This document shows, piece after piece, positions 1 through 64,000 of a stretch of DNA of 64,000 nt; the stretch's first letter is position 1; each line of letters opens with the position of its first letter. Source of the stretch: Victivallis vadensis (GTDB taxonomy: Bacteria > Verrucomicrobiota > Lentisphaeria > Victivallales > Victivallaceae); contig JBEBRW010000010.1 of the NCBI GenBank assembly GCA_040394635.1, positions 39,340 to 103,339 of the forward strand, in the 5' to 3' direction. Both the position numbers and the translations under genes were made by a program. The notes under the pieces were generated by a model. It saw nothing but the letters and a program-made list of their open reading frames with translations, was not told where the DNA came from and did not search any database.

Positions 1-909
1 TTTGACCCCGAGCCCATGGTAATAAATCATGCCGAGGTAGTATTTGCCCAGCTCGACCTGGTCGGAGCAACTTTCGAACAGCACCCGGGCCCGTTCATAA
101 TTCAGGGCTCCGCCGAGCCCGTTGAAATAAAGCACCGCCAGGTGATAACGCGAAAAAAGATTATATTTCTCCGCCTTCTGCAGCCACTCGCGGGCCTTCC
201 GGTAATCCACCACCCCGCCTTTGCCCTCGAGGTAATACATCCCCAGCGAAGTCAAAGCCTGCGAGTTTCCGGCCTCGGCGGCCCGGTGGTACCACTCCAG
301 CGCTTTGTCATATTCCCCCTTGGCAAGGCATTGATTGCCCAGCGACTCCATGGCGCCGGTATCGCCCAGCTCCACCGCTTTTTCAAAGGCGGCGGCGGAA
401 CGGGTCAATTCGCTGCGGCGGTGATAAAGTTCGCCCAGCAGCCGCCAGGCTTCCCCGTCGTTGAATTTGGTGCCCTTAACCAGCCATACCTCGGCCCGGG
501 TCCAGTCCCGCCGGCGCATGTGCCATTCGCCAAGCTTCTTCATGGACTCCAGGTCATCCAGCGCGGCGGCGCGCTCGAGCCACTTCACGGCCTGGTCCGG
601 CTGGTTATTGGCAAACAGAATATCGCTGAGGCGACGCATGGCGGACTTGCTGTCAAACGCCGCCGCGCGCTCGTAGTACTTGATCGCCTGCGGCAAATTC
701 CGGTTCACGCCGAGCCCGTTGTCATACATGTAGGCAATGGGCAAGAAGGCGCGTTTCTCGCCGTCGCGGGCGGCAATCTGCAACTGCCTCAGCGCCTCGG
801 TAAATTGATTTTGTTTATAAAGGGCGATCCCCTTCGCATATGCACTTTCATTGCCGGCCACCCCGGCACAGATTACGACCAGCAGCAATGCTGTCAGCAG
901 AATTTTCAT
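1..909 (-). CDS. Sel1-like (TPR-family) repeat protein with a signal peptide; the C-terminus lies beyond the left window edge
   Basis: My own minus-strand translation from the ATG at 909 gives MKILLTALLLVVICAGVAGNESAYAKGIALYKQNQFTEALRQL. Repeated ~36-aa units with Sel1-type G-L-G-V endings follow (YDNGLGVNRN, YFNGLGGALN, YYHGLGVK). The frame is still open at nt 1. It is absent from the ORF track because it runs off the window. The + ORF 16..951 is its antisense shadow. Confidence 0.8.
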   Translation of the reverse strand, partial: MKILLTALLLVVICAGVAGNESAYAKGIALYKQNQFTEALRQLQIAARDGEKRAFLPIAYMYDNGLGVNRNLPQAIKYYERAAAFDSKSAMRRLSDILFANNQPDQAVKWLERAAALDDLESMKKLGEWHMRRRDWTRAEVWLVKGTKFNDGEAWRLLGELYHRRSELTRSAAAFEKAVELGDTGAMESLGNQCLAKGEYDKALEWYHRAAEAGNSQALTSLGMYYLEGKGGVVDYRKAREWLQKAEKYNLFSRYHLAVLYFNGLGGALNYERARVLFESCSDQVELGKYYLGMIYYHGLGVK

Positions 910-985
910 TTTGGCCCCCTTATCAAGAAAAAACGGCATACAGATATATGAATCCGTATGCCGCAAAAGTCAAGCCGGAATGTAA

Positions 986-3565
986 TTATTTTCCGGTTTT
1001 TTCATCCTCATCCGCAGCTGCGGCGTCGGTATTTTTTACATGCTCGGCATCCTCGAAATCCTTCATGTCGGCAGCGGACACGTGCCCGATGACGCGGCCG
1101 TCGTCAAGCACATTGACCTCGCCGCGCTGGTCGAGGAACTTGAACATCTTGTGCAGGTCCAAACTCCCGCCGATGGTGAACCAGACCGTGGAAACAATCC
1201 CGATGATGGCCGCCACCACAATGCTGGTCACATAGAAATAATCCGCCCACCATTTGCTCGGCCACGGCTGGAACACGTTCCAGATGATGACGATCAGGAA
1301 GCAGAGGACAAACCCGTAGATGAACGAATAAATGAACACCGACCACGCCAGGATTTTGTCGCCGATCGTGTACTGGGAGTCGATACCGATAATGGTATTC
1401 ATGTTCAGCTTCCGCTTGGCCAGTTCCTGCCCCTCGGTACGGTATTTGCCGCGATGCAGCATGCGGTCCATATTGAACGGCGAACGGCAGGTGATCAGCG
1501 ATATGATGACATACAACGAAACGGCCACCAGCATCGCCATGAAGAAGATTTCCTGCGAGTTGATCGGAAACTTGTCCGGCGTGGTGTTCCAGACAATATA
1601 GGGATTGAGCGGTTTCGACACGGCCGACAGGAAGTTGGTCAGCGGCACCGCCAAGCTCGCTTTGTCCAACAACGGATAAAGGTGCGCCGCCCAGAGCTGC
1701 TGACACAGAATACCGCCCACCGCAATCGCGGAACCACTGCCCAGCGCGGCAAAGGCCCCCGCCGTCGTGCCGCGTTTCCAGTAAAGGCCGAACAGGATGA
1801 CCGGTCCGGCGCCGCCGAGCCAGATCGCCCCGGTAATCGCGAAGAACATCAGAATGAAGTCCCCTTGCTTGAAAAGCAGCGAGAAGAAGAAGGCGAACGC
1901 CGCCACCCCCGCAATGATGATACGCAACAGGCGCAACTGGGTTTCCGGCTTGAACGCAGTCTTGCGGAACGGCAGGATCAAATCCTGCACGATGATACTG
2001 CCCCAGGAATGCATGTAAGTAGTATCGGTACTGATCAGCAGGAACAGCATGATCGCGCAGAAGATACCGGTAATCCCGGCAGGCAGCATTTCGCGCACCG
2101 CCATCGGCACCAGCATCTGGTTGTAGATCGTATTAAACGAGTTGCCGCGCTGAAGCGCGTCGCCGTCGGTGACTTCCGGCGATTCCTCGGCGGTCACGTT
2201 AATCGCCACTTTGGCGATATCACGGTAGATTTCCGTGGCTTCCGAGAGAAACACGCGCTTGTCGGTCGTGGAATTTTCCGGGTTGTCAATATCGTAACCG
2301 GCCTTGACCGCGGCTTCACGGATGGCCGGGCTGATTTTACCCTCGGTCAGATATTCCTTGAACTCCACGGATTTGTCTTCGTCGAAACGCAGGTCGATCA
2401 GGCGCAACTGACGGCGGCGGAAAGCTTCCGTATAGGCTTTGGATTTTTCCGGATTGACCAGGTCGTAACCGGCCTCGGCAGCGGCAGCCTGGAGCCGCGG
2501 ACTGATGGTTCCGTCGTTGATATAATTCTCAATATCCTTGCGGGTTTCCGCAAAAACCGGCTCCGGCACGATATCCGACATAGTCTTGACGGTCAACTGC
2601 TTGCTGACATTTTCCGCAAACGGCTTGTAGTTCGCGTGCTTCATATAAGTGAACGCCGCAATCGCCAGCAATGTATACATCATAACCGAGAAACCACTAC
2701 GCCACGTACCGAGCAATCCCCCCATCTTCTGTTCGTGCGGAGTCGCTGCGGCCGCGTTGTACCCCTGGGTACCGGACCACGACATGCGGTTGAAAATCGA
2801 ACTGAAAATACCGACAAAAACATAAAACAGATTGAAATTACGAAGCTTGTCGACATCGTACGGGTTGAGGAAACTTTTTTGAGGGTCGGTATCCAGCAGC
2901 ACCGGCGCCATTTCCTGCGACCAGGAAAAACGGTAAAGGATATACCCCACCACCACCACATACATCGGATAACTCAAAATCCCCTGAATACAGTCGGTAA
3001 CCATGATGGTGACCTGGCCGCCGAACATCACGATCGCCACGGCGATCCCGAGGAAAAACATCATGCACAACGCAAAAGTGGGAAACTGAAAGCCGAAAAC
3101 CGGAATATGAGTCGGCAAATCGAGGAAGTAAATCAGGAAACGCGCGCCCACCGCCGGGAAAATCGCATAGTTGATCACCCCTGAAATCGACTGAAGGGCC
3201 GCGGCGAAAATACGAAACGATTTGTTGTAACGCATTTCCAGAAATTGCCCCATGGTCATGGCGCGGGTTTCGCGGTAACGGTAAATACAGAACCCGGTCA
3301 AGGCGAAAATCAGCCCGAGCGGCCCGGTGATCCGCTGCCAGAAACTGACCCCGAATCCGCAGGTATAGTACATTTCAAACATCGCCACCACGCTGATCAG
3401 CCCCATCGCGGCTTCACCGCTGGCCACTGCCACCACATAACGGCCCGCTACCCGGCCCGCGGTCAGAAAGTCGGCCACGCCTTTGACGTAGCGTTGGGTT
3501 CTTATCCCCAACCATAACACCACCAATAGCGGAATTATGACCAACACATAATCGATTGGAAACAT
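986..3565 (-). CDS. Sodium:solute symporter family transporter with a ~170-aa hydrophilic insertion and an acidic C-terminal tail
   Basis: An 859-aa ORF with many hydrophobic helices and an SSF-like N-terminus (ADFLTAGR..G..V..A..A..M). A soluble insert spans aa ~311-483. The overlapping + ORFs are Arg/His/Pro-rich antisense artefacts. Confidence 0.85.
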   Translation of the reverse strand: MFPIDYVLVIIPLLVVLWLGIRTQRYVKGVADFLTAGRVAGRYVVAVASGEAAMGLISVVAMFEMYYTCGFGVSFWQRITGPLGLIFALTGFCIYRYRETRAMTMGQFLEMRYNKSFRIFAAALQSISGVINYAIFPAVGARFLIYFLDLPTHIPVFGFQFPTFALCMMFFLGIAVAIVMFGGQVTIMVTDCIQGILSYPMYVVVVGYILYRFSWSQEMAPVLLDTDPQKSFLNPYDVDKLRNFNLFYVFVGIFSSIFNRMSWSGTQGYNAAAATPHEQKMGGLLGTWRSGFSVMMYTLLAIAAFTYMKHANYKPFAENVSKQLTVKTMSDIVPEPVFAETRKDIENYINDGTISPRLQAAAAEAGYDLVNPEKSKAYTEAFRRRQLRLIDLRFDEDKSVEFKEYLTEGKISPAIREAAVKAGYDIDNPENSTTDKRVFLSEATEIYRDIAKVAINVTAEESPEVTDGDALQRGNSFNTIYNQMLVPMAVREMLPAGITGIFCAIMLFLLISTDTTYMHSWGSIIVQDLILPFRKTAFKPETQLRLLRIIIAGVAAFAFFFSLLFKQGDFILMFFAITGAIWLGGAGPVILFGLYWKRGTTAGAFAALGSGSAIAVGGILCQQLWAAHLYPLLDKASLAVPLTNFLSAVSKPLNPYIVWNTTPDKFPINSQEIFFMAMLVAVSLYVIISLITCRSPFNMDRMLHRGKYRTEGQELAKRKLNMNTIIGIDSQYTIGDKILAWSVFIYSFIYGFVLCFLIVIIWNVFQPWPSKWWADYFYVTSIVVAAIIGIVSTVWFTIGGSLDLHKMFKFLDQRGEVNVLDDGRVIGHVSAADMKDFEDAEHVKNTDAAAADEDEKTGK

Positions 3566-3721
3566 TGCTTCTTCCTTCCTTTGTTTTCCGTTTAATTATT
3601 GCTGTTAATTTTATGATTTTTTGGTTTTATACGGTTTACTGAAATTTCCCCGGACGTTTCCCCTTCCTTTGTTCATTGTTCAATATTGCTTTAAGAAAAT
3701 AAAATTCCTGTCAAACCTACA

Positions 3722-3937
3722 TTAAAGCAAACCGCTTTTCAATCTCTTTAGTAGAAAATTTCCCGAAAAATCCCGGGAAATTTCCAAAAATTTTCGGTCA
3801 AGTGGGTTGACAAGACTTTTTTGCAAATATTTTCGCAATTTTTCACTATCCCGGATTTGTTCATCTTTCAAACATAATAGCTTATGCTTCGGTAGATTGG
3901 TAGTACCAATAGGCACAGAAAAGGGAACCGCAACCAT
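3722..3937 (-). CDS. Possible small basic protein (71 aa) in an AT-rich intergenic island; very uncertain
   Basis: An ORF of this length is less expected by chance in AT-rich DNA. No clear RBS and no recognisable motif. Confidence 0.2.
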   Translation of the reverse strand: MVAVPFSVPIGTTNLPKHKLLCLKDEQIRDSEKLRKYLQKSLVNPLDRKFLEISRDFSGNFLLKRLKSGLL

Positions 3938-3994
3938 GATTGGACGACAGCAATAAATTCGCTTATCCTACCACTGATTCGGTTCCCGTTATGA

Positions 3995-4408
3995 TTAATC
4001 CTGAATACTGGTGCCGACGCTGGAGATCCCGTCGGCGCCAACGGTCAGGTCCTGCCTGGTGGCCTGAATCGTCCTGGCAATGCCATCCCAGTTTTTCTGA
4101 TTGGGGAGCGTCGAGATTACGCCGCTGTCGGACTTGCCGGCAAATATCTTGGCGCCGGGCGTCGGGTCCTGCGTGGTCGCAATGCTGACCGATGCATACG
4201 CCATCCACCCGGACTGCCAGGCTATGACCGTTTTATTTTTCGTGCTCTCGCTCAGGGTCTTGACGACCGATTCGCTGGATTGAATCACCTGCTCAATGCT
4301 GCCGTCCTCGCGATAGATCGTGGTGGTGGACCGGGTCGGCGCAAAACATCCGGCGGTCATCAGCATTGCTCCAGCAGCAATGATTAATTTCTGCATATTT
4401 TTACTCAT
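3995..4408 (-). CDS. Small lipoprotein, the last gene of the tail operon
   Basis: Signal peptide with a lipobox (AMLMTAGC). The start overlaps the stop of the upstream fibre gene by 8 nt, which suggests translational coupling. Confidence 0.6.
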   Translation of the reverse strand: MSKNMQKLIIAAGAMLMTAGCFAPTRSTTTIYREDGSIEQVIQSSESVVKTLSESTKNKTVIAWQSGWMAYASVSIATTQDPTPGAKIFAGKSDSGVISTLPNQKNWDGIARTIQATRQDLTVGADGISSVGTSIQD

Positions 4409-5456
4409 CGGGGGCTCCCCAGCTGTAGAATGCGCTCACGGCTTCACCGGCCCAACTGGTGGAGCCGTCCGGATTGATGGTGACGGGACGAACCTCGATT
4501 GTGCCCGTAGTGGTATCGGCATCGCCCACAGTCACCGCGGGAACGCCGCCTGAACCGCCGGCAGCGGCCACTGCGCCGGGCTTCCAGGCTTGGGTAGCCG
4601 CCTCATAAACCAACGCCTGCCCATCGGATGCGTCGGACAAGCCGGACACGTCGGACAAGTCAGCCAGAGAGCTTGCACCGGCAGGGCCCCGGTCCCCTTT
4701 GTCGCCTTTGGGGCCGGGTTCTCCCGTATCGCCTTTTTCGCCCTGATCGCCTTTGGGGCCGGGTGCTCCGGTATCGCCTTTTTCCCCGGCCGGGCCGCCG
4801 GCTATCTTCAAGGGATCGGACCAGAGGCCGCCGATTTCACGGTTGCGAAGGCGGTACCAGCGGGCATTTTCGACACTCGCGGACCAATCGCCCGGCTCGG
4901 ACTCATTCGAAGAATATTGCAGCTCGAGACCGGCCTGCCAGAGCGATTCCACCCACGTGCGGTCCGCCCAATGCGCGGCCACCTCTTTCGGCTCCGTGCC
5001 GGAAACCGGGTCGATCGGCATAATTGCCTTGATGGGAAATTTACAATAATAAACCGCTTTGCCGCTGGTCTCCATGCCCCACAACTCAAACCAGGCGCCA
5101 ATGGATTCCCGCCCGTTGAGAGCAGCCAGGAAGTTAACCGTGTTGGCATTGATGACAAGCCCGACTTCGCCTTGTGCCAGGCCGGACGTATCGATATTTT
5201 CGCTCAATATCCGGCACATGGGTTCAGTGGTACAGTCATGGTCGCAATCGATCGCGGCCCGCCAGCTCGGCACTTCCGTCAGGTCAAGCGGCTTAAGCTG
5301 ACCGGACTCGGACGAACACAGCTGAATGGTCCATTCGGGCGAAGTGGCGAAGGCAATTTCCGGCTTCGTCAAACTACTCCCGCCAACGTTTCCCGGCTCC
5401 GAGTCACTGACGCGCCTGCGCAGGGTATTTGTGCTAACATTGTACTGATACAGCAT
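4401..5456 (-). CDS. Tail-fibre-like protein with a collagen-like G-X-Y segment
   Basis: A 351-aa ORF with 13 uninterrupted G-X-Y triplets (GPAGEKGDTGAPGPKGDQGEKGDTGEPGPKGDKGDRGPAG). It sits at the distal end of a tail gene string. Confidence 0.8.
   Translation of the reverse strand: MLYQYNVSTNTLRRRVSDSEPGNVGGSSLTKPEIAFATSPEWTIQLCSSESGQLKPLDLTEVPSWRAAIDCDHDCTTEPMCRILSENIDTSGLAQGEVGLVINANTVNFLAALNGRESIGAWFELWGMETSGKAVYYCKFPIKAIMPIDPVSGTEPKEVAAHWADRTWVESLWQAGLELQYSSNESEPGDWSASVENARWYRLRNREIGGLWSDPLKIAGGPAGEKGDTGAPGPKGDQGEKGDTGEPGPKGDKGDRGPAGASSLADLSDVSGLSDASDGQALVYEAATQAWKPGAVAAAGGSGGVPAVTVGDADTTTGTIEVRPVTINPDGSTSWAGEAVSAFYSWGAPDE
4677..4796 (-). repeat. Collagen-like G-X-Y triplet repeat (coding)
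   Basis: aa 221-260 of the 351-aa ORF. It contains the internal duplicate GEKGDTG(A/E)PGPKGD. Confidence 0.85.
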
Positions 5457-5459
5457 ATT

Positions 5460-6854
5460 TTATCCTTTTTTGTTTGCCGGGGTGTTTTTTGCTCCGGACA
5501 TTATTTGTTGATATTTGGCGAACAATTCTTCGCCGACCTGGCTGCGGAACCATGGCTCGTGCTCATGTTCCGATTTCTCAAATTTCTTGCGGTGTTCACC
5601 CGTGAAGCCGTTTCTGCTCAACCCTTTGATTCCGATCGGAATGGTTTCGCCGGGGTATTTCCTCATGGTTTTGTCGGCAAACTTGTGCCAGAGGTCGATG
5701 TCCACGAAGTTGCCTTCGCAGGAGCGGACAATGTCGATAAACCGGTCGCGATGCCGGAAATGGCAGCCGCTGAGCGCGGTAATGCACAGGTCCTCGCGTT
5801 GATTTACCAGCCGGTGTTTTTCCAGCGGCCAGTAATAAGTCGCGTTTTTCCAGCCGAAAAGACCGGTACTGCTCCGGGCCAGTTTGACCGTTTCGGCCAG
5901 GTATTCCGGCGGATAGAAATCATCGTCCTCCATGAAGATGATGATGCCGCCGTTCCATTCCTTTAGTCCGGCCAGAAGATTTTCGCGGTGCGTGAAACGC
6001 TTTTTCGGGTCATGTTCCCGGCGGATATATTTGCAGGCGCGGGCGGGACCGACCGGCTCTTTGCCGTCATCCACCACGACCCATTGGAAATTCTGGAAGG
6101 TCTGGTTATTGAGCATTTTTTCGTGCAGGGCAAACAGCGCCTGACGGTCGCGGGTCACCGTCAGGACCGTAACTTTCGCCTCGCGGGCCGCCAGTCCCGC
6201 CAACTCCAGCGCCCGGCTCAGAAGCGGATTGAAATCCGGCACATATTCCTGCTCCGTCATGATCTTCAGCCGCTTTTCACGGATCTCCGCCGCGAATTCG
6301 GGGTCCATGGCGAAACATTCCTGTTCCGCCTGGCTCAAATTGCCGATCGCCCAGGCCCGGTGAACCGGATATCCGTGCTGGGCCTCGATCATCAGGATAC
6401 CCGCATCCGCCAGATGCTTCAGCACGCATTGCGGACAGGCCGGACGCGGGAAGCTGAAGTCCCCCGTATCGGCGCTTTTCACCGCCGCCCGCGCCGGGCG
6501 CGCATACATCCCCAGTACCGGAAGCTGCGCCGCAGGGATTCCGGCGGCCTGTTCTTCCGTCAGCACCCGGGGCCATGTCTGGGCGGAAACCCGGTTCATG
6601 ACGTCCTCGCCGAACCGTGCTTTCAGCTTTTCCCGGCTCTCTTCCGTCCATTTGATCGAGGCCAGGAACTGAATCAAATGGGCAATGATGGTTTTCCGGT
6701 GGCAGCGGCTGCAGCTTTTCAGCTTTTCGTTCATCGCGTTTACCGGGGCCTCCAGATTGGGCAGCAGCTCGGTCAGGAACCCGATGTTTCCGGTGAAATC
6801 CTGGTGTGTTTTCTCATCCAGGTTCGACAAAAATTCTTTGGTTTGCAGAGACAT
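5460..6854 (-). CDS. Two-domain protein: an N-terminal Cys-pair domain fused to a GT-A (family-2-like) glycosyltransferase domain
   Basis: The C-terminal half has VTVLTVTRDR...FQWVVVDDG and a DXD-type FMEDDDFYP motif. The N-terminal half has CSRC and CPQC pairs. Confidence 0.75.
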   Translation of the reverse strand: MSLQTKEFLSNLDEKTHQDFTGNIGFLTELLPNLEAPVNAMNEKLKSCSRCHRKTIIAHLIQFLASIKWTEESREKLKARFGEDVMNRVSAQTWPRVLTEEQAAGIPAAQLPVLGMYARPARAAVKSADTGDFSFPRPACPQCVLKHLADAGILMIEAQHGYPVHRAWAIGNLSQAEQECFAMDPEFAAEIREKRLKIMTEQEYVPDFNPLLSRALELAGLAAREAKVTVLTVTRDRQALFALHEKMLNNQTFQNFQWVVVDDGKEPVGPARACKYIRREHDPKKRFTHRENLLAGLKEWNGGIIIFMEDDDFYPPEYLAETVKLARSSTGLFGWKNATYYWPLEKHRLVNQREDLCITALSGCHFRHRDRFIDIVRSCEGNFVDIDLWHKFADKTMRKYPGETIPIGIKGLSRNGFTGEHRKKFEKSEHEHEPWFRSQVGEELFAKYQQIMSGAKNTPANKKG

Positions 6855-6864
6855 ATATCCTCCT

Positions 6865-9609
6865 TTATTCGGTCTCGAATCGATTCATAGCGGTACCGCA
6901 GTCGAAATCATCCGACCAGCTGTCGACTTCGCCGTTATAGTTCCAATATTGATAGGGCGTGGAGTTGCAGATATACTGTCCGCACCCGACATTTCCCCAA
7001 TACCCCCTGCACTGTTGGATATGGTAGTCAAGTTCGTTTAGCGGAGCGAAGGGCTCATCCACAAAGTCACATAATTCCTGGCTGGTCGCAAATCCCATTA
7101 CCAGACTTCGGATGATGGTATTGGACGAGTCACTGCTTTCGCTGTAAAAACAGTCCCCATTGCTTCCCGATCCCGAATCCGAAGCGGAGCAGCTTTCGGT
7201 ATATGGGAAACCCCGTTCCGCTTCTTTTGGCGGAATCTGATAAAAGACATAAGCTACCTGGTGATACGTGCCGCCGTTTGCCGAGGAACCTTCGCACGAG
7301 CCCGAATAACTGACGGAATAATTCGATGAACTGTAATGATCAACCCGGATTGCATAATACAAACCCTGATAATAGGCGATCATAGAATTCAACCACTTCT
7401 GATACAGAGCATTGTTCTCGTACACCCAGAGATCAATTTCATGTACCGAATCGAGAAACGGCGTCAGCCGGCGGAACTCAAATTCATACCCGTCCGGTAA
7501 CTGAAGATATCCGAATAATTCATCATTTTCCGGATCAAGAAGAGTATTGGGATTTACCGGAATCGGCACATTCAAATGATTGTCATAGGAAATAACGAAC
7601 TGATTATTTTCAATTTTCACATTGAACACTCCGATCCCATACTGTTTGCCTCCTTTCCAGGCACTTTTGTCACATTCACGATAATCGGATGACCAGTTGC
7701 AATCATAATAATGAGACCAACCGTGAGGGGTCCAGTAAGCACCATATAGCCTGGTATATTTACCATTTATATCCGGAGTTCCGTCGCCATCGCCACCGTC
7801 AGAGCCGTCACCAGTTCCATCGCCGGTTCCATCACCAGTACCATCACCAGTACCATCACCAGTACCATCGCCAGTGCCATCACCAGTGCCATCGCCAGTA
7901 CCATCACCAGTTCCATCACCAGTTCCATCACCAGTGCCGTCACCAGTTCCATCGCCAGTGCCGTCACCAGTGCCGTCACCAGTGCCATCGCCAGTGCCAT
8001 CACCAGTACCATCACCAGTACCATCACCAGTACCATCACCAGTACCATCACCAGTACCATCGCCAGAGCCGTCACCAGTTCCGTCACCAGTTCCATCGCC
8101 AGAGCCGTCACCAGTTCCGTCACTGCTGCCATCACTAGAGCCATCGCTGGAGCCATCACTGGAGCCATCGCTACTGCCATCGCTGGAGCCATCACTGGAG
8201 CCATCGCTACTGCCATCACTGCTACCATCGCTACTGCCATCACTGCTACCATCGCTAGAGCCATCACTGCTACCATCGCTAGAGCCATCACTGCTGCCGT
8301 CACTGGAGCCATCGCTTGAGCTATCACTATTGCCATCATTGCTCAATCCGCCGTAGTAATCTCTCAACCACGAGTCCTTCACCGGAATATTCGTTTTTAA
8401 CCATGGACTGTATGCTCCCGTCTTGTCTTCCTCATCTTCCGTCTCCGGGGGCCTGCTGCCATCGGGCTCCTCTTCCACCACGACACACTCACAGTCATTG
8501 ATTTTCAACGTGAAGTCGGCATAGCGGGGCATATAAGACGGTTTCTCCTTGCTCGAATTTTTCATGATCAGACGATCATAGTAAAATCCCGAATAGATAA
8601 ATAAATTCCCCTGTTCTGCCGGAATCCAGTCTTTGACGCTGGTATTGTTGCGGACATACCACTCATCGTAAACCGCCTTGCGTCTTGCCAGTTCCACCTT
8701 GTACGCTTCTTTGTCTTCTTCCGTGGCCTTTTCGCCCGGCTTCGGCAATTTATCAAACACCGGCTCGGGCTCACAGCCAAAGTCTGATGTAGTGGAAAAA
8801 ACCAGTTTTCCACTGATCGGACCGTCAAACAAATCACACACATCCGCCGCCCGGATCAGGACCGACGTTTTCTGAATCACCGTCCCCAAATCCCCCCGCG
8901 GCAAAACGTCGATTATCCCCATAGTGTGGCCCTGAAGTACCCTGTTATGAAAATTCGGAAAACTGCTCTGGGTGGCCGCGCCGCTGTAAAACCGGGCCCA
9001 GGGCGGACGCTCCTTCACCGGAATATCCCGCATTTCGCGGCTCAACTCCATGAACTCCTCCGTCGCCATCGAGGTGAACGGACAAATTTCCGAACCGCGA
9101 AATGTCAGCTGCCGGAGCTGAACCCCGAGCTCGCTGTCCACCAGCTCCCCGAAGGTATTTGCGAGAAGCCCCAGATATACCACCGCATAACATGCATGCG
9201 TACTGAAGGTCCCGTGGTTTTTCGGCTTTCTGCTCGTGAAATAGAGCCTGTCCGGCAGCCCGATGAACCTGCGGCAGCCCATTTTGGCGTTATAACGCGG
9301 ATAGTATTTCCGCAGGTGGCTGAGCCACTCCGGAGAATCCACTTTGGCCAGCTGCAGATGATACGTGCCGTCGATATGATCCAGTGGCCAGCGCAGCTCC
9401 GGGTTGCCCCAGCCCAATTCGGCATGAAATATCCCAAGTTTATCGATGCCGGACAGCGTCACCGTGGCCGAAGCGTCCTCCGTGCAGAACATTTTGCCGC
9501 ACAACGTATTGTCCACGACCGTACCGCCTCCGCCGCCGCCGGAATCGGATAATTCGTCTTCCTCATTGCGGCACGGACATTTTTTCGCTTTCAATGGTAC
9601 CAGCCTCAT
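6865..9609 (-). CDS. Large Cys/Tyr/Trp-rich tail-associated protein with a central (SSDG)n(TGDG)n low-complexity linker
   Basis: A 914-aa ORF in the tail operon, 1 nt downstream of the preceding gene's stop. The repeat tract spans aa ~424-610. Confidence 0.8.
7780..8340 (-). repeat. 12-nt-period tandem repeat (coding) encoding tetrapeptide units
   Basis: About 561 nt. From tract length I estimate roughly 18 SSDG-type units (8121-8340) and 28 (T/S)GDG-type units (7780-8120). Five identical 12-mers (caccagtaccat) occupy 8001..8060. Elsewhere the units differ at synonymous positions. Confidence 0.95.
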
Positions 9610-9610
9610 A

Positions 9611-10141
9611 TCAGCAGCTCCTGAAAATGTAGTTGTAAATCATGCCGTATTGCTGCTGGTAAATCCGCAACGAATTCTCACCGGTTTCGACGATCGCCAG
9701 AAGAATGCTCAAACCCTCATCCCCCGATATCGAAAAATGACTCCGCACCACATATCCCTGGAAAACCGGCAAATCATCCGACATCGTGAACTCCGCGATA
9801 ATGAACGAAACCCCGCCGTTCAGCGAAAGCTGCTCCGGGTCGCACGACAGCACGGTGTCGTTGATCACCGCATTCCCGGCCGGCATCTCCATCCGTACAG
9901 CAGCGGCGAGCCGCCCGTCGACGACCGCCACTCCCGGCACCCCGTCTTCCGAACAATCCACCACCTTGAAATACCCCCCATACCCTCCGCCCCCACCGCC
10001 CCATCCTTCCTTCGCCAGGCTGATCCGCTGGCCGGAAGCCGACTGCTCGAGGATGATATTGCTCCCGCTCAAGGGCTTGAGACGCTCGATCTTCTTATTC
10101 AGAAATCGACAGGCACTCTGCCAGTCCAGAAAAGTACTCAT
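9611..10141 (-). CDS. Hypothetical tail/baseplate-associated protein (176 aa) with a Gly run
   Basis: I chose the internal ATG at 10141 (MSTFLDW...). It has an AGGAGAG RBS and avoids overlapping the upstream gene. The protein contains WGGGGGGYGGYF. Confidence 0.6.
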   Translation of the reverse strand: MSTFLDWQSACRFLNKKIERLKPLSGSNIILEQSASGQRISLAKEGWGGGGGGYGGYFKVVDCSEDGVPGVAVVDGRLAAAVRMEMPAGNAVINDTVLSCDPEQLSLNGGVSFIIAEFTMSDDLPVFQGYVVRSHFSISGDEGLSILLAIVETGENSLRIYQQQYGMIYNYIFRSC

Positions 10142-10149
10142 ATTCTCTC

Positions 10150-11610
10150 CTATGCATTGAAAAATGACGAGTTCCAGGTGTAACCGCGCGGCGCGTTTTC
10201 CCACTTGCGGATGATCCGGGTCCATACGTCTCCCTGGTAAACGCAGCGCTCCACCGATTGATGAACCTTGCGCCAGCTGCCGTTCAGGGAGCTCCTCCCC
10301 TGCAGCGTACCGTTGTGGATGATATCCCGGTCCAGCCAGTCTTTCAGCGAGCTCATGTTGGTATGGGGTTCACCGGACTTGTACGAGGTCAGGGTGATGG
10401 TGAAGCATTCCAGTGGATTTTCCACGAAATTCAGCGGCAGCTGCGAGTCGGAAATCAACGGGCACTGGCTCGAGCTGCTCCAATCCGGGTATTCGGAATA
10501 ACTGCCGCCATTATCGACCCAGCCGCATTCGACGGCGGAAAATTTATGGTAGGTCAGTTCCACGTTGCTTTCGGTACTGCCGTCGAAACTGTCCGGTATA
10601 TTCGAATAAGTCGGGTACAGGTAAGAAGGCTCGCGCGCCACCATGGTAATCTCCCATTCGCCCGGATTGCTGCGGCGGCTCTCCACGGAGGCGATGATAA
10701 AACCGCTCTCCGACCAGGATGCGGCATCGCTGCCAGTGGCCGGGCGAAACTCCTCCAGATCCTCGTCACGCACCCGCCAGCGCCCCGTGTAAGATACCTC
10801 GCGCACCATTTCGCCGGTGCCGAAAGTGATGTACTTCAAGCGGTCCGAGCGCCGGATATCGAGCAGCCGCATGCCGGAATACACCGCCGTCAAACTCACG
10901 TGATAACCGTACACTCCCACTGCCGAACAATTCCGAGACGACACCACGTAATTCTCGCCGGCCCACGCCGCCCCCTGCCCCACATCGTTTTCCTGCAGGA
11001 ACTCCTCGATTTTTTCCAGGCTCACCTGCCAGCGCGCCGTTTTGGTGCATTCCAGTTCGCCGGTTTTGCGTTCGCTCGGCAGTCCCAGCATCAGCGTGCT
11101 CATGTCGCGGATTTTCAGCCGGACGTCCCACTCGCCTTCGGGCTTCTGCGAAGCACTGATATTGTCGCAATAAAAATTCTCGCCGGCCCAGATGATGAGA
11201 TCCCCCACCTGCGGCAGCCACTCCTGCAAGGTCTCGTCGTTGATCAGAAACGACGCGTTGATTTCGTGTTCCAGATTGTTGTTGATCTGCCGCGAAAACC
11301 CGGTCATCAGCGATTCCAGGTTTTTCTTGCGCGCCGCAAACGTCACCGTGTACAAATTGCGCATCTGCCCGGAATCGGCCTTGATCGAGGTGACCACCCA
11401 GTCGCTGTCCTCGTGATAACTGCTGCTGTCGGTGTTGGGGACCTTCAGGGCGTCGCCGATCTGCCCGACCCACGCCTCAACCTCATCGCGAAACGCATCC
11501 CAACGCTCGAAATCGCCCGCTTCCGGCAGGATCTCCCAGACCAGCGTCCGGAAAATCTGGTTGGCGTTATCAACACTGAATCCAATGTTGTTTTTATGTG
11601 TCAACTGCAT
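10150..11610 (-). CDS. Tail hub / distal-tail-like protein (486 aa) made of 3-4 tandem ~80-aa modules
   Basis: It follows the chaperone genes and the short protein at the tape-measure position. Internal repeats share L(E/Q)E(F/W)...W(A/S)(G/E)(E/S)(N/G)(F/Y)...GEW(D/E)(V/I). Confidence 0.65.
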   Translation of the reverse strand: MQLTHKNNIGFSVDNANQIFRTLVWEILPEAGDFERWDAFRDEVEAWVGQIGDALKVPNTDSSSYHEDSDWVVTSIKADSGQMRNLYTVTFAARKKNLESLMTGFSRQINNNLEHEINASFLINDETLQEWLPQVGDLIIWAGENFYCDNISASQKPEGEWDVRLKIRDMSTLMLGLPSERKTGELECTKTARWQVSLEKIEEFLQENDVGQGAAWAGENYVVSSRNCSAVGVYGYHVSLTAVYSGMRLLDIRRSDRLKYITFGTGEMVREVSYTGRWRVRDEDLEEFRPATGSDAASWSESGFIIASVESRRSNPGEWEITMVAREPSYLYPTYSNIPDSFDGSTESNVELTYHKFSAVECGWVDNGGSYSEYPDWSSSSQCPLISDSQLPLNFVENPLECFTITLTSYKSGEPHTNMSSLKDWLDRDIIHNGTLQGRSSLNGSWRKVHQSVERCVYQGDVWTRIIRKWENAPRGYTWNSSFFNA

Positions 11611-11622
11611 ATTTTTTCCTCA

Positions 11623-12063
11623 TTAATCATTTATTTCCAACCCGTCCCGCTTCTGCTCGCCCAGACGCTCGGTGTTCTGCTCGACCGCCCGGATCAGGTC
11701 ATCCAGCCTCAGCTGCAGCTCGCGCAGGACCTCCGCCATCTGCTCATCGCTTCCGCCCCGTTCCTGCCGGTTTTCGTTATTGAAAATCCGGCGGCTCGAA
11801 TCGGTCCGGATATTCTGTTCGATTTCCGTGACGGCTCCATAGCTGATCTGCGAATTCATCTCTGCCGAAGCCGCCGGAGTTCCGCCGTAATACGCCGCGC
11901 CGTGCAGGACATTCGTGGTGGCGTGCCCCGCGGAATTTTCGCTGCCGGAATTCACCCCGCTGAGCTGACTGGCGCCGAGCAGCTCTTCGAACCGCCTCAG
12001 ATAATGCTCCAGCAGTTCAGGGACGTATCCGTTCCCTTCATATTCAAATGTCGGTGTACTCAT
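11623..12063 (-). CDS. Small protein (146 aa) at the position normally held by the tape-measure gene
   Basis: ATGA start/stop overlap with the upstream -1 frame ORF. The C-terminal part looks helical (DEQMAEVLRELQLRLDDLIRAVEQNTERLGEQ). Confidence 0.65.
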   Translation of the reverse strand: MSTPTFEYEGNGYVPELLEHYLRRFEELLGASQLSGVNSGSENSAGHATTNVLHGAAYYGGTPAASAEMNSQISYGAVTEIEQNIRTDSSRRIFNNENRQERGGSDEQMAEVLRELQLRLDDLIRAVEQNTERLGEQKRDGLEIND

Positions 12064-12467
12064 TTTTCAACCTTTTCACTGTTATTGATTATTTCCTGCG
12101 CGGTGTATTCCCGGTCGGTGCTGACCATGGTTTTGTCTTCATTGATACGGTGTGCCAGCTCCAGCGCCGCCCTGAGCTTCTCGCCCGACACCACACTGCC
12201 GGAGCTCCGCTGAAAAGCACTTCCGCGGCGGCGGCGCATTTCATCGAGCAGTGTTTCATTTTTCTGCAGCGATGTGCTTAACGCAATCACCGGGTATTCG
12301 AGCATGCTGTTTGCCTGCGCCCGGTCGGCGAGCGAAACCAGCGCCATGAAGATATTCAGCGGCTCACTCAGCAAACGTTCCAGCGTGTAACCGCCGAAAA
12401 CCTGCAGGACCCGGGCGGCGGCAAACTCAAAATCAGGCTCGCGGAATTCCCTGTTCAGTTTTTTTTT
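12060..12467 (-). CDS. -1 frame extension of the tail assembly chaperone (T part of a G/GT-like fusion)
   Basis: The -1 frame is open from the A9 run down to the stop at 12060. No ATG or good RBS of its own lies near the 5' end; the ORF track could only start it at a TTG at 12374. Confidence 0.55.
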   Translation of the reverse strand, partial: KKKLNREFREPDFEFAAARVLQVFGGYTLERLLSEPLNIFMALVSLADRAQANSMLEYPVIALSTSLQKNETLLDEMRRRRGSAFQRSSGSVVSGEKLRAALELAHRINEDKTMVSTDREYTAQEIINNSEKVEK

Positions 12468-12799
12468 GAGCCGTTTTCTTCAGCCTCGAAATCGCTGCCG
12501 AACGCCATATACATCCCCAGCTCAATCAGCCCGGCATAGCCGAGCCGGAACAAATCGCAGCTCAATCCTTCCGGGAAATACGGCGCCAGCAAATCACAGA
12601 TCCGCCGCCCGCCCCGTTCCATCAATCCGGTCCTGGACGCCAGGTCCAGATCCGCCGCGGCGCAATCCTGCTCCACCTCCCGGATCATCTCATTGAGCCT
12701 GTCGTAATCCAGGATCGAAAGCTTCCGCACTTCCACTTCTTCGCCGCCGCCGATCCGCAGCCGCACCGTCCGTTCCCCAAGCTTCGGAAAAAATCGCAT
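12455..12799 (-). CDS. Tail assembly chaperone (G-like, 114 aa)
   Basis: A small acidic protein immediately after the tube-like gene. It ends at the slippery run. Position and size match the lambda G paradigm. Confidence 0.7.
   Translation of the reverse strand: MRFFPKLGERTVRLRIGGGEEVEVRKLSILDYDRLNEMIREVEQDCAAADLDLASRTGLMERGGRRICDLLAPYFPEGLSCDLFRLGYAGLIELGMYMAFGSDFEAEENGSKKN
12461..12467 (-). other. Candidate -1 programmed ribosomal frameshift slippery heptamer A_AAA_AAA
   Basis: The minus strand reads TCA AAA AAA AAC TGA in frame 0, from a run of nine A (12459..12467). The heptamer is in X_XXY_YYZ register, two codons before the stop. Confidence 0.6.
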
Positions 12800-12812
12800 T
12801 TGCCGGCTCCTT

Positions 12813-13286
12813 TCAGTTGACGCTGATCTTTTTCATGATGACCCCGCTGCTGTCGGGATACGCCGTGAATTCAACCGCGAGCACATGCTCCTGGTTGCCG
12901 TCCAGCCGGTAGGTGCACGAGGGGCGCATTACCGCCGCCGGGAACTCATAACCGGCTTTGTCATCCGGGTTGACCGGCGTCAGGCGCAGCAGCCCGCTCC
13001 GGCTTTTCAGGTCCACGCCGATGAGGCCGAGATTGATTTCGCCTGTGTCGTCGAGCATGGTTTCGAAGGCTTTGTCGATCTCCTTCAGATCGGCGCTGAT
13101 GCTTACCTTCATGCCGGTCACAATCTCGCGCAATATTGCACCGCCGCTCTGGTCGCATTTGGATTCGTACACCTGCGGCTCGATCTTGATTTGCGGCGGA
13201 TTCTGGGTGCCCCCCAATACCTGATTTTTGAACGTCAGGGCGCATGAGCCGATTTTGAAATTCTGGACGTCATAACTGTTTGACAT
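12813..13286 (-). CDS. Major tail (tube)-like protein, 157 aa
   Basis: Only the C-terminal 157 aa of track ORF 12813..14183 are credible. The ATG at 13286 (MSNSYDVQNFKIG...) follows AAGGAG by 6 nt. The upstream part of the track ORF is antisense to the scaffold and capsid genes. It is the first gene of the leftward operon. Confidence 0.7.
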   Translation of the reverse strand: MSNSYDVQNFKIGSCALTFKNQVLGGTQNPPQIKIEPQVYESKCDQSGGAILREIVTGMKVSISADLKEIDKAFETMLDDTGEINLGLIGVDLKSRSGLLRLTPVNPDDKAGYEFPAAVMRPSCTYRLDGNQEHVLAVEFTAYPDSSGVIMKKISVN

Positions 13287-13327
13287 GTTGATCTCCTTTC
13301 GGGTTGTTGTCTGTGAACTAACTTTAC

Positions 13328-13376
13328 GAAAAAGGTCAACCTGACGCTCATTTCGTGCGTGAAGTTGACCTTTTTC
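13328..13376. promoter_or_regulatory. Perfect 13-bp inverted repeat (GAAAAAGGTCAAC-N23-GTTGACCTTTTTC) in the divergent head/tail control region
   Basis: Read directly from the sequence. Each arm carries an outward-facing TTGACC, a -35-like hexamer. Confidence 0.4.
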
Positions 13377-13418
13377 ACCAGTTGTAACGACAAACCCCCA
13401 ACCAAAAAGGAGACAGCA

Positions 13419-14036
13419 ATGGAACTGATGGAGATCATCAGAAAAGCCGCGGCCGGCGAAGCTCTGAATCAGGAAGAAAAAGACTTCCTGGCTTCGTACA
13501 AGCCGCAAGATGCCCCGAAAGGGCGGCTGGACAACGAAATAAAGCGGAACCGGGAACTGGCGGCACGCAATCAGGAGCTCACCGCCTCCATCGACGAGTT
13601 GACCGGCAAACTCGAAGATCTGGAATCCCAGTCCGCCCCGGAACCCGTCCGGCAGAGAAGAGAATACATGCGCGAAATCAACCAGCTGAAAAAGAATATC
13701 AAACTGCTGGCCGAAGAACGCGACGGTCACCGCGACGAACTGCAGAAAATCAAATTCCGCAGCCGCGTAACCGATATCGCCGGACATTATCAGTTCAACG
13801 ATCCGGAGTATCTCGAATATCTGCTGGGCAAGAATCAGCTCGATGCCGAAGACCCCGAACAGGTCAAGGACTTCATGGCCCGTATCCGCGAGGAAATGCC
13901 GCGCCACTTCAAGGTGCAGCTGCGTCCCGGCGGCGGCAGCAATCCCGGTCACGACCATCTCGCTGATTTCACCTCGGCCCAACAATCCGGCGACATCATG
14001 CAAATGCTTTGCCACGCCCCCGAACTCAAGAACTAA
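13419..14036 (+). CDS. Scaffolding-like coiled-coil protein
   Basis: The ATG at 13419 follows AAGGAGA. The protein (MELMEIIRKAAAGE...) is charged and heptad-like (NRELAARNQELTASIDELTGKLEDLESQ). It lies directly upstream of the capsid-like gene. Confidence 0.65.
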   Translation: MELMEIIRKAAAGEALNQEEKDFLASYKPQDAPKGRLDNEIKRNRELAARNQELTASIDELTGKLEDLESQSAPEPVRQRREYMREINQLKKNIKLLAEERDGHRDELQKIKFRSRVTDIAGHYQFNDPEYLEYLLGKNQLDAEDPEQVKDFMARIREEMPRHFKVQLRPGGGSNPGHDHLADFTSAQQSGDIMQMLCHAPELKN

Positions 14037-14051
14037 AAAAAGGAAAAAAAC

Positions 14052-15200
14052 ATGACTCTCTACACCTACAGCTTCCAGGAAAAACGCCGCGACCTCTCCG
14101 ACATCCTCTCCACCGTGATCAAGAATGAACCCCGCTTCATCTCCTGCTTCAAACGCGTGGGCGACGCCACCCAGCAGAAACACGAGTGGCTCGAGGATCA
14201 GATCGCCGGCCGTTCCGTGACCGTGCAGTCCGTCAGCACCGGCGTCATCACGCTCTCCGCTGCCGACGCCGCCAAGGTCAAGGTCGGCACGCTGCTGGTG
14301 ATCAAAGACGATTCGGCCCTGTTCCGCATCGCCCAGATCAACAGCGCCACCACCTTCACGCTGGCCAAAGTCGCGGCCAACGGCTCAACCACGGCCGCTC
14401 CGGCCGCAGGCGCCGTCATGAACATCGTCAGCACCCCGATCGCGGAAGGCAGCGCCACCGGCGAAGGCGAAGAAACCTCGCACCTCTCCGATACCGCGTA
14501 CAACTGCACCCAGATCTTCCGCAAAGACATCGTGATCACCGGCTCGGCCCTGGCCATCAGCGTGGCCGGCAATGTCGACAACCAGCTGAACCGCCAGACC
14601 AATTTCGCCCTCGGCGAACTCTCCCGCGACCTGAATCGCGTGGCGCTCTTCGGCCGCCGTACCGAAAACACGGTCGCGGCCCGCGGTGAAATCGGCGGTC
14701 TCTACTACTTCACCGAAAACAGCGCGCTGAAGATCAATGCCAACGGCTCGATCATCGACAGTTTCATGATCAACGACGGTGCCCAGGCCGTCCTCGGCGA
14801 AGGCGGTGTTCCCACCCAGATCCTCTGTTCGCCCGGACAGGCCCGCGTGCTCTCCAACGAGTACAAGAACCGCCTGCAGATCGTCCGCTCCGACGACGCC
14901 CGCGGCGCCTATGTCGCCGTCATCATCAATGAAAGCAACGGCAGCACCATGACCATCATGGCCGATCCGGACGTACCGGACACCGAAGCCTGGGTGAACG
15001 ACGTCAACGGTTTCGGACTCTCGAACCTGCACGGCCGCGCCATCAGCGACCAGGATTCCACCCCGAAGGGCTTCGACGGCGTCAAGCGCATGGCCCTCGG
15101 CGAGCTGACGCTGGAGTTCAAGAACGCCCACCAGCGCCTCTGCCGCATCTACGGCCTCAAGCCGAGTGCCCAGGCCCTGGCCGCGCTCCGCTCCGAATAA
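14052..15200 (+). CDS. Major capsid protein candidate (382 aa)
   Basis: The call rests on size, an Ala/Gly/Thr/Ser-rich composition, its position after a scaffold-like gene, and the strong hairpin right after its stop. The N-terminal KHEWLEDQ region recalls SU10/DUF5309-type capsid proteins (memory only). Confidence 0.7.
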   Translation: MTLYTYSFQEKRRDLSDILSTVIKNEPRFISCFKRVGDATQQKHEWLEDQIAGRSVTVQSVSTGVITLSAADAAKVKVGTLLVIKDDSALFRIAQINSATTFTLAKVAANGSTTAAPAAGAVMNIVSTPIAEGSATGEGEETSHLSDTAYNCTQIFRKDIVITGSALAISVAGNVDNQLNRQTNFALGELSRDLNRVALFGRRTENTVAARGEIGGLYYFTENSALKINANGSIIDSFMINDGAQAVLGEGGVPTQILCSPGQARVLSNEYKNRLQIVRSDDARGAYVAVIINESNGSTMTIMADPDVPDTEAWVNDVNGFGLSNLHGRAISDQDSTPKGFDGVKRMALGELTLEFKNAHQRLCRIYGLKPSAQALAALRSE

Positions 15201-15212
15201 GTTAACCCCCTT

Positions 15213-15240
15213 CCCCCTGCACCAGCAGGGGGATTTTTTT
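15213..15240 (+). terminator. Stem-loop with a U-tract immediately after the capsid gene
   Basis: CCCCCTGC-ACCA-GCAGGGGG followed by ATTTTTTT. Confidence 0.6.
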
Positions 15241-15256
15241 GATTTCAGGAGAAATT

Positions 15257-15625
15257 ATGATCACACTTGAAGATGCCAACAATTATTTCCAGAATCATCT
15301 GGACGGCGCCAAATGGCTGGCGCTGCCGGAGGAAACCCGCACCGCGGCGCTGCAGATGGCCGCTCGCGACGTCGCCGCCCGGCTGAACCGCGAATCGATC
15401 GATCCCGCCCGGATTTTTCAGCTCTACGCCGCCTGCGAACAGGCCGTTTTTCTGGCACTGGACGAAAGCGGCCGCCGCGAACTTTTCGTGGAAAGCGAGC
15501 AGATCGAGGGCCTCGGCAGCGTCAAATACGCCGCCCCGGCCGGCAACGAAACCGGGTGGTCGCCGCGCGCCCTCCGTTTCATCGAATGCGAGCTGAATTT
15601 ATTTCCGCGCATCGGCCGCGGCTGA
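15257..15625 (+). CDS. Head-tail adaptor / connector-like small protein (122 aa)
   Basis: The ATG at 15257 lies 6 nt after AGGAGA (the track starts at a TTG at 15239). The N-terminus ITLEDANNYF...W..L.EE.R.AAL..A resembles gp6/DnaT-like head-tail connector families (memory). Confidence 0.6.
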   Translation: MITLEDANNYFQNHLDGAKWLALPEETRTAALQMAARDVAARLNRESIDPARIFQLYAACEQAVFLALDESGRRELFVESEQIEGLGSVKYAAPAGNETGWSPRALRFIECELNLFPRIGRG

Positions 15626-15633
15626 ATTCTCCC

Positions 15634-15669
15634 AGTCGGACCCGTCGGACCTGTCGGACGAGTCCGACT
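15634..15669. repeat. 9-nt-period array: 3 x GTCGGAC then 1 x GTCCGAC (member of the intergenic element family)
   Basis: The units are agtcggacc cgtcggacc tgtcggacg agtccgact. The junction GTCGGAC-GA-GTCCGAC is a perfect palindrome. The array lies between convergent gene ends. Confidence 0.85.
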
Positions 15670-16465
15670 ATTTATTGCGCTTGAAATTCCAGAGGGCTTC
15701 GTCTTTGTTTCCGCCGGGCCAACCCAGCTTGTAGATATTCTTGACTTCAAGATCGCCGTAGCCCCAGCCCGAATGTGTATAGCCCAACGCCTCAGAAGTC
15801 ACGTGTCCGTCGATCCAACCGATATTGGCGCGTCCGTTGTGGCGGAAATGCATGGTCGGACTGGCTCCGCCCCATCCCTCATCCGTCTCGTCTTCCTTCA
15901 GGTAAATCGGCGCAAACATATCGTATTGCTCCACAAAGACCCCGCCGTTGATTCCGGCGTTATCGGCGAAAACCACCGTTTGCGACGGCTTCTTGATCTC
16001 CGAGGTTTTCGCCGGGAAACTCGCCGGCCACTCCATCCACTTGCTGCCGATCACCGCAGAATATCCGTAACCGCCGTTTCCGTTGTTGGTATCGGCGACA
16101 TCGCCGAAGACGCCCGTCGGACACCGCCGGATTCCCTCGCTGTTACCCAGGAAATCGTTCAATCCGCCTTCCGGTTTGATATCGCTGGTGCCGTAGGAGC
16201 CGCCGGTGGCTTTGCCGCACCAGATATCCGAGCCCACGGCCAGGGGAATGAAATATCCCTCGTAATTGTCGCAATAAAGATTCAGCGCCAGCGGCAGTTG
16301 TTTGAGGTTGTTGGTGCAGCTGATCATTTTGGCTTTTTCGCGGGCGGAATTCAGCGCGGGCAAGAGCATTCCGGCCAGGATGGCGATGATCGCGATCACT
16401 ACGAGGAGTTCAATGAGGGTGAAATCATTGACGGACAGACGGCAGGTACGGGTGTGCTTAAACAT
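15668..16465 (-). CDS. Prepilin-type N-terminal cleavage/methylation domain protein (DUF1559-like pseudopilin)
   Basis: The ATG at 16465 gives [38 protein letters not shown]. The C-terminal box is [16 protein letters not shown]. Confidence 0.85.
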
Positions 16466-16688
16466 TTTTTGACCTTTGGTGTTACGCGCACTATGCATTT
16501 CTGCTCTCAAAGTACGGGGTCCGACTCATGGCTTTCACCATTTACGGTTGCGCGACAGTTCCCGGTTTTCACGGGATTCACCGTTCTCGCTTTGAGATTT
16601 GCATATAATATAATGCCCGTGACGGAAAAATCAATCCATTTGTTGAAAATATGGTTTACAAATCCACAAACAGGCTGTAAATTATTAG

Positions 16689-18803
16689 ATGATTAAACCG
16701 GCAGAAGATATCCGCAGACTTGACGACCGTTTCTTTGACGAAACGGAGCAGCCCGCCGTGGAAATTCCCCTTGAGGAATTCATGGAAGAATACGAGGCAG
16801 TGAGCTACCGCGAAGTCGGCGAAATCACCGACATTCCCGATATCGTCACCCCGACCCGCGATTTCTTCGCCGAAACCGGTCCGCTCGCCAAATCCGCCAT
16901 GGCCGGCAACCGCCCCTACGAACACCGCCCGCAGCAGACCGATATGGCGATCAATACCGCCATGGCGCTGCAGGGCCGTTACAACCTCTGCGTGGAGGCC
17001 CCCACCGGCGTCGGCAAAAGTTTCGCTTATCTGATCCCCGCCATTCATTTCGCCAAGACCCAGACCTGCCCGGTGGTCGTCTCCACCGAAACGATCAACC
17101 TGCAGGAACAGCTGGTCGAAAAAGATATTCCGTTTTTAAGCGACGTCACCGGCATCGAGTTCCGCGCCGCCCTGGCCAAGGGCCGCAGCAACTATCTCTG
17201 CCAGCGCCGTTTGCACATGGCCTCGTCCGAACATCAGGACCAGCTACTGCCGCTGGCCTCGCTGGTGCTGGATCTCGAGCGCATGGCGCACTGGCTCGAC
17301 AAAGGCGGCACCGGCGACCGCGACGACATCAATTTCCGCTATGACCCCATCGCCTGGAGTTACTGCTGCTGCGAGGCCGGCAACTGCATGGGCAACAAAT
17401 GCGCCTATTTCCGCAGTTGTTTCTACTGGAAGGCCCGGATGGAGTGGGAAAAGGCCGACATCATCGTGACCAACCACGCCATGTTCTTCACCGATTTGAA
17501 GATGAAGCAGGACGTCAGCCTCGACATGACACTGCTCCCCAAGTGGAGCGCCGTCATCATCGACGAGGCCCACACGCTCGAGGACAGCGCCGCTTCGCAC
17601 CTCGGCCTGCGGGTATCCAGCGGCGGCTTGCAGGGCTTCCTGAACCGTCTCTTCAACCCCGACAACGGGCGCGGCATCCTGCTGCGCAAGGGCGAGGAAG
17701 CGATGAACCTGCGCAAGATCATCGCCGAGCTCAAACCGCAGACCAGCGCCTTCTTTTCGCTGTTCGAAAACATGCTGGCGGAGAAAAACGATTCCGTTTA
17801 CCGCGTCCATACTCCGAAAATGGTGCCGAACCTGCTCGCCGCCGGCCTCGGCCGCCTCCGCAACGCCCTGGCGGCATTTGCCGAAATCCAGGAGGAAGAC
17901 AAAAACTTCAAAACCGAGCTCGAGGCCCAGGTCAGCCGCTGCGACGCCTTTATCGACGGCATCGATGCCTTTATCGACATGGCTTATCCCGAGCACGTCT
18001 ATTGGATCGAGGAGGAAAAAGGCGGCGTAACGCTGCAGGGCGCCCCCCTGAACATCCCGGAACTGCTCGAACAAATCCTGTTCCACAAACGCTACCCGGT
18101 GGTCCTGACCAGCGCCACGCTCACGGTCCGGCGGACCTTCGACTATTTCCGCTCGCGCACCGGCTTTATCAACGGCACCGAATTGAGGCTGGATTCGCCG
18201 TTCTCGCCCGATCAGGTGCGGCTCTATATCCCGCGCTCGATGCCGGAGCCGAACCACGACGATTACAAAGACGCGCTGGTGCAGCAGATTCCGCGCTTCC
18301 TGGACGTGACCCACGGCAAGGCGTTCGTGCTGTTCACCAGTTACCAGCTGCTGCGCCACTGCGCGGAAAAACTGCGCTATTATTTTGACGAAAGAGGCAT
18401 CGCGCTCCTCACCCAGGGCGAAATGAACCGCACGCAGATGCTGCGCGAATTCAAAAACGACATTGACTCGGTGATCTTCGGCACGGACAGTTTCTGGACC
18501 GGTGTCGACGTACCGGGCGAAGCCCTCAGCAACGTGATTCTGACCAAATTTCCGTTTGCCGTGCCGTCACACCCGCTGATCGCCGCCCGCTGCGAGCGCA
18601 TCGAAAAATCCGGCCAGAGCGCCTTCATGGAATACAGCCTGCCGGAAGCGGTGCTGAAGTTCCGCCAGGGCATCGGCCGACTGATCCGCAGCAAGGACGA
18701 CACCGGCATCATCGTGATCCTCGACCGACGCGTCATCTCCAAACGCTACGGCCAGATGTTCATCGAATCCCTGCCCCCCTACCCCGTCGAATACGTCAAC
18801 TAA
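16689..18803 (+). CDS. dinG: DinG-family ATP-dependent DNA helicase (Fe-S, XPD-like)
   Basis: Walker A VEAPTGVGKSF, DEAH box IIDEAHTLED, and a Cys cluster (CCCEAGNCMGNKCAYFRSC) between the motifs. 704 aa. Confidence 0.9.
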   Translation: MIKPAEDIRRLDDRFFDETEQPAVEIPLEEFMEEYEAVSYREVGEITDIPDIVTPTRDFFAETGPLAKSAMAGNRPYEHRPQQTDMAINTAMALQGRYNLCVEAPTGVGKSFAYLIPAIHFAKTQTCPVVVSTETINLQEQLVEKDIPFLSDVTGIEFRAALAKGRSNYLCQRRLHMASSEHQDQLLPLASLVLDLERMAHWLDKGGTGDRDDINFRYDPIAWSYCCCEAGNCMGNKCAYFRSCFYWKARMEWEKADIIVTNHAMFFTDLKMKQDVSLDMTLLPKWSAVIIDEAHTLEDSAASHLGLRVSSGGLQGFLNRLFNPDNGRGILLRKGEEAMNLRKIIAELKPQTSAFFSLFENMLAEKNDSVYRVHTPKMVPNLLAAGLGRLRNALAAFAEIQEEDKNFKTELEAQVSRCDAFIDGIDAFIDMAYPEHVYWIEEEKGGVTLQGAPLNIPELLEQILFHKRYPVVLTSATLTVRRTFDYFRSRTGFINGTELRLDSPFSPDQVRLYIPRSMPEPNHDDYKDALVQQIPRFLDVTHGKAFVLFTSYQLLRHCAEKLRYYFDERGIALLTQGEMNRTQMLREFKNDIDSVIFGTDSFWTGVDVPGEALSNVILTKFPFAVPSHPLIAARCERIEKSGQSAFMEYSLPEAVLKFRQGIGRLIRSKDDTGIIVILDRRVISKRYGQMFIESLPPYPVEYVN

Positions 18804-18815
18804 GCGAGGTTTGCC

Positions 18816-19601
18816 ATGCATAAATTATTCTTCTCTGCGCTGTTACTGATTTCCTGCGGATTCCTTTCGGCGGAGGAAAAATTCGAGCTCAGATCCATCC
18901 CCTACGAGGTCGACGGCGTCAAATACGAGTGCAAGACGTATTACGCGAGCCACAAACAAAATTCCAGCAGAATGCACGAACAGATATTGAATCTTGTTTC
19001 GGAAAAAATTTTCGCCCTGAATGGCGTGCCCAAAGTCACCCCCGAGCAAGAAACTCAAATCAATGTCGTGGTCTATAACGAAATGACCGGCAAGGAAGAA
19101 TTTGCAAAAATGGCCAAAGGTATGTCAGGCTATTTTACCCGGCAGGCAGAAGGAATCGTAATGCTGCACGAACAAAAACTTGATCCACTGGAAGTCGGCA
19201 AAAAGTTGTTTCCTGACACCAATGATCAAACCATGATGTCCTGGATGAATGCCTCCTGCACGTACACATATGAATGGGCCAAGAAGTTTCTGACTTATGA
19301 CGAAAAAGAAAAAATCGGCACCTTATTTGCGCCGAAGAAAATCCAAATGGCCAAATTCATCATCTGGGCCGAAAAACTCTCCGCCCGGTACCCGGCCAAA
19401 GAAGATGCCCTGAGGCAGATCAACGCTCAGCTTGAAGAACTGAACATAGTAGTTCCGGAAGAATACAAAGCGGTAAAACCAAACATCGGCACCGCCCTGA
19501 GAAACGTCTACAAAATGTTAAATACGCCGGACTGGCCGGAAGAAATGAAGCAAATCGTAAAAATCATTCAAACACCCTCCCCCGCCGAGCAAATCAATTA
19601 G
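18816..19601 (+). CDS. Secreted hypothetical protein (261 aa)
   Basis: Signal peptide MHKLFFSALLLISCGFLSAEE. It lies 12 nt after dinG and has a tandem paralogue downstream. Confidence 0.7.
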   Translation: MHKLFFSALLLISCGFLSAEEKFELRSIPYEVDGVKYECKTYYASHKQNSSRMHEQILNLVSEKIFALNGVPKVTPEQETQINVVVYNEMTGKEEFAKMAKGMSGYFTRQAEGIVMLHEQKLDPLEVGKKLFPDTNDQTMMSWMNASCTYTYEWAKKFLTYDEKEKIGTLFAPKKIQMAKFIIWAEKLSARYPAKEDALRQINAQLEELNIVVPEEYKAVKPNIGTALRNVYKMLNTPDWPEEMKQIVKIIQTPSPAEQIN

Positions 19602-19613
19602 GCGAGGTCCACC

Positions 19614-20405
19614 GTGTATAAATCATTTTTTTCTGTGCTGATATTGATTTCCTGCGGGTTCCTTTCGGCCGAGTAAAAATTCGAACTTCAATCCATACCC
19701 TTCGAAGTCGGCGGCATCAAATACGAGTGTAAAACCTATTATACCACGCATAAGCAGAATTTCGATAAATTACGCGAAAAGCTGCAAAACATCGTGGTGG
19801 AAAAAATCTCTGCTCTAAATGGTGTTTCAGGAATCACCTCCAAGCAAAAAGCCCAAATCACGGTATTGGCCTATGACGAAATCGCCGCCAAACCAGCCCG
19901 TTTTGAAATGGCCCGGGAAATGCTACCCCATATTACCCGCATCGCCGAAGGAATCGTAATGCAGCATGAGCAGAAGCTCGATCCGCTGGAAGTCGGTAAA
20001 AAACTTTTTGCCGATACCGGCAATGACTCCATGATTTCCTGGTTGGACGCCTCCTGCACTTACACTTATGAATGGGCAAAAAAATTTCTGGCTGATAATG
20101 AAAAAGAAAAAATCGGGACTCTGGTTGCCGTCAGAAAAATCCAGATGGCGAACTTCATCCTCCTGGCAAAAAAACTGTCCGCCCGATATCCAAAAGAAGA
20201 AGATGGGTTGAACTATATTGCCGCTCAACTTAAAGAGCTGGACATAAAAGTTCCGGATGACTACCAAGCAGTAGAATATAGCATCAGTGCCCTCATAAAC
20301 GACATCTATACTCTTTCGAAAATGGAATGGCCGGAAGAACTAAAGCAAATTGCGAAAATCCTTCACCCCCCCTCCCCCACCGAGCAAATCAGCAAAGGAG
20401 AGTGA
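19614..20405 (+). pseudogene. Tandem paralogue of 18816..19601, interrupted by an in-frame TAA after the signal peptide
   Basis: The GTG at 19614 gives VYKSFFSVLILISCGFLSAE. TAA (19674..19676) then replaces the GAA seen in copy 1. The same frame continues KFELQSIPFEVGGIKYECKTYY... and joins track ORF 19794..20405. Confidence 0.6.
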
Positions 20406-20406
20406 A

Positions 20407-20826
20407 ATGGAAAAGATAACAGAAAAAGACTGGGAAAAAGTGATGGCCCTCGCCTGTGATATTGCCAATACCGATGATCCGCCAATCGAACGAGCCGCTC
20501 GCAAGCGATATTTCAATTATATGCGCACTCTATTAAAAAAATATGGAGAACAGCCTCAGATTCTGGCTTCGACTGCGGATTTTTACACATCAGGCAAAAG
20601 AGCTATTCCGCTTCTGGAAAAAGCTTATCAGCTGGCTGTTGAAGAAAATAATGCCTATGAAAAGACACTGATCGCCGACTCGATACTCAACCGTCTGGCC
20701 GAAAGCATAAAACCGGATCATTCGGAAGTCCGAAAATGGCTGGATATCCTTGAACAGAACTTAAAAGATCATCCCGACAAACATATAAAAGCCAATTTCA
20801 AACGAATCTCCTCAGACTTCCGGTAA
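20407..20826 (+). CDS. Hypothetical helical protein (139 aa)
   Basis: The ATG at 20407 follows AAAGGAGAG (MEKITEKDWEKV...). The upstream part of the track ORF overlaps the previous gene. Confidence 0.6.
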   Translation: MEKITEKDWEKVMALACDIANTDDPPIERAARKRYFNYMRTLLKKYGEQPQILASTADFYTSGKRAIPLLEKAYQLAVEENNAYEKTLIADSILNRLAESIKPDHSEVRKWLDILEQNLKDHPDKHIKANFKRISSDFR

Positions 20827-22125
20827 CTCCTCTTCAATTTTCAATTTTCCATTATCAATTTTCAATTGAGAAAATCCCTGCGAAGCCAGCCACAGTGCGG
20901 TCGTCAGCACCAGGATTTTCTGCCCCTGAATCCGGACCGGGCGCCCACCGATGTTTAGCGAGAAAAACAGCCCCAGTCCACAGATTATGACCAGCCACGC
21001 CACGCGGAAACGGAATTTCATCGCGTCACCGCTCTTTTTCAGCAGCAGCAGAATCAGCATAATTACCACCGTCAAGATCAGCATGTTGATGCTGATACGG
21101 TGCAGTTTCAGCGTGCCGGATGGCGCCATGCCGATCCCGGTCAGCGCCGCCCCCATGACCAGCCCGGCGATCATCACTGTCCGCCCCAGCCAGTTGCGCC
21201 CCACGCCAAGCGAACGGCTGAACCAGTACATCGCGATGCAGATACCGCCCACTGACAGCGCCCCGTTGTAGATCATGAAATAGCGGTAGACAAACTGTTT
21301 TCCCTCGGCATCCGTCAGGAAAATATTGCCCATGATGCTCATCCAGTGCTTCTGCCAGTTGAACCCGACCTCCTGCGCGTGACCGGGAAATACCAGCGTT
21401 CCGATCAGCATCAGCGCCAGCATGGCGAACGCCCCCAGGAAGATCGCCCATGCCCCGAATTTTCTAGTCAGTTCAACGGCCTCCGCCTGAATTTCGCGGA
21501 CTCCGCCGCGGACCTGCCGGTACAGCAGCACGGACTGCGTCACCATGTAAGTAAAGATCAACAGTACAAACGACTTCTGAAACAACGCCGAACCGTACGG
21601 CAGATAATTCTTTTTCGTCCACTGAAAAATGAAATAAAGCGGAATACAGGCGAGGAACAGCCCGAACCATTGCCAGTTGAACGGTTCGTCGGCCTTTTTC
21701 AGCGAAAACATGCACACGCAAAAGGCCAGGATCGCCGTCATCGAGCCGACCACATGCATCTGAGTCGGCGCGTCCGCCGGCGTAATGCCGATATTCATCA
21801 CCCCGAGCCCCATCAGCAACCCGCAGATCAGCGTCCGCAAAACCGCTCCCCGGCTCTCCATCAGCAGCGCCCGCGCCCCCCAGAACGGAATACAGCTGAT
21901 CCCCCAGATCAACAGCGCAAAATTGTACACCGAAAAATAATAATACGGCTCCTTGCCGTTCGCCGTTCTGATGTAAATCCGCCCGAGCGTGCTCAAATCG
22001 CGCTGCCACCACTCATAACCGGGGTAAATGCTCCACGCGCAAACGATCACCGCCACTGTCAACACAATCCCTACGATCGTGACAATAAACCCATCCTGAA
22101 CCCGTGATTTCGATATGAGAAACAT
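20812..22125 (-). CDS. Polytopic membrane protein with an internal duplication
   Basis: 437 aa, with about 12 hydrophobic segments. The two halves resemble each other (YYYFSVYNFALLIWGISCIPFW versus VYRYFMIYNGALSVGGICIAMYW). Confidence 0.75.
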   Translation of the reverse strand: MFLISKSRVQDGFIVTIVGIVLTVAVIVCAWSIYPGYEWWQRDLSTLGRIYIRTANGKEPYYYFSVYNFALLIWGISCIPFWGARALLMESRGAVLRTLICGLLMGLGVMNIGITPADAPTQMHVVGSMTAILAFCVCMFSLKKADEPFNWQWFGLFLACIPLYFIFQWTKKNYLPYGSALFQKSFVLLIFTYMVTQSVLLYRQVRGGVREIQAEAVELTRKFGAWAIFLGAFAMLALMLIGTLVFPGHAQEVGFNWQKHWMSIMGNIFLTDAEGKQFVYRYFMIYNGALSVGGICIAMYWFSRSLGVGRNWLGRTVMIAGLVMGAALTGIGMAPSGTLKLHRISINMLILTVVIMLILLLLKKSGDAMKFRFRVAWLVIICGLGLFFSLNIGGRPVRIQGQKILVLTTALWLASQGFSQLKIDNGKLKIEEELPEV

Positions 22126-22306
22126 AATTCCGCCCTTATTTTGCCTATATGAAAAATACGCCGATATCCGTTAAATTCAAGTAATTAAAAGATCAATCTG
22201 ATTACAAATGTAAATTTTCTTTACGTTTTTTGTTTCTAAGCACTTGCTTTAATGAAAATCCGGCGTTATTTTAATAATATAACGACACCGAATTCCGGGG
22301 AATTTT

Positions 22307-22903
22307 ATGAAGAACAAGACTCAAAAATCACAGGCCAAAAAGTCGCGGATGAAGAAAATCCTGATTCCGCTGGGCATACTGGTTCCGATCATCCTGATCC
22401 TGGTCGTCATCAGCTTTTTCGTGGAACGCGAACCGATGACGCCGAAAGAAATTCTGGACAAAAACGAGTGGTCCGAAAAAGAGCTGACCCGCACCCTTTC
22501 GCGCACCATGCAACTGCAGACCGACCGCGAGTTCCGTCAGAACGTCACCAAGCACCTGAATAACCAGCTCCACAAGCTGCCGCCCGAACGGCAGTCCGAA
22601 ATCCGGGTCGCCGCCGTGAGCGACGCCATGAACAAAAGTCTGCAGCAGTTACGCACCCTGCGCCCGGCCGAGCGCGAGAATCTGATGCAGCGGATGCACA
22701 ATCAGGTGGACCGCCATTATGACCGGGTCAAAAATATGTCCAGCGAGCAGCGGAAAAAGATGCGGGAAGAAAGCGAAAGCGCCGAGTCCAAAGCCATCGT
22801 CAATGAGGCCAACCGGATCGTAATCATTCAGATGACCCCGGAGGAACGCCGGGACTTCAACCCCATCATCGAAAAATGGCTGAAAACCATGCGGGAGATT
22901 TAA
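22307..22903 (+). CDS. Single-pass membrane protein with a charged helical ectodomain
   Basis: Basic N-terminus, one TM segment ([22 protein letters not shown]), then a Lys/Glu/Arg-rich region. Confidence 0.65.
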
Positions 22904-22907
22904 GCTC

Positions 22908-23504
22908 ATGAGAAGAACACGCACCCCATTTACACTGATCGAACTCCTGGTCGTGATCGGGATTATCGCCATTCTGGCGGCACTGCTGCTGCCGGCTCTG
23001 GAGCGCAGCCGGATGTCCGCCCGCAAAGCGGCCTGCTCCGGCAACCTGCGCCAGCTCGGGCTGGCCCTGAACATGTACGCCGACGCCAACAACTTTTTCC
23101 TGCCGGTCTGCAAACCGCTGTCACCAGACTCCGAAATCAAGAGCGTTGGCGGTATTGCCAAGAATTATTACGACTATGATACCAGAACTGATCCGACATT
23201 GCCGGAAGCACTGGCCCCATATGTCGGGCGTCAGGAAGGCGATAAAGATAAAAAAATCAAGGTTTTTCATTGTCCGGGCGATGCCACCTGTTTTGAAGAA
23301 TTCAATTCGAGTTACGAATGGAACTTCTTCTTGAACGGACTCAAAGTTGACCAGAAAACCTATAAACTGGTTCTCTCGCTGGAGATGAAGAATCCGGTCT
23401 TCATGATGGATGCAGGTCAGTTTCACGGCAAAGATGAAAAAGGCAAAAATTATCTGTACGAGAACGGCACCGTGCTGAATGAATTTCTCACGGAGATTCT
23501 CTGA
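22908..23504 (+). CDS. Prepilin-type N-terminal cleavage/methylation domain protein (pseudopilin-like)
   Basis: [31 protein letters not shown]. Its stop overlaps the ATG of the ABC ATPase (TGATG). Confidence 0.8.
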
Positions 23505-24421
23505 TGCTTCAATGTAATGGTTTGACCAAGATTTATCAGGGGCGGCGTGCCGTCGACAATGTGACTTTCGAGATGCGTTCCGGCCGGGTCATGGGGCTGG
23601 TCGGCCCCAACGGCGCGGGCAAAAGCACGTTATTGAAAATGGTGACCGGGCTGATCTGGCCCTCCGCCGGCAATGTGGAGATCGACGGGCACGACGTCCA
23701 CCAGAACCAGCGCCTGGCACTGGCCAACGTCGGGGCAATCATCGAGTGGCCGGCGTTTTATCCGGACCTCTCGGCGCAGCGCAATTTGCAGATCCTTTCC
23801 GGCGGCCACGGCCCCGAATACGAAAAACGCCTGAAAGAGATCATCCATATGGTCAATCTGGATGGGCGAATGAAGGACAAAGTGGGGCGTTACTCCACCG
23901 GCATGAAGCAGCGGCTCGGCATCGCGCTGGCGCTGCTGCCTGACTCCCGGTTCATCATCCTCGACGAGCCGACCAACGGGCTCGACCCGCTGGGGCTGCT
24001 CGAAATACGCCGGATCATCCGCGAATACAACCAGATGTTCAACACGACGATTCTGGTGACCACGCACCTGCTCTCGGAAATCGAACAGGTGGCGGACGAC
24101 ATCGCCATCATCAACCGAGGCCGGCTGATCGCGTTCGGCGATATGAACGCGCTGCTGGCCGGCGACAACCTCCTGAAAATCGTGGTTTCCGACAACGAGG
24201 CCGCGGTCAAGATCCTGCAGGCGAGCGAGCTGCCGATCGACAAAATCCACATCACCGGAGCGGAAGGGCTCCAACTCAAGCTGACCTGTTGCGACTGCGT
24301 CAGCGATATCAACGAACTGCTGGTCCGGAACAATATCAAAGTCTCCTGTCTGAATCTGGTCCGGAAAACCCTGGAAAGCTTTTTCCTGGAAAGCACCGAG
24401 GAGGACGAACATGTTTCGTGA
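23504..24421 (+). CDS. ABC transporter ATP-binding protein (ABC-2 exporter type)
   Basis: Walker A GPNGAGKST, signature YSTGMKQRL, Walker B FIILDEPTNGLD. Confidence 0.9.
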   Translation: MLQCNGLTKIYQGRRAVDNVTFEMRSGRVMGLVGPNGAGKSTLLKMVTGLIWPSAGNVEIDGHDVHQNQRLALANVGAIIEWPAFYPDLSAQRNLQILSGGHGPEYEKRLKEIIHMVNLDGRMKDKVGRYSTGMKQRLGIALALLPDSRFIILDEPTNGLDPLGLLEIRRIIREYNQMFNTTILVTTHLLSEIEQVADDIAIINRGRLIAFGDMNALLAGDNLLKIVVSDNEAAVKILQASELPIDKIHITGAEGLQLKLTCCDCVSDINELLVRNNIKVSCLNLVRKTLESFFLESTEEDEHVS

Positions 24422-25256
24422 GACTTACTACGAGATCATCAAGATCTTCACCCAGAAGAAGAATTTCGTCGTCATTTTCGGGCACCTCTTCATGATGGCG
24501 CTGTGTTTCGTGGCGTTCAAAACCAACGATTTCAAGTTCATCGGCGGGGATGTCCGCGACATGTTCAGCGGCGACATCATGCAATTCATCGACGGTATGT
24601 TTTTCGCCCGGCTGGCCGCCATCCCGACGTTTATGATGATCATGCCGATTTTCGTTTCCACACTGGCGGGGGATATTATCGCCGGTGAAATTCAGGATGG
24701 CTCGCTGAAACTTTATCTGGCACGGCCGCGCTCGCGAATCCGGCTGGTCGCCAGCAAAATGCTGGCCATATTCGCCGTCACGCTGCTTTATTCGCTGTAT
24801 TTCTCGCTGGTCTGCCTGCTGATCGGCATCATCTTTTTCGGACTGCCAAACAGTTCGCAGCTTATCTACATGCGCGGCATGGGCCTGGGCAACAGCATCG
24901 TCCTGATGAACCTGGCGGGGGCCAGCTTCCGCTATCTGCTGATGACGCTGTATTATTCGTTTTCGCTGATGGCGCTGGCAAGCATCGTGCTGTTTCTCTC
25001 GACCGTTTTCAACCGGATGACGGCGGCCACGGTATCCGGCATTACGCTTTACTTCGTCTGCTACATCATCGAGCGGCTGCCGTTTGCGGAAAAAATCGCG
25101 CCGTACATGCTGTCACGCGTGATGAATTATCCGGACCTGTATATCCTGGAAATACCGCTCGGCAGGTTCACCGCAAATATGGCGGCGCTGAGCATATACA
25201 TCGCAGTATTCATGATGCTCAGTATGATCAACTTCAGTATGAAGGACATCAAGTAA
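24411..25256 (+). CDS. ABC-2 type transporter permease
   Basis: 281 aa, about 6 TM segments, with an 11-nt overlap onto the ATPase gene. Confidence 0.8.
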   Translation: MFRETYYEIIKIFTQKKNFVVIFGHLFMMALCFVAFKTNDFKFIGGDVRDMFSGDIMQFIDGMFFARLAAIPTFMMIMPIFVSTLAGDIIAGEIQDGSLKLYLARPRSRIRLVASKMLAIFAVTLLYSLYFSLVCLLIGIIFFGLPNSSQLIYMRGMGLGNSIVLMNLAGASFRYLLMTLYYSFSLMALASIVLFLSTVFNRMTAATVSGITLYFVCYIIERLPFAEKIAPYMLSRVMNYPDLYILEIPLGRFTANMAALSIYIAVFMMLSMINFSMKDIK

Positions 25257-25261
25257 TCCGA

Positions 25262-26182
25262 TTACTCGGCCACTGCGGCGGCGGCGGATTCGACCGGCTT
25301 TTCGACCTTTACGTCAACCGGTTTGGATTTTTCAACCGGGGCGACTTCCACCGGCTTGGCTTCTTCCACGACCGGAGCCGGAGCGGCTTCAACAGGTTTT
25401 GCATCTTCCACCACCGGAGTTTCCACCGGCTTGGCTTCTTCTACAACCGGGGGCGGAGCGGCTTCGACGGGTTTCGCTTCTTCCGCTACCGGAGCAACTT
25501 CCGCGGGTTTTAATTCTTCCACGACCGCAGGTGGGACTTCCACAGGTTTTTCGTCTTCCACGACCGCAGGCGGGACTTCCACAGGCTTTTCGTCTTTCGC
25601 GATTTCTTCGGCGGGCTGTTCCACCGGCTTGGCGGTTTCTTCCACGGCGGGAGCCGCAACCGGCTGGGGGTCCAGGCTGATGGCTTCGAGCTTGCCGCTG
25701 ACCGTTCCGGTGGAATCGGTCACATTAGCCGGATCTTTCAGGAATTTCGCCCGGATGACCCGCATATAGGAACTGTGCGAATGCGCCGAAGTCGTATCTT
25801 TGCCGATCTGCCCGTAGGAGGCGAAATCCCGCTCCATCGAGTACCAGAGGGTATCGCTGGTGCTGTCGTTCCAGACCCGTTCGACGGCTCCGGTGACCAC
25901 CGATTCCGGCACCACCTGATGCGCATAAATATAGACGACATCGGCGCCGACCGCCTCGGCTTTGGCGCGGAGTTTCTCGCAAATCTGGGCTTTGGTGAAA
26001 TTGTCGCGCCGTCCGTATGCCACGCAACTGCCGACGTCCACATAATCCTCGGGAATCAGGGTGCGGTCTTCAAAAAGTTTGACTCCGCTGGTGGCCGGAT
26101 AAGTCTGCCCCTCATATTTAACGCTCACGCAACCCGCGATGAAAACCACGGTCAAAATCAATATCGCCACATATTTCAACAT
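25262..26182 (-). CDS. Lipoprotein with a Pro/Glu/Val/Lys-rich repetitive C-terminal tail
   Basis: The ATG at 26182 lies 8 nt after GGAGA (MLKYVAILILTVVFIAGC lipobox). The C-terminus is built from KPVE(V/A)(A)PP(A)VVE(D/E) units. Confidence 0.75.
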   Translation of the reverse strand: MLKYVAILILTVVFIAGCVSVKYEGQTYPATSGVKLFEDRTLIPEDYVDVGSCVAYGRRDNFTKAQICEKLRAKAEAVGADVVYIYAHQVVPESVVTGAVERVWNDSTSDTLWYSMERDFASYGQIGKDTTSAHSHSSYMRVIRAKFLKDPANVTDSTGTVSGKLEAISLDPQPVAAPAVEETAKPVEQPAEEIAKDEKPVEVPPAVVEDEKPVEVPPAVVEELKPAEVAPVAEEAKPVEAAPPPVVEEAKPVETPVVEDAKPVEAAPAPVVEEAKPVEVAPVEKSKPVDVKVEKPVESAAAAVAE

Positions 26183-26279
26183 CTTGCACAATCTCCGTAT
26201 CTGTTTTGTTCATCCTATGAATTTAACACGGCAAAGCCTCATATTCAAGCCAAAAATCGCAAAAACTGCGGTCATGGAG

Positions 26280-26307
26280 TTGACAATCTCCGCCGATGGA
26301 TTAGAGT
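26280..26307 (+). promoter_or_regulatory. Candidate sigma70-type promoter (TTGACA-16-TAGAGT)
   Basis: Hexamers read by eye, about 30 nt upstream of the ATG at 26340. Confidence 0.3.
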
Positions 26308-26339
26308 ATCTGCAAATAATTTGCAAAAGGGATAATACC

Positions 26340-27620
26340 ATGATCACCGACAAAGAATTAACCGCTCTCGAAACCGAACTTAACAGTATGAACCCGCAAC
26401 TGCGCGCCAGCGCGCTCTCGCAACTGAACGACCTGCGCCTGGCCAAAAAGGTGGCGCTTCAGGACAGCGGCGACCGGCACAACCTGCACTGCCATACGAT
26501 TTACTCCTACAACGGTTACAACTATTCTCCCGGCTACATTGCCTGGCTGTCCTGCAAATCCGGCTGGTTCGCCGCCGGAATCGTCGATTTCGACGTGCTC
26601 GACGCCGTGGATGAATTCCTGAAGGCCTCCAAGCTCCTCAACATCCGGGCCACCTGCGGCATGGAAACCCGCGCCTTCATCAAGGAACTCGCCGACAAAG
26701 AGATCAACTCTCCGGGCGAACCGGGCGTGGCCTACCACATGGGCGTCGGCTTTATTTCCAGCGAAGTACCGGCGGCCGAAGCCGCGTTTGCCGCTTCGCT
26801 GAAGCAGACCGCGGCCGAGCGTACCCGCCACATCGTCAAGCTGGTGAATCCCTTCCTGGCTCCCGCCTCGCTGGATTTTGAAAAAGACGCGGCGGCGCTG
26901 ACCCCCTGCGGCAATGTGACCGAGCGCCATGTCTGCTATGCGTACCGCCTGAAAGCCGAAGAAGTCTTCCCGGACAAAGACGCCCGCGCCAAATTCTGGT
27001 CCGAAAAACTGAGCTGCAGCCTCGAAGACGCCGCCAAACTGGTCGCCGACCCGGTCAAACTGGAAGCCCAGATCCGCGCCAAAACCATGAAAAAAGGCGG
27101 CGCCGGTTATGTTCAGGCCAATCCGCAGTCGTTCCCGGCGCTGGCCGATATGAATAATTTCGTCGCGGCCTGCGGGGCCATCCCCTGTATCGCATGGCTG
27201 AACGGCGACTCCCCCGGCGAGGCCGATCCCGCCGCGCTGCTCGACCTGCATATCCAGTACGGCGCGGCCATGCTGAATATCGTCCCGGACCGCAACTGGA
27301 ACTTCAGCGACGCCGCCGTGCGCGCCAAGCGCATTGCCGAGCTCAATAAAATCATCGACGCGGCCATTGAGCGCAACATGCCGGTCATCGTCGGCACCGA
27401 AATGAACGCTCCCGGCTTGAAGCTGGTGGACGATTTCGCCAGCGAGGCTTTGGCTCCGCACGTGAAAACCTTTGTCGACGGCGCCGCCATCGCCTGCGCC
27501 CACACCATCCTGCAGGCTAAGGGCCAGGGCTACCTGAGCGACTGGGCCAAAACCAATTACCCGGATCTGGCGGAACGCAATAAGTTCTTCGCCGCGTACG
27601 GCCGCGAACATACTCTATGA
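26340..27620 (+). CDS. PHP-domain metal-dependent phosphoesterase-like protein
   Basis: The start is set at the ATG at 26340 (MITDKELT...). Motifs are HNLHCHTIYS and GIVDFDVLD. The upstream part of the track ORF overlaps the convergent lipoprotein gene. Confidence 0.7.
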   Translation: MITDKELTALETELNSMNPQLRASALSQLNDLRLAKKVALQDSGDRHNLHCHTIYSYNGYNYSPGYIAWLSCKSGWFAAGIVDFDVLDAVDEFLKASKLLNIRATCGMETRAFIKELADKEINSPGEPGVAYHMGVGFISSEVPAAEAAFAASLKQTAAERTRHIVKLVNPFLAPASLDFEKDAAALTPCGNVTERHVCYAYRLKAEEVFPDKDARAKFWSEKLSCSLEDAAKLVADPVKLEAQIRAKTMKKGGAGYVQANPQSFPALADMNNFVAACGAIPCIAWLNGDSPGEADPAALLDLHIQYGAAMLNIVPDRNWNFSDAAVRAKRIAELNKIIDAAIERNMPVIVGTEMNAPGLKLVDDFASEALAPHVKTFVDGAAIACAHTILQAKGQGYLSDWAKTNYPDLAERNKFFAAYGREHTL

Positions 27621-28831
27621 TTCGTAAGTTCAGGTATCTGACGCCGATTGCGGTTCTGGCATTGCTTCTCTATGCCAGGCCGCTTTTTTCCGGCGCTCCG
27701 GTCCTGAATGTGCTGCTGCATATCGTGTGCGGCGGCGGGGTATTTTCCCTTGGCCGCCGCCTCGGTTTCCGCTCCATGGTCGCCGCCGGGCTGGCCCTGG
27801 TTTTCGTGCTGCACCCGCAGCAGGTCGACGTGGTCCTGGCTGCGGACGGCTGGAAATACATCCTCGCCGCGCTCCTGACGCTGGCCGCGCTGATGCTGCC
27901 GCTGATAAACTGGAAAAAACTGCTGCTGATTCCAGTGATAATCGCCATGGCGGTACTGCAATACCTGATCCTTTTCCTGCAAGTCGATTATTTTTTCCTG
28001 CCGGTACTGATGGCGGCGCTCATCATCATTTATACCCAACGTTTCGACGGACGCAAGCTCTGCCTGTGGTGTATCCCGGCGCTGCTGCCGCTGCTTTTCT
28101 TTCCGTTCGCGCCGCTTCAGCCGTGGTACGTGGTACTGTCGAATTACGGCGTCACGTTCTGGCAAACATTGATTCCGCTGACCATGCCGCCCGGATTGAT
28201 GACGTTTTACCTGATGCTCCCGGCACTGGCTTCGATCACCGTATTTACTTCGCTGCGCCGCCCATCATTCCTCTGCGAATGGTTCATCCCGTGCCTGGTT
28301 TGCATGCTGGTTTCGCCATTGCTTCTGAGCCGGACGATCAATGAGCCAGGGTACCTGATCCTGCTTTTCCTGTGGCTGCCGGCCTTTGCCGCCGTGCAGA
28401 TTTACTGGCGCGAGGAATACAAAAAACCATTACGCATCGGCATGGTCATTTATCTCCTGATCCTGCTGGTGGTTTCGTTCATCCAGACAAGCGCCTGGCA
28501 GGAACAGAAACAGATTGACCGTATGACCATCACGGCCATGCGCGACCTTTATCCGGCCCTCGGACGGGCGCTGGAAGCACAGGACTGGCACCGGGCGGTC
28601 AGCATCGCCCGGAACATACGCCAGAACGGCGGAAATCTCTCGACATTCGAGGATTATCTGTACCATGGAATCGCGGAATTTCTGCTGAAAAATTATTCGC
28701 AGTCCGAGCAACTCTTCAGCAAAGCCCTGGAGATTGCGCCGGGCAATGATATCGCGACCGGTTACCTGGCCCGAATCCGCGAGTTTACAGGAAAAGATCC
28801 AGCACCGTCAAACTCCACAGCGGGTAACTGA
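27617..28831 (+). CDS. Polytopic membrane protein with C-terminal TPR repeats (PMT/ArnT-like glycosyltransferase-fold candidate)
   Basis: About 9 TM segments, then a TPR-like region (YHGIAEFLLKNYSQSEQLFSKALEIAPGN). ATGA overlap with the PHP gene. Confidence 0.7.
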   Translation: MIRKFRYLTPIAVLALLLYARPLFSGAPVLNVLLHIVCGGGVFSLGRRLGFRSMVAAGLALVFVLHPQQVDVVLAADGWKYILAALLTLAALMLPLINWKKLLLIPVIIAMAVLQYLILFLQVDYFFLPVLMAALIIIYTQRFDGRKLCLWCIPALLPLLFFPFAPLQPWYVVLSNYGVTFWQTLIPLTMPPGLMTFYLMLPALASITVFTSLRRPSFLCEWFIPCLVCMLVSPLLLSRTINEPGYLILLFLWLPAFAAVQIYWREEYKKPLRIGMVIYLLILLVVSFIQTSAWQEQKQIDRMTITAMRDLYPALGRALEAQDWHRAVSIARNIRQNGGNLSTFEDYLYHGIAEFLLKNYSQSEQLFSKALEIAPGNDIATGYLARIREFTGKDPAPSNSTAGN

Positions 28832-30536
28832 AATCCGCCTCGCGCCGCTGGTGCGCATCGATCATTTTCTGCAGTTCGTCTTTTTTGAAGTAATTCGATT
28901 TCACCAGGTTACCCTCCAGCAAATGCGCGCACATGAGCTCATGCCAGGGGCCGCGCAGCCATTCGCCCACGGGCACGCCGAACCCTTTCTTGCGCTGGGT
29001 GGCGATCTGCGCGGGGATGAATTCCGGGAAAGCGATTTTCAGAATATGCTTGCGTGAAGCGCCGCTCTGCTTGAATTTGAGCGGCAGCTTCATGGCGAAA
29101 TCCATCACGTCGTTGTCGAGAAATGGGGCGAGCCCGCTGATGCCGGCGCCGTCGGCGGCGATCGCGGCCTTGGGCAGGACGTCGCCCGGCATATAGGTAC
29201 GCATATCGACTTCCTGCATCCGCTCCACCACGTGCTTGCCGGTGGCGACGAGTTCCGCGTCGTTGATCACCCGGTAAGTCGGGGCGAACTGGAACTCCGC
29301 CAGCTCGCCGTCGTAAACCCTGCGCCGCTCTTCCTCATTGAAGCGGCAGATGATGTCCAGGTAGCGCCGCTCCGGCCCGGAAGCCAGAACACGGCAGGTG
29401 CGGAGCAAACGCCCTCCCCGGCTCCGCTCATTACCGCCTTTCGGCAGCATGCCTGCCGCTGCTTTGAACAGCCCGCGCGGTACGAATTTCGCGTAATTCG
29501 CGTAACGCATCACCAGATACCGCTCGTACCCGGCAAAGAGTTCGTCCGCCGCGTCGCCGTTGAAAGCTGCCGCCATATTCTCCTCTTTCGCCCAACGGCA
29601 CAGCAGATGCGTCGGCAGCAAAGATGCATCGGCATATGGTTCCCCGTAGGCTTGTACCAATTCCTCAAACAGCCGGAAGTTATCCGCCTGCACCACCTTG
29701 ACCCGGTGATCCAGCTGATAACCCAGCTCGCGATTGATTGTATTGACCGCAAATGCCGCCCGGTCGCGCTCATCGTATTCCGGCTGGTCGAAACCCATGG
29801 TCAGGGCCGGCAGCGGATAACCGGTGTTCTTCGCCGTCAGCGCGGTGACGATCGTGGAGTCGAGCCCCCCGGAAAGCAGCGCGGCGTAATGCCCGGACGC
29901 CGGAATCCGCCGCTTGACCGCTTTTTCCATCAGTCCGCGCAGCTCCTCCGCCGCCACCCCGATGGTGATTTCCCGGTTGATCCGCGAGAAATCCGGCACC
30001 CAGTAATCGGCCAGATGCATGGATTTGTCCTGCAGCGACACGGTCAGGACCGCCCCCGGCCGCATTTTCCAGACCTCGCGGTACAGTGTCCGCGGCGAGG
30101 GCACATACTGCAGCGCCAGGTAATCGTGAAGCGCCTGCAAGTCGATCTCGCGCGGCATGGCCGGGAACTGCTTCAGCCTGCCCAGCGTATGGGCAAATGC
30201 AAAGCACTCCCCGCTTTTGAAGTAAAACAACGGCATGGCACCCAGCCGGTCGCGCGCCAGCATAAGACTCCGCTTGTCCTCGTCGAACACCGCCACGGCA
30301 AAGGCCCCGTTGACCTTGCCCAGGAAGTTCAAGCTGCCGTGCTCCAGGTATTTCCGCAGAATCGCCTCGGCCGGCGACTCCGCCTGCGGCACCAGTTCCC
30401 CGAGATTGAAGAAACTGCCGCAGAAGAACACCGTAACTCCGGATTCCGCATCCGTCCTGACCGAGCCGCCGTTGAACACCGGCTGCCCTTCATCGAAACG
30501 GATCGTACCGTCATACCGATTCATATTCATATTCAT
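28785..30536 (-). CDS. Asparagine-synthetase-family (AsnB-like) adenylating enzyme with a degenerate glutaminase domain
   Basis: PP-loop LLSGGLDS. No N-terminal Met-Cys nucleophile at any candidate start. The NGEIYN-type motif is replaced by CGSFFN. The start is set at ATG 30536 (MNMNMN). Confidence 0.8.
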   Translation of the reverse strand: MNMNMNRYDGTIRFDEGQPVFNGGSVRTDAESGVTVFFCGSFFNLGELVPQAESPAEAILRKYLEHGSLNFLGKVNGAFAVAVFDEDKRSLMLARDRLGAMPLFYFKSGECFAFAHTLGRLKQFPAMPREIDLQALHDYLALQYVPSPRTLYREVWKMRPGAVLTVSLQDKSMHLADYWVPDFSRINREITIGVAAEELRGLMEKAVKRRIPASGHYAALLSGGLDSTIVTALTAKNTGYPLPALTMGFDQPEYDERDRAAFAVNTINRELGYQLDHRVKVVQADNFRLFEELVQAYGEPYADASLLPTHLLCRWAKEENMAAAFNGDAADELFAGYERYLVMRYANYAKFVPRGLFKAAAGMLPKGGNERSRGGRLLRTCRVLASGPERRYLDIICRFNEEERRRVYDGELAEFQFAPTYRVINDAELVATGKHVVERMQEVDMRTYMPGDVLPKAAIAADGAGISGLAPFLDNDVMDFAMKLPLKFKQSGASRKHILKIAFPEFIPAQIATQRKKGFGVPVGEWLRGPWHELMCAHLLEGNLVKSNYFKKDELQKMIDAHQRREADFSYPLWSLTVLDLFL

Positions 30537-30674
30537 ACCTGTTGTTTCTGATCGTCCGCACCTACTGAAAAGCAAATCACATGCCAGAATTTTTTCCGCT
30601 CAAAAGTCCGCCTGCTCCAACAAAATTGTAATCGCCCGGGCCGGACAAATTACAATTTCGTAAAAGTTCGCCGC

Positions 30675-31493
30675 TTACAGATTCCTGGTTTCGCCCGGCT
30701 CGATTTTGACGGTTTCGCCTTCCACATTCAACCAGACCGGCATGGCGCTCGGGTTGTGAACCTTGTCGCAAACCGCGGTGAACTCCAGCCGCTGGAGCGC
30801 CATCATATAGTTGTAGATCTCAATATTGGTCGCGTACCAGATATCGTCACGATGCGCAATGGCCGCGCAGAATTTCTCGATCAGGTCCCAGTTGCAGTTG
30901 CGCTCGAACTCATACGAATGGCCCCAGACATAGAACAGAGAAAAATTGTGATGCGACTCCTTGAAGATCTCGGCTTTGGTCAGGATGTCTTCGCGGTGGT
31001 GACAGGTCGGGTGCCACTCCAGCCAGTTGTCCGGCATCCCGAAGCGCCCGGTACTGATGGTGGTACGGCAATAAACAATATCCGCGGCATCCAGCGTTTT
31101 CTTGACTTCGGTGCTGTAAGTGCCCATGGGATAAGACATACCGCGCACCGGATACCCCATCAGCGCCTCCAGTTCTTTGCGGTCCTCCGTCACCTGGTTC
31201 AGCGCCGCGACCTTCGGTATCCGCTCGAGGAAGGGATGCGTATAGCTGTGGCAGGAGATTTCGTGCCCTTTGTAAAGCTCTTTGTATTCCTCGGCCGGGA
31301 TACGGTTCCCCTTGCCGATCAGGCCGGCATTGACATGGAAACTTCCTTTGATGTCAAATTTATTGAAAATTTTGATCAGCTGCCGGTCCTCGACCACGCC
31401 GTCGTCGTAACTCATGGTCAGGGCCTTCCGGCGTCCTGCGGGAAATTGGAAAAGCACATTTTTCATATTCGAATCCTTTGTTTTATCGGACAA
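30675..31493 (-). CDS. Polysaccharide deacetylase (NodB homology domain)
   Basis: TMSYDDG and HSYTH motifs. Confidence 0.85.
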   Translation of the reverse strand: MSDKTKDSNMKNVLFQFPAGRRKALTMSYDDGVVEDRQLIKIFNKFDIKGSFHVNAGLIGKGNRIPAEEYKELYKGHEISCHSYTHPFLERIPKVAALNQVTEDRKELEALMGYPVRGMSYPMGTYSTEVKKTLDAADIVYCRTTISTGRFGMPDNWLEWHPTCHHREDILTKAEIFKESHHNFSLFYVWGHSYEFERNCNWDLIEKFCAAIAHRDDIWYATNIEIYNYMMALQRLEFTAVCDKVHNPSAMPVWLNVEGETVKIEPGETRNL

Positions 31494-32766
31494 AAAACAT
31501 CCACAATATTCCTGCCGCCGCCGCCATGAGCAGTATCGCGATCACCATATACAGCAGCGTTTTCGGCTTCTTCTTTTTGAATTGTATTCTGGGCGGGGCC
31601 ACCACAGGCGCTACCCGCCGCGGCGGTGCTTCGGGGACCGGAGCCGGGGCCCGTACCGCTGTTTTCCCCTCGACTTCGGCGGCTTTGGCCGCGGGGGAAG
31701 TCACATGCGCGGGCAAGGGCTGGGAGATATGCATCCGGATCGGAGCGCGCGGCGACGAAATCGCGACCTTGCCGGGCTCGCCGCGTTCATTGAAAATCCG
31801 GCCGACCGGAGAGCGTCCCTCCAGCGCCAGGTCGATATCGGCAATCACATATTCCCATGAGGTATGACGGTCCTTCGGCGATTTCGCGGTCATGATCTCG
31901 ATCAGCTTGTAACACGGCTGCGACATGCCGGAGCCCAGACCGTCCAGCCGGGGAAACGGCGCATTCAGCTGCATTTTCAGCGTTTCCTCCACCGTCGCGC
32001 CCTTGAACGGCAATATCCCCGTGATCAGCTGAAACAACGTGATCCCGAGCGAATAAATATCCACGTGGAAATCGATGCCGTCATCGGCCCGGACCTGTTC
32101 GGGGCTGATATACTCGGGGGTCCCGCAGAGGTCGTCGCCCCCGTTCAGTCCCCGCTCGGTATCGATGATCTTGGAAATACCGAAATCCATCAGCCGGGGA
32201 TTGCCGTTTGCGTCGATCATGATATTCGCCGGCTTGATGTCGCGATGGATCATCCGGTGGGTGTTCCAGGCGTAGCGCAGCGCCTCCGCCACCGATTTGG
32301 CGATCTTCAGCGCCTCGCGCTCCGGAATCCGGCGGTCGGCTTTCAAACGGTTGTTCAACTCCACGCCGTCGATATAGGAAGTGGCCAGGTAATAAAAATC
32401 CCCGACCTGCCCCGCCGAATACGCCATCACGATATTCGGATGCTCCAGCTTGCCGGACATGGTGGCTTCCGCCATGAAACGGTGGATAAACCGTTCGTTG
32501 ACAACCAGGCGCGGATGCAGGATTTTCAGCGCGACTTTGCGCCCCAGGGTTTTCTGTTCGGAGAGCCAGACCTCCCCCATGCCGCCTGAGCCGATTTTGC
32601 GGATCAGCACGAATTCACCGAGCTCCAGGCCGCCGCTGAGCCCCGGGATCGGCACCGTCGCCGTCGCGCCGCATCCGGGGCAAACGACTTCGTGCCCTGC
32701 CAGTGAGTCCGGTGCGGTTATTTCTTTGCGGCATTTGCCGCAGCTAAAACTGATTTCATACGCCAT
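31483..32766 (-). CDS. Ser/Thr protein kinase with an N-terminal zinc-ribbon and a C-terminal TM anchor
   Basis: CGKC...CPGC, GSGGMGEV, HRDIKPAN, DFGISK, a Pro-rich linker, and the TM segment LLYMVIAILLMAAAAGILWMFFV. Confidence 0.9.
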   Translation of the reverse strand: MAYEISFSCGKCRKEITAPDSLAGHEVVCPGCGATATVPIPGLSGGLELGEFVLIRKIGSGGMGEVWLSEQKTLGRKVALKILHPRLVVNERFIHRFMAEATMSGKLEHPNIVMAYSAGQVGDFYYLATSYIDGVELNNRLKADRRIPEREALKIAKSVAEALRYAWNTHRMIHRDIKPANIMIDANGNPRLMDFGISKIIDTERGLNGGDDLCGTPEYISPEQVRADDGIDFHVDIYSLGITLFQLITGILPFKGATVEETLKMQLNAPFPRLDGLGSGMSQPCYKLIEIMTAKSPKDRHTSWEYVIADIDLALEGRSPVGRIFNERGEPGKVAISSPRAPIRMHISQPLPAHVTSPAAKAAEVEGKTAVRAPAPVPEAPPRRVAPVVAPPRIQFKKKKPKTLLYMVIAILLMAAAAGILWMFFVR

Positions 32767-32881
32767 TGCAATTCCTCATGGACTGATTGTCTGGTATTAC
32801 TATATCAATCCAGCTGAAAAATGCAAGATTTCGATTGTCAATCAATTGTCAAAAGTAATTTTCACCGGGACTGCCGCGCCG

Positions 32882-32917
32882 GGTCCGACCCGTCCGACAT
32901 GTCCAACATGTCCGAGT
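32882..32917. repeat. 9-nt-period GTCCGAC-type array (half element)
   Basis: The units are ggtccgacc cgtccgaca tgtccaaca tgtccgagt, in a divergent intergenic region. Confidence 0.8.
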
Positions 32918-32973
32918 TCCAACGATCATACAAAGACACAAAAATACCCGAAAACCACTTGCAATAAAGGATA

Positions 32974-34833
32974 ATGGCGAATACTTTATCCCATGATCAA
33001 CCGAAGGTTATGACTATGGCAAGATTGTGGCTGTTGACGGCGCTGTTACTGATAACGAACACTCTCCGGGCATTCCCGGTCAACGGCGAAAAATCCCCGC
33101 CGGTTCCACCGGGCGCAAAAGTTTCGCTCGAAGCGGACGCCTCGGAATATTTCCTCGGCGACAGCGTGCTGCTTCATTTCACGCTGCGCAACACGGGCCC
33201 AGAACCCTTCGATTATAGTTATGGCTGGGATTACCGAGGGGTGAATCGTTCCCTGCGCTTCAAGTTTCGCGTGTTTGACGAGAAAGGCACAGAATTGCCC
33301 GATCCCTTCCCTAATCCGATGTGCATGGGCGGCCTTGGAGGAACCTGGCCGCTTGAACCGGGTAAAGTCCTGACCTTTTCTCTCCCACTCTTTCGCTACT
33401 GGCATTTCGACAAACCGGGAACATACACCATCCGCGTCCATCATGATTTCGGCTGGAACAAGGGTGAAGGCGAATACCCATATGCCGAGATCAAGCTCAC
33501 GCTGAAAATGCCGGATGACGCCGAAGCCGAGCGCGTAGTCAACCGGCTCGACAAACTGCCGAAAGAAAATCCGGGCAGCGTGGGCGAACGAGACAAAGAC
33601 TTTGCCGATTGGTCCGGCCTGCGTTACGGCGTTTATCTGAAGCCGTTGCTCAAACGCGTTCGACAGAACCCGCAACGTTATCTCGAAGGCATCGATATCA
33701 TCCCGACGATCGAAGCGACCCGGGCGCTCATCGAGCTCGCGGGCGACTCCAATCCCGAACTCCGTCAACAAGCCGCCAAATTGTTGCGGAAGCGTGTAGG
33801 CGGTCAATATCCGGACGTACGGGATTATCCTTTGTGGGGAGGAATCTATATATCGACGTTCACGGCCCGGGTATGGAGCCCTGATTTACGCGATCCGCTC
33901 CGTTCTGCGGGCAAGAATCTGATCCGGGACGCCGATCAGGAGACGGTCGCCGCAGGCGCATGGCTGCTTCAATACGTGGCGCAACCGGAGGATGCCCCGG
34001 TGATTCTCGACGCTCTTGAAAAAGCACTTAATGTAACTGCTACCCCGCGTACCGGTGAAAAAGCGAATCCATTGAATTTCCCCTCGCCCCTCATGGAATT
34101 GCTGGATGCCGCCAACACCGCGTACCAGCGCGGCTACCAACCGGATCATCTTTATGCTGACGCACGATTTCTCCTCTACTTCCATCGTCTTTCCGTCACC
34201 CGTCCCGACCCAATGCCTGACGGCTGGTTACGTACGCTTGATGCATTCGGCACAGGCAGCAGGTATGCGGTTCGCGAACGCGCGCTCGCATCCATTCCCC
34301 CGTCCGTACCCGACGACTGTGTGAAATATGTCCAACGCGCTTTTAATGATCCCGATGCCGGTGTCCTCCTTCTCGCATGTGAGCTGGCCGGAAACTCCAA
34401 GCGCCGCGAATTTCTCAAACCGGTCCTTGAGGTACTGCAAACCACACGCCAGGACTGGATCATTCGCGAGGCGGGAAATAGCGCCTGTATACTTGGCGGT
34501 CAATACGAAGCGTCCCTGATTTGCGCGAACCGCCTGGCCGAGGATGGCTTTTTCGGTCTGGCCCTCGAAGTACTGGTGCGAAACCTCGACGGTCTTGGCG
34601 GCAGCGGTGGCGGCCGGACCGATCTCACTCGTGGCGAACGCATTGCGCTACGCGAGGCGTGGCAGCAGTTTCTCACCGTCAACGCTGCCGCGCTGAAATC
34701 CGGCAAGCGCATTCATTATCAGGACCCTACCGTCACCCGTGAGCTCTTCGGCCGCGCGAGATCATGGGATATGCCGGATGGCTCCACCTGGCCCACAAGT
34801 ATAGAAGAGCAAAATCGCCCACCCGCCAAATAA
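32974..34833 (+). CDS. Secreted HEAT/ARM-like repeat protein (hypothetical)
   Basis: Signal peptide-like MARLWLLTALLLITNTLRAFP. The true start may be the ATG at 33016. The C-terminal two-thirds looks like a helical repeat. Confidence 0.7.
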   Translation: MANTLSHDQPKVMTMARLWLLTALLLITNTLRAFPVNGEKSPPVPPGAKVSLEADASEYFLGDSVLLHFTLRNTGPEPFDYSYGWDYRGVNRSLRFKFRVFDEKGTELPDPFPNPMCMGGLGGTWPLEPGKVLTFSLPLFRYWHFDKPGTYTIRVHHDFGWNKGEGEYPYAEIKLTLKMPDDAEAERVVNRLDKLPKENPGSVGERDKDFADWSGLRYGVYLKPLLKRVRQNPQRYLEGIDIIPTIEATRALIELAGDSNPELRQQAAKLLRKRVGGQYPDVRDYPLWGGIYISTFTARVWSPDLRDPLRSAGKNLIRDADQETVAAGAWLLQYVAQPEDAPVILDALEKALNVTATPRTGEKANPLNFPSPLMELLDAANTAYQRGYQPDHLYADARFLLYFHRLSVTRPDPMPDGWLRTLDAFGTGSRYAVRERALASIPPSVPDDCVKYVQRAFNDPDAGVLLLACELAGNSKRREFLKPVLEVLQTTRQDWIIREAGNSACILGGQYEASLICANRLAEDGFFGLALEVLVRNLDGLGGSGGGRTDLTRGERIALREAWQQFLTVNAAALKSGKRIHYQDPTVTRELFGRARSWDMPDGSTWPTSIEEQNRPPAK

Positions 34834-34865
34834 AAAACGGAGCAGGCTTTGTCGGCTTGCTCCGT
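34832..34865 (-). terminator. Hairpin ACGGAGCA-N13-TGCTCCGT with a U-tract on the minus-strand transcript
   Basis: An 8-bp perfect stem. The A6 run on the + side becomes U6 after the stem for the leftward aspS operon. Confidence 0.5.
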
Positions 34866-34885
34866 GCGTATATATTGGTAATTAG

Positions 34886-35869
34886 TCAGCGTGCGGCGGG
34901 GGTGTTCTCGACGGGTTTGATTTCGATCACTTCCGTTTTTGCCACCGGATTTCCGTTGGCAGTCGCTCCCGGAATCTGGCTCTGGTATTTTTCCTTCAGG
35001 GCTTTCAGCAATGTCTCACTGACGGGCAGATCAATCATGACTTTGTTGCCTTCCGGATAAACTTTCAGTTTTTTGCTGATCTGCTCGACCAGCCAGGCGT
35101 CATCGGTGGCCTGCATGATTACCGCGCCCAATACCAGCGGAATCAGGAAAGACGACTGTGCGGCGGTTTCCGGCTTGTCGAATTCCAGGATGCCATTCAG
35201 GAGAAACGCGGTTTTCTCATCGGCGCCCTTCGAGAGCTTGAGCGTCGTCGCATTCAAACTGCGCCCGAAGAGCTCAGACGGTATGAAACCCGCCCCCATG
35301 CTGCTGATCCGTATCACTTCCAGCTCGCCGGAATCCTTGAAATGCTCCAGGATCGGCGCCGGCTTTTCCCCGGCCTTCAATTCGGCGGGGGCGAAAGAAC
35401 CGTTGGTCAGCGCCACCGCATCTTTATCCAGGTAATAGATTTCAATCGGGTTCTTATTGTTAACAATCAACCGGAACCCTATGTAATCTTTATTCGGCAG
35501 CTCGCCCAGCTTGATCACGTCGGGGAAATCCAGCGTCAGCTTTTCCAGCTTGGCCCGCATTTCCTCCGGGGTGTTGGTCACCGGCACGATCACCACCGGT
35601 CCGTTACCAAACCTGGCAGGGTTGTAGATGACCAGCACCTTGGCCGGCAGGCTGCCGCCGCCGAAAATGTTGTATGCCTCGATGGTCTCGCGCCAGCTTT
35701 TCGCCTCGGCATCGTCACCCTTCAGGGCCGAGAGCTCGAGCGCCATCCGGGGGCGCAAGCGGCCCATGATCCGGGTATCCTCCGGCACGAAACGCTCAAG
35801 ATTGTCGGCGGATGCCAGATATGCCAGGGAGCACACCATGGCCATGACGAGGCATTTCAACATTTTCAT
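34886..35869 (-). CDS. Secreted hypothetical protein (327 aa), co-transcribed with aspS
   Basis: Signal peptide MKMLKCLVMAMVCSLAYLASA. It starts 2 nt after the aspS stop. Confidence 0.7.
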   Translation of the reverse strand: MKMLKCLVMAMVCSLAYLASADNLERFVPEDTRIMGRLRPRMALELSALKGDDAEAKSWRETIEAYNIFGGGSLPAKVLVIYNPARFGNGPVVIVPVTNTPEEMRAKLEKLTLDFPDVIKLGELPNKDYIGFRLIVNNKNPIEIYYLDKDAVALTNGSFAPAELKAGEKPAPILEHFKDSGELEVIRISSMGAGFIPSELFGRSLNATTLKLSKGADEKTAFLLNGILEFDKPETAAQSSFLIPLVLGAVIMQATDDAWLVEQISKKLKVYPEGNKVMIDLPVSETLLKALKEKYQSQIPGATANGNPVAKTEVIEIKPVENTPAAR

Positions 35870-35871
35870 CC

Positions 35872-37665
35872 TTAGCTTTCCTTATTTGCGGTATGCTTCT
35901 CCGGCAGCACGACTTTCAGATGCAGTTCCCTGAGCTGCTTCGGCGTCACTTCCGCCGGGGCATTCATCATCAGGTCCTGCGCCTGCTGGTTGAACGGGAA
36001 CGCGATCACTTCGCGGATATTCGGTTCTTCGGCCAGCAGCATCACGATGCGGTCGACGCCGGGGGCGATCCCGCCGTGCGGCGGCGCGCCCAGGCGGAAC
36101 GCACTGATCATGCCGCCGAATTTGTCGTCCACCACGCTTTTGTCGTAACCGGCGATTTCAAACGCCTTGTACATGACTTCCGGCTGGTGGTTACGAATCG
36201 CGCCGCTGGAGAGCTCGATGCCGTTGCAGACGATATCGTACTGATAAGCCAGGATGTCCAGCGGATCTTTGTTCAACAGCGCGTCCATGCCGCCCTGCGG
36301 CATCGAGAACGGGTTGTGACTGAAGCCGACTGCGCCGGTTTCCTCGTCCGCTTCGAACATCGGGAAATCGACGATCCAGCAGAATTTGAAGCTGTTTTTG
36401 TCAATCAGTTCCAACTGACGGCCAAGCTCGGGGATGACCGCGCCGCCGATGCGTTCGACCATCTTTTCCTTGTCCGCCAGGAAGAACATGGCGTCGCCGT
36501 CCTTCACACCGCCGAGAGCTTTGAGCTTGTCGAGCTGCTCGCGCTGCATGAATTTGACGATCGGGCTCTTTTCTTCGCTGCCGGTCCAGATGATATAGGC
36601 CATGCCCTTGGCGCCGTTTTCCTGCGCATATTTGATCATGTCGTCGAAGAACTTACGCGACTTTTCGGCAACCTGCGGCACCTTGATGCCGCGCACCACG
36701 CCGCCCTTGGCCACCACGTCGGCAAAGGCTTTGAATTCGCAATTGGCGAAAACATCGCTTACGTCGATCATTTCCAACGGGTTGCGCAGGTCCGGCTTGT
36801 CGCTGCCGAAGCGGCGCATGGATTCGCGGTACGGAATCCGCGGGAACGGCAGGTCGTCGATCTGCTTTTTGCTGAATTCAACGAAAATCGAGTGCATCAG
36901 ACCTTCGACCAGCTGGAAAATGTCTTCCTGTTCGACAAAGCTCATTTCCATGTCGAGCTGGTAAAACTCGCCCGGCGAACGGTCCGCCCGGGCGTCTTCG
37001 TCGCGGAAGCACGGCGCGATCTGGAAGTAACGGTCGAAACCGGAGACCATCAGCAGCTGCTTGAACTGCTGCGGAGCCTGCGGCAGCGCATAGAATTTGC
37101 CGGGATGCAGACGGCTCGGGACCAGATAGTCGCGGGCGCCTTCCGGTGAACTCGCGGTCAGGATCGGGGTCTGGAATTCATGAAATCCTTTTTCCCACAT
37201 GTATTTGCGCATGGCGGAAATCACATTGGAGCGCAGGATGATATTTTTCTGCAGTTTGTCGCGGCGGAGGTCGAGGAAGCGGTATTTGAGGCGCATGGAT
37301 TCCGGGGCCTGGTCGTCCTTGGCCACCTGAAACGGAATCACGTCGGCCTCGCCGAGGACTTCCATATCGTCGGCCACCAGTTCGAGTTCGCCGGTCGCGA
37401 TCTTGGGGTTGATGTTCTCGGCGCTGCGCTCGACGATCTGGCCGCGGAACGCGATTACGCTTTCCACCCGCCAGCGTTCCAGCGACTGGTAAAACGCCTT
37501 TTCCGGATTGATCACCACCTGAGTGATTCCGTAATGGTCGCGCAAATCGATAAAGATCACGCCGCCATGGTCGCGCACACTGTGCACCCAACCGGCAAGT
37601 TTAACAATTTCACCGACATTGCTCTTGCGCAATTCTCCGCATGTATGGGTCCTGAATTTACTCAT
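35872..37665 (-). CDS. aspS: Aspartate--tRNA ligase
   Basis: N-terminus MSKFRTHTCGELR..VKLAGWVHSVRDHGGVIFIDLRD, FQTPILT, and class II motif 3 GGIAPGVDRIVMLL. 597 aa. Confidence 0.95.
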   Translation of the reverse strand: MSKFRTHTCGELRKSNVGEIVKLAGWVHSVRDHGGVIFIDLRDHYGITQVVINPEKAFYQSLERWRVESVIAFRGQIVERSAENINPKIATGELELVADDMEVLGEADVIPFQVAKDDQAPESMRLKYRFLDLRRDKLQKNIILRSNVISAMRKYMWEKGFHEFQTPILTASSPEGARDYLVPSRLHPGKFYALPQAPQQFKQLLMVSGFDRYFQIAPCFRDEDARADRSPGEFYQLDMEMSFVEQEDIFQLVEGLMHSIFVEFSKKQIDDLPFPRIPYRESMRRFGSDKPDLRNPLEMIDVSDVFANCEFKAFADVVAKGGVVRGIKVPQVAEKSRKFFDDMIKYAQENGAKGMAYIIWTGSEEKSPIVKFMQREQLDKLKALGGVKDGDAMFFLADKEKMVERIGGAVIPELGRQLELIDKNSFKFCWIVDFPMFEADEETGAVGFSHNPFSMPQGGMDALLNKDPLDILAYQYDIVCNGIELSSGAIRNHQPEVMYKAFEIAGYDKSVVDDKFGGMISAFRLGAPPHGGIAPGVDRIVMLLAEEPNIREVIAFPFNQQAQDLMMNAPAEVTPKQLRELHLKVVLPEKHTANKES

Positions 37666-37782
37666 AAAACGATCTTTCCTGAAAAATTTAAGGTTCGGAT
37701 ATTAATAACTCTTTAAAATAGCATAACTTGCGAAAAATGCACATCGCAAACGATATTTTTTCAAGAAATCTTAGGCTCCATG

Positions 37783-37819
37783 AACAAAAGCAGACCCGCC
37801 ATCGAAAAACGACAGCGGG
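37783..37819 (-). terminator. Strand-specific terminator hairpin after the aminotransferase gene
   Basis: The minus-strand RNA reads CCCGCUGUCG-UUUUU-CGAUGGCGGG, a 10-bp stem that includes two G-U pairs, followed by UCUGCUUUUGUU. Confidence 0.55.
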
Positions 37820-37841
37820 CCTGCCTGGGTGGGCTGACTGA

Positions 37842-39170
37842 TCAGGCTTTGCAGTGACGCTTGCGGATTTTGGCCGCAGCGTTCTTGATGCCTTCAACCA
37901 TGGCTTCGACATCGGCGTCGGTGAGGCGCGGATGCATCGGCAAATTGGTTTCGCGCTTGTAGAAGAAGTCATTGGCAATCGGACACTGATTCTGGTCGTA
38001 ACCGAGTTTCTTCAGCGCAGTGAAGTGATAACTCGGCTGGTAGTGCAGGATCGTCTGGATCCCTTCTTCCTGGTACAGCACCCGCATGAAATCGTCGCGG
38101 CTGCCGCCGAGTTCCTTCTCGTTCACGCAGACCGTGTAGAGGTGGAACACATGGTTGTAGCCTTCCGGCTCGTACACGGTTTCGATTCCCTTGACATCCT
38201 GCAGACCGGCGGTGATCTTGTGGCCGATTTCGCGGCGCTTGGCGGTGAGCATATCGAGTTTGTCGAGCTGGGCGCAGCCGACCGCGGCCTGGATTTCGTT
38301 CATACGGTAGTTGTTGCCCCAGTGGCCGTTCCAGTTCTGCACGTCGAAGTGAGCCGGCATCCAGTAGTCGCAAACGGATTCCTTCTTGCAGTTGATCTTG
38401 TCGCCGAACTGCCATTCTTTGGCGCCGCCTTCGCTCCAGGAGTGGTTGTTGTTCATGCAGCGCAGGTTCTGGATGGCGTGGGTGTAGGCGTCGTTGTTGG
38501 TGGTGAGCATGCCGCCTTCGCCGCAGGTGGTGATGTTTTTCAGCGAATGGAACGAGAACGCGCCGATGTCGCCGATGCTGCCCGCCATGCGGCCCTTGTA
38601 CGAGGCGCCGGTGGCGTGGGCGCAGTCTTCAAGGACCAGCAGCCCGTGCTTCTTCGCGAGCTCCATGATCGGGTCCATATCGACCATCAGACCGGCGTAG
38701 TGAACCACGTAAATGGCTTTGGTTTTGGAAGTGATTTTTTGGGCCACTTCGGCGGGGTCGATGTTGAAGGTGCGTGGATCGATGTCGGCGTAAACCGGTA
38801 TGCCGCCTTCCTTCAGGATGACCAGCGAAGTCGCCCAGAACGTGTTCGGGGTCACGATGACTTCGTCGCCCTTTTTGATGTCGAAAACCTGGGTGACCAC
38901 GTGCATGCCGGTGGTGCAGTTCGAGCAGGCGAACGCGTGTTTCACGCCGTGCGATTTGGCGAATTTGTTCTGGAATTCCTGGGTTTTCGGACCCATGGTC
39001 AGCGAATCCTGCTTCATGGCCGCAAACGCCGCGTCGCGCTCGGCGTCGTCGTAGATGCTGCCCATGAAGGAATACGGAACTTTGAGCTTGACGCCGTCCG
39101 CAGTCGCATAGGAACTGGTGATGCCGCCTTCGGTTTCCCCGCCGGTGAAATGTTTCTTGTCGAGAGCCAT
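37842..39170 (-). CDS. DegT/DnrJ/EryC1/StrS-family PLP-dependent aminotransferase
   Basis: SFHSLKNITTCGEGGML (PLP lysine region). The ATG at 39170 lies 9 nt after GGAGG. Confidence 0.9.
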   Translation of the reverse strand: MALDKKHFTGGETEGGITSSYATADGVKLKVPYSFMGSIYDDAERDAAFAAMKQDSLTMGPKTQEFQNKFAKSHGVKHAFACSNCTTGMHVVTQVFDIKKGDEVIVTPNTFWATSLVILKEGGIPVYADIDPRTFNIDPAEVAQKITSKTKAIYVVHYAGLMVDMDPIMELAKKHGLLVLEDCAHATGASYKGRMAGSIGDIGAFSFHSLKNITTCGEGGMLTTNNDAYTHAIQNLRCMNNNHSWSEGGAKEWQFGDKINCKKESVCDYWMPAHFDVQNWNGHWGNNYRMNEIQAAVGCAQLDKLDMLTAKRREIGHKITAGLQDVKGIETVYEPEGYNHVFHLYTVCVNEKELGGSRDDFMRVLYQEEGIQTILHYQPSYHFTALKKLGYDQNQCPIANDFFYKRETNLPMHPRLTDADVEAMVEGIKNAAAKIRKRHCKA

Positions 39171-39247
39171 AGTGAGTACCTCCAAATATTGATTGGTTTG
39201 TTCGAAGTTTGATTTTATGAGCGGCTTATGCGCCGCGGGAAGTTATG

Positions 39248-40339
39248 TCAATTATCCCAGGGATAATAAATGGTTTTGAGCTTGCCGCCGTCCATGGCGG
39301 ACTCCGCCGCGTAGATGCCGGGCAGCGTCATGCGCAGGCTCTCTTTCAGGGGGACCGGCGAGACCTTCGCGCCCGACCGGAGCGCCTCGATAAAGGTGTT
39401 CCACAGGTAATTATCCGCCCCGCCGTGGCCGAAACTCAGGCCGATGCCATGGGGCATGAACCCGACCGGCAGCTCCGTCAGCGTTTTCATACCGTAAATC
39501 TTGTTGGAATTGACAAATGTTTTCGCGCTTTGGCTGCCGCGCGCCGACAGATGCTCGAAATACCCCTCGGTACCGAATACCCGGTACGAATGATTTCCGC
39601 AGCCGGCGTTGTTGATGAACGAAACCGTCAGGCGCGCCACCACATCGGACTCTGTCCGGAAATGCGCCGTCATCAGGTCATTTGCACCCTCGAAATCCGT
39701 GACATGGCTGCCGGTGTTCAAGCAGGAAACCTCGCGCAGATCCTCATCCAGAATACTCAGCAGCGGCCCAAGCGAATGCGTGCAGTAACGGATCGGCTGA
39801 TAGGCTTTGCGCCACGGCGTTTCCTCCCACAGGCTCCGGATGTCATGAATATATTCGGCTTCCAGATAAAAGGGTTTGCCGAGCGCGCCTTGCCGGTGAA
39901 AATCCTGCATCGCCAGGACGAAACCCCATCCCAGCGTAGTGGCCCCGGTCATCAACAGCGCCTTCGACTCGAGGTGCAGCTCCCAGAGCATCTGCGCCTC
40001 TTCAACACTGCTGACCGTGGGAATGTCCGAGAAAACATGGATGCCCCTGCGCAGCGCCTTGGCACAGAATTCGGCATGGCAATCCGCCGGAGTTTCGACC
40101 ATGACGATATCGAGTTTGGCTTCTTCCAGCATCCGGTCGTAGTCTTCATAAAATTTCACATCGGGCATGGTTTTGACCATGGCCTCCTCGCCGCGCGCCT
40201 CGTGCGCCTCCAGCCACAGCGCCGGATTGATATCGCACGCCGCCACCGGCTCCAGCTCCTTGAAGGCACCGGCAGCGCCCCTGAACATCGCCCGTCCGCG
40301 GTGCCCGAGCCCGACCACTCCAAACCTGAATTTCTTCAT
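39248..40339 (-). CDS. Gfo/Idh/MocA-family NAD(P)-dependent oxidoreductase
   Basis: N-terminal Rossmann motif FGVVGLGHRG. 363 aa. Confidence 0.85.
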   Translation of the reverse strand: MKKFRFGVVGLGHRGRAMFRGAAGAFKELEPVAACDINPALWLEAHEARGEEAMVKTMPDVKFYEDYDRMLEEAKLDIVMVETPADCHAEFCAKALRRGIHVFSDIPTVSSVEEAQMLWELHLESKALLMTGATTLGWGFVLAMQDFHRQGALGKPFYLEAEYIHDIRSLWEETPWRKAYQPIRYCTHSLGPLLSILDEDLREVSCLNTGSHVTDFEGANDLMTAHFRTESDVVARLTVSFINNAGCGNHSYRVFGTEGYFEHLSARGSQSAKTFVNSNKIYGMKTLTELPVGFMPHGIGLSFGHGGADNYLWNTFIEALRSGAKVSPVPLKESLRMTLPGIYAAESAMDGGKLKTIYYPWDN

Positions 40340-40352
40340 ATCCCTGAATTCC

Positions 40353-41204
40353 TTACAGTGACAATATTTTAAGTTCGGTCACACCGTTATGCACAATGCG
40401 CTTGCCGCTCTTCCGTGCCTCATCGGCCTTGCAGATGGCGTCGCCGATCGCGGCGGCGGCGTTTTCCACGAACTCGCCTTCGATCTTCGCACCGAGCTCG
40501 GCGGAAGCTTTCTGCGGATAACCCATCACGCCGATCTTCACATCCGTACGCTGCGAGGTATTGACGATCTCCTGCTTCAAATCCGTGAAGGACTCCAGAT
40601 GCTGGTAGCTGTCCGGATTGGAACGCAGGCGCTCGGCCACTTCTGGCTCATCCAGCACAATTTCCTCGCGCACCACTTCCGGGCACCAATGCAGCAGCAG
40701 TGACGTTTCCACCTGCGCCGCGTGATAATCCTGCTGCCGGAAAAGTTCCGTCCAGGTGGGCGAAAAATCCCAGATCGGCAGCATCAGAATCAAATCGTCG
40801 TGCAGTGCCGGATTCAGCCATTTCAAGATCCGCAGCGACTCTTTCAGGTGAAACATGCTCTCGCTGCCGCCGTGACCCGGGATGATGATGAAGTTGCGGA
40901 ACCCCTGCAGGCTCAGCGATTCGATGATCTCCCCGACCAGGTTCGAAAACGTATTCGGCTTCACGTTGATCGTCCCCGGCAGCATTCCGCCGGAAAACGT
41001 GTAGTTGAGCACCGGCGCGATCAGGCAGTCCAGCCGTTTTGCCAGGGCCAGCGAGGAATACTCCGCATTGCGGATATCCACGTCCAGCGGCAGGTGATAA
41101 CCGTGCTGCTCGCACAAAGCGTAGGGTATGATCACGGTCTGCTTCGTTTTCAGATATTCCTGAACGTCTTTCACGGTCAGGTGCCGCATTTCATGGCTTT
41201 TCAT
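40353..41204 (-). CDS. Creatininase-family amidohydrolase
   Basis: CEQHGYHLPLDVD motif. The ATG at 41204 lies 9 nt after AAGGAG. Confidence 0.8.
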   Translation of the reverse strand: MKSHEMRHLTVKDVQEYLKTKQTVIIPYALCEQHGYHLPLDVDIRNAEYSSLALAKRLDCLIAPVLNYTFSGGMLPGTINVKPNTFSNLVGEIIESLSLQGFRNFIIIPGHGGSESMFHLKESLRILKWLNPALHDDLILMLPIWDFSPTWTELFRQQDYHAAQVETSLLLHWCPEVVREEIVLDEPEVAERLRSNPDSYQHLESFTDLKQEIVNTSQRTDVKIGVMGYPQKASAELGAKIEGEFVENAAAAIGDAICKADEARKSGKRIVHNGVTELKILSL

Positions 41205-41282
41205 ATGGATAAACTCCTTGCATTTTTTAGCATCTGCCATGATTATATTGTTTTTTTTGAAAAAATCAAGACTTTTTTACTT

Positions 41283-41317
41283 ATAAATGTTGATTTTTCA
41301 TGCATTTATATTATAAT
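41283..41317 (+). promoter_or_regulatory. AT-rich palindrome (TATAAATG-N13-CATTTATA) overlapping a TTGATT-16-TATAAT candidate promoter
   Basis: Read by eye in the divergent region between the creatininase operon and the ROK regulator gene. Confidence 0.35.
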
Positions 41318-41362
41318 TATGATACGATAGCGAATTATAAATAGCATTCAAGGACATCAAAA

Positions 41363-42529
41363 ATGAGCAGAAAAGAACATTTGCGTTCTGAAATCATCAA
41401 CATATTCCTGATGAGCGGCTCGATCGGCCGCCCGGATTTGATCCAGCGGACCGGGGCCCGCGCCGCCACCGTATTAAAAGTCATCGACGAATTGAAGGCG
41501 GAGGGCATCATCACCGAACCCGACCGCACCGGCCTGAAAACCGGCCGCCGCGCCCCCTTGCTCCAACTGAACAGCGATCACCTCTGGACGCTCGGAATCG
41601 ATTTTCAGACCGACCGGATCATCGGGGCCCTCGTCAACCTGAAAGGCGAAATCATCGATTCCGTGGAGAAACCCGCCCGGCAGCGCGGCACCCCCGCCAC
41701 CTGCTGCGAGGAAATCCGCGAAGTCGTCAACCAGCTGAAACAGCAGAACGCCGGCGACTGGGACAAAGTCAAGGGAATCGGGTTCGCCGACCCCGGACTG
41801 GTGGACAGCGAAAACGGCATTTCGCTGCGCGCGGTCAATATCCCCGGCTGGGAAAACGTCAAAACCGGCAAATGGCTGAGCACCGAATTCCGCTGCAGCG
41901 CCGTCATCTGGCCGGAATGCATGGTGAAAACCTATATGGAATACCTGACCCGCTACACCGCCGCGCCGCCGGAAAGCCTGTTCCACATCAGCCTCGGCGA
42001 AGGAATCGGCGGCGGCTTCATCAAATACGGCGAATGTTTCATCGGGGCCAACAACCGCGCCATGGAAATCGGCCACGTGATCGTGGCGCCGGAGGGCCCG
42101 CTGTGCCAGTGCGGCAACCGCGGCTGCCTCGAGGCCCTGGCCGGTTTCAACGGCATCAAACGCAAAGTCAAGGAAGTCATCAACAGCGGCGTCGACACCG
42201 AACTCTCGCTCAACGACTTCACGCTGCAGCGCTTCGTGGAGTGCTCGCGCCGCGACAAAGCCGCCCGGATCATCGCCGGCGAAATCTGCACCAGCATCGG
42301 CACCGCGCTCGCCACCGTGGTCACGCTGCTGAACCCCTCAATGATCGTCCTGAGCGGCGAAACCGCCGCCCTCGGCGAATTGCTGCGCAACGACATCCGG
42401 CGCATCCTGAACTCCAGCTGTTTTGGCGGCTCGGTGGAAAAACTGCAGATCGAATTCTCGATCCTAGACCCGCAAGCCACCGCCCGCGGCGCCGCCATCC
42501 TCATGCGCAATAAACTACTGCAGTCTTGA
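41363..42529 (+). CDS. ROK-family transcriptional regulator (NagC/XylR-like)
   Basis: N-terminal winged-helix region (RPDLIQRTGARAATVLKVIDELKAEGII) and the ROK zinc motif CQCGNRGCLE. Confidence 0.85.
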   Translation: MSRKEHLRSEIINIFLMSGSIGRPDLIQRTGARAATVLKVIDELKAEGIITEPDRTGLKTGRRAPLLQLNSDHLWTLGIDFQTDRIIGALVNLKGEIIDSVEKPARQRGTPATCCEEIREVVNQLKQQNAGDWDKVKGIGFADPGLVDSENGISLRAVNIPGWENVKTGKWLSTEFRCSAVIWPECMVKTYMEYLTRYTAAPPESLFHISLGEGIGGGFIKYGECFIGANNRAMEIGHVIVAPEGPLCQCGNRGCLEALAGFNGIKRKVKEVINSGVDTELSLNDFTLQRFVECSRRDKAARIIAGEICTSIGTALATVVTLLNPSMIVLSGETAALGELLRNDIRRILNSSCFGGSVEKLQIEFSILDPQATARGAAILMRNKLLQS

Positions 42530-42583
42530 CATATCTCCCAAAATGTGTTAATTTTACGAATAACAAAATCAGGAGATCAAACC

Positions 42584-43192
42584 ATGAAAATCCTTCCCGT
42601 CATCCTGCTCCTCCTCGCCTTTGCTCCGGTCCGCGCGGAAGAGGTAAAAATCATCTTCAAGAACATCACCAAAACCGATAGCGAGATCCGAACGGTAACT
42701 TCAATCAAAACAGTTGGAGATAAAAAAGTTACGGAAGAGATAAAGAAAAAGTACAACACGTTTGGTTTTCTGTTCATACTGTACAATAACAGCACCAAGC
42801 CGCTTACCCTGCCCACGAAGTTCACGTCAGCCACCTATGGCGCCGAGACCCACGACAAGGGTGCGCCCAAGTATCTTACTTTATCCCACATGAACTTCAC
42901 CCATCAAGCGGTCGCTGAACAGAATATTCCTGCATTCGTCCTGGTTTATCCGGATTCGGATTATTCTCCGGTCGTAGTAAAGCCCGGGGAAGGAACGATG
43001 GTGGGTTACACAATGAATTTATCCGAAGAGCAACTGCAGCCCGGAGACACTGTCATCATCAAATACGAACCGAATACTTGCAATAACCGCTATGAGTTCT
43101 GGCAAGGCAAAGCCATTTCACCGGCATTCGTTTATCAAGAAAAAAAGACACCTCTCTCTCTTTCTCTCACCACGGATAGCCCCGGTAAATAA
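42584..43192 (+). CDS. Secreted hypothetical protein
   Basis: The ATG at 42584 follows AGGAGA. Signal peptide MKILPVILLLLAFAPVRAEE. Confidence 0.65.
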   Translation: MKILPVILLLLAFAPVRAEEVKIIFKNITKTDSEIRTVTSIKTVGDKKVTEEIKKKYNTFGFLFILYNNSTKPLTLPTKFTSATYGAETHDKGAPKYLTLSHMNFTHQAVAEQNIPAFVLVYPDSDYSPVVVKPGEGTMVGYTMNLSEEQLQPGDTVIIKYEPNTCNNRYEFWQGKAISPAFVYQEKKTPLSLSLTTDSPGK

Positions 43193-43240
43193 TCATGAGT
43201 GAAACTGAACAACAGAAACTACTGCGAAGAAGCCCTGCAA

Positions 43241-43933
43241 TCATTTGCCAAATGCTTTTGCAATCAAAGCAACCGATATCACAACCGGAGCAAGCGCAAT
43301 GGTCACTCCGGCGCCCGCAATAAAGACGGGCACATCCACCGCAAAACCCACGACCATCAAAGGCGCAAGAAGCCAGCTGGATGCGGATTTTTCGCTCCTG
43401 ACGTATATTGCGCCATGAAGAGACTCTCCACAGCACATTGACTGGACCAGCGGATGAGAGAATCTTCTTTTTGGCGTTACTCGTTTCGCATCGGATAAAT
43501 CAATCGGCTCGGTACAAACGCGACCATAAAAATTGGCCCATGCCAGTTGGATTTTCTTCCATTTTTCATCGAATGCATATTCCTCGGACTCCAAAGGCTC
43601 CTCTGATTCTTCGCTCAATACATACTCCACGGAGTCCGGAGCCAGGACAACCAGCACATACCGCCCGGAATACCCCTGTTCTGTTATTTTATTGCGCGGA
43701 TGCATAGCCACGGCGTACCAATCAGGAGAATCGGTATAAGCAACTTCTGCGGCGTAGACATAATAAGTATCCTCTACCCGATATAAGACATTATCTTTGA
43801 TATAAGCGCCATCGGCATAATACTTAACATTGCCAATCGAGTAGGCACATTCTCCGAACCGGGTGAAAAAGCATCCCGGGGTCAGAAGCAGCGTGATTAT
43901 GCAGAAGCATGAAAGTAGCGAATTTTTAATCAT
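43241..43933 (-). CDS. Lipoprotein with C-terminal hydrophobic segments
   Basis: Lipobox LLLTPGC. C-terminal TM-like segment LLAPLMVVGFAVDVPVFIAGAGVTIALAPVVISVALI. Confidence 0.65.
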   Translation of the reverse strand: MIKNSLLSCFCIITLLLTPGCFFTRFGECAYSIGNVKYYADGAYIKDNVLYRVEDTYYVYAAEVAYTDSPDWYAVAMHPRNKITEQGYSGRYVLVVLAPDSVEYVLSEESEEPLESEEYAFDEKWKKIQLAWANFYGRVCTEPIDLSDAKRVTPKRRFSHPLVQSMCCGESLHGAIYVRSEKSASSWLLAPLMVVGFAVDVPVFIAGAGVTIALAPVVISVALIAKAFGK

Positions 43934-44038
43934 TTTTAATCATATAATTATTAGCATCTATTTAATTATACTGCCGGGCTCGGTAAATTGCAAAGCTGGA
44001 ACAGACAAAATTCGAGATTTGGTGATCGGCAAGAGTGA

Positions 44039-44153
44039 TTTTGATAGGACGAATGGGACGTACAGGACATATAGGAGACGACTGGCAAGCTCAAAAACTT
44101 GTTCGTGTTGCCTGACTCGTCCGACTTGTCCGACCTGTCCGACTTGTCCGGGT
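44039..44153 (+). repeat. Full intergenic element: GGAC-periodic left arm plus 41-nt spacer plus four GTCCGAC 9-mers
   Basis: The left arm tttgataggacgaatgggacgtacaggacatatagga is near-identical to 49244..49280. The right arm is cgtccgact tgtccgacc tgtccgact tgtccgggt. Confidence 0.85.
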
Positions 44154-44259
44154 TCCGGTTAGCCACTCCCAAATCGCGAAATTTTTTGCCTGCGAACTTG
44201 TTAATTCGCCCCCCTCGTGCTAACTTACTGGAAATACAAACATGCAAAGGTGAATAACT

Positions 44260-44832
44260 ATGATAATCAGATCCATAATCGCTTTGGGACTGGCGTTGCT
44301 TGCGAGCGGCTGTGCCCGGATTGTTTCGGTGGCGGAAGCGTTGCAGCAGCCGGTCGACGGCAAAGTATACCTCGGCTGCAACATCTGGTATCAGGACCCC
44401 AATGATATTTCCAGCGTCAATTACCAGAAAGGCGGCCGTTTCATCCGCTTCGGCACCGAGATTGAAGTGGTGGAAGCCGATGAATGCAAGATCGTTTTCA
44501 AGGATACCGGCGGCAATCAGTACACGATTAAATACGACCGCGATATGATGATGCTGCCGATTCAGGACTACATCCGCCAGGTCTTCACACTGAAAAGCAA
44601 GGCCGAGCTCACCAAAGACATGGAGCCGGAATTCCTCGACGCCATCGAGCGCGGCGTGATCATCCGCGGCATGACCCGCGCGGAAGCCAGGATGGCCTGC
44701 GGTCCGCCGCCCGCGTTCCGCACGCCGGACCAGCTGAACAGCACCTGGGTTTATTTTCTGGAAAAAAATATGACCTACCGGGTGATTTTCAGCGGAACTC
44801 AAGTCGAAATGATCATGAATATCAACGATTAG
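44260..44832 (+). CDS. Lipoprotein with a BamE/SmpA-like C-terminal region
   Basis: Lipobox LLASGC, plus [14 protein letters not shown]. The opposite-strand ORF 43966..44895 is an antisense artefact. Confidence 0.7.
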
Positions 44833-44851
44833 GCATAACAGGGAGCCCGTC

Positions 44852-45820
44852 ATGTCGAGAAAAACAATACTAGTCACCGGCGGCAGCGGTTTCATCGGTT
44901 CGCATCTGTGCGAACGCTTGCTGAAAGACGATCACGACGTCATTTGCGTGGATAATTTTTTCACCGGTTCCAAAGACAATATCCGGCACCTGATGAACCA
45001 CCCGAATTTCGAGCTGATCCGGCACGATATCACCTGGCCGCTGTATGCGGAGGTCAATGCCATTTACAACCTCGCCTGCCCCGCCTCGCCGGTTCATTAC
45101 CAGTGGGACCCGGTCCAGACGACCAAGACCTGTATCATCGGCGCGGTCAATATGCTCGGCATCGCCAAACGGCTGCGGATTCCGATCCTGCAAGCCTCGA
45201 CCTCCGAAGTTTACGGCGATCCCCTCGAACACCCGCAGACCGAGACCTACTGGGGCAATGTGAACCCCATCGGCATCCGGAGCTGTTACGACGAGGGCAA
45301 GCGCTGCGCCGAAACGCTGTTTTTCGACTATCACCGCCAGCTGAATACCAAAATCAAGGTGGTGCGGATTTTCAACACCTACGGACCGCGGATGCGTCCC
45401 GACGACGGCCGGGTGGTCAGCAATTTCATCGTCCAGGCGCTGAAGGGCGAGGACATTACCATTTACGGCAGCGGCGAGCAGACCCGCAGTTTCTGCTATG
45501 TGGCGGACCTGATCGAAGGGCTGATCCGGATGATGAATACCCCCGACGAAGTAACCGGACCGATCAACCTCGGCAACCCCGGCGAATTCACCATGCTCGA
45601 GCTGGCCAATCTGATTCTGGAACTGACCGGTTCCAAATCCAAGCTGGTATTCAAGGAACTTCCGGCCGACGATCCGGTGAAGCGCCGCCCGGACATCACC
45701 CGCGCCCGCCAGACACTGGACTGGGAACCAACCATCAAACTGCGCGACGGGCTCGAAAGGACCATCCGTTATTTCGATGCCCATCTGAAGGGTGATCATG
45801 CTTCAGCCGTGCTTCAGTGA
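44852..45820 (+). CDS. UDP-glucuronate decarboxylase (UDP-xylose synthase)
   Basis: [39 protein letters not shown]. Confidence 0.9.
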
Positions 45821-47201
45821 TGGTTTGGAATTATTGAAACCCCTGTGGGCCCTCAAGCCCGCCGGGGTCACCAATGATTCGCGCCAAGTCAAGCCCGGTT
45901 TCGCCTTTATCGCCATCCCCGGAGCCCAGATCGACGGCCATGACTTCATTGCTCAGGCCATACAGAACGGCGCCATCGCAATCGTCTGCAGCCGCGATAT
46001 TCCCCTCCCGGAAAATATCTGTGCCGTCAAGGTGCCGGACGCCTATCTGGCCTATGCGCTGATGTGCGAGCACTTTTATGGCTTCCCTGCGAGCAAATTC
46101 AAACTGCACTGCATTACCGGGACCAATGGCAAAACCACCTCGGCATATCTGCTGCGCGAAATATTGAGCGCCGTCGGGCATTCCTGCGGGTTGATCTCCA
46201 CCATCAAATACGCGTTCGGCGCTTACGAATGCGAGGCGGCCCGGACCACCCCCGCCGCCGATGAACTGCAACTGCTGTTCCGGCAAATGGCCGATTCCGG
46301 CTGTACCGATGTGGTCATGGAGGCCTCCAGCCACGGCCTGAGCCAGCACCGCTTCGGGCATCCCGATATCGATATCGCGCTTTTCACCAACCTGACGCAG
46401 GACCATCTGGACTACCACCTGACCATGGAAAACTATTTTCAGGCGAAAAAGACGCTGTTCACCGATTACAACGCCAAGCACAAAATCGTCAATATCGATG
46501 ATCCCTACGGCGCGCGGCTGGCGGCCGAGGTTCCCGGCGTCACGACGTTCGGTACTTCGCCGGATGCCCATTTCCGGATCAGCGATATCGGGCTGAACGC
46601 CTCCGGCGGCACCTTCCGGCTGAACAACGAACCGATCGAATGCCACCTGCCGGGCGCACACAACATCTACAATCTCACCGGCGTGCTGGCGGCCGCCGAG
46701 CGGAAAGGAATTCCCGCCCTCAAAGCGGCGGGATTCGCCAGTAATATCCGGGTCGACGGCCGGCTGGAGCATTTTGAGATCAACGGCGCTCATTTTTACG
46801 TGGACTATGCCCACACGCCGGACGCCCTGGAAAGCGTGTTGAAACTGTTGAAAAAGATTGTTTCCGGCAGGCTCATCACCGTCTTCGGCTGCGGCGGGCA
46901 CCGCGACCGCGGCAAGCGCCCTTTGATGGGCGAAATCGCCGCCCGGCTGTCCGATCTGGTCATCGTCACCAGTGACAATCCGCGCGACGAAGATCCGGCG
47001 GACATCATCAATGATATCCTGAAAGGCTGCCCGGACGCCATGACCGAACCCGACCGCGGCAAGGCCATCGAACAGGCCGTGAAGCTCTCGCGTCCTGCCG
47101 ATATTATACTTATCGCCGGCAAGGGCCACGAAAACTATCAGGAGTCCAACGGCCTCAAAATTCACTTCGATGATCGCGAAGAACTGCGTAAATACATTTG
47201 A
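45798..47201 (+). CDS. murE: UDP-N-acetylmuramoyl-L-alanyl-D-glutamate--2,6-diaminopimelate ligase
   Basis: ITGTNGKTT and the DNPR motif (SDNPRDEDP). The start is ATG 45798 or GTG 45792. Confidence 0.9.
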
Positions 47202-47299
47202 TTTTTTCATATTACAGCACAACTGAAATTTGAAAGATACAAATATTATGATACTTTTATAGGCAGGAATTCACGCGTATGTGGATAAGGAGGTGAATT

Positions 47300-47827
47300 A
47301 TGTTCAGTGAGAATCGAGACGATCTCCAATTTGACTGGTGCATGATTGGAGATATCGAGGACGGACGCCCCACGCTTGGGAGCACCATGTCCGTAGCAGT
47401 GTACCGTTTGATGCAGTTTACAATTCGCGATGTTCTGGTCCGTGATTACGGGTTGAAGGTCGCCGACCGCGTCTTCTACCTCGCGGGCAAAAAAAGCGGA
47501 GAGGAATTTTTCCGGGCGAATCTGGCCGAATGCAAAAGCTTCAATGAGCTGGTGGCCAAGATCGAAGAACTGTTCCTGATGCTGAAAATCGGTATTTTCC
47601 GGGTGGAAGGCGCCAATATAGAGCGCAATGAATTTGTCTTCACTGTCGCCGAGGACCTCGATTGTTCCGGGCTCCCGGAGAACAATGAGACCATTTGCAC
47701 TTACGACGAAGGCTTGCTCGCGGGCATCCTGCTGGGCTTCACCGGCAAAGAATTCACCGTGCGCGAAATCGATTGCTGGTGCTCCGGCGACCGCATCTGC
47801 CGCTTCGAAGTAAAAATGCTCAAATAA
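47300..47827 (+). CDS. V4R-domain protein
   Basis: The C-terminal pattern DCSG...C.YDEGLLAGIL.G..G....V.E..C..SGD..C.F matches V4R. The RBS is AAGGAGGTG. Confidence 0.7.
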   Translation: MFSENRDDLQFDWCMIGDIEDGRPTLGSTMSVAVYRLMQFTIRDVLVRDYGLKVADRVFYLAGKKSGEEFFRANLAECKSFNELVAKIEELFLMLKIGIFRVEGANIERNEFVFTVAEDLDCSGLPENNETICTYDEGLLAGILLGFTGKEFTVREIDCWCSGDRICRFEVKMLK

Positions 47828-49190
47828 GTTTGCCGCGCCAGTAATCGATTCTGGATTTGACGGTGTTGTAGCCGGTGGCGCCGGGTATTTCGCGCTTGCG
47901 GATGCTCTCGGCAGGATCGAACAAGGTCAGGAATTCCGGGGTTGCCTCCGGGATGCTGATGCGCATTTCGTCCAGTGTGACTTCGTTCAAAGCCTTGCTG
48001 TGGTCACGACACCATTTGACCAGGGCTCCGACCTTGTGATGGGCGGTACGGAACGGCACCTGGAGCTTTACCAGTTCGTCCGCCAGGTCGGTGGCCATCA
48101 GGGCCGGGTCGGAGGCGGCGGCGAGCATGCGCTTGGCGTTGATTTTCATGGTGCCGATCATCGGCGGGTAAACTTTCAGGATCATGACGACGGTATCGAC
48201 GGCGTCGAACACCGGCTCCTTGTCTTCCTGCAGGTCGCGGTTGTACGTCAGCGGCAGCCCTTTGCAGAGTGTGAGCAGCGAGACGAGATCGCCGTAAACT
48301 CTGGCGGTCTTGCCGCGGGAGAGCTCGGCCACGTCGGGGTTTTTCTTCTGCGGCATTAAGCTCGAACCGGTGGTAAAGGCATCGTCCAGTTCGACGAAGC
48401 CGAACTCCTGCGAACACCACAGGATCAAATCCTCGGACAAACGAGAGACGTGCATGGCGAAAACCGACAGCGCACTCAAGAGTTCAATCGCGAAATCGCG
48501 ATCCGCCACGGCGTCCATACTGTTGGCGGTCAGCGCGTCGAAACCGAGTTTTTCGCGGACGAATTCGCGGTCGATCGGCAGCGTAGTCCCGGCGATTGCA
48601 CCGGAACCGAGCGGCATCACATTCATGCGTTTGCGGCAATCTTCCAGCCGGCCGATATCGCGCGCCAGCATCTCCACATATGCCAGCAAGTGGTGCGCAT
48701 ACAGCACCGGCTGGGCGTGCTGCAGGTGGGTGAAACCCGGCATGATCGCCGTCGGGTTGGCCTCGCACTGGGAGAGCAGCGCCCGCTGGAAATCGCGGAT
48801 CATGTCGGTAATCAGGGTAATCTGGTCACGCAAGTACAAGCGGATATCCAGCGCGACCTGGTCGTTGCGGCTGCGGGCGGTGTGCACGCGTGCACCTTCG
48901 GCACCGATGGCTTCCGTCAGGGCGCTTTCGATATGCATATGGATGTCTTCGAGCTCGACGCTGAAGGTGAAATCACCGGCATCGATACGCTTCTCGATTT
49001 TATCCAGCCCGGCGCTGATTTCTTCGGCGGTCCGCTGCGGGATAATCCCCTGTTTCGCCAGCATCGCCGCGTGGGCCTTGCTGCCCATGATATCATATTT
49101 ATAGAGCCTTTTGTCGAACGACACCGACTCCGAAAACGCCTGCATGTCTTTGTCCGTCCCGCTGCTGAACCTGCCGCCCCACATTGCCAT
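47820..49190 (-). CDS. argH: Argininosuccinate lyase
   Basis: MWGGRFS N-terminus and fumarate-lyase signature GSSLMPQKKNPD. Confidence 0.95.
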   Translation of the reverse strand: MAMWGGRFSSGTDKDMQAFSESVSFDKRLYKYDIMGSKAHAAMLAKQGIIPQRTAEEISAGLDKIEKRIDAGDFTFSVELEDIHMHIESALTEAIGAEGARVHTARSRNDQVALDIRLYLRDQITLITDMIRDFQRALLSQCEANPTAIMPGFTHLQHAQPVLYAHHLLAYVEMLARDIGRLEDCRKRMNVMPLGSGAIAGTTLPIDREFVREKLGFDALTANSMDAVADRDFAIELLSALSVFAMHVSRLSEDLILWCSQEFGFVELDDAFTTGSSLMPQKKNPDVAELSRGKTARVYGDLVSLLTLCKGLPLTYNRDLQEDKEPVFDAVDTVVMILKVYPPMIGTMKINAKRMLAAASDPALMATDLADELVKLQVPFRTAHHKVGALVKWCRDHSKALNEVTLDEMRISIPEATPEFLTLFDPAESIRKREIPGATGYNTVKSRIDYWRGKLI

Positions 49191-49230
49191 AATATCTGAT
49201 CCTTACATTAGTTGAAAAATCCGGGTCGCT

Positions 49231-49338
49231 CCCGCCAAAAAGTTTTGATAGGACGAATGGGACGAATAGGACATATAGGAAAGTCCAAAGTTTTGTCCGA
49301 CTTGTCCGACCCGTCCGACTTGTCCGAGTTTTGGCGGG
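49231..49338 (+). repeat. Full intergenic element with an outer 10-bp stem (CCCGCCAAAA / TTTTGGCGGG), a GGAC-periodic arm and a GTCCGAC-periodic arm
   Basis: The left arm is tttgataggacgaatgggacgaataggacatatagga (49244..49280). The right arm is tgtccgact tgtccgacc cgtccgact tgtccgagt (49294..49329). Confidence 0.85.
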
Positions 49339-49434
49339 GCGCTACCTGCTATAAAATACGCTGTTTGCAGGATTTTTCAACTTTCAATTTGCATTTATCC
49401 GCTTAGACCCTTAAATTTATCTTATGGAGAATTT

Positions 49435-50451
49435 TTGAAAATGAAAATAAATACACTTATTATTGCCGCCGGAGTCCTGGGCACACTTCTTTTGAGCGGC
49501 TGCTTCTCGCCCAAACCGCAGAAACAGGTGCATCAGATTACCGAGCGCACCCGGCCGAAAACCCTGACCCGCGACTATATGATCAAAAACAACGACCTTC
49601 GCGGCTGGCAGGAAACGGACGACGATGTCATGCGCCGGACCGCTTTCCGCATGTTGATGGACAGCCCCGAGCACCGCATGCCCTCCGCCCGCAAGGGCCT
49701 GACCGACCGCGATCCGGTCATCCGCCGCAGCGCGGTCTACGCCCTCTATGAGACCGATCACGAAAAGGCCCTGCCCGAAATCACCAAACTGGGCAAGGAC
49801 CCCGATTACAACGTCCGCTACATGGTGGCGCTTTGCGCGGCCGCGCTGGCCAAGGAAAACAGCGCCGAAGCCATGCTTTACCTCGAAAACACCGCCAAGC
49901 TCGACAGCGATCCCCGCATCCGCCAGTTCGCCACCCGTTCAGCCTGGCCGTATTACCGCGACACCAAGCTCCTGCGCGACAAAACCTCCGGCAGCCAGCA
50001 GGTCACCGTCGTCAACTCCATTAAACTCCCGGTCGAAAACTGGAAATTCCAACTCGACCCGAGCCAGAACGGCCACATGGAAGGCTGGCAGCAGACCGAC
50101 TTCGACGCCGCCGAATGGAACGTCATCGACATCGGTCCGTGGCAGGATCAGGGCGTGGGCAATTACCACGGCGCCGCCTGGTACCGCATTCAATTCAATA
50201 TGCCCGAGCAGATCGAATGCAAAGCCGTCGAACTCGACTTTGCCGGAATCGAAGACAGCGCCTGGGTCTGGCTCAACGGCGTCTATATCGGGCAGTACGA
50301 CCTGGGTAAAAAAGGCGGCGCCAAAGCCTTCCGGCTCGATGCCACCCAGGAAATCCGTTGGAACGCCGAAAACCTGCTGGTCGTACGCGTAGTCAACAAC
50401 GCCGGCAAGGGCGGCATCGTCAAACCCGTCTCGGTCGACGTCCTGAAGTAA
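49435..50451 (+). CDS. Lipoprotein with HEAT-like repeats and a C-terminal galactose-binding-like (GH2 N-terminal-type) domain
   Basis: Lipobox LLLSGC. HEAT-like DRDPVIRRSAVYAL and DSDPRIRQFA. C-terminal HGAAWYRIQF...FAGIEDSAWVWLNGVYIGQ. Confidence 0.7.
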   Translation: MKMKINTLIIAAGVLGTLLLSGCFSPKPQKQVHQITERTRPKTLTRDYMIKNNDLRGWQETDDDVMRRTAFRMLMDSPEHRMPSARKGLTDRDPVIRRSAVYALYETDHEKALPEITKLGKDPDYNVRYMVALCAAALAKENSAEAMLYLENTAKLDSDPRIRQFATRSAWPYYRDTKLLRDKTSGSQQVTVVNSIKLPVENWKFQLDPSQNGHMEGWQQTDFDAAEWNVIDIGPWQDQGVGNYHGAAWYRIQFNMPEQIECKAVELDFAGIEDSAWVWLNGVYIGQYDLGKKGGAKAFRLDATQEIRWNAENLLVVRVVNNAGKGGIVKPVSVDVLK

Positions 50452-50453
50452 CC

Positions 50454-52835
50454 TCAGGGTTTGGCGAGCACTTCAAGCCGCACCAGGCCTTTTTTGAAGT
50501 CGATGCGGCGCTGGATTGTCACGGCCTCATCGGAGTCGAGCGTCAGCGGCTGGGCTTCCCCCAGCCGGGACATGCCGCTTTGACTCAATGTAGCGCCCCG
50601 GCCCCAGAACCTCAGCCGGATCGCCTCCCGCGCGAGCCACTCACTGCCCCCGCTCTCGTCAATCACGTCACCGGTTTCAACGCGATAACTGTCATGCTTC
50701 GATGTCGTCGGCGTCATGACCAGAGGAAACAGCATTGTTTTCCCCGCGAGTTTGCCGGTAACCAGGTACTGAAAACCCGCCGCCGGCTTGTATCCGCCCC
50801 TCGGGCGCTGCTCCGGTTCAAAACTGCGCTCCACCTCGAACCGCAGCAAACCGTCTTCGCCAGGTTCTCCGGTAAACTCAATCGTCCACAGCATTTCCGG
50901 CGGGAAGTTCTCCGGCGCGGCCTTGTAAAGTTTCATCGCGCACCCCGACCATTCCCGGGTTCCCTTCAGCTCCTGCAACAGCTTGCCGGCTTCTTCCGCC
51001 GCCGCCCGGCGGGCGTCGTCCTTCAACTTGCCGAGCTCGGCCAGGCGCGCTTCAAATGCCAATTTCTTCTCACTGTCGCCCTGATACTGAACCTCAAAAA
51101 CAAGCTGCTTTTTATCCGGTTGAACATGACTGAAAACCGTCATTGCATAATTCTCCGTCAAACCATTGTCTTCGGAGTCGACCCGCCGGGTTCCCCAGGA
51201 GTACGGCCAGAACCGTTCCACCTGCGAACCGAATTTTTCACGTCGGAATCCGATCACCTGCATATCCCTGCCCAGGTTTTCGAGGGTCACGCCGTAGTGG
51301 CTCGAGCCGTCGTACTGCCGAATGAATTGCCCGGGATGCTCCGGGTCCGGCAACACCCCGACATTCAACAGCAAATCCCGAAACCTCTCCTTCTCAAACC
51401 GCAGCACAAAGACTTTGCGAAACTTGGTGACGTCCGCCAGCGGCAGCTCGACGACTTCCCGGGCCGTACCCGCCGCCGGCAAAGTAATGATGCACAAGCG
51501 GTCCCCCAGCGCCGCATACAAATCATTCCGCAATGTTTCCCATTTCTCGCTGAACTGAAAAAGCGAACTGATGTAACTATTGTAATTGAGGTCGCCCTGA
51601 TAATCGGCCACCACATCATTGGCGAGGCGGCGGAACTCCGCACCGACTACCGGCATGAGCTCCGCCGATGATCCCGCCGTTTCCAGCGCCCGCAGCCGGA
51701 GCGCCGCGGACGGCTTCGGCTGCAGCGCGAAGAATTTTTCCGCCAATTCGCGGCGCTCCTTCAAGTCTTTCACACCACTCAGCCCGCGCGACAGAACGAA
51801 GACCCGCAAATCGTTTTCCCGCAGCCAATCAGCCAATTCCGCGCCGAAATCGGGTATGCCCGGCCTCCGCCAAACGACCAGAGCCTGCGAGAACTCGATC
51901 GGAGCACCGTCGATGCCATAACGTTTCTGACCGGGTATCCGCCACCAGTACAACTCTGCCCCGCTTTCACCGTACGGTTTGCTCTCGAAAATACGAATAT
52001 CGTTCTGGTATCTCATTTCGTTCAGCAGCAAGCCACGCTCCGCCAGCGCAGCGCTCACCGCCGCCAGGTCGCTCTCCCAATTGCCTTTGGTAAACGTGTA
52101 CAACTCATCGCTTTCGCCATTGATGTCGTCTGAGGACACCAGCTTGCGCCACCCGGCCACGCCCGGTACTTCCAAATCATCATCGGATAAAAGCGCCGGA
52201 CGGAAACGTTCGGGAATTTCCGGCAACCGGACCGCATCGGGACCACGGAAACGCCCCAATGCAGGATTCAGCTTCTCCACGATATCGCTCGCCACCCGCT
52301 TGACCCCGGCTTCGTCCGAATCCCGGCTGACCATGGTTATGATCATAAAATTGTACTCAAAGTCCGGCATGGCAATATAGCGGCCCCGGCCTGAGTGTAA
52401 ACTGTCCGGCCGCAGCAGGCGCAGCATGTAGGCCGGTTTGCCGTTATAAGTTTTCTCCGTCTCCGGCGAAAACATGCTTGCCCGCGGCCTCACGACCGGC
52501 CCCATCTCCTGGTTCGTGAACAGGCCGCGCCCGAGCCAGAATGCGATTGCCCGTTTGCGGTCGTAAGATTGAGCCGGCGCACCGTAGGGGATCACCTCAC
52601 ACGGCTGGGGCAGTTCCTGCGCCAGGGCGGCGGCCACCGCCGCCGTTTCCGGCCCCGGTGACCCGGCCAGAATGTATATTTTCTCGAGATAAGGGGTGAT
52701 CTGGTCCCCCCTGCCCCAGGAAAATGTGGTCGAAACCGTCACCGGTGGTGCAGCCTCCGGGACGTCGGAGCATACCCCGGCCCCGCTTGCAATCACCGCC
52801 ACGACCACGGCCATCAGTTTAAAATAACGCTTCAT
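50454..52835 (-). CDS. Large secreted hypothetical protein (793 aa)
   Basis: Signal peptide MKRYFKLMAVVVAVIASGAGVC. Normal composition. The + strand overlapping ORFs are Arg/Pro-rich artefacts. Confidence 0.75.
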   Translation of the reverse strand: MKRYFKLMAVVVAVIASGAGVCSDVPEAAPPVTVSTTFSWGRGDQITPYLEKIYILAGSPGPETAAVAAALAQELPQPCEVIPYGAPAQSYDRKRAIAFWLGRGLFTNQEMGPVVRPRASMFSPETEKTYNGKPAYMLRLLRPDSLHSGRGRYIAMPDFEYNFMIITMVSRDSDEAGVKRVASDIVEKLNPALGRFRGPDAVRLPEIPERFRPALLSDDDLEVPGVAGWRKLVSSDDINGESDELYTFTKGNWESDLAAVSAALAERGLLLNEMRYQNDIRIFESKPYGESGAELYWWRIPGQKRYGIDGAPIEFSQALVVWRRPGIPDFGAELADWLRENDLRVFVLSRGLSGVKDLKERRELAEKFFALQPKPSAALRLRALETAGSSAELMPVVGAEFRRLANDVVADYQGDLNYNSYISSLFQFSEKWETLRNDLYAALGDRLCIITLPAAGTAREVVELPLADVTKFRKVFVLRFEKERFRDLLLNVGVLPDPEHPGQFIRQYDGSSHYGVTLENLGRDMQVIGFRREKFGSQVERFWPYSWGTRRVDSEDNGLTENYAMTVFSHVQPDKKQLVFEVQYQGDSEKKLAFEARLAELGKLKDDARRAAAEEAGKLLQELKGTREWSGCAMKLYKAAPENFPPEMLWTIEFTGEPGEDGLLRFEVERSFEPEQRPRGGYKPAAGFQYLVTGKLAGKTMLFPLVMTPTTSKHDSYRVETGDVIDESGGSEWLAREAIRLRFWGRGATLSQSGMSRLGEAQPLTLDSDEAVTIQRRIDFKKGLVRLEVLAKP

Positions 52836-52998
52836 GACGCCTCCTTGCTTGTTCTCCTATACAAGAATTATAATAATCACCGTTTTACATAAAATCAATA
52901 CGCCGCTGAATAAAATTGGTAATTTATAGATTGATTTTTTGCGCCGAGGCTGTACGTTAATTGCAGAGTAAATTGTGATCCAAACAAGGCAGGGTATT

Positions 52999-54048
52999 AT
53001 GAAAATTTCCATATTGGCGGCGTTATTGCTGGTATCACCGGTGCTGTTTGCACAGCAGGGCGGGGAGAAAATCCGGGTGGCGGTCCTTGATTTCACCACC
53101 ATCGATGTCGAGGGACAGAAGCGGTTCCTGAACCATCAGAATCAGCGAATCGACATCCCCCGCGAATCGACGCTGAACATGGCCGACCACCAGACCATGA
53201 ACAGCATCATGCAGGGCTATGTGCGGATGATCGATGCATGGGATAATTCCGAAACCAACACCGCCAACCGCATCGCGCAAATTCAGAACAACGACCGCGA
53301 ATACGCCAAAACGCTGGAACTCTACCGGATCGTGGTCAAGGGCGAAATGCGCCCGGTCGTGATCGGCGCGGAATACCTCTCCGCCTATCTGGGCAAGCAC
53401 AACGATGTCTTCGCCCCGGTCGACGCCAAGCTGGTCGGAGTCGCCATGGAGAAGCTTGCTGCGCAAAGTGATTTCCCGAAAGATTTCATGCGTAAACTGG
53501 CGGAAGAAAGCGGCGCCACCCACCTGATTTACGGCACCGTGTCCGACATGCGGACCAAGGAAGGCATCTTCAAGGGCTACGGCATCGAAACCCGGTCGCT
53601 GAATTACCAGCTCGACGTCATTCTGAAGGTCGTGGATTTGCGTTCGCAGAGCGTCTGCTACAGCAATATGTACACCGGTACTTACCGCGAGCAGCTCAAG
53701 CCGGGCGCGGTAACCATCGACCACAATAAATTCCAAACCCTGATGACTTCCGCGTTGGAACAAGCCTCCGAAGACATTTACGAGCACGCCAAGCCGGGCC
53801 CGGAGAGCTTGATCAAGGTCCACGTGCCCCCGGTCCGGGTCATCTTCGCCGTCGACGGCGGCAAGGGTTTCAAGCCGGATACCGCCATGATCTACCTGAA
53901 CGGGCAGCAGATCGGCGACTCCACCCGTATTTTCGATATTCTCCCCGGCACTTACCGGATCGAGATCAAGGCCCCCGGCTACAAAACCCAAGCCCTCGAG
54001 GCCACTATAAACGCCGATCAGGCGATCAAGGCCACGCTTGAAAAATAG
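52999..54048 (+). CDS. Secreted LpoB/CsgG-like domain protein with a C-terminal PEGA-like domain (operon gene 1)
   Basis: The ATG at 52999 gives the signal peptide MKISILAALLLVSPVLFAQQ. IRVAVLDFT strand motif. The C-terminal LPGTYRIEIKAPGYKTQ is PEGA-like. Confidence 0.75.
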   Translation: MKISILAALLLVSPVLFAQQGGEKIRVAVLDFTTIDVEGQKRFLNHQNQRIDIPRESTLNMADHQTMNSIMQGYVRMIDAWDNSETNTANRIAQIQNNDREYAKTLELYRIVVKGEMRPVVIGAEYLSAYLGKHNDVFAPVDAKLVGVAMEKLAAQSDFPKDFMRKLAEESGATHLIYGTVSDMRTKEGIFKGYGIETRSLNYQLDVILKVVDLRSQSVCYSNMYTGTYREQLKPGAVTIDHNKFQTLMTSALEQASEDIYEHAKPGPESLIKVHVPPVRVIFAVDGGKGFKPDTAMIYLNGQQIGDSTRIFDILPGTYRIEIKAPGYKTQALEATINADQAIKATLEK

Positions 54049-54059
54049 GAGAACGTTTT

Positions 54060-55058
54060 ATGTTGAAAAAAATTCTGACCGCACTATTTTCCTGCACCCT
54101 GCTGACGCTGGCCGCCGCCGATAAAATCGCCGTGGTCGAACCGGTCGCCAAGGGCGGCGTGAGCCCGCAGGAAATCGAAGCCGTATGGGGCATGCTCGAA
54201 GCCAATATCGGCGGCAATTTCGAAATCATTTCCCGCAGCGCCATCAAGCAGATGCTGACCGAAATCGGCTTCACCGATACCTCCGAGCTGGCCAACCCGA
54301 ACTCCACGCAAAAGGCCAAACTGGGTGAAATCAAAACCGTCAAATACCTCCTGGTGTCGGAAATCAACCGCTTCGGCACCCGTTACAATGTCAATATCTC
54401 GGTGGTGGATTCCTCGACCGGCACACTGGACCCGGACAAGCGCGGCTCCGTCACCGTCGCCAGTTTCGATGAACTGAGCGACAAGCTTACCGACACGCTG
54501 CGCGAGATGGGGCTCGGCCGCCCGGTGGCCCTGTCCGGCCGCGGCGCGCTGCTCGTACCGGTCATCAAACAGGCCAATTCGCCGAAGTACCTGAACGACG
54601 AACTCAATGACCGCCTGCAGGAAATCCTGCTCGATAACGGCATCCGGCTCTACCAGCTGCAGAACATCCGCAAGATCCTGACCACGAACAAAATCGGCAA
54701 TCTCGACGAAGCCGAGCCCGCCATGTATGCCCGGGTGGGCGAACTGCTGCGGGCGGACTACCTGATCCAGCCGGAAATCACCAGATACGACACGCGCATC
54801 AGCAAGGTTTTCGTCAAGGCCTCCAACCGCACGGTCACCAAGTGCATCGGCGACATGAACGGCAGCGTCAAGATCATCAATGCCAAAACTGGCGACATGA
54901 TCGCCAGCGTCACCTTCCGCAACCGGATCGATTTCGGCGATATCAACGACGACACCTCCGACTGGACCGCCGAAGATTACGGCAACTACCTGATCGAAAA
55001 CACCCTCAAGCCGCTTGCCCCGAAAGTTCTGGAAAAGCTCAAGGCCGTGGAGAAATAA
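54060..55058 (+). CDS. Secreted protein with two LpoB/CsgG-like half domains (operon gene 2)
   Basis: Signal peptide LTLAAADK. KIAVVEPVAKG and a second GALLVPVIK module. RBS AGGAGA. Confidence 0.75.
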   Translation: MLKKILTALFSCTLLTLAAADKIAVVEPVAKGGVSPQEIEAVWGMLEANIGGNFEIISRSAIKQMLTEIGFTDTSELANPNSTQKAKLGEIKTVKYLLVSEINRFGTRYNVNISVVDSSTGTLDPDKRGSVTVASFDELSDKLTDTLREMGLGRPVALSGRGALLVPVIKQANSPKYLNDELNDRLQEILLDNGIRLYQLQNIRKILTTNKIGNLDEAEPAMYARVGELLRADYLIQPEITRYDTRISKVFVKASNRTVTKCIGDMNGSVKIINAKTGDMIASVTFRNRIDFGDINDDTSDWTAEDYGNYLIENTLKPLAPKVLEKLKAVEK

Positions 55059-55067
55059 ATCTTCGCT

Positions 55068-56522
55068 ATGAAATGCCGGACCGTCATCTTGCTGACTCTG
55101 GCCGCCGGATCATTCATCTGGAGCGGCTGCTCCAGTGTTGTCAACTCCCATCTGCAAAAAGAAACCATGATGACGGGTTACATGAACGGCAATACCGACC
55201 TTGTGCTCAAGGAGATCGACAGCAAGCTCAAGTCCACCTCCGGCACCGGCGATGAACTGATGTGGGTACTGGAGGCCGGCAGCATGAACTTCAACCTCCG
55301 CAATTACCCGGCCAGCATCGAATATTTCCGCAAGGCCGAGCAACTGGTCACGGAGTACGACGACCGCGCCATGATCAGCCTGCGTGACAGCGGCTCCGAG
55401 GCCCTCATGGCCGTGACCAACCTCAATGCCCTGCCCTACCGCGGGTTCTGCCGCGACCGGATTCTCCTTTCATTCTTCAAGGCCCTCGCCTACCTCGGCG
55501 AAAACAACGAGGAGGCGTTCAGCGCCCAGCTCCGCCGCATGCGCGACGAGCAGAAAAAAGTCATGGAGGATTACCAGAAATTTTTCGACGCCGAACAGGA
55601 GGCCGTCCGCCAGACCCGCGCCGACAACCGGGACGTGGCCAAAGCCCTCAATTCCACCAATGAGAAAACCATCACTTCCAATGTCGACAACCAGGAATTC
55701 ATGAGCGCCCTGAATCAGACGAAGCAAATCGCCAACCATGCCTACGGCGATTTCCTCAATCCGGCGGCGCTCTTTCTCTCCGCGCTCGGCTCGCTCCGCG
55801 ACAATCTTTATGATAATGCCGTCATCGACTTCCGCCGCTTCTACGAAGCCATGCCGGCGAATCCGCTCGCCCGCCAGTATTATGTCACCGCGCTGAAACT
55901 GGCCGGACAGGAAGTTCCGGCGGAACTGGCCCAGGTCCCGCCATTCGATTTCCCGCTGAACTCGGATTGCGTCCACGTGATTTTCGCCAACGGGCGCGGC
56001 CCGGCCTTCCGTCAGGTCGCCATTTACCTGCCGGTGATGACCGCCTGGCCCGTCTGCGAATACTATCAGAGCCCCTACAGCCGCTTCCGGGTAATCGCCG
56101 GCGGCAAGGCTTACGACAGCGTGCAGATCGCCGACATGGACGCGATTATTTCGCAGGAGTACAACCAGCGGCTGCCGGGCATGATCACCCGCATCGTCAT
56201 CAGTACCGCCATCAAGGAAGCGGCGCACTATACCGCCACCGCGCTGGCGGCGCATGAGGATGAACTCGCGGGCGCGCTGGTTTTCGCCGGCGGGCTCATT
56301 TACAAAATGATCTTCAATACCGCCGACACCCGCAGCTGGGAAATCCTGCCGAAGGAATTCCAGCTGACGCAGTTTCCGATGCCGCCCGGCCGCAAATTCG
56401 TCATCGAAAGCCCCTACCGCGAGATCACCCTGCCGGAGAATTACCGCTCCGCCATTATCTATGTAAATACCCCGAGCCGGGGATTTTCCACCGTAAATGT
56501 TTTCGGATTTAACTCAAAATAG
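55068..56522 (+). CDS. TPR-like lipoprotein of unknown function (operon gene 3)
   Basis: Lipobox IWSGCSS, 484 aa, helical N-terminal half. It resembles the large lipoprotein that precedes YcfL/LpoB-like genes in other bacteria (memory). Confidence 0.75.
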   Translation: MKCRTVILLTLAAGSFIWSGCSSVVNSHLQKETMMTGYMNGNTDLVLKEIDSKLKSTSGTGDELMWVLEAGSMNFNLRNYPASIEYFRKAEQLVTEYDDRAMISLRDSGSEALMAVTNLNALPYRGFCRDRILLSFFKALAYLGENNEEAFSAQLRRMRDEQKKVMEDYQKFFDAEQEAVRQTRADNRDVAKALNSTNEKTITSNVDNQEFMSALNQTKQIANHAYGDFLNPAALFLSALGSLRDNLYDNAVIDFRRFYEAMPANPLARQYYVTALKLAGQEVPAELAQVPPFDFPLNSDCVHVIFANGRGPAFRQVAIYLPVMTAWPVCEYYQSPYSRFRVIAGGKAYDSVQIADMDAIISQEYNQRLPGMITRIVISTAIKEAAHYTATALAAHEDELAGALVFAGGLIYKMIFNTADTRSWEILPKEFQLTQFPMPPGRKFVIESPYREITLPENYRSAIIYVNTPSRGFSTVNVFGFNSK

Positions 56523-56531
56523 GAGAAAGAT

Positions 56532-56990
56532 ATGAGAAAGTACTGTTTATTGCCGGCTTTGGCCCTGTTGGCGCTGGTCCTTCCGGGCTGTCAGGATTCC
56601 GTAAACGCGGTAGAGGCGGAAAACAAGACCATGACGGTCAACACGATTTCGGACACACGCTATGTGACCGACAGTTTCCTGCGTGACCGCCTGCGCCTGA
56701 CCGGCGTCAATGTCTCGGAAACGCCCGAGGGGCTGATGCGGGCGCAGCTCACTGCCGTAAACGTCCGTACCGGCGTCCTCGCCCAGGCCTGGAGCTCCCT
56801 GACCAACGACAATCCGTATAAGGTCCAGTACAAATTCACCTGGTTCGACCTGAACGGCATGGAAGTGCCGTCCATCGTCTCGACCTGGCACGACCGCCAG
56901 ATCATTCCCGGTGAAACCGTCCAGTTCCAGTCCGTGGCCCCGCGCAAGGACTGCAAAGATTTTCGTATTGAACTCAAAGAAGCAAAATAA
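56532..56990 (+). CDS. YcfL-like (DUF1425-type) lipoprotein (operon gene 4)
   Basis: Lipobox LPGCQD, about 150 aa. The pattern YKVQYKFTWFDLNGMEV...W....I.PGETV.F.SVAP is YcfL-like. Confidence 0.7.
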   Translation: MRKYCLLPALALLALVLPGCQDSVNAVEAENKTMTVNTISDTRYVTDSFLRDRLRLTGVNVSETPEGLMRAQLTAVNVRTGVLAQAWSSLTNDNPYKVQYKFTWFDLNGMEVPSIVSTWHDRQIIPGETVQFQSVAPRKDCKDFRIELKEAK

Positions 56991-57003
56991 GGAGGCCCGA
57001 ACC

Positions 57004-57651
57004 ATGAGAAACCCCGTATACCTGATTGCATTTGTCCTGTCCGCCGGGCTGCTGGCAGGCTGCAGCAGCACCAAAACCGAAACCTACAACCCGGGCAATC
57101 CCTCGGAGAGCAAGGTTCGCGCCATCGGCACCGTGTCGTACGCCGAATGCTACGAGGCCGCCCGCGCCTCGGCCCAGAGCGCCCTCACCAGCCCGAATTT
57201 CACCCGCTTCCTCTCCCAGTACCGCACGGAAAAAGCCGACCAGAACGCCATTCCGCTGATGCAGGTCGGTTACCTGAAAAACCAGACCCGCGATCCCGAT
57301 CTGCAGATGAATCTGGTTACCGACGAGCTCTGCACGGCGCTGATGAATTCCGGTTTAGTCGATATCACGCTGGCCACCGGCCGCGACGTCTCCCAGACCT
57401 TTGCCGACGCCCGCGACCTGAAAAACGACCCGAACTTCAACAAATCCACCGTGGCCCCGAAGGGCACACTGGAAGCTCCCCGGCTGAGCATGGAAGGCGC
57501 CATCATCTCCAACACCACCACCGAGGGCGGCACCACCGAGCAGGTCTATACCTTCAACCTCCGGATCGCCGACATCCAGACCGGTCGCGTGATCTGGTCG
57601 GACAACCAGAAGTTCGGCACCCGGAAAACCCGCAGCGTGGTCGGCTGGTAA
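57004..57651 (+). CDS. LpoB-like lipoprotein (operon gene 5)
   Basis: The ATG at 57004 follows AAGGAGG. Lipobox LLAGCSS. Motifs are LMQVGYLKNQT, LVTDELCTALMNSG, LEAPRLSMEGAI and the final IADIQTGRVIWS. Confidence 0.7.
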   Translation: MRNPVYLIAFVLSAGLLAGCSSTKTETYNPGNPSESKVRAIGTVSYAECYEAARASAQSALTSPNFTRFLSQYRTEKADQNAIPLMQVGYLKNQTRDPDLQMNLVTDELCTALMNSGLVDITLATGRDVSQTFADARDLKNDPNFNKSTVAPKGTLEAPRLSMEGAIISNTTTEGGTTEQVYTFNLRIADIQTGRVIWSDNQKFGTRKTRSVVGW

Positions 57652-57666
57652 GGCCGGGAGGTTCAT

Positions 57667-58452
57667 ATGAAAGCGTTATTTGCGATCATTCTGGCGGCGG
57701 CGGGGTTCATTCTCGCCGGCTGCAACAACAGCGCCAATTTTGATTACGCCGGTACCGCCGGCCCGATGATCAAAGTGTCGGGCAACACCGGCAAGAGTGT
57801 GGCGGTGCTGCCGTTCATGGACCAGCGCGGGCTCAAATACATCGATCCCTCGCTCCAGGCCGAAGCCAAGGACTACCCCTATGGCGACACCGGCTCGCTG
57901 TGGTTCGGCATCATCCCGCTGATGCCGTTCGGCTGGATCGGCAAGGAAGAACCGGAAAGCAGTACCGACTTCATTTCACTCGGTTATTTCCACGCCAATC
58001 CCTCGCAGGACCTGGCCGCCGCCGCCGAACTCAGCTTGAAGTATTCCAATATGTTCAACCGTGTGACCGGCGTCCCCAGCGCGTCCAAAGCGGATACCGA
58101 CTACATCTGGCAAGGCAGTTTCTCCAACCTGCATTACAGCGGCGTCATGTTCTCCTATTGCGTGACCTATATCGGCGCGCCGGTGTTCTGGCTGCTCGGC
58201 GCCCCGATGGGCTACTCGCGCAATGAATTGTGGGTGGATTTCGCCCTGATCGAACGCGAGAGCGGCAAAACTGTCTGGACCTACCGTTACCGCGACAAGG
58301 ACTACGTGGTGCACTGGATTTACGCCCGCATCGGCAAAGACGCCAGTCTCTACGCCCAGCTGATGCGCAAGGCCATGAATGCCGCGCTCTACGACCTGAA
58401 CCAGAAATATCTCCCGCTTTCCACGGTTCAACATCTCCCGTCCAAGCTTTAA
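57667..58452 (+). CDS. Lipoprotein of unknown function with an LpoB/CsgG-like N-terminal strand motif (operon gene 6)
   Basis: Lipobox ILAGCNN. SVAVLPFMDQ motif. Confidence 0.7.
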   Translation: MKALFAIILAAAGFILAGCNNSANFDYAGTAGPMIKVSGNTGKSVAVLPFMDQRGLKYIDPSLQAEAKDYPYGDTGSLWFGIIPLMPFGWIGKEEPESSTDFISLGYFHANPSQDLAAAAELSLKYSNMFNRVTGVPSASKADTDYIWQGSFSNLHYSGVMFSYCVTYIGAPVFWLLGAPMGYSRNELWVDFALIERESGKTVWTYRYRDKDYVVHWIYARIGKDASLYAQLMRKAMNAALYDLNQKYLPLSTVQHLPSKL

Positions 58453-58467
58453 CCCTGCTTATTACTC

Positions 58468-58510
58468 ACCGGCCCCGGTTGTTTTTTCAGCCGCGGCCGG
58501 TTCTTTTTTT
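58468..58510 (+). terminator. Rho-independent terminator of the lipoprotein operon
   Basis: ACCGGCCCCGG-N12-CCGCGGCCGGT (an 11-bp stem with one mismatch), followed by TCTTTTTTT. Confidence 0.65.
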
Positions 58511-58531
58511 CTTATTTTTTCATTTGTCCTA

Positions 58532-58560
58532 TTGACAACTGGCGGTTTTTCGGTTATAAT
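58532..58560 (+). promoter_or_regulatory. Consensus sigma70-type promoter TTGACA-17-TATAAT
   Basis: Both hexamers are perfect (58532..58537 and 58555..58560) with a 17-nt spacer, 55 nt upstream of the regulator ATG. Confidence 0.6.
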
Positions 58561-58614
58561 ATTGCCAAGTTAAATTAAATAGCATTAGCACTTTTAGCAA
58601 TTTAAAGAATAATC

Positions 58615-59718
58615 ATGGCAGAAACATTATTTGAAGAGAGTCGCCGGTATATCCTCGAAAAGATGCGTGGCATCCTGCGCGAGGGCGGACGGAAAATGCC
58701 GACCGAAAAGGAGTTGGCCGGGGAAATGTTCGCCAGTTATGCCACCATCCGGCTGGTAATGGGCGAGCTGGAGCGCGAGGGATTCATCCGCAAAATCCGC
58801 GGCTCCGGCACTTATCTTGAACCGGGCGCGACGGAGCTTCTGGAGCGCGCCTCCCTCGTCCGGCTGCGGCTTTTCAGCTCGCCGCTCACCGGAACACCCG
58901 ACAACGATTATGCCGCTTATCTGGTCGACGAACTGACGCGCCGGGCCGGGGAAAAACGCTTCCGGGTGGAGCACCGCCAGGTGGCTACTCACGACGCCTT
59001 TCTGGCCGAGCTCGACAAGGAAGCGGGCTCCTGCGATCCGGTCATCTATCTCCCGCCGACCGAAGCGTTTACGATGCAGCAGCTCGGCAGGCTCGGCCGT
59101 TTCGACCGCCTTCCGCTGGTGGTTATCGACTGCGAGCTCGGCAATATCAATGTCAACAACATCACCACCGACAACCGCAAGGGCGGAATGCTGGCTGCGC
59201 GCATGCTGCTCAATAGCGGCTGCCGCAAACTGGCGCTGCTGCTGTGCGAGCCGCCGCTTCGCCAGATCTCCCAGCGTGTTCAGGGATTCACCGAAATCGC
59301 GGAACTGGCCGGTGTGGATGTCGAAATCTGGGACTGCGAAGTCCGGGTAAACGACGACCGTGCCGCGCTGGCACGACAGAAGACCCTGACGGCCCTGCGG
59401 GCGGGACACCGCCCGGACGGCATTTTCGCCGTCTCCGACTCGGGGGCCATCAGCGCGGCCGCGGCCATTCGCGAATCAGGTTTCGAGCCCGGCCGGGAAA
59501 TCGCACTGATCGGTTTTGACGGTCTTCCCGCGACGCGGAAGCACACCCCTTCCCTCGGGAGCATCGCGCAGCCGGTCACCGAAATCGGCGAAGAGATTTT
59601 CGCTCTCCTCGAGACCTGGCAACCGGGAATGCATATTCAGAAATTGCTCTCTCCGCGCTTCCAGGCCGGAGTATCATTGACCAAAAAAGAAGAAGCCATG
59701 TTGGCCCTTCCAACTTAA
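58615..59718 (+). CDS. GntR-type HTH fused to a LacI/PBP1-type sugar-binding domain (transcriptional regulator)
   Basis: [42 protein letters not shown]. The remainder resembles a periplasmic-binding-protein type I fold (VVIDCELG..., [13 protein letters not shown]). Confidence 0.8.
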
Positions 59719-59734
59719 GATAAGGAATACGATA

Positions 59735-60430
59735 ATGAAAAGAAACAAATTCACACTTATTGAGCTTCTTGTAGTCATAGCGATCATCGCCATACTCGCA
59801 GCCATGCTGTTGCCGGCCCTGAATGCGGCGCGCGACCGTGCGAAATCGTCCAATTGCCTGGGGTTCCAGCGTCAACTGATCCAGGCCGAACTCATGTATG
59901 CGGACGACAATCAAAATCTGGTGACTCCGTTCAACCTGGGACCGAACTGGAGCGGACTGATCAAAGGCAAATGGTGGGTGAACCTGATTGCCGAGTCTTA
60001 CCTGCCGTATCCGGGCTGGCTAAACGGGGCTCCCGGAACCATGAATACAGCCGAGCAGAATGGCGACGTTAAAAGAGGCATTTACCGCTGTCCATCTGTC
60101 CCCCAGGGCTTTGAATGGGGCGGCGGCATCGGGATTTCCGCCGAAGGCAAACACCCCCTGACGAATTACGGCAAGGCGATCATGATCACCAAGATGCGGA
60201 ATCCCTCCAATCTGATCCTGCTCGGCGATTCGAGCCTGCAGAACGCGGACGGGACTATGGCGCCGTCGCGTCACATGAAGTGTCCGGACAATTGGACCGG
60301 CAGTACTTACCGCATGCATTTCCGCCACCTCGGGCGTGCCAATGGCGCGTTACTTGACGGACACGCAGAAAACCGCTCCGAGGAGCCCTGGAAAGAAGCC
60401 TTCCAGTGCGAAGACGGCGCGAAAATTTAA
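59735..60430 (+). CDS. Prepilin-type N-terminal cleavage/methylation domain protein (DUF1559-like pseudopilin)
   Basis: [30 protein letters not shown]-terminal [16 protein letters not shown]. Confidence 0.85.
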
Positions 60431-60446
60431 TACTGGAGACCGATTC

Positions 60447-62432
60447 ATGCGACACCTACCCCTCAGCCTCTTTTGTCTCGCCTATATCCTCATGCCCCTG
60501 CTCACCGCCGCACCGTCCATCGACCGATACGGCCAGTTCACCGGAGAAGAATGGCCGGAAAAGATAACCAGAGACGCCGAAATGCAATCCGATCTCAAAC
60601 AGGAATCCCGGGAACTCGCCGGCATCAAGCCCGATCTCATGAAATTTGACCGCTTCGGCGGACTCAGGGAAGGCGTACCGCAGGAGGCGACCGGCTTCTT
60701 CCGGGTCATGAAAATCGAAAACCGCTACTGGCTGATTTCGCCCGAGGGAAACCGCTTCTTCCTGAAAGGCGTTGACGCCGTTCCCTATCTGGAACGCGGC
60801 TATTTCACGGCGGCCAAAGAGGGCGATGGCAAAACCATCCGCAAGCAGTTCACGCAGGGCGCGCCTGACCGCCAGAAATATGCGGAAGCCTGGACCTCCG
60901 ACGGAAAACAGGTCAATTTCCTCGCAGCCAACCTCCAACGCAAATACGGCGAGAACTTCCGCGAGCGCTGGATGGATCTCACCGAAAAGCGCCTGCTGGA
61001 CTGGGGTTTCAACTCCTCCGGCAAGTGGAACAATCCTTTTGTTTTCGATCGCCTGCCCTTTCTGCTGGATTCCGGTTTGCCGGTTCGCAAACTCGACCGT
61101 TTCATCGACCCCTTCGACCCGAATTTCGCCGCAAAAGTGGACGCCCACATACAGAAAATCGCCGCCCGGTTCCGCGACAATCCCTTCCTGATCGGCTATC
61201 AATTCGAAAACGAAAACGGCTGGAGCCGCAACACCCCGCTCCTGTTCCTCAAGGACCGCTCCGGCATGGAGGCCAAACGCGCCTTGCTCGCGTTTCTCGC
61301 CGAGCGTAACGACGGCGATGCGGGCAAACTTTTCGACCAGCCCGGAGCGGCAATGGATGTACTGATGAAGCAGGCGCTTGATGGCGCCAAACTGCCCCGG
61401 GAACAACTTTCCGAATTCATCAAAATGGCTTCGCAGCGGTATCATTCGATTCTGGCGGGAAGTCTCCGGAAGTACGATTCCAATCACCTGTTTCTCGCAG
61501 CCTCGCACTGCGGTATCCAGAGCGTGGAATGGATCGAAAGCGGCCTGAATTATATCGATCTCCTGCCTCTGCACGAGTACAACCTTCATTCCCGCTGGAT
61601 CGGCGGTTTCCTGGCCGATTACCTGAAAAAATGGGATAAACCGTTTGCGGTACTGGAATACTCCTTCACTAACAGCAGGCGCGGGTTCAGTTCCTTCTCC
61701 AGTTCAATCACGGTTGAGACGGAAGCGGACCGCGGCCGGGCATTTCAAATCTACACCGAGCAGTTGGCAAGCAATCCGTTATGTGTCGGAATGAGCTATT
61801 TCATTATGTACGACCAGCCGGTTACCAGCCGCGGGCACGATGCGGAGGCCTTCAGTTTCGGGCTGATCAATGTGGTGGATCGTCCCTACCGGGAAATGCT
61901 GTCTATCGTCAAAGAGGCCAATGCCAGACTGTTCGATATCCACGCCGGTAAGCTCGAACCAACCAAGATGCTGCCGCTGCTGAAAGAGGCACGGAACACA
62001 AAAGAATTCCTGCCGGGCTCCCTGGGCGATGTCCGGTTCGACAGCAGCAACCCGCAGTTCCATCACAGCCGCATCGACCGGATTCGCTTTTCCGACAATG
62101 CTCCGCTTGGGGTGCCGCTCCCGGCCGGGACCATCGATGCCGGCAAGCCGGACGGGTTCCAGAAACTCGAGTTTTATGTGTTCCTGTGGAAGACCGAAAA
62201 GAACCGGAACCTGGACGACTGGTTCAGCCTGGAAGAATCCGCCGACAATATCACCTTTGAGCCGACTGCCGCAAAATTCCGTCTCTACCGCGACGGCACG
62301 TTCTGTGAATATATCATGACCGCAAAATCCCTGAAGCCAACCACCCGGTATGTCCGGCTGAACTTCATCCTCCACAATCCGGCAGCCTCATGGACGACCT
62401 CGCTGGCGGAGGTGCGCGTCGAACGGCGCTGA
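60447..62432 (+). CDS. Secreted glycoside-hydrolase-like protein (clan GH-A TIM-barrel candidate) with a C-terminal beta-sandwich region
   Basis: The ATG at 60447 gives the signal peptide MRHLPLSLFCLAYILMPLLTAAPS. The Asn-Glu motif IGYQFENENGW is typical of GH-A acid/base sites. Family not assignable by eye. Confidence 0.6.
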   Translation: MRHLPLSLFCLAYILMPLLTAAPSIDRYGQFTGEEWPEKITRDAEMQSDLKQESRELAGIKPDLMKFDRFGGLREGVPQEATGFFRVMKIENRYWLISPEGNRFFLKGVDAVPYLERGYFTAAKEGDGKTIRKQFTQGAPDRQKYAEAWTSDGKQVNFLAANLQRKYGENFRERWMDLTEKRLLDWGFNSSGKWNNPFVFDRLPFLLDSGLPVRKLDRFIDPFDPNFAAKVDAHIQKIAARFRDNPFLIGYQFENENGWSRNTPLLFLKDRSGMEAKRALLAFLAERNDGDAGKLFDQPGAAMDVLMKQALDGAKLPREQLSEFIKMASQRYHSILAGSLRKYDSNHLFLAASHCGIQSVEWIESGLNYIDLLPLHEYNLHSRWIGGFLADYLKKWDKPFAVLEYSFTNSRRGFSSFSSSITVETEADRGRAFQIYTEQLASNPLCVGMSYFIMYDQPVTSRGHDAEAFSFGLINVVDRPYREMLSIVKEANARLFDIHAGKLEPTKMLPLLKEARNTKEFLPGSLGDVRFDSSNPQFHHSRIDRIRFSDNAPLGVPLPAGTIDAGKPDGFQKLEFYVFLWKTEKNRNLDDWFSLEESADNITFEPTAAKFRLYRDGTFCEYIMTAKSLKPTTRYVRLNFILHNPAASWTTSLAEVRVERR

Positions 62433-62436
62433 GCGA

Positions 62437-62958
62437 TTAATTCTCACCGGCCCCGGTTGTTTTTTCAGCCGCGGCCGGTTCTTCGGCTTTGATCAGGGCG
62501 GCGTTGGGAATGGCGTAGCGGCTGGGGTCGTGCCCGTTATGAACCGGAATCTCCACCTTGCCTGCCGGATATTGGCGGCTGTAGACGAAATCCCGCCCCT
62601 CGGCCATATTGTATTTCCATTTCACGAACTGGTCCTTTTCCAGTTTCCACTCCTTGGAAAGATCCACTTTGCCGTGGTCCTCGACCAGCATATACACCGT
62701 GGCCGGTTTGTCGATGGTAAACGAATACCCCGCCGTCGGAGCATTTCCCACGCCGCGCGGCACCGATATCATCTGCAATCCATTCAACATCTCCGGTACC
62801 GCGGTAATCGACGCGCCGTATTTATTGTTCGTCCGGTCCTTGCTGTTCATCCCCATCCGGGAAATTTTGGCATTGCCGGGCAGGTTCGATATCTGCACAT
62901 CGGCGGCCAGAAGCAGCGCCGAGACTCCCAGGAACATCACGCAGCATAACGCTTTCAT
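62437..62958 (-). CDS. Secreted hypothetical protein (173 aa)
   Basis: Signal peptide MKALCCVMFLGVSALLLAADV. Its ATG overlaps the stop of the upstream HlyD-like gene (TGATG). Confidence 0.65.
   Translation of the reverse strand: MKALCCVMFLGVSALLLAADVQISNLPGNAKISRMGMNSKDRTNNKYGASITAVPEMLNGLQMISVPRGVGNAPTAGYSFTIDKPATVYMLVEDHGKVDLSKEWKLEKDQFVKWKYNMAEGRDFVYSRQYPAGKVEIPVHNGHDPSRYAIPNAALIKAEEPAAAEKTTGAGEN
62443..62483. repeat. 41-nt exact copy of 58465..58505 (terminator hairpin module)
   Basis: ctcaccggccccggttgttttttcagccgcggccggttctt is identical at both sites. Here it also encodes the last 14 codons of the minus-strand gene 62437..62958. Confidence 0.9.
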
Positions 62959-64000
62959 CAGAATGTCAGCTCCTTCTGCAATACCGACAGCACCGCGCGC
63001 AGCGCATTGCCGCCGATCGACGAATAACGCTTCAGCCAGACCGTGCCGCTGCGCCCGATCGCCAGCCCCTGCTGCGAGTCAGGCGTGATTTCGATCTGGT
63101 AATAAGACTCCAGCGGCCGGTACATATTTGTGCCTTCGACCGGAAGGCACGGAATCGGCCCTCCGAAAATATTCAACAACGGCGAAGGCGGCAGCAGAGC
63201 CGGCAGCGGGCTGGCGTAAGTCACCGCGCCGGAATGCCGGACCAACTGGTCCTTCAGCGCAATCGTCGCCCGCTGTTTGTCGGTAATGCCCTTGTAGTCG
63301 CTTTCCTTGACGAAGGCCACGATCTTCAGTTTGGACGAATCCACCACTTCGCCAATGACATCCCCCTTGCGCATCCACTTCCCTTCCTTCAGGTGCTGGT
63401 CATGCAAAGCGAAATTGCCGTCGATGGGATTGCTCACCGTCAGCAGGCTTTGCTTGCGCGCCAGCTCATCGATGCTCGCTTCGCTGTTCTGGTAGGCGAG
63501 CCACAATACCCGCGCATCCGGCAACGTCCTGGTGTCGCTCAACGATGAGTCGAATTCGATACCGCTGATCATCCGGTCGAGCTGTGCCTCCTGAATGGCC
63601 CACTGAAGATAAGGATTGTACTGGGTGAATACCTTTTCACCTTTCAGGATCCGCTGCCCGTTCGCCACCTTGAACGAGCCGAGATACCCGTCGATCTGGG
63701 CGTAGATCACGGCGGACTCGATCGGCCTGATCTCGCAGGGCATGGTCAAGTTCCATGGCAATGGCAACGCAATGATCAATATAATGATCAGGAAGCCAAT
63801 ACCGGAACCGATCAGGTTGGCCCGTTTGGTTTTCTTCAGCATGTGCATAATCGTTTTTACCTCCATATAAAACGGTCTGAAAATCAGCAGATACACTTCC
63901 AGGACCAACAGGATGATCCCGAGGGTTTTGGTGAATTTGAAATACACGATCAGGATAATCGACGTATACAGGAAAATCCGGTACACAAACGCACTGATAC
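62958..64000 (-). CDS. HlyD-family membrane-fusion-like protein preceded by TM segments; the N-terminus lies beyond the right window edge
   Basis: The frame is still open at nt 64000. Its TM helices are followed by a barrel-sandwich-like region (IYAQIDGYLGSFKVANGQRILKGEKVF ... GDVIGEVVDSSKLKIVAFV). Confidence 0.7.
   Translation of the reverse strand, partial: ISAFVYRIFLYTSIILIVYFKFTKTLGIILLVLEVYLLIFRPFYMEVKTIMHMLKKTKRANLIGSGIGFLIIILIIALPLPWNLTMPCEIRPIESAVIYAQIDGYLGSFKVANGQRILKGEKVFTQYNPYLQWAIQEAQLDRMISGIEFDSSLSDTRTLPDARVLWLAYQNSEASIDELARKQSLLTVSNPIDGNFALHDQHLKEGKWMRKGDVIGEVVDSSKLKIVAFVKESDYKGITDKQRATIALKDQLVRHSGAVTYASPLPALLPPSPLLNIFGGPIPCLPVEGTNMYRPLESYYQIEITPDSQQGLAIGRSGTVWLKRYSSIGGNALRAVLSVLQKELTF

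Follow-up and report, generated by a model that had tools for sequence, protein, structure and literature searches.

Phage-derived head and tail operons of Victivallis vadensis as candidate parts of a dispersed, gene-transfer-agent-like particle system in Lentisphaerota

The window analysed here, a 64-kb stretch of V. vadensis DNA, carries an island (3995-15625) of two divergent phage-derived operons. We give roughly even credence to the reading that they belong to a selectively maintained, multi-locus, candidate GTA-like particle system. Such a system is probably GTA-like and apparently undescribed; to our knowledge, no gene-transfer-agent-like particle system has been described in Lentisphaerota. 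The candidate follows from an intact gene set under selection, together with portal and terminase genes that lie at other sites in relatives. The portal and terminase of V. vadensis would accordingly be expected elsewhere in its genome, and the parts encoded by the island would assemble into one particle that carries DNA.

The island and its flanks

The original prediction, made from the sequence alone, described two divergent operons with a 132-bp gap between ordinary chromosomal neighbours, and this description holds. The ORFs and the gap (13287-13418) are as described; a gene for an SSF transporter lies to the left, and genes for a prepilin-type pseudopilin and for a helicase of the DinG type lie to the right. 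Island and flanks overlap in GC content (0.48-0.62 in the island), also as predicted, and the left border is AT-rich. Of 20 large ORFs elsewhere in the window, all are either housekeeping or unknown by Pfam, and the six unknown ones that were also compared with PHROGs had no match. The results from tblastn analyses revealed no homologue in the 64 kb of the portal, TerL, TerS, MuF, S24 repressor or c43 (a roughly 100-aa connector-like protein) of relatives. The original prediction saw no packaging or integrase genes in the window, and this holds. The 64 kb also contain no integrase and no tRNA, no att-like repeats were found flanking the island, and neither lysis nor cargo-like genes were seen.

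The head-shell operon

The rightward operon includes the following features.

13419..14036, plus strand: capsid scaffolding protein, 205 aa (PF06810, E value 8e-10; phrog_194)
14052..15200, plus strand: major capsid protein, SU10/DUF5309 family (HK97 fold), 382 aa (PF17236)
15212-15233, plus strand: hairpin and T-run in the capsid-adaptor gap (9-bp stem, 7 GC pairs, TTTTTTT tail)
15257..15625, plus strand: putative head-tail adaptor, 122 aa (position after the capsid gene)

The scaffold gene (dN/dS 0.12) probably starts at 13419, behind an AGGAG ribosome-binding site, rather than at 13359; the gene call in the V. vadensis MAG L002 is also 205 aa. The product of 14052..15200, originally called capsid-like, matches PF17236 SU10_MCP (E value 1e-46) and the major head protein family phrog_1328 (E value 6e-30), and the best Foldseek matches of its low-confidence model are the phage capsids VP1 (E value 4e-7), then PhiTE and SU10. 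It has approximately 700 homologues with 60-97% identity, and its dN/dS is 0.11. The strong hairpin predicted after this gene is present as a 9-bp stem with a T-run, and is likely an attenuator which would set a high capsid:adaptor ratio. The 122-aa ORF does lie after the capsid gene, as predicted; its counterparts have this position in 67 of 86 loci and in the true prophage relatives, and its product has an invariant C-terminal R-G. Because it has no Pfam, PHROG or PDB match, its adaptor role is deduced from this position.

The control region

The two operons diverge from the following region.

13287..13418, between the strands: divergent control region, 132 bp (palindrome with twin promoter elements)

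The palindrome has 20-nt arms (13328-13347 and 13357-13376) and carries one GTTGACCTTTT element per strand, at 13330-13340 (minus) and 13364-13374 (plus). The motif GTTGACCWTTT occurs twice in the 64 kb, against 0.04 occurrences expected. The shorter GTTGAC[CA] element precedes both the head module and the tail module of the sister genome UBA5247, where the two are apart, as well as about 40 scaffold-capsid operons; among 18 stand-alone portal genes inspected, 12 have it upstream. It is common to the head, tail and portal units, and is palindromic in the window. GTTGACA also fits the general -35 consensus of sigma-70 promoters, and matches to GTTGACM in the window are near chance (16 against 11.5 expected).

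The tail operon

The leftward operon, in order of transcription, includes the following features.

12813..13286, minus strand: tail tube (major tail) protein, 157 aa (phrog_2175, E value 3e-14; phrog_1280)
12060..12799, minus strand: tail-assembly chaperone pair, G/GT type (sequence read directly)
11623..12063, minus strand: tape-measure-slot protein, 146 aa (by position, directly after the chaperone pair)
10150..11610, minus strand: tail-module protein, 486 aa (internally repeated beta-beta-alpha modules)
9611..10141, minus strand: tail-module protein, 176 aa (homologue beside the portal in relatives)
6865..9609, minus strand: large protein in tail/baseplate position, 914 aa (by position; no family match)
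5460..6854, minus strand: GT2 glycosyltransferase fusion, 464 aa (PF00535, E value 4.5e-9, residues 248-327)
4401..5456, minus strand: collagen-repeat tail-fibre-like protein, 351 aa (PF01391, E value 2e-6)
3995..4408, minus strand: putative lipoprotein, 137 aa (lipoprotein-type signal; last gene of the operon)

The first gene (dN/dS 0.04), originally predicted to be tube-like, is confirmed as such by phrog_2175 and phrog_1280 and by SSU5_012, with which its product shares 30% identity over 97% of its length. SSU5_012 occupies the major-tail-protein slot and is followed by two small ORFs and then the tape measure. Tube paralogues with 38-45% identity are located 3' of the adaptor gene in zth2 (L014), L021 and L176. 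The chaperone pair comprises ORFs of 114 aa (12455-12799), ending in TCA AAA AAA AAC TGA, and 104 aa (12060-12374). Slippage by -1 at A_AAA_AAA (12461-12467, minus strand) leads without a stop into the frame of the 104-aa ORF, in agreement with the slip site originally proposed, and a weak homologue of the pair adjoins the tube gene of prophage L024.

None of the next four proteins (146, 486, 176 and 914 aa) has a confident functional assignment. If the 146-aa protein (dN/dS 0.43) is a tape measure, a very short tail is implied; the tape measures of related prophages are 800-972 aa, and it has no detectable similarity to them. The 486-aa protein (dN/dS 0.06) is possibly a distal-tail or hub component: its AF2 model (pLDDT 69) gave weak, local Foldseek matches only, to the T5 tail terminator p142 and SPP1 Dit. 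Its family has 93 representatives among 1.84 billion proteins, and a homologue with 34% identity is encoded between the portal and TerL genes of locus L121. Homologues of the 176-aa protein, with 30% identity, lie directly 3' of the portal gene in L119 and L121. In the 914-aa protein, (S/T)DG repeats with a 12-nt period (about 7693-8342) make up some 190 aa; the protein is fast-diverging (dN/dS 0.29), and its relatives are 919, 799 and 746 aa long.

The glycosyltransferase fusion, collagen fibre and lipoprotein of the original prediction are borne out by the GT2 domain, PF01391 and a lipoprotein-type signal, respectively. The GT2 fusion (dN/dS 0.13) is kept in the tail module, with a 460-aa orthologue in UBA5247. 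The collagen-repeat protein (dN/dS 0.20) also matches the tail-fibre families phrog_366, 819 and 5073, and shares 79% identity with its counterpart in L002 and 42-51% with a 432-aa ORF of UBA5247. The lipoprotein gene, which shares its first 8 nt with the 3' end of the fibre gene, has no Pfam or PHROG match and occupies a variable slot: L002 has a Laminin_G_3 protein there and UBA5247 an unrelated 340-aa ORF.

Distribution, intactness and selection

Sequence searches matched stretches from 134 GTDB species, and the 80 species loci inspected were all from Lentisphaerota; IMG/VR yielded only 11 related contigs. The scaffold-capsid-adaptor triad is intact in 80 of 80 loci. The original prediction also considered a well-preserved prophage remnant, and named frameshifts or nonsense mutations in orthologous loci as a sign of plain decay; the capsid frame is uninterrupted in all 80. 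Triads and head modules sit among recA, gyrB, glnA, ribosomal protein genes and rpoA, as well as lpxK, lpxC, miaA and ftsAZ, with no integrase seen in the annotated flanks. The flanking genes are common within clades, and capsid identity follows the identity of flanking host genes (r=0.86, 20 locus pairs); species with no more than 60-76% identity between their flanking proteins still have the same capsid locus. In each of the 11 island genes tested, dN/dS against the V. vadensis MAG was 0.04-0.43, similar to flanking host genes, and against UBA5247 it was 0.11-0.29. The right-hand island boundaries are the same in a 97%-related MAG contig.

Packaging genes and dispersed modules in relatives

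In UBA5247, the triad (DHTZ01000023) and the full tail module (DHTZ01000026) lie on different contigs, and each is bounded on both sides by host genes. The triad is flanked by TerS, portal, TerL and S24 repressor genes, among housekeeping genes, in 24 of the 80 species. This head-and-packaging module contains S24 repressor, TerS, portal, scaffold, capsid, adaptor, c9 and TerL; the S24 repressor was identified in it, and the packaging proteins correspond to Pfam Terminase_6N/6C (TerL), phrog_145 (portal; E value 6e-49) and phrog_309 (TerS; E value 3e-37). The remaining 56 species loci have the triad alone locally, 27 of them having been searched over at least 8 kb on both sides. The adaptor-like gene stays linked to the capsid gene, as do tube paralogues and c43 in several clades.

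Separate packaging loci also occur. L121 includes a portal gene, homologues of the 176- and 486-aa protein genes, and TerL between glmM and hisD; very probably it shares one 343-kb contig with the locus of capsid P0118, where the triad, c43 and tube gene lie among housekeeping genes, since its contig is exactly as long as the longest one with that capsid. In L040 the portal and c43 are 8 kb from the triad. A portal without scaffold, capsid or TerL in its flanks was found at 14 loci, eight of them portal-plus-c43 pairs like that of L040, and stand-alone portal loci are intact in 79 of 80 cases. In L126, the packaging locus nearest to the window in tetranucleotide composition (r=0.957), a TAG codon replaces the invariant Trp of the HWFED motif in the portal gene. 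The triad is also carried by zth2 (L014), which releases phage-like particles without lysis, the particles not having been linked to these genes, and which induces a stand-alone TerL gene (PMC11361711).

Related prophages

True prophages (L024, L027 and L047, plus L178, L179 and L181 from IMG/VR) have capsids 64-70% identical to that of the window, and prophage capsids with 67-70% identity nest within the capsid tree (midpoint-rooted NJ). Some share an assembly with chromosomal copies: L024 is found with L040, and L027 with L051. The nesting means that a single ancient domestication is not established; with the co-occurrence, it makes repeated capture from, or exchange with, phages possible. 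The suggestion that the island might be a rearranged piece of an ordinary complete prophage was pursued and rejected: complete relatives exist, but L024, L027 and L047 are distinct elements co-occurring with chromosomal modules, and not longer versions of the island locus.

These prophages, temperate siphophages of Lentisphaerota, have homologues of the chromosomal gene set in their TerS, portal, scaffold, capsid, adaptor, tube and chaperone genes. They differ in being contiguous and in having a MuF-like minor capsid protein, Neck1 and an 800-972-aa tape measure, whereas the island is without all packaging genes and has the 146-aa protein in the tape-measure slot. Their capsids are 23-28% identical to those of Bacillus and Brevibacillus phages, and more distant kin include Bacillus phBC6A51-like phages and Escherichia phage SU10, the namesake of the Pfam family.

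Proposed function and alternatives

We propose that the island shows how two units of an old phage-derived gene set are arranged in the V. vadensis lineage, a set that purifying selection maintains on Lentisphaerota (Victivallales) chromosomes. The head-shell operon would provide scaffold, SU10-type capsid and adaptor-like protein, with the hairpin attenuating; the short-tail operon would provide tube, -1 frameshift G/GT chaperones, the 146-aa tape-measure-slot protein, baseplate, fibre and glycosyltransferase. Two identical promoter elements, arranged as a palindrome, direct transcription outward, so that heads and tails would be made together. The TerS, portal, c43 and TerL units of relatives, around capsid genes or at separate chromosomal sites, have this GTTGAC[CA] element too. 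Most likely the gene set would serve to make small tailed particles from host-resident genes scattered over several loci, i.e., a GTA-like 'viriform'. The domesticated particle of the original prediction is partly supported, by the split modules of UBA5247, the 343-kb contig and the intact portals of relatives, and disfavoured by the TAG codon of L126, the lack of portal and terminase in the 64-kb window, and the nesting of prophage capsids. The generic character and near-chance frequency of the short promoter motif, the lack of confident functions for the adaptor and for the 146-, 486-, 176- and 914-aa proteins, and the absence of visible lysis genes also weigh against the proposal.

Two portal-independent exaptations without DNA packaging seem unlikely: closed capsid-like shells, the triad serving as a compartment or secreted shell, and a short non-contractile tailocin-like structure. 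The portal and terminase missing from the window, the separate head and tail loci of UBA5247, the 56 of 80 species loci with the triad only locally, the nonsense codon of the L126 portal, and a 486-aa tail family far rarer and less conserved than the capsid all speak for such an origin. However, the adaptor, tube paralogues and c43 linked to the capsid gene have no obvious role in a closed shell, and the twin promoter is common to head and tail here, with the same element present when they are apart. Moreover, stand-alone portals are intact in 79 of 80 cases, TerL is retained beside homologues of the 486- and 176-aa proteins, and neither cargo-like nor lysis genes were seen. Encapsulin nanocompartments likewise have a chromosomal HK97-fold shell protein with no portal or terminase nearby, but the island capsid is a PF17236 protein rather than an encapsulin, no gene for a cargo was recognised, and capsids of this type are always accompanied by a phage scaffold and adaptor-like protein, and often by tube genes. 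F-type (flexible, non-contractile) tailocins share the siphovirus-type tail operon, which is head-free in UBA5247. In contrast to them, the island has no lysis/regulatory cassette, its tape-measure-slot protein is very short, and the promoter element of its tail operon is also that of the capsid operon with which it is paired head-to-head.

It is similarly doubtful that the locus is a chromosomally fixed, satellite-like element whose head genes, and here also tail genes, hijack or poison the assembly of related temperate phages, superinfecting or co-resident, resembling capsid-forming PICIs (cf-PICIs) or assembly-interfering islands. Capsid-forming PICIs build capsids from their own genes and borrow nothing but tails, and the relatives' head-and-packaging module (TerS, portal, scaffold, capsid, adaptor, TerL and repressor, no tail) has this morphogenetic content. 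Full prophages, with capsids 66-70% identical to that of the window, do co-occur (L024/L040 and L027/L051), and the S24-type repressor hints at DNA damage as the inducing signal. Unlike cf-PICIs, the Lentisphaerota loci have no integrase, replication or att features in their annotated flanks, occupy conserved chromosomal positions and co-diverge with host genes, and no match to known defence families was found. The version in the window has no portal or terminase locally. In V. vadensis, furthermore, the tail operon adjoins the head operon, so that helper tails would not be needed.

A well-preserved but functionless remnant is very improbable and already largely refuted. Portal, terminase, integrase and lysis genes are locally absent, and real prophages exist among close relatives, yet dN/dS is well below 1 in all 11 genes, the capsid is intact in all 80 species, the tail module is intact after separation from the head genes, and each unit has its dedicated promoter element; the clade-conserved context, across species with such divergent flanking proteins, and the capsid-host co-variation also contradict it. 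Least probable of all is an ordinary complete prophage of which one half is located immediately beyond the window or was separated by assembly: the visible left flank is only 4 kb with an AT-rich border, but it contains the SSF transporter gene, the right 48 kb are housekeeping, the right-hand boundaries recur in the 97%-related MAG contig, both UBA5247 modules are bounded by host genes, and there are no att repeats and no tRNA.

Our preferred reading, a GTA-like particle system, finds a close parallel in RcGTA-type elements of Alphaproteobacteria (Rhodobacter capsulatus GTA and homologues). Like the island, these consist of chromosomal phage structural genes without integration, replication or lysogeny modules and include a siphovirus-type tail with G/GT-type chaperones; like the Lentisphaerota set, they are conserved by purifying selection throughout a large clade of hosts and occupy several loci. 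The origins are independent, since the island has an SU10/DUF5309 capsid with a separate scaffold, whereas RcGTA has a capsid with a prohead protease. The host phylum differs, the Lentisphaerota system being a candidate, and an S24-type repressor accompanies the head module in one Lentisphaerota clade. The Lentisphaerota set is also far more fragmented and more varied in its arrangement, since the triad, portal-c43, TerL and tail can each occur alone.

Gene content of the head and tail operons

Two divergent operons were found, with predicted open reading frames where the original prediction had placed them.

Predicted features of the island (3995-15625)
13419 (likely start), forward strand: scaffolding protein, 205 aa (PF06810, E value 8e-10; phrog_194)
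14052-15200, forward strand: major capsid protein, 382 aa (PF17236 SU10_MCP, E value 1e-46; phrog_1328)
15212-15233, forward strand: hairpin with a 9-bp stem and T-run, between the capsid and 122-aa genes
15257-15625, forward strand: adaptor-like ORF, 122 aa, without a family match
Leftward operon, reverse strand: tube-like protein, 157 aa (phrog_2175/1280)
Leftward operon, reverse strand: 146-aa ORF (p146), occupying the tape-measure slot
Leftward operon, reverse strand: 486-, 176- and 914-aa ORFs (p486, p176, p914), no family matches
Leftward operon, reverse strand: 464-aa protein with a GT2 domain
Leftward operon, reverse strand: collagen-repeat protein matching tail-fibre PHROGs
Leftward operon, reverse strand: small lipoprotein, last listed of the tail operon

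The 382-aa product is identified as an HK97-fold major capsid protein by its match to the PF17236 profile, which scores 160 bits against a curated cut-off of 24.1. The AF2 model of this protein was poor (pLDDT 51) because the alignment had too little diversity, and it was used as corroboration only; its top Foldseek matches were phage capsids, VP1 (E value 4e-7) followed by PhiTE and SU10. These agree with Pfam, and the capsid fold foreseen for the gene at 14052-15200 stands. The adaptor-like family, in which a C-terminal R-G is invariant, had no match in Pfam or, as a profile, among PDB sequences, and 25 of its members compared with Pfam at E≤1 returned scattered noise only. Profiles of the tube and capsid alignments also gave no match to PDB sequences. 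A PADLOC defence scan found no system save a match of the scaffold to LmuB (E value 8e-4), which was discounted as being of coiled-coil level. The exact capsid of the window is on record only on one 1.5-kb read-assembly contig, and an exact-protein look-up of its SSF transporter and lipoprotein found none on record.

The tube-like protein shares 30% identity, across 97% of its length, with SSU5_012, which fills the major-tail-protein slot directly 5' of two small ORFs and a tape measure. In the window, the 114-aa ORF ends in TCA AAA AAA AAC TGA with the -1 frame open into a 104-aa ORF, and 12461-12467 is a predicted canonical G/GT slippery site. Of the parts of a siphovirus tail module, the tube, the -1 slippery site and the fibre are present, and the tape-measure slot is filled by only 146 aa without detectable homology to tape measures. 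The AF2 model of p486 (six sequences, pLDDT 69) consists of repeated beta-beta-alpha modules; Foldseek returned no significant match, only weak local likeness to tube-fold proteins (T5 p142, SPP1 Dit). A word search retrieved only six close homologues of p486, and an exhaustive search 93 family representatives at 24-37% identity.

Within the p914 gene (6865-9609), positions 7693-8342 form a repeat of (S/T)DG type with a 12-nt period, encoding about 190 residues of SDGS/GDGT. The orthologues measure 919, 799 and 746 aa, and the repeat length is therefore polymorphic. The position of a GT2 gene two genes downstream suggests a glycosylated linker.

Control region and promoters

The operons are separated by a 132-bp control region, in which a palindrome with 20-nt arms (13328-13347 and 13357-13376; 90% complementary) sets one GTTGACCTTTT element on each strand. 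The sequence GTTGACCWTTT has only two matches in the 64 kb, both in the control region, where 0.04 would be expected. An element of the GTTGACCTTTT type is also present 5' of the separated triad (scaffold, capsid and adaptor-like genes) and tail module of the sister genome UBA5247 (GCA_002408885.1), 5' of about 40 triad operons at -20 to -130 (background about 0.19/kb, both strands counted), and, among 18 stand-alone portal genes inspected, 5' of 12. Two portal loci (L131 and L143) have a downstream TTGTAAC in common with the window.

GTTGACA is the generic sigma-70 -35 consensus, and the overall frequency of GTTGACM in the window is near chance. We therefore claim the GTTGAC[CA] element as a shared strong promoter type, possibly an operator, and not as a proven regulon. 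GTTGAC[CA] was considered as a dedicated operator, but its near-chance frequency confines the claim to the palindromic pair of 11-mers and to enrichment by position. The control-region promoters were not picked up by a generic sigma-70 scan because their -10 regions are non-canonical.

Several other motifs were seen near these genes. The leader GGTCACTCACGTAAAAAAGCTGTG, with GATCACT variants, lies about 20-45 nt 3' of GTTGACA and 5' of the scaffold gene in L011, L012, L013, L015 and L017; it also occurs in L047, L022 and L016, and upstream of TerS in L018. A distinct GC-rich hairpin leader, CAGGCGTTCGATGG..GGGTCGCATCCGGCGGCGCCTG, is found in L028, L035, L038 and L048. These scaffold-capsid leader sequences may act as regulatory RNAs of the 5'-UTR or as operators. 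At about 15205-15250 in L119 and L121, two copies of the 15-bp palindrome TAATACTTGGTATTA, which look like operators, stand directly 5' of a stand-alone TerL, and L121 has a tandem 8-mer array (GTTCCCCT, GTTCTAAT) at about 9840-9930, just 5' of the portal promoter.

Chromosomal setting

The island is flanked by genes for an SSF transporter, a prepilin-type pseudopilin and a DinG-type helicase. The products of the other 48 kb of the window include AsnB, AspRS, argininosuccinate lyase, DegT, ROK and a Ser/Thr kinase, with others of this sort, plus unknowns; the six unknowns compared with PHROGs had no match there. Portal and large terminase genes are absent from the 64 kb, as had been noticed from the sequence along with the missing integration genes. 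The window holds no tRNA and no att-like repeat pair, and an Rfam search of positions 1-22000 found no known RNA family. The phage-derived structural genes thus sit in the chromosome with no integrase, replication, lysogeny-switch or att features around them, which is the setting of a viriform. The same setting is seen in relatives, with an adjacent S24-type repressor in one clade.

Distribution and conservation

The capsid gene is not sporadic in its distribution. It has about 700 close homologues of near-constant length (65-97% identity), and those with a name belong to Victivallales, Victivallaceae or Lentisphaeria. When each GTDB species was scanned through one genome, 134 stretches matched, of which all 80 inspected are from Lentisphaerota, the best match being a V. 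vadensis MAG (97%), which settles where the window comes from; among the 2.9 million viral contigs of IMG/VR there were only 11 related loci. Every one of the 80 inspected loci has a capsid frame uninterrupted over at least 360 of the 382 residues, so that the interruptions by which simple decay was to be recognized in relatives did not appear.

For every island gene of the window, NG86 dN/dS relative to the V. vadensis MAG lies between 0.04 and 0.43 (tube 0.04, p486 0.06, capsid 0.11, p914 0.29, p146 0.43), the flanking genes giving 0.05-0.24; against UBA5247 the island genes give 0.11-0.29. The island genes are intact and under purifying selection, and the dN/dS values exclude plain decay. 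With these values and the 80 intact frames, the suggestion that the island is a well-preserved prophage remnant was not upheld. A contiguous full module set, sporadic spread and frameshift decay, the marks of an ordinary prophage, were not found.

The flanking host genes are common within clades and differ between clades. For 20 locus pairs with at least three non-element flanking genes in common, capsid identity follows mean flank identity (r=0.86), the capsid usually being the more conserved. In a midpoint-rooted NJ tree of the capsid, loci with head and packaging genes form approximately one clade, and triad-only loci several. The prophage-like loci nest inside and not outside this tree, and several domestications or exchange with phages are therefore conceivable.

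Architectures in relatives

The 80 species loci were classed by tblastn and ORF clustering. Just the scaffold, capsid and 120-aa genes are kept in 56 of them, a class for which at least 8 kb was searched on each side in 27; several have one to three tube paralogues 3' of the adaptor. The triad of strain zth2 (chromosome CP071032, about 1.773-1.777 Mb; L014), which has two tube paralogues, lies between recA/gyrB/glnA and GHMP-kinase genes, that of OY761536.1 adjoins hydrogenase and secretin genes, and that of UBA5247 stands between lpxK/rpsI/rplM and rpsM/rpsK/rpoA/rplQ.

Two to three tube paralogues were noted beside the triad in OY761536.1 (L012; 11634-12527, 15330-15782 and 15796-16260), L014 and L021. 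One paralogue of this group is a 297-aa fusion with an additional domain at the C terminus, and no chaperone or tape-measure genes lie beside the triad.

The other 24 loci are head-and-packaging modules with the order S24/LexA-type repressor (divergent), TerS, portal, scaffold, capsid, adaptor, c9 (an HTH protein) and TerL. The identities rest on Pfam Terminase_6N/6C for TerL (a family search with more than 7,900 matches), phrog_145 for the portal (E value 6e-49), phrog_309 for TerS (E value 3e-37) and Peptidase_S24 for the repressor. On long contigs the module measures about 7.5 kb, and its neighbours are ETF, acyl-CoA dehydrogenase, ABC transporter, fabA, lpxC and miaA genes, or secretin, miaA and ftsA/ftsZ; no integrase, tail, lysis or replication genes occur within 10 kb of it. 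The annotated flanks of L087 and L088 also contain no integrase, att or replication features. Full prophage-like loci were found in L024, L027 and L047 and, from IMG/VR, in L178, L179 and L181; their genes include those for MuF-like, Neck1, tube and chaperone proteins and for tape measures of 800-972 aa.

Ten further prophage-like loci (L136, L138, L144, L147, L154, L155, L157, L161, L164 and L168) have homologous portal, scaffold and adaptor genes and mostly also a MuF-like gene; the gene in the capsid position is undetectably related. It looks as if the capsid gene had been replaced within a head module that is otherwise conserved.

Dispersed but retained units

In UBA5247 a p486 orthologue with 71% identity is part of a full, syntenic tail module on DHTZ01000026 (tube, 116, 125, 155, 486, 180, 799, GT2, fibre), placed between a GntR regulator and SIR2/NifU/Hsp33 genes. 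The capsid triad is on another contig, DHTZ01000023. Head and tail are therefore independent loci, adjacent in V. vadensis only.

A portal-profile scan of metagenomes yielded 14 loci with a portal and with no scaffold, capsid or TerL in their flanks. Eight of these are two-gene units with c43, a connector-like protein of about 100 aa; in L040 the portal-c43 pair is 8 kb from a triad, and in L176 c43 instead follows the adaptor. In L119 and L121, the latter on a JGI contig of 343,254 bp, a portal, p176-like (30%) and p486-like (34% over 494 aa) genes and a Pfam-confirmed TerL stand between glmM and hisD/hisC. The locus of P0118, a homologous capsid protein of an L176-type locus, comprises scaffold, capsid, adaptor, c43 and tube among FKBP, UvrD and Kup genes as seen on another contig, and from the equal length and source of the L121 contig and the longest contig with P0118 we infer that one organism holds this locus and the portal-TerL locus of L121, more than 10 kb apart. 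The particle and packaging set is complete in relatives, namely in the head-and-packaging modules and presumably in the organism of L121 and L176. For relatives, then, the expectation that the remaining genes would lie elsewhere is supported, with head, tail, portal and TerL units at separate sites.

Portal genes are free of stop codons in 79 of 80 loci. The exception is L126 (portal, ORF of about 95 aa, TerL), in which TAG at 10709-10711 replaces the invariant Trp of HWFED. Of all the packaging loci, L126 comes nearest to the window in tetranucleotide profile (r=0.957, much as for UBA5247), a likeness that is suggestive only. When the portal loci from metagenomes were compared with the window by BLASTN, none showed an overlap by which it could be tied to this genome.

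Paralogous three-gene cassettes, each with a GntR/Peripla_BP_3 regulator, a protein of about 220-250 aa and a LamG/CBM protein of 1039-1237 aa, abut both the head triad and the tail module in UBA5247 (L092, 11616-16632; L089, 2543-8060). Recombination between such cassettes may have brought the two modules together in V. vadensis.

Interpretation

We propose that the island would be part of a selectively maintained, chromosome-resident, multi-locus particle system of phage origin, GTA-like in kind, of which the window would show two units, for the head shell and the short tail, placed head-to-head with twin promoters. This is the best-supported account, and we regard it as evenly balanced between right and wrong; our confidence is held there because no portal or TerL was located in the 64 kb covered of this genome, the L126 portal carries TAG, prophage relatives nest within the capsid tree, and the system is known here from genes alone. 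By definition, the particles of a GTA or viriform package random pieces of host DNA too small for the encoding genes, and transfer that DNA. Phages have been domesticated into gene transfer agents independently in only a few cases, and we know of none described in the PVC superphylum. In the paper library searched, no paper joined Victivallis with 'gene transfer agent', and searches for Lentisphaerae with prophage or capsid, or for Verrucomicrobia/Lentisphaerae with gene transfer agents, found no such element.

One rival, which we consider unlikely, is a pair of portal-less exaptations, a capsid shell and a tailocin-like mini-tail; in its favour, the window lacks a portal, and against it, portals in relatives are intact in 79 of 80 loci. 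A fixed satellite-like or interference element directed at related temperate phages is improbable to the same degree: related prophage-like loci exist, but the integrase, att and replication module by which a cf-PICI or phage satellite is excised on helper induction are lacking in the window and in the annotated flanks of L087 and L088. Encapsulins belong to another Pfam family, and scaffold and adaptor-like genes always adjoin the island-type capsid. That the genes are a functionless remnant is very improbable and largely refuted by the intact frames and purifying selection, and a split ordinary prophage, the least credible reading, is refuted by the host genes that bound the modules and by their separation in UBA5247.

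For the GTA-like account we offer a wider form, tentatively and with more doubt than belief. Lentisphaerota (Victivallales) would possess an order-wide, vertically inherited particle system of about a dozen genes in separately promoted mini-units (shell triad, portal-c43, TerL, TerS, tail module), reshuffled from lineage to lineage and co-regulated via a common promoter/operator. It would be the sixth independent GTA type, the first in PVC and the most fragmented known, and may underlie the 'hexagonal' phage-like particles reported to be released without lysis by strains zth2 and WC36.

If the system is GTA-like, a capsid intact at 60-97% identity in every inspected species of the order would mean that its function is under strong selection in bacteria common in gut, rumen and sediment, and hard-to-culture organisms, including the human-gut V. 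vadensis, would have a vehicle dedicated to gene exchange. The varied division of one particle's genes into units with their own promoters would provide a natural series on host control of domesticated viral genes, and the published cases of particle release without lysis in Lentisphaerota could be seen anew. Otherwise, a capsid shell lacking a portal and a separate mini-tail would be an unusual exaptation all the same.

Particles released by Lentisphaerota strains

When fed laminarin, the Lentisphaerota strains WC36 and zth2 are reported to shed phage-like particles, some filamentous and some 'hexagonal', without lysing, and a stand-alone 'phage terminase large subunit' of zth2 (JYG24_06675), separate from its myovirus-type prophage, is induced about 16-fold (PMC11361711). 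A link between these particles and the genes described here is a lead and not a result. Among the other zth2 genes that respond to laminarin by induction are many for type II secretion/secretin and VgrG (PMC11361711, Supplementary file 2). Secretin genes adjoin the capsid modules in L005 and L088.

What the first reader, a model, noticed from the sequence alone, without database searches (positions are those of the whole stretch)
5460..6854. Glycosyltransferase fusion encoded next to the Ser/Thr-Asp-Gly repeat protein: possible repeat glycosylation
The 464-aa product has a C-terminal GT-A domain (VVVDDG ... FMEDDDFYP). Its N-terminal ~230 aa carry two CxxC pairs (CSRC, CPQC) and an AEQE-containing helical segment that looks phage-derived. 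It sits between the repeat-bearing 914-aa protein and the collagen-like fibre, inside a purely structural operon. Established analogy: staphylococcal Ser-Asp repeats are GlcNAc-modified by dedicated GT-A enzymes (SdgA/SdgB). Inference: this enzyme may glycosylate the SSDG/TGDG linker or the fibre. Alternatively it could modify host surface glycan, as prophage serotype-converting glycosyltransferases do.
Basis: inference. Interest (0 to 1): 0.6.

Follow-up and report, generated by a model that had tools for sequence, protein, structure and literature searches.

The report
Tail-operon glycosyltransferase beside acidic Ser/Thr linker
A phage-derived tail gene cluster kept in the chromosome of a Victivallaceae bacterium encodes a soluble sugar-adding enzyme directly after a tail protein with a long Ser/Thr-Asp-Gly linker; the same pairing recurs in several related genera and in an unrelated phage, so the enzyme most likely puts sugars on that linker, although no experiment shows this yet.

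Summary
ORF 5460-6854 (minus strand) encodes a 464-aa protein. Residues about 226-464 are a GT2/GT-A domain (Pfam E 4.5e-9; invariant DDG and EDDD). The all-helical N-terminal half carries two invariant CxxC pairs. It has no transmembrane segment and lies between the 914-aa repeat protein and the collagen-like fibre.

- All full-length homologues lie in the same syntenic tail module, each behind a protein with an S/T-D-G repeat linker.
- The same GT module follows S/T-rich acidic linker proteins in three further genera.
- Only 1 of 4303 long open frames in this genome has such a tract.
- Stealth-like, MptE/Maf-like or GT9-like transferases replace the GT2 module in other loci, while the linker neighbour stays.

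The N-terminal core (residues 135-222) belongs to a large phage-associated family (825 clusters). It has no Pfam, PHROG or PDB match, and its role is unknown.

Best reading (about 0.55): cytoplasmic O-glycosylation of the tail protein's linker. The SdgA/SdgB analogy is functional only, because those enzymes have a GT-B fold. This scan has already noted similar Ser-tract-plus-glycosyltransferase phage modules on other DNA. All evidence here is comparative; none is biochemical.

The parts
5460..6854 (-). Whole gene for the 464-aa two-part protein (P0001): phage-type helical N-terminal half plus a GT2/GT-A glycosyltransferase domain.
   Evidence: Orthologues are 56-88% identical. dN/dS is 0.13-0.29. 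No TM segment.
6480..6854 (-). N-terminal helical subdomain (residues 1-125) with the first invariant CxxC (C48/C51).
   Evidence: Model m2ff09e649011 gives pLDDT 85-97 here. It is shared with 280-330-aa proteins that match residues about 10-215.
6189..6452 (-). Core domain (residues 135-222): CPQCVLKHLADAG...HGYPVHR...IGNLSQAEQE...R..RL. It forms a helical bundle and belongs to a large uncharacterised phage-associated family.
   Evidence: 825 clusters at E<1e-3. No Pfam, PHROG or PDB sequence hit. pLDDT 96-98. No PDB fold match. Found in IMG/VR contigs.
5463..6179 (-). GT-A (GT2) catalytic domain, residues 226-464. Invariant residues are D262, D263, G264, E309, D310, D311, D385, K410 and H421.
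   Evidence: Pfam PF00535. Alignment with distant homologues. Weak matches to GT-A enzymes in the PDB.
6859..6864 (-). AGGAGG ribosome-binding site, 4 nt before the ATG and directly after the stop codon of the repeat-protein gene.
6865..9609 (-). Gene for the 914-aa tail-module protein (P0002), the proposed acceptor.
   Evidence: Orthologues in L001 and L003.
7759..8355 (-). Linker of P0002 (residues 419-617): (SSDG)n then (TGDG)n, with 65 Ser/Thr in 199 residues. This is the proposed glycosylation site.
   Evidence: It is the only such tract among 4303 open frames of 300 aa or more in the genome.
4401..5456 (-). Collagen-like tail fibre gene (351 aa). Its start codon lies 3 nt after the GT stop codon.

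Best explanation
P0001 is a soluble cytoplasmic enzyme made together with the tail proteins of a chromosomally inherited, phage-derived element. Its C-terminal GT-A (GT2-type) domain takes a sugar from a nucleotide-sugar. It most likely transfers that sugar to Ser/Thr hydroxyls of the long acidic (SSDG)n(TGDG)n linker of the protein encoded just upstream, before or during tail assembly. The result would be a sugar-coated, protease-resistant and stiffened tether between the two globular halves of that tail protein.

The N-terminal helical domain, with four invariant Cys, is proposed to dock the enzyme on its acceptor or on the assembling tail. This would resemble the way the non-catalytic DUF1975 domain of SdgB binds SD repeats.

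Shown: the gene, its domains, the motifs, the operon coupling, purifying selection, and the recurrent pairing with linker proteins. Inferred: enzyme activity, the acceptor, the sugar, and the role of the N-terminal domain.
For: 1. GT2 membership and an intact DDG/EDDD, invariant even in 26-31% identical homologues.
2. No TM segment or signal peptide.
3. Coupling to the neighbouring genes: TAA-AGGAGG-4 nt-ATG upstream and a 3-nt gap to the fibre gene.
4. All five full-length homologues (56-88% identity) lie in the same tail module. Each follows a protein whose linker keeps S/T, D and G although the repeat unit changes: [24 protein letters not shown]. The module is present in all 5 genomes of the genus.
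5. The same GT module directly follows proteins with 50-273-aa S/T-rich acidic tracts in three other genera, at four loci: L093, L094, L095 and L098. The tracts include (TDSTD)n. Two ordinary GT2 hits have no such neighbour (L096, L097).
6. Background rate: 1 of 4303 long open frames in this genome has such a tract.
7. In 15 further loci of Victivallaceae and one related family, a gene with the N-terminal core domain follows a linker protein. These linker proteins fall into at least 5 groups unrelated by BLAST. The fused or adjacent enzyme is Stealth-like, MptE/Maf-like, GT9+Memo or GT2.
8. The one lineage whose linker lacks Ser/Thr, (PDD)n, has the core domain without any transferase.
9. In an unrelated 77-kb IMG/VR phage contig, a core+GT9 fusion follows poly-Ser proteins and a tail fibre.
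10. Distant homologues of the GT module lie inside siphophage structural operons, between capsid and connector genes.
11. dN/dS is 0.13-0.29.
12. Precedent: mycobacteriophage virions are glycosylated by phage-encoded enzymes (Freeman et al. 2023, as described in PMC11256854). SdgB glycosylates SD repeats (PMC8561734).
Against: There is no biochemical or mass-spectrometric evidence. The donor sugar is unknown.

Most of the pairings come from one bacterial family and may descend from related prophage tail modules, so they are not fully independent.

The GT half of the structure model is poor (pLDDT below 50 for residues 325-433), so the catalytic base and acceptor site could not be inspected.

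The N-terminal core domain is not specific to linker proteins. In 22 IMG/VR loci only about 3-4 have Ser/Thr tracts nearby. It is also fused to NUDIX, LigT, UvrD and DUF5661 domains. Its docking role is therefore speculative.

Asp/Gly-rich repeats could instead be conserved for flexibility or calcium binding.
Confidence: 0.55

Rival explanations
1. The enzyme glycosylates another particle protein rather than the linker. Candidates are the collagen-like fibre encoded just downstream, or the tube or capsid proteins as in mycobacteriophages.
For: The fibre gene starts 3 nt after the GT stop codon. The fibre has a Ser-rich stretch after its collagen repeat. Distant homologues of the GT module lie next to capsid genes. 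Mycobacteriophage GTs modify capsid and tail tube proteins (PMC11256854).
Against: Collagen repeats are not conserved in the downstream genes of homologous islands; no Pfam Collagen hit was recorded for L002 or L003. In several genera the transferase gene is the last gene of the module, so no fibre follows it. The feature conserved across loci is the upstream S/T-rich linker.
Confidence: 0.15
2. It is a lysogenic-conversion enzyme that alters the host's surface glycan (LPS, capsule or EPS) to block superinfection, as prophage serotype-converting glycosyltransferases do.
For: Many prophage GT2 enzymes do this (established knowledge). PHROGs gives a weak hit to a 'moron/auxiliary' glycosyltransferase family (E 0.071).
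Against: The protein has no transmembrane helices, and no GtrA- or GtrC-like partner is present. The gene is coupled inside the tail operon, with no promoter of its own above chance. Its pairing with linker proteins holds while the enzyme class changes. Stealth-like and Maf-like replacements are hard to reconcile with one host glycan target.
Confidence: 0.12
3. The protein is mainly a structural or assembly factor of the tail, acting through its N-terminal phage domain. The GT domain would then be inactive, or would serve as a sugar-binding module.
For: The N-terminal core is the most conserved part among orthologues: residues 135-180 are nearly invariant. The core also occurs alone in tail modules (L041, L046).
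Against: The DDG and EDDD motifs and further polar residues are invariant down to 26% identity. dN/dS is low over the whole gene. The fused partners in other loci are all transferase-type enzymes.
Confidence: 0.06

Closest known systems
Mycobacteriophage virion glycosylation (Che8, Rita and relatives; Freeman et al. 2023, Cell Host Microbe 31:1216, as described in PMC11256854)
   Same: A phage-encoded soluble glycosyltransferase is thought to decorate the phage's own structural proteins in the host cytoplasm.
   Different: In that system the targets are the capsid and tail tube proteins, and the GT genes lie near the right end of the genome. Here the enzyme sits inside the tail operon. The proposed target is an internal acidic repeat linker of a distal tail protein. 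The enzyme carries a new N-terminal domain. No related sequence was found in 50,697 deposited phage genomes, apart from one weak hit.
Staphylococcal SdgA/SdgB acting on Ser-Asp repeats of Clf/Sdr adhesins (PMC8561734, PMC3794999)
   Same: A dedicated cytoplasmic glycosyltransferase acts on a long acidic Ser-containing repeat stalk. It has a non-catalytic domain that binds the repeat. The G022 linkers (TDSTD)n resemble SD repeats.
   Different: SdgA/SdgB have a GT-B fold (GT4-like) with a DUF1975 insert. P0001 is GT-A/GT2 with an unrelated helical N-terminal domain. There is no sequence relationship. The substrate here is a phage tail protein, not a cell-wall adhesin.
Gtr-type serotype-converting bactoprenol glucosyltransferase (GtrB) of temperate phages
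   Same: A GT2 catalytic domain encoded by a prophage.
   Different: GtrB has C-terminal transmembrane helices and works with GtrA and GtrC near the attachment site. P0001 has no TM segment and no such partners, and lies within the tail genes.
Maf (MptE-like, PF01973) flagellin glycosyltransferases and Stealth-family hexose-1-phosphate transferases
   Same: Domains of these families occupy the same position as the GT2 domain of P0001 in sister loci: fused to the same core domain and placed behind a linker protein. Maf enzymes O-glycosylate Ser/Thr of a protein (established knowledge).
   Different: These are different catalytic folds. P0001 itself has neither domain.

Membership tests
Glycosyltransferase family 2 / GT-A fold | Match to the family profile above the curated threshold | tested here: met
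   PF00535, 36.9 bits against a cut-off of 23.3, E 4.5e-9, residues 248-327.
Glycosyltransferase family 2 / GT-A fold | Acidic nucleotide-binding motif after beta-strand 2, and a DxD metal-binding motif | tested here: met
   D262-D263-G264 and E309-D310-D311(-D312) are invariant in 8 sequences down to 26% identity. They align with the DxD of DPMS and of a PglI-like enzyme.
Glycosyltransferase family 2 / GT-A fold | Single Rossmann-like GT-A fold seen in a structure | tested here: inconclusive
   The model shows beta-alpha-beta elements for residues 228-327, but pLDDT is below 50 for residues 325-433. The profile gives only weak PDB hits: heparosan synthase, SpsA, KfiA.
Glycosyltransferase family 2 / GT-A fold | Sugar transfer from a nucleotide-sugar | not testable with these tools
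   This needs an enzyme assay.
SdgA/SdgB-type SD-repeat glycosyltransferases | GT-B fold with an inserted DUF1975 acceptor-binding domain | tested here: not met
   Only GT2 (GT-A) was detected, with no GT1/GT4 or DUF1975 hit. The SdgB architecture is taken from PMC8561734.
SdgA/SdgB-type SD-repeat glycosyltransferases | Acts on Ser in acidic dipeptide repeats of a neighbouring or dedicated substrate | not testable with these tools
   Only the genomic pairing with S/T-D-G and TDSTD linkers is shown.
GtrB-type serotype-converting glucosyltransferase | C-terminal transmembrane helices, with GtrA flippase and GtrC partners | tested here: not met
   Maximum 19-residue hydropathy is 1.03. The neighbouring genes are tail genes with no membrane-protein family hit.
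Phage virion-glycosylation systems (mycobacteriophage type) | A phage-encoded GT, with virion proteins shown to carry glycans | not testable with these tools
   The phage-derived context is met: SU10-type capsid, tail fibre and Ig-like PHROG hits. Glycans on particles cannot be tested here. There is no sequence similarity to deposited phages.
Uncharacterised CxxC-KH helical phage domain (this report; not in Pfam or PHROGs) | About 85 aa with invariant C..C..KH, E, GYP.H, G.L.EAE.E and R..R | tested here: met
   Residues 135-222 match. 825 clusters were found with the profile. Invariant columns are listed.

The most novel reading that the evidence does not exclude
The conserved CxxC-KH helical domain is an undescribed phage 'delivery' module that brings interchangeable enzymes to phage structural proteins. 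The enzymes include at least five classes of sugar or sugar-phosphate transferase. In Victivallaceae this would support a vertically inherited, possibly domesticated tail-like particle, whose distal protein hangs on a glycosylated or phosphoglycosylated acidic tether. That would be a form of virion glycosylation distinct from the mycobacteriophage system.
Probability: 0.25. Interest if true: 0.75.

Novelty: new variant of a known kind. Interest (0 to 1): 0.58.

Why it matters
Sugar-coating of phage particles has been shown experimentally only in mycobacteriophages. If this enzyme modifies the acidic Ser/Thr linker of a tail protein, three things would follow.
- Virion glycosylation would extend to gut and anaerobe PVC-group bacteria.
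- Internal repeat linkers would be a new type of target.
- It would help explain why long Ser/Thr-rich tracts are common in uncultured phage tail proteins.

The work also defines a large phage domain family (at least 825 sequence clusters) that has no annotation and no structural relative. This family is recurrently fused to transferases, NUDIX, 2H-phosphoesterase and helicase domains. The gene pair is small and easy to test by co-expression.

Tried and rejected
Things that led nowhere:
- The N-terminal domain has no sequence match in Pfam, PHROGs, NCBIfam or the PDB. tblastn against 50,697 phage genomes found nothing.
- Foldseek with the confident N-terminal model found no PDB match (best E 1.3). 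In BFVD it found only an uncharacterised podovirus protein.
- The first full-length structure model was poor (pLDDT 59), so the GT active site could not be analysed and no fold search was run on it.
- The search for homologous proteins with the 225-aa N-terminal fragment returned nothing, because of its length window.
- The search for related loci failed with the diverse core alignment, and found no relatives for the GT1 and GT4 fusions.
- The paper by Freeman et al. 2023 is not held and is cited through PMC11256854.

Readings rejected:
- Gtr-type serotype conversion: no TM segment and no partner genes.
- Membership of the SdgA/SdgB family: different fold.
- The collagen-like fibre as the conserved target: collagen repeats are not conserved downstream.
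- DNA glycosylation: the island has no replication or DNA-modification genes.
- The idea that the core domain is always tied to Ser/Thr linkers: this holds for only about 3-4 of 22 IMG/VR loci.

Full report
**Observation.** The ORF at 5460-6854 on the minus strand exists and encodes 464 aa.
- Pfam places residues 248-327 in Glycos_transf_2 at E 4.5e-9, 36.9 bits against a curated cut-off of 23.3.
- The two CxxC pairs are C48/C51 and C140/C143. AEQE is at 176-179.
- The upstream gene (6865-9609) encodes the 914-aa protein. Its linker, residues 419-617, has 77 G, 49 D, 40 S and 25 T.
- The downstream gene (4401-5456) has a collagen repeat and matches tail-fibre PHROGs.
- The surrounding block is phage-derived. 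An SU10-type major capsid gene lies at 14052-15200, and an Ig-domain protein and tail genes lie on the minus strand.
- The junctions are TAA-AGGAGG-atat-ATG before the GT gene and TAA-aat-ATG after it. No minus-strand terminator-like site lies between the three genes, and promoter-like matches do not exceed the shuffled expectation.
- The protein has no hydrophobic segment; the maximum 19-residue Kyte-Doolittle value is 1.03. It is therefore a soluble cytoplasmic enzyme made with the tail proteins.

**Orthologues and inheritance.** Five full-length homologues (56-88% identity) were found.
- Every one that lies on a long enough contig is in the same tail module: tube, chaperone pair, 146-155 aa, 486 aa, 176-204 aa, a 790-919-aa protein, the GT, then a fibre.
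- The modules share chromosomal neighbours (SSF transporter, a 340-aa protein, SIR2).
- In one species the capsid genes are missing next to the tail genes (L003).
- All five genomes of the genus have the gene.
- dN/dS for the GT gene is 0.13 against the nearest species and 0.25-0.29 against more distant ones. This is similar to other island genes and not far from the flanking transporter at 0.08-0.14.
- The gene is therefore maintained by selection in a vertically inherited phage-derived element.

The protein upstream of each orthologue has an acidic Ser/Thr-Asp-Gly linker, although the repeat unit differs between species.
- Window: SSDG then TGDG.
- L001: GSDG/DGGSDG.
- L003 and L004: TGDG, with a length difference of 8 residues between two samples.
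- L002: SGSD/SGTD.
- L008: GDGADGTDGSSDG.
- L009: only the Asp/Gly end of the repeat is visible.

Under the same criterion, only 1 of 4303 open frames of at least 300 aa in this genome has such a tract, and it is this neighbour.

An HMM of the GT module finds it in three other genera of the family. In each case it sits directly behind a linker protein:
- L093: an S/T/G/P tract of 95 aa, followed by a core+Stealth-like+GT fusion of 743 aa.
- L094 and L095: two loci in one genome, with (TDSTD)-type tracts of 273 and 180 aa, followed by core+GT proteins of 364 and 374 aa.
- L098: a poly-Ser tract, followed by a 691-aa multi-transferase without the core domain.

Two weaker, ordinary GT2 hits (L096, L097) have no such neighbour.

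**The N-terminal half.** A profile of residues 1-225 finds 825 clusters at E<1e-3 among 1.84 billion representatives.
- Most are 85-140-aa proteins that consist only of the core (residues 135-222).
- Some 280-330-aa proteins match the whole N-terminal half, including the first CxxC.
- The core has invariant C..C..KH, E, GYP.H, G.L.EAE.E and R..R.
- It has no hit in Pfam, PHROGs, NCBIfam or PDB sequences, and none in 50,697 deposited phage genomes.
- With a 126-sequence alignment the model is confident (pLDDT 89; core 96-98) and all-helical.
- Foldseek finds no PDB relative (best E 1.3). In BFVD it finds only an uncharacterised podovirus protein (probability 1.0).
- Members lie in phage contigs: jumbo phages of 207 and 363 kb, a 41-kb SU10-like phage, and 22 IMG/VR contigs.
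- Fusion partners are GT1, GT4, GT9 and GT2, but also NUDIX, LigT, DUF5661, UvrD helicase and Hint.

**Core domain and linker proteins.** In 20 loci from Victivallaceae and relatives, the core-domain gene directly follows a protein with an S/T-rich acidic low-complexity tract in 15 cases. The remaining loci are:
- one with a (PDD)n tract;
- one where the core gene follows a separate GT2 gene;
- one with no tract;
- one weak hit;
- one cut by the contig end.

These linker proteins fall into at least five groups with no BLAST similarity outside the tract.

The parts fused behind the core cluster into four groups: Stealth-like (11 loci), MptE/Maf-like (2), one unknown, and the window's GT2 type. 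In L044 the order is linker protein ((TDSGDG)n), stand-alone core, then a GT9+Memo protein. The lineage with the (PDD)n linker, which has no hydroxyl residues, has a stand-alone core and no transferase.

In an unrelated 77-kb IMG/VR contig, a core+GT9 fusion follows two poly-Ser proteins and a tail fibre, and is followed by a methyltransferase.

Against a strict link: only about 3-4 of the 22 IMG/VR loci with a stand-alone core have Ser/Thr tracts within 10 kb. The core is therefore a general phage domain whose role is open.

**The GT module elsewhere.** Distant homologues (26-31% identity; P0010, P0012) are multi-domain enzymes with methyltransferase domains. They are encoded between the capsid and connector or tail genes of siphophage structural operons, together with more methyltransferase and GT-like genes. 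This subfamily is therefore tied to phage structural modules in two independent settings, which fits virion modification better than host-glycan conversion.

**Interpretation.** The best-supported reading is that the enzyme O-glycosylates the linker of the upstream tail protein in the cytoplasm (confidence about 0.55).
- Shown: the domains, intact motifs, solubility, operon coupling, purifying selection, and the recurrent pairing with linker proteins while the enzyme class changes.
- Inferred: activity, donor sugar, acceptor, and the docking role of the N-terminal domain.
- Rivals: another virion protein as target (0.15), host surface glycan (0.12), and a mainly structural role (0.06).

**Comparison with known systems.** The nearest functional precedents are mycobacteriophage virion glycosylation (Freeman et al. 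2023, as described in PMC11256854) and SdgA/SdgB on staphylococcal SD repeats.
- SdgA/SdgB have a GT-B fold with a DUF1975 insert that binds the repeat (PMC8561734).
- Gtr-type conversion fails on membrane topology and partner genes.

**Earlier notes of this scan.** Other agents have reported Ser/Thr-tract tail proteins coupled to glycosyltransferases in several unrelated prophages and phages. The general theme is therefore not new within the scan. New here are:
- the acidic S/T-D-G linker version in a vertically inherited tail island;
- this GT2 subfamily;
- the N-terminal domain family;
- the swapping of transferase classes behind it.

**Limits.**
- The GT half could not be modelled well.
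- Most of the pairings come from one bacterial family and are not independent events.

Noticed in passing
own genome: G000:C12:52675-53736, C55:23530-24618, C42:36903-37328 (outside the window): Three further SU10-type major capsid matches lie elsewhere in the same genome, so it holds several related phage or phage-derived elements. Only the one in this window carries the core domain or this GT.
   Followed up: partly
L003:3876-12686 (ENA k119_66359): In the homologous island of another species of the genus, a GntR regulator gene lies directly upstream of the tube gene and no capsid or scaffold genes are present. This is a tail-only version of the element.
   Followed up: no
L003:7609-10008 versus L004:3401-5776: The same repeat protein is 799 aa in one sample and 791 aa in another. 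The difference lies in the TGDG repeat number, so the linker length is polymorphic.
   Followed up: no
L071:9938-14950 and P0155: Proteins of 1367-1670 aa in large viral contigs join the core domain to a UvrD-type helicase, a LigT-like 2H phosphoesterase and DUF5661. This gives a very different context for the same domain.
   Followed up: partly
L044:6388-10710 (G291): Three overlapping genes: a 748-aa protein with a (TDSGDG)n linker, a 113-aa stand-alone core protein, and a 578-aa GT9 + Memo-like fusion.
   Followed up: partly
L046:6071-9092 (G039) and the same genus (G037, G038): A homologue of the 914-aa protein carries a (PDD)n linker without Ser/Thr. The core-domain protein behind it has no transferase domain.
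   Followed up: partly
L061:8001-13026 and L062:8001-11516: Siphophage structural operons hold a cassette of a multi-domain GT/methyltransferase enzyme plus further methyltransferase and GT-like genes, between the capsid and connector genes. These may be capsid-glycosylation cassettes.
   Followed up: partly
L066:4830-7020 (255-kb IMG/VR contig): A 152-aa Ser-rich protein directly precedes a 562-aa protein with a GT9-like domain, and no core domain is present.
   Followed up: no
window 15668-16510 (-): A type IV pilin-like gene with N-terminal methylation motif and DUF1559, typical of PVC-group bacteria, flanks the island.
   Followed up: no

Follow-up and report, generated by a model that had tools for sequence, protein, structure and literature searches.

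Within a stretch of 64,000 nucleotides from Victivallis vadensis, referred to here as the window, a siphovirus-type Victivallaceae (Lentisphaerota) prophage encodes a 914-aa protein in which a long, repetitive and acidic spacer separates two regions rich in Cys, Trp and Tyr. We propose that the protein is part of the distal tail, where the spacer acts as a tether between its conserved proximal N-domain and a Cys/Tyr-rich distal domain, a reading whose chances we put at about even. The tract itself is best read as an intrinsically disordered, flexible acidic tether of ~190 residues, possibly sugar-coated. The features discussed are collected in Table 1.

Table 1. Features of the 914-aa gene and its neighbors, in order of position within the window
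Feature	Position	Strand	Remarks
Collagen-like fibre protein (351 aa), operon end	4401..5456	-	PF01391; PHROG tail-fibre matches via collagen part
464-aa protein, GT2 glycosyltransferase domain	5460..6854	-	PF00535, 36.9 bits vs cutoff 23.3; starts 10 nt downstream of the 914-aa gene (w914)
Fusion-type distal-tail-module protein, 914 aa	6865..9609	-	N-domain, acidic junction, repeat tract and C-domain
Degenerate tract end and Cys/Trp/Tyr-rich C-domain, aa 603-914	6868..7803	-	Candidate distal/receptor-binding part
Thr/Gly-type block, aa 499-602	7804..8115	-	26 [T/S]GDG units
Longest perfect period-12 run, 65 nt	7997..8061		Most slippage-prone part
Ser-type block, aa 423-498	8116..8343	-	SNDG, NSDS and 17 SSDG units
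Acidic junction segment, aa 378-422	8344..8478	-	Bridges sequences that are separate genes in the relative
N-domain core, aa 1-377	8479..9609	-	Homologous to stand-alone 375-aa P0001
204-aa ORF upstream (w204; probable start M29)	9611..10225	-	34% identity, E 6e-18, to L107 upstream gene; syntenic in relatives
w486, conserved 486-aa distal-tail protein	10150..11610	-	Anchors synteny with complete siphovirus

In-frame parsing resolved the repeat tract into 45 in-register 12-nt units (540 nt, 7804..8343, aa 423-602). One SNDG and one NSDS are followed by 17 SSDG units (aa 431-498) and 26 [T/S]GDG units (aa 499-602), two of which are SGDG, and a degenerate tail of 11 residues comes after the last tetrapeptide. 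The initial annotation had estimated about 46 tetrapeptide units in ~560 nt and was essentially right, and the switch that it placed near 8120, from a Ser-type to a Thr/Gly-type block, falls at 8115/8116. TRF reported period-12/24/36 arrays at 7777..8342 with scores of 201 to 413, and no other array in the 64 kb comes close in size; the Thr/Gly-type block was captured at period 12 (26.3 copies, 87% matches) and the Ser-type block at period 24/36 (8120..8342). Artefactual ORFs in alternative frames had also been noted, and three were found: 7689..8138 (+, HQYH repeats), 7874..8356 (+, PSPV repeats) and 7767..8339 (-, MALV repeats).

The composition of the tract is that of a disordered linker. 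Gly, Asp, Ser and Thr account for 74, 48, 40 and 25 of its 190 residues, respectively (39% Gly, 34% Ser+Thr and one Asp per four residues), and the net charge is about -48. With a mean hydropathy of 0.35 and a net charge of 0.25 per residue (Uversky boundary, -0.18), the tract falls far inside the disordered region of the charge-hydropathy plot. It also lacks hydrophobic residues and lies between modules that evolve independently. The charge-hydropathy result agrees with the original description of the tract as an acidic interdomain linker, as does the extent of the sole N-domain homolog, P0001, which stops at aa ~377, before the ~45-aa junction and the tract (aa 423). Because P0001 ends there as a separate protein, a domain boundary is placed upstream of the tract.

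The flanking regions are Cys/Trp/Tyr rich on either side, as first described: the N-domain has 11 Cys, 8 Trp and 19 Tyr in 422 aa, and the C-domain has 10 Cys, 9 Trp and 30 Tyr in 302 aa. Alignment with P0001 backs the start codon of the ORF, as M1, P5 L6 K7 and C11 P12 C13 are invariant. AF2 models were unusable, both for the C-domain predicted from a single sequence (pLDDT 34.0) and for the N-domain predicted from a two-sequence alignment (pLDDT 33.8), and the terms "globular" and "receptor-binding" therefore describe the flanks by composition and position. The 914-aa protein has no transmembrane segment (top 19-aa Kyte-Doolittle value of 1.44 over the whole length) and no Sec signal peptide (top 12-aa Kyte-Doolittle value of 0.56 in the first 40 aa, the N-terminus being without a hydrophobic core). 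With export and anchoring signals absent, we rejected a cell-surface adhesin.

Judged by similarity searches, the flanks of the tract are near-orphans. An exhaustive HMMER search of 1.84 billion representatives with the N-domain returned P0001 as the single match (E 2e-25, 31% identity), and blastp aligned the two over aa 5-377 (E 3e-37; 29-31% identity). A profile search with both sequences recovered P0001 again and nothing further, leaving a family of two members in more than 1.8 billion representative proteins. For the C-domain, no relatives were found in a 5.8-billion-cluster database (401 candidates scored), and no match was found in PDB, Pfam, PHROGs, IMG/VR, JGI metagenomes or INPHARED phages. 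With its repeat excised, the 914-aa protein matched none of the 8000 word-sharing candidates scored. Moreover, tblastn with the protein found nothing in 50,697 INPHARED phage records, its back-translated peptides found nothing in IMG/VR, GTDB representatives or JGI metagenomes, and an exact-sequence look-up gave no record. PDB sequence searches were empty for the N-domain, the C-domain and the GT2 fusion protein alike.

The only relative of the locus is found on Logan contigs L107-L110, where the gene for the 375-aa N-domain protein is followed by a separate gene for a 494-aa protein. These contigs are 3.5 kb long and come from SRA runs SRR12261223/5/6/7, for which a literature search returned nothing. 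As in the window, a 204-aa homolog, the N-domain, a spacer-containing protein and a 131-aa homolog are syntenic, and a hydroxyl-rich low-complexity region leads into a Cys/aromatic-rich C-part. Unlike in the window, two genes take the place of one, the spacer is neither an acidic tetrapeptide nor a clean tandem array, similarity between the C-parts is not significant, and GC is 47% versus 55%. The 494-aa protein opens with a different, S/T/V/P-rich tract (68 Thr and 31 Ser in 250 aa) and closes with a Cys/Tyr-rich part. In L107, this gene downstream of the N-domain gene starts MNKYWKKNTFPVKG, a weak match to a 10-residue stretch of the junction (z 2.55, 15/500 shuffles).

What the relative implies for the architecture of the protein can be stated in three parts. 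First, since the N-domain is a separate gene there, it is shown to be an independent module. Second, since the N-domain and the spacer protein are two genes, the 914-aa protein looks like a gene fusion. The C-domain was not significantly similar to the 494-aa protein (BLASTP E 0.47; Smith-Waterman with shuffles, z 1.25), and we dropped homology between them and kept the positional and compositional analogy; the "fusion" could thus instead be cassette replacement. Third, since the next gene of the relative opens with a different low-complexity tract, it is position and composition (hydroxyl-rich, no hydrophobic core) that are conserved in the spacer, on the evidence of these two loci, and not sequence.

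Assignment to a tail comes from gene order. The operon is tightly packed, with 1-10 nt gaps between genes. The gene order in the window is Ig major tail protein, two chaperone homologs, w146, w486, w204, w914, GT2 and the collagen fibre. A related complete IMG/VR siphovirus (L113/L117) has the order TerL, portal, scaffold, MCP, Ig major tail protein, chaperones, tape measure, w486 homolog, a 165-aa protein, a 355-aa protein and fibre, such that the w486 homolog follows the tape measure (950 aa) and precedes the fibre (860 aa). w486 matched that homolog (L117 15002-16495) at 33% identity over the full length (E 1e-79), the N-part of the collagen-like fibre was 27% identical to the 860-aa fibre (E 2e-9), and the 165-aa protein was weakly related to the L107 upstream gene. 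The 355-aa occupant of the slot was unrelated to the N-domain/P0001 alignment (hhalign, probability 0.1%). A w486 profile search for more relatives gave L118 and L119, contigs that end at or just past the gene, and otherwise the same IMG/VR contig only. Comparison of these gene orders shows that the 914-aa gene sits in a variable slot that extends from the conserved 486-aa tail protein to the fibre gene.

The 914-aa gene lies in the tail module, downstream of distal-tail genes and beside the fibre gene, as is characteristic of a siphovirus distal-tail protein. Because the protein has no homology to a characterized tail protein in PHROG, Pfam (E<=0.01) or PDB, the label "tail protein" is one of synteny. 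Thus, the label given by the initial annotation agrees with the gene order of a siphovirus tail module but is not matched by sequence to any tail family, and the prophage is defective. No homolog of the TerL, portal, minor head, connector or tape measure proteins of L113/L117 was found in the window, and the prophage is rearranged, with head and tail blocks on opposite strands and the halves inverted relative to each other. With terminase, portal, connectors and tape measure missing and the halves inverted, the 914-aa protein may no longer enter any particle. The nearest capsid protein from a cultured phage is at most 28% identical. Rfam gave nothing in the 64-kb window, and a promoter/terminator scan gave nothing notable within the operon.

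The neighboring glycosyltransferase suggests a second possible function for the tract. The 464-aa GT2 protein has a DDD motif at aa 310 and no transmembrane segment and is predicted to be soluble, and a blastp match relates its N-part to the L107 131-aa protein (E 5e-4). A soluble GT2 encoded immediately downstream makes O-glycosylation of the tract Ser/Thr plausible. If the tract acted chiefly as a glycosylated stalk, GT2 would have the SSDG/TGDG array as its dedicated acceptor, and the product would be a mucin- or Sdr-like glyco-rod, either shielding the tail protein or itself engaging a lectin or receptor of the host. We consider this unlikely. SdgA and SdgB belong to a glycosyltransferase family different from GT2, and GT2 enzymes in prophages frequently modify host polysaccharide. 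The 464-aa protein could be a lysogenic-conversion enzyme that acts on host glycans and not on the 914-aa protein. Moreover, an N-domain family of two members makes co-occurrence statistics with a glycosyltransferase impossible, and the contig of the relative stops before any glycosyltransferase could show. In favor of a glycosylated stalk are a tract that is one-third hydroxylated residues, a soluble enzyme with an intact DXD motif only 10 nt away in the same tightly packed operon, and the hydroxyl-rich positional counterpart in the relative. There is also precedent, as the glycans that dedicated glycosyltransferases place on SD repeats guard these against proteolysis (PMC3794999). We are more doubtful of a phage "glyco-tether," in which an Sdr-like acidic Ser/Thr stalk would be O-glycosylated in the cytoplasm by a GT2 fused to a neighboring tail-module protein, with its length tuned by in-frame 12-nt slippage. 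If true, it would be a convergent reinvention of the staphylococcal SDR/Sdg system on the virion of a gut/anaerobe Lentisphaerota host.

The history of the repeat DNA bears on whether the tract has a function at all. Across the 26 xGDG units, 7 of the 12 nucleotide positions do not vary, and those that do are all codon third positions except for one A/T change (Thr to Ser). The differences are 31 synonymous versus 2 conservative non-synonymous, or five types versus one, and since only 10 of the 36 possible single-nucleotide changes would be silent, the variant types alone give a P of about 0.008. In the SSDG block, the first Ser is encoded by TCN codons 9 times and by AGY codons 8 times, such that Ser is kept across both families. 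No frame-breaking indels occur in the 540 nt of the tract. As the nucleotide variation is nearly all synonymous, we conclude that the tract peptide is under purifying selection.

The same DNA records its own amplification. Thr is encoded by ACT in 23 of 24 cases, and GGT and GAT are enriched, all against genome preferences. GC3 is 0.34 in the tract versus about 0.7 in neighboring genes; within the ORF, it is 0.66 in the N-domain, near the neighbors, and 0.50 in the C-domain. The units also form higher-order patterns (CDCDC, FGHFGH, OOOO). Atypical codons, low GC3, unit patterns and the 65-nt perfect run together indicate growth at the DNA level, and the tract descends from a few founder units by repeated multi-unit duplication. 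Thus, the claim that the peptide repeat is maintained by selection stands on the synonymous variation and the two Ser codon families, but the corollary, "rather than by one recent expansion," was too simple, given repeated duplication of the DNA. The run of five identical 12-mers noted at 8001..8060 was found within 65 nt at 7997..8061 (5.4 units), and its potential to slip and alter linker length is borne out. Because the 12-nt unit is a multiple of 3, slippage alters length and not frame, and on/off phase variation was rejected. No second strain carrying the gene was found in the collections searched, and length variation is unobserved.

Such a history could also be that of a functionless expansion, neutral slippage-driven growth of low complexity that is tolerated in a decaying prophage gene. 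The prophage is incomplete and rearranged, the codon usage of the tract mirrors founder-unit amplification and not adaptation, and both the duplicated higher-order patterns and the long perfect run would follow. We nonetheless find neutral growth quite improbable, as it predicts neither variation that is almost exclusively synonymous, with Ser preserved across two codon families, nor a tract free of frame-breaking indels. Moreover, every minus-strand gene in the module is intact, w486 aligns to its homolog over the full length, and the only relative has a low-complexity spacer at the same position.

Alternatively, the tract might be a calcium-binding array in which an Asp at every fourth residue and EF-hand-like loops would chelate Ca2+ and convert the tether from floppy to rigid. 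The carboxylates are densely packed, and all 19 overlapping matches to D-x-[DNS]-x-D-G are inside the tract (D-x-S-x-D-G in the SSDG block). We note that a canonical EF-hand-like loop, DTNNDGTVSSQE, is present in some of the IMG/VR proteins that have TGDG tracts. The 914-aa protein, however, has no Pfam TSP_3, EF-hand or RTX match at E<=0.01 and has neither D-x-D-x-D-G nor GGxGxD motifs, and RTX or TSP3 repeat identity was rejected on the absence of the motifs. Gly occupies the ligand positions in the TGDG block, and the spacer of the relative is not acidic in the same way, such that Ca2+ binding is not the conserved property. We regard a calcium array as very improbable. Finally, it is hardly credible that the unit number or ORF continuity is wrong through repeat collapse, expansion or a chimeric join: although the prophage arrangement is odd and the gene is without an independent copy in any collection searched, so that nothing corroborates the tract length, the repeats are imperfect (exact repetition extends to 53 nt at most and no 55-mer occurs twice, which leaves a single path at k>=55 or with reads of >=100 nt), the frame is held across all 45 units, and the flanks form one ORF with coherent N-domain homology.

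How a tether would work can be pictured from its composition. Charge repulsion between Asp residues and a high Gly content would keep the chain expanded and flexible and thereby let the distal domain reach farther and orient freely. The C-domain, which is without relatives, is a candidate receptor-binding or adhesive head. Slippage or unequal recombination could shift the unit number in frame and tune the length of the tether. The Ser/Thr of the tract may serve as O-glycosylation sites for the co-transcribed soluble GT2, and glycosylation would stiffen the tether and shield it from proteases. We speculate that a cassette of linker and C-domain came from a source of lower GC and was joined to the N-domain, as the junction marks a drop in GC3 from 0.66 to 0.34-0.50.

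If the tether reading is true, the protein is a clean natural example of distal-tail proteins built from exchangeable modules, in which the spacers that join modules keep composition and position but not sequence and change length without breaking frame. The adjacent GT2 makes glycosylation of a virion protein testable outside actinobacteriophages, and the locus adds to very sparse knowledge of Victivallaceae/Lentisphaerota phages. An acidic spacer in a prophage protein is a curiosity and not a new kind of system, and an acidic low-complexity linker in a defective prophage alone neither opens nor settles a major question.

The tract was initially said to recall the Ser-Asp stalks of Gram-positive surface proteins, and the resemblance is a functional analogy at most. 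Like the tract, Clf/Sdr stalks are long acidic Ser/Asp-rich tandem spacers that distance a binding domain (PMC3794999, PMC8561734), with repeat DNA in frame and a glycosyltransferase encoded nearby that could modify Ser in the cytoplasm. The two have no sequence homology. The Clf/Sdr unit is the SD dipeptide, whereas that of the tract is a 12-nt tetrapeptide, SSDG/TGDG, with 39% Gly and no run of (SD)3 or longer. Moreover, the 914-aa protein has neither a signal peptide nor LPXTG (no LP.[TSA]G anywhere), belongs to a prophage tail module of a diderm Lentisphaerota host, and is adjacent to a GT2 enzyme, not one of the Sdg type.

Phages offer closer comparisons. Our literature search found no description of SSDG/TGDG tracts in phage tail proteins, and the initial annotation knew of no such tract in a phage-tail-type protein. 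That statement was too strong, as (TGDG)>=5 tracts occur in 24 IMG/VR contigs, large phage proteins included, and the tract is thus rare but not unprecedented; it holds insofar as none of those proteins is identifiable as a tail protein. Their PHROG matches come from low-complexity parts and are uninformative on function or virion location. The IMG/VR proteins (for example, on contigs L081, L082, L084, L103, L104 and L091) share the TGDG array, with up to 18-19 units, which precedes a C-terminal conserved segment or links two domains, as in L091, where it lies between two domains of a PHROG 1314 protein. They also share block switching, with the array following other tandem low-complexity blocks (PT, DTG and TTD tracts). 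This generic service of (TGDG)n as a linker in viral proteins favors the tether reading. Unlike the tract, the arrays in those proteins are shorter and lack an SSDG block, and the flanking domains are unrelated. Glycosylated mycobacteriophage virions resemble the glycosylation proposal in that phage-encoded glycosyltransferases are reported to decorate virion proteins, namely capsids (Freeman et al. 2023, as cited in PMC11256854); in that account, the glycans are described on major capsid proteins, whereas the tract is a candidate acceptor. Lastly, collagen-like (GXY)n spacers of phage fibres, such as that of the 351-aa protein in the window, are likewise repeat spacers in distal-tail proteins with a length adjustable in frame. 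The 914-aa protein has no GXY run of 5 or more units and no PF01391 match, and a collagen-like helix was rejected for the wrong period: collagen repeats have a period of 3 and form a rigid triple helix, whereas the tract, with a period of 4 and an Asp in each unit, is predicted to be disordered.

The best-supported reading of the tract in w914, the 914-aa protein, is that of an expanded, flexible polyanionic tether whose length would be adjustable in frame. Flexibility is indicated because Asp recurs once per four residues of the 190-aa tract (G74 D48 S40 T25), 39% of residues are Gly, none is hydrophobic, and a charge-hydropathy plot (H 0.35, |R| 0.25) puts the tract well inside the disordered zone. 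The units run in the order SNDG, NSDS, 17 SSDG (aa 431-498), and 26 [T/S]GDG (aa 499-602), followed by a degenerate 11-residue tail, and no rival array of comparable size was found elsewhere in the 64-kb window. The tether would link a proximal attachment module, the N-domain, to a distal Cys/Tyr-rich module, and in-frame changes would adjust its length. The initial annotation had described the open reading frame, arrays, units, and alternative-frame ORFs accurately in all checkable details, and its acidic linker between two modules is borne out; the three alternative-frame ORFs are present as shadows of the repeat.

Features of the window, with coordinates and strand
Coordinates	Strand	Length	Feature
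about 3995 to 15650			Phage-derived region
3995..4408	-	137 aa	Last tail-operon gene; lipoprotein-type signal (…LMTAGC); overlaps collagen-like gene by 8 nt; possible superinfection-exclusion or spanin-like moron
5460..6854	-	464 aa	Fusion protein; GT2 at aa ~248-330
6865..9609	-	914 aa	w914
7777..8342			Period-12, 24, and 36 arrays (Tandem Repeats Finder, top score 413)
7804..8343			45 consecutive in-frame tetrapeptide units, aa 423-602
7997..8061		65 nt	Longest perfect period-12 run
8115/8116			Switch from SSDG to [T/S]GDG block
9520..9540	-		SGGGGGG run, aa 23-29 of w914
9611..10225	-	204 aa	w204; GGGGGGYGGY poly-Gly run; start probably M29 (10141), just past the w486 stop
11623..12063	-	146 aa	w146
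12060..12374	-		Listed ORF; chaperone homolog of a related siphovirus (contig L113) aligns beyond it, to 12437..12120
12060..12437	-		Possible G/GT-type pair of tail assembly chaperones made by frameshifting, or else a wrongly called start
15212..15233	+		Strong intrinsic-terminator-like hairpin directly after major capsid gene; 9 pairs, 7 GC, T7 tail
16689..18803			DinG-type helicase (phrog_2488, 2e-72)
18816..20405	+	261 aa, 203 aa	Two ORFs adjoining the helicase; low GC3 (0.50-0.58); no Pfam or PHROG match; may be more foreign DNA
25262..26191	-		Predicted lipoprotein containing a second tandem array
25346..25596			Second array, 75-nt and 39-nt periods; PEVK-like (EEAKPVE/VPPAVVE) repeats at the C-end; host low-complexity spacer, composition unlike the w914 tract
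35872..37665			Aspartyl-tRNA synthetase, 77-79% identical to Victivallaceae/Lentisphaeria MAGs

How the tract arose can be read from its codons. Among the 26 xGDG units, nucleotide positions 2, 4, 5, 7, 8, 10, and 11 do not vary, third codon positions carry 31 differences of 5 types, and the sole exception is an A/T difference at position 1 that changes Thr to Ser in two units. Of the 36 single changes that the consensus unit could undergo, 10 are synonymous, and the occurrence of 5 synonymous types among 6 has a probability of about 0.008, counted by types and not by cells. For the first Ser of the SSDG units, TCN codons (9 units) and AGY codons (8 units) are both used; these families lie two mutations apart, yet no unit has lost its Ser. 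Moreover, the 540 nt of the tract are free of frame-disrupting indels. Variation that is nearly all synonymous, Ser across both codon families, and an intact frame together show purifying selection on the peptide, as was initially proposed. The tract DNA itself, however, is neither old nor at equilibrium. Of 24 Thr codons in the tract, 23 are ACT, while the rest of the ORF and its neighbors favor ACC/ACG, GGT and GAT are enriched, and GC3 is 0.34 versus about 0.7 in neighboring genes (0.68 to 0.76). Strings of unit types (CDCDC, FGHFGH, and OOOO) mark duplicated blocks of one to three units, and SGDG (TCT GGC ...) is a one-step intermediate between SSDG (TCT AGC ...) and TGDG (ACT GGC ...), such that the two blocks have a common ancestry. 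The codon bias, low GC3, duplicated strings, and intermediates show that a few founder units were amplified repeatedly at the DNA level to give the tract, while selection purged nonsynonymous variants.

Synteny with a related IMG/VR phage places the w914 gene in the distal-tail slot of variable content that is flanked by a conserved tail protein and the fiber. The window also encodes DUF1559 pseudopilins, and these, with the aspartyl-tRNA synthetase, identify the host as a member of the Victivallaceae. The plus-strand phage genes encode a scaffold protein (PF06810), an SU10-type major capsid protein (PF17236, 1e-46), and a 128-aa protein, w128. The minus-strand genes diverge from about 13350, are tightly packed (gaps of 1 to 10 nt or overlaps), and encode an Ig-domain protein, two small proteins, w146, w486, w204, w914, the GT2 fusion, a collagen-like fiber protein, and a lipoprotein. 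The related phage, the capsid protein of which is 70% identical, carries all genes on one strand: TerL, portal, scaffold, capsid, w128 homolog, minor head protein, and connectors, then an Ig major tail protein, two chaperone homologs, a 950-aa tape measure, a w486 homolog (33% identity, E 1e-79), 165-aa and 355-aa proteins, and an 860-aa fiber whose N-part matches the collagen-like protein. The 355-aa occupant of the slot is unrelated to w914. We note that between tape measure and w486 homolog, contig L117 of that complete phage encodes a membrane-protein moron (14480..14944; phrog_3996, 3e-31), and that w146, at about the same position in the window, which has no tape measure, is unrelated to it. 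The initial label of "tail protein" is upheld by synteny but not by homology, as neither flank of the tract matched Pfam, PHROGs, or PDB sequences. The prophage is rearranged and incomplete: homologs of TerL, portal, minor head protein, connectors, and tape measure occur nowhere in the 64-kb window, and the head genes are oriented divergently from the tail genes. The remaining prophage genes are all intact, and thus decay may be recent, the remnant may be kept for some use, or the contig may be chimeric.

The N-domain has exactly one relative, P0001, a stand-alone 375-aa protein (31% identity, E 2e-25) found by exhaustive HMMER scan of 1.84 billion representatives, and profile search added no other. 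The C-domain (aa 603-914) has none in a 5.8-billion-cluster database, IMG/VR, JGI metagenomes, or INPHARED. P0001 comes from four sequencing runs, in which it is carried by four near-identical contigs no longer than 3.5 kb (47% GC); their gene order agrees locally with the window. The upstream gene resembles w204 (34% identity, E 6e-18), and P0001 matches w914 aa 5-377 (E 3e-37). A separate 494-aa gene follows with an ATGA overlap, its product T/S/V/P-rich and of low complexity over the first ~270 aa and Cys/Tyr-rich over the last ~225, and next comes a stand-alone, CxxC-containing 131-aa protein resembling aa 139-211 of the 464-aa fusion (E 5e-4). Similarity between the w914 C-domain and the C-part of the 494-aa protein is not significant (z 1.25), and a junction motif, W[LK]K..[IF]PVK, matches weakly between the two proteins (z 2.55). 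By this gene order, w914 appears to join two genes of the relative in one ORF, and a hydroxyl-rich low-complexity spacer before a Cys/aromatic-rich end is conserved by position, though its sequence is not. From aa ~380 onward GC3 falls, the N-domain having 0.66, the tract 0.34, and the C-domain 0.50. That fall at the junction, and the 47% GC of the sole relative, suggest that a linker and C-domain cassette came from a foreign, lower-GC source and was fused to the N-domain.

O-glycosylation of the tract is an attractive hypothesis, because the tract offers 65 Ser/Thr and w914 is followed, 10 nt downstream, by the gene for a soluble GT2 domain (PF00535, above cutoff), which has DD and DDD motifs and no transmembrane segment. 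Alternatively, the enzyme could act on host glycans instead. There are two precedents: capsids of mycobacteriophages that encode glycosyltransferases are described as glycosylated (Freeman et al. 2023, as cited in PMC11256854), and in staphylococci, SdgA and SdgB glycosylate Ser-Asp repeats and thereby protect them from proteolysis (PMC3794999). That w914 is a phage glyco-tether convergent with the staphylococcal system seems to us improbable.

Collapse or expansion of the repeat during assembly is unlikely. The longest exact repeated substring is 53 nt and no 55-mer occurs twice, and so the path through the tract is unique for an assembler k of at least 55 or for reads at least 100 nt long. 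The public collections searched contain no other copy of the w914 gene.

The initial annotation knew of no such tract in a phage-tail-type protein, which was overstated: among 2.9 million IMG/VR contigs, a degenerate (TGDG)5 DNA pattern gave 24 stretches and an (S/T)SDG x5 pattern gave 2. Those TGDG-type arrays reach 18 to 19 units and adjoin other low-complexity blocks (PT, DTG, and TTD) in large viral proteins, and some sit between domains of a nonstructural protein. Given these matches, the array is rare, though not confined to this locus, and acts as a generic linker elsewhere. In two large marine viral proteins of IMG/VR with TTD/TGDG tracts (L103, 571..3630; L104, 552..2969), a canonical EF-hand-like loop, DTNNDGTVSSQE, lies a short way ahead of the low-complexity region, and the two have in common a conserved segment at the C-terminus, SPTRTTDSLFKDMLQLE... 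For the w914 tract, the sole hint of a Ca2+-binding role is a set of 19 loose D-x-S-x-D-G matches, but no profile or strict motif supports it, and the tested defining features of TSP3, EF-hand, and RTX repeats are absent, as are those of collagen-like repeats. A wall-anchored adhesin of the Sdr type is excluded, as w914 has no signal peptide, transmembrane segment, or LPXTG, absences that suit a virion protein with cytoplasmic assembly. The tract lacks all of the defining features of Sdr proteins that were tested, and the resemblance to them noted initially is functional at most. The tract does have the features of disordered low-complexity linkers, and we regard it as an acidic spacer of unusual length, built of two tetrapeptide blocks, in a near-orphan tail-module fusion protein with an adjacent glycosyltransferase.
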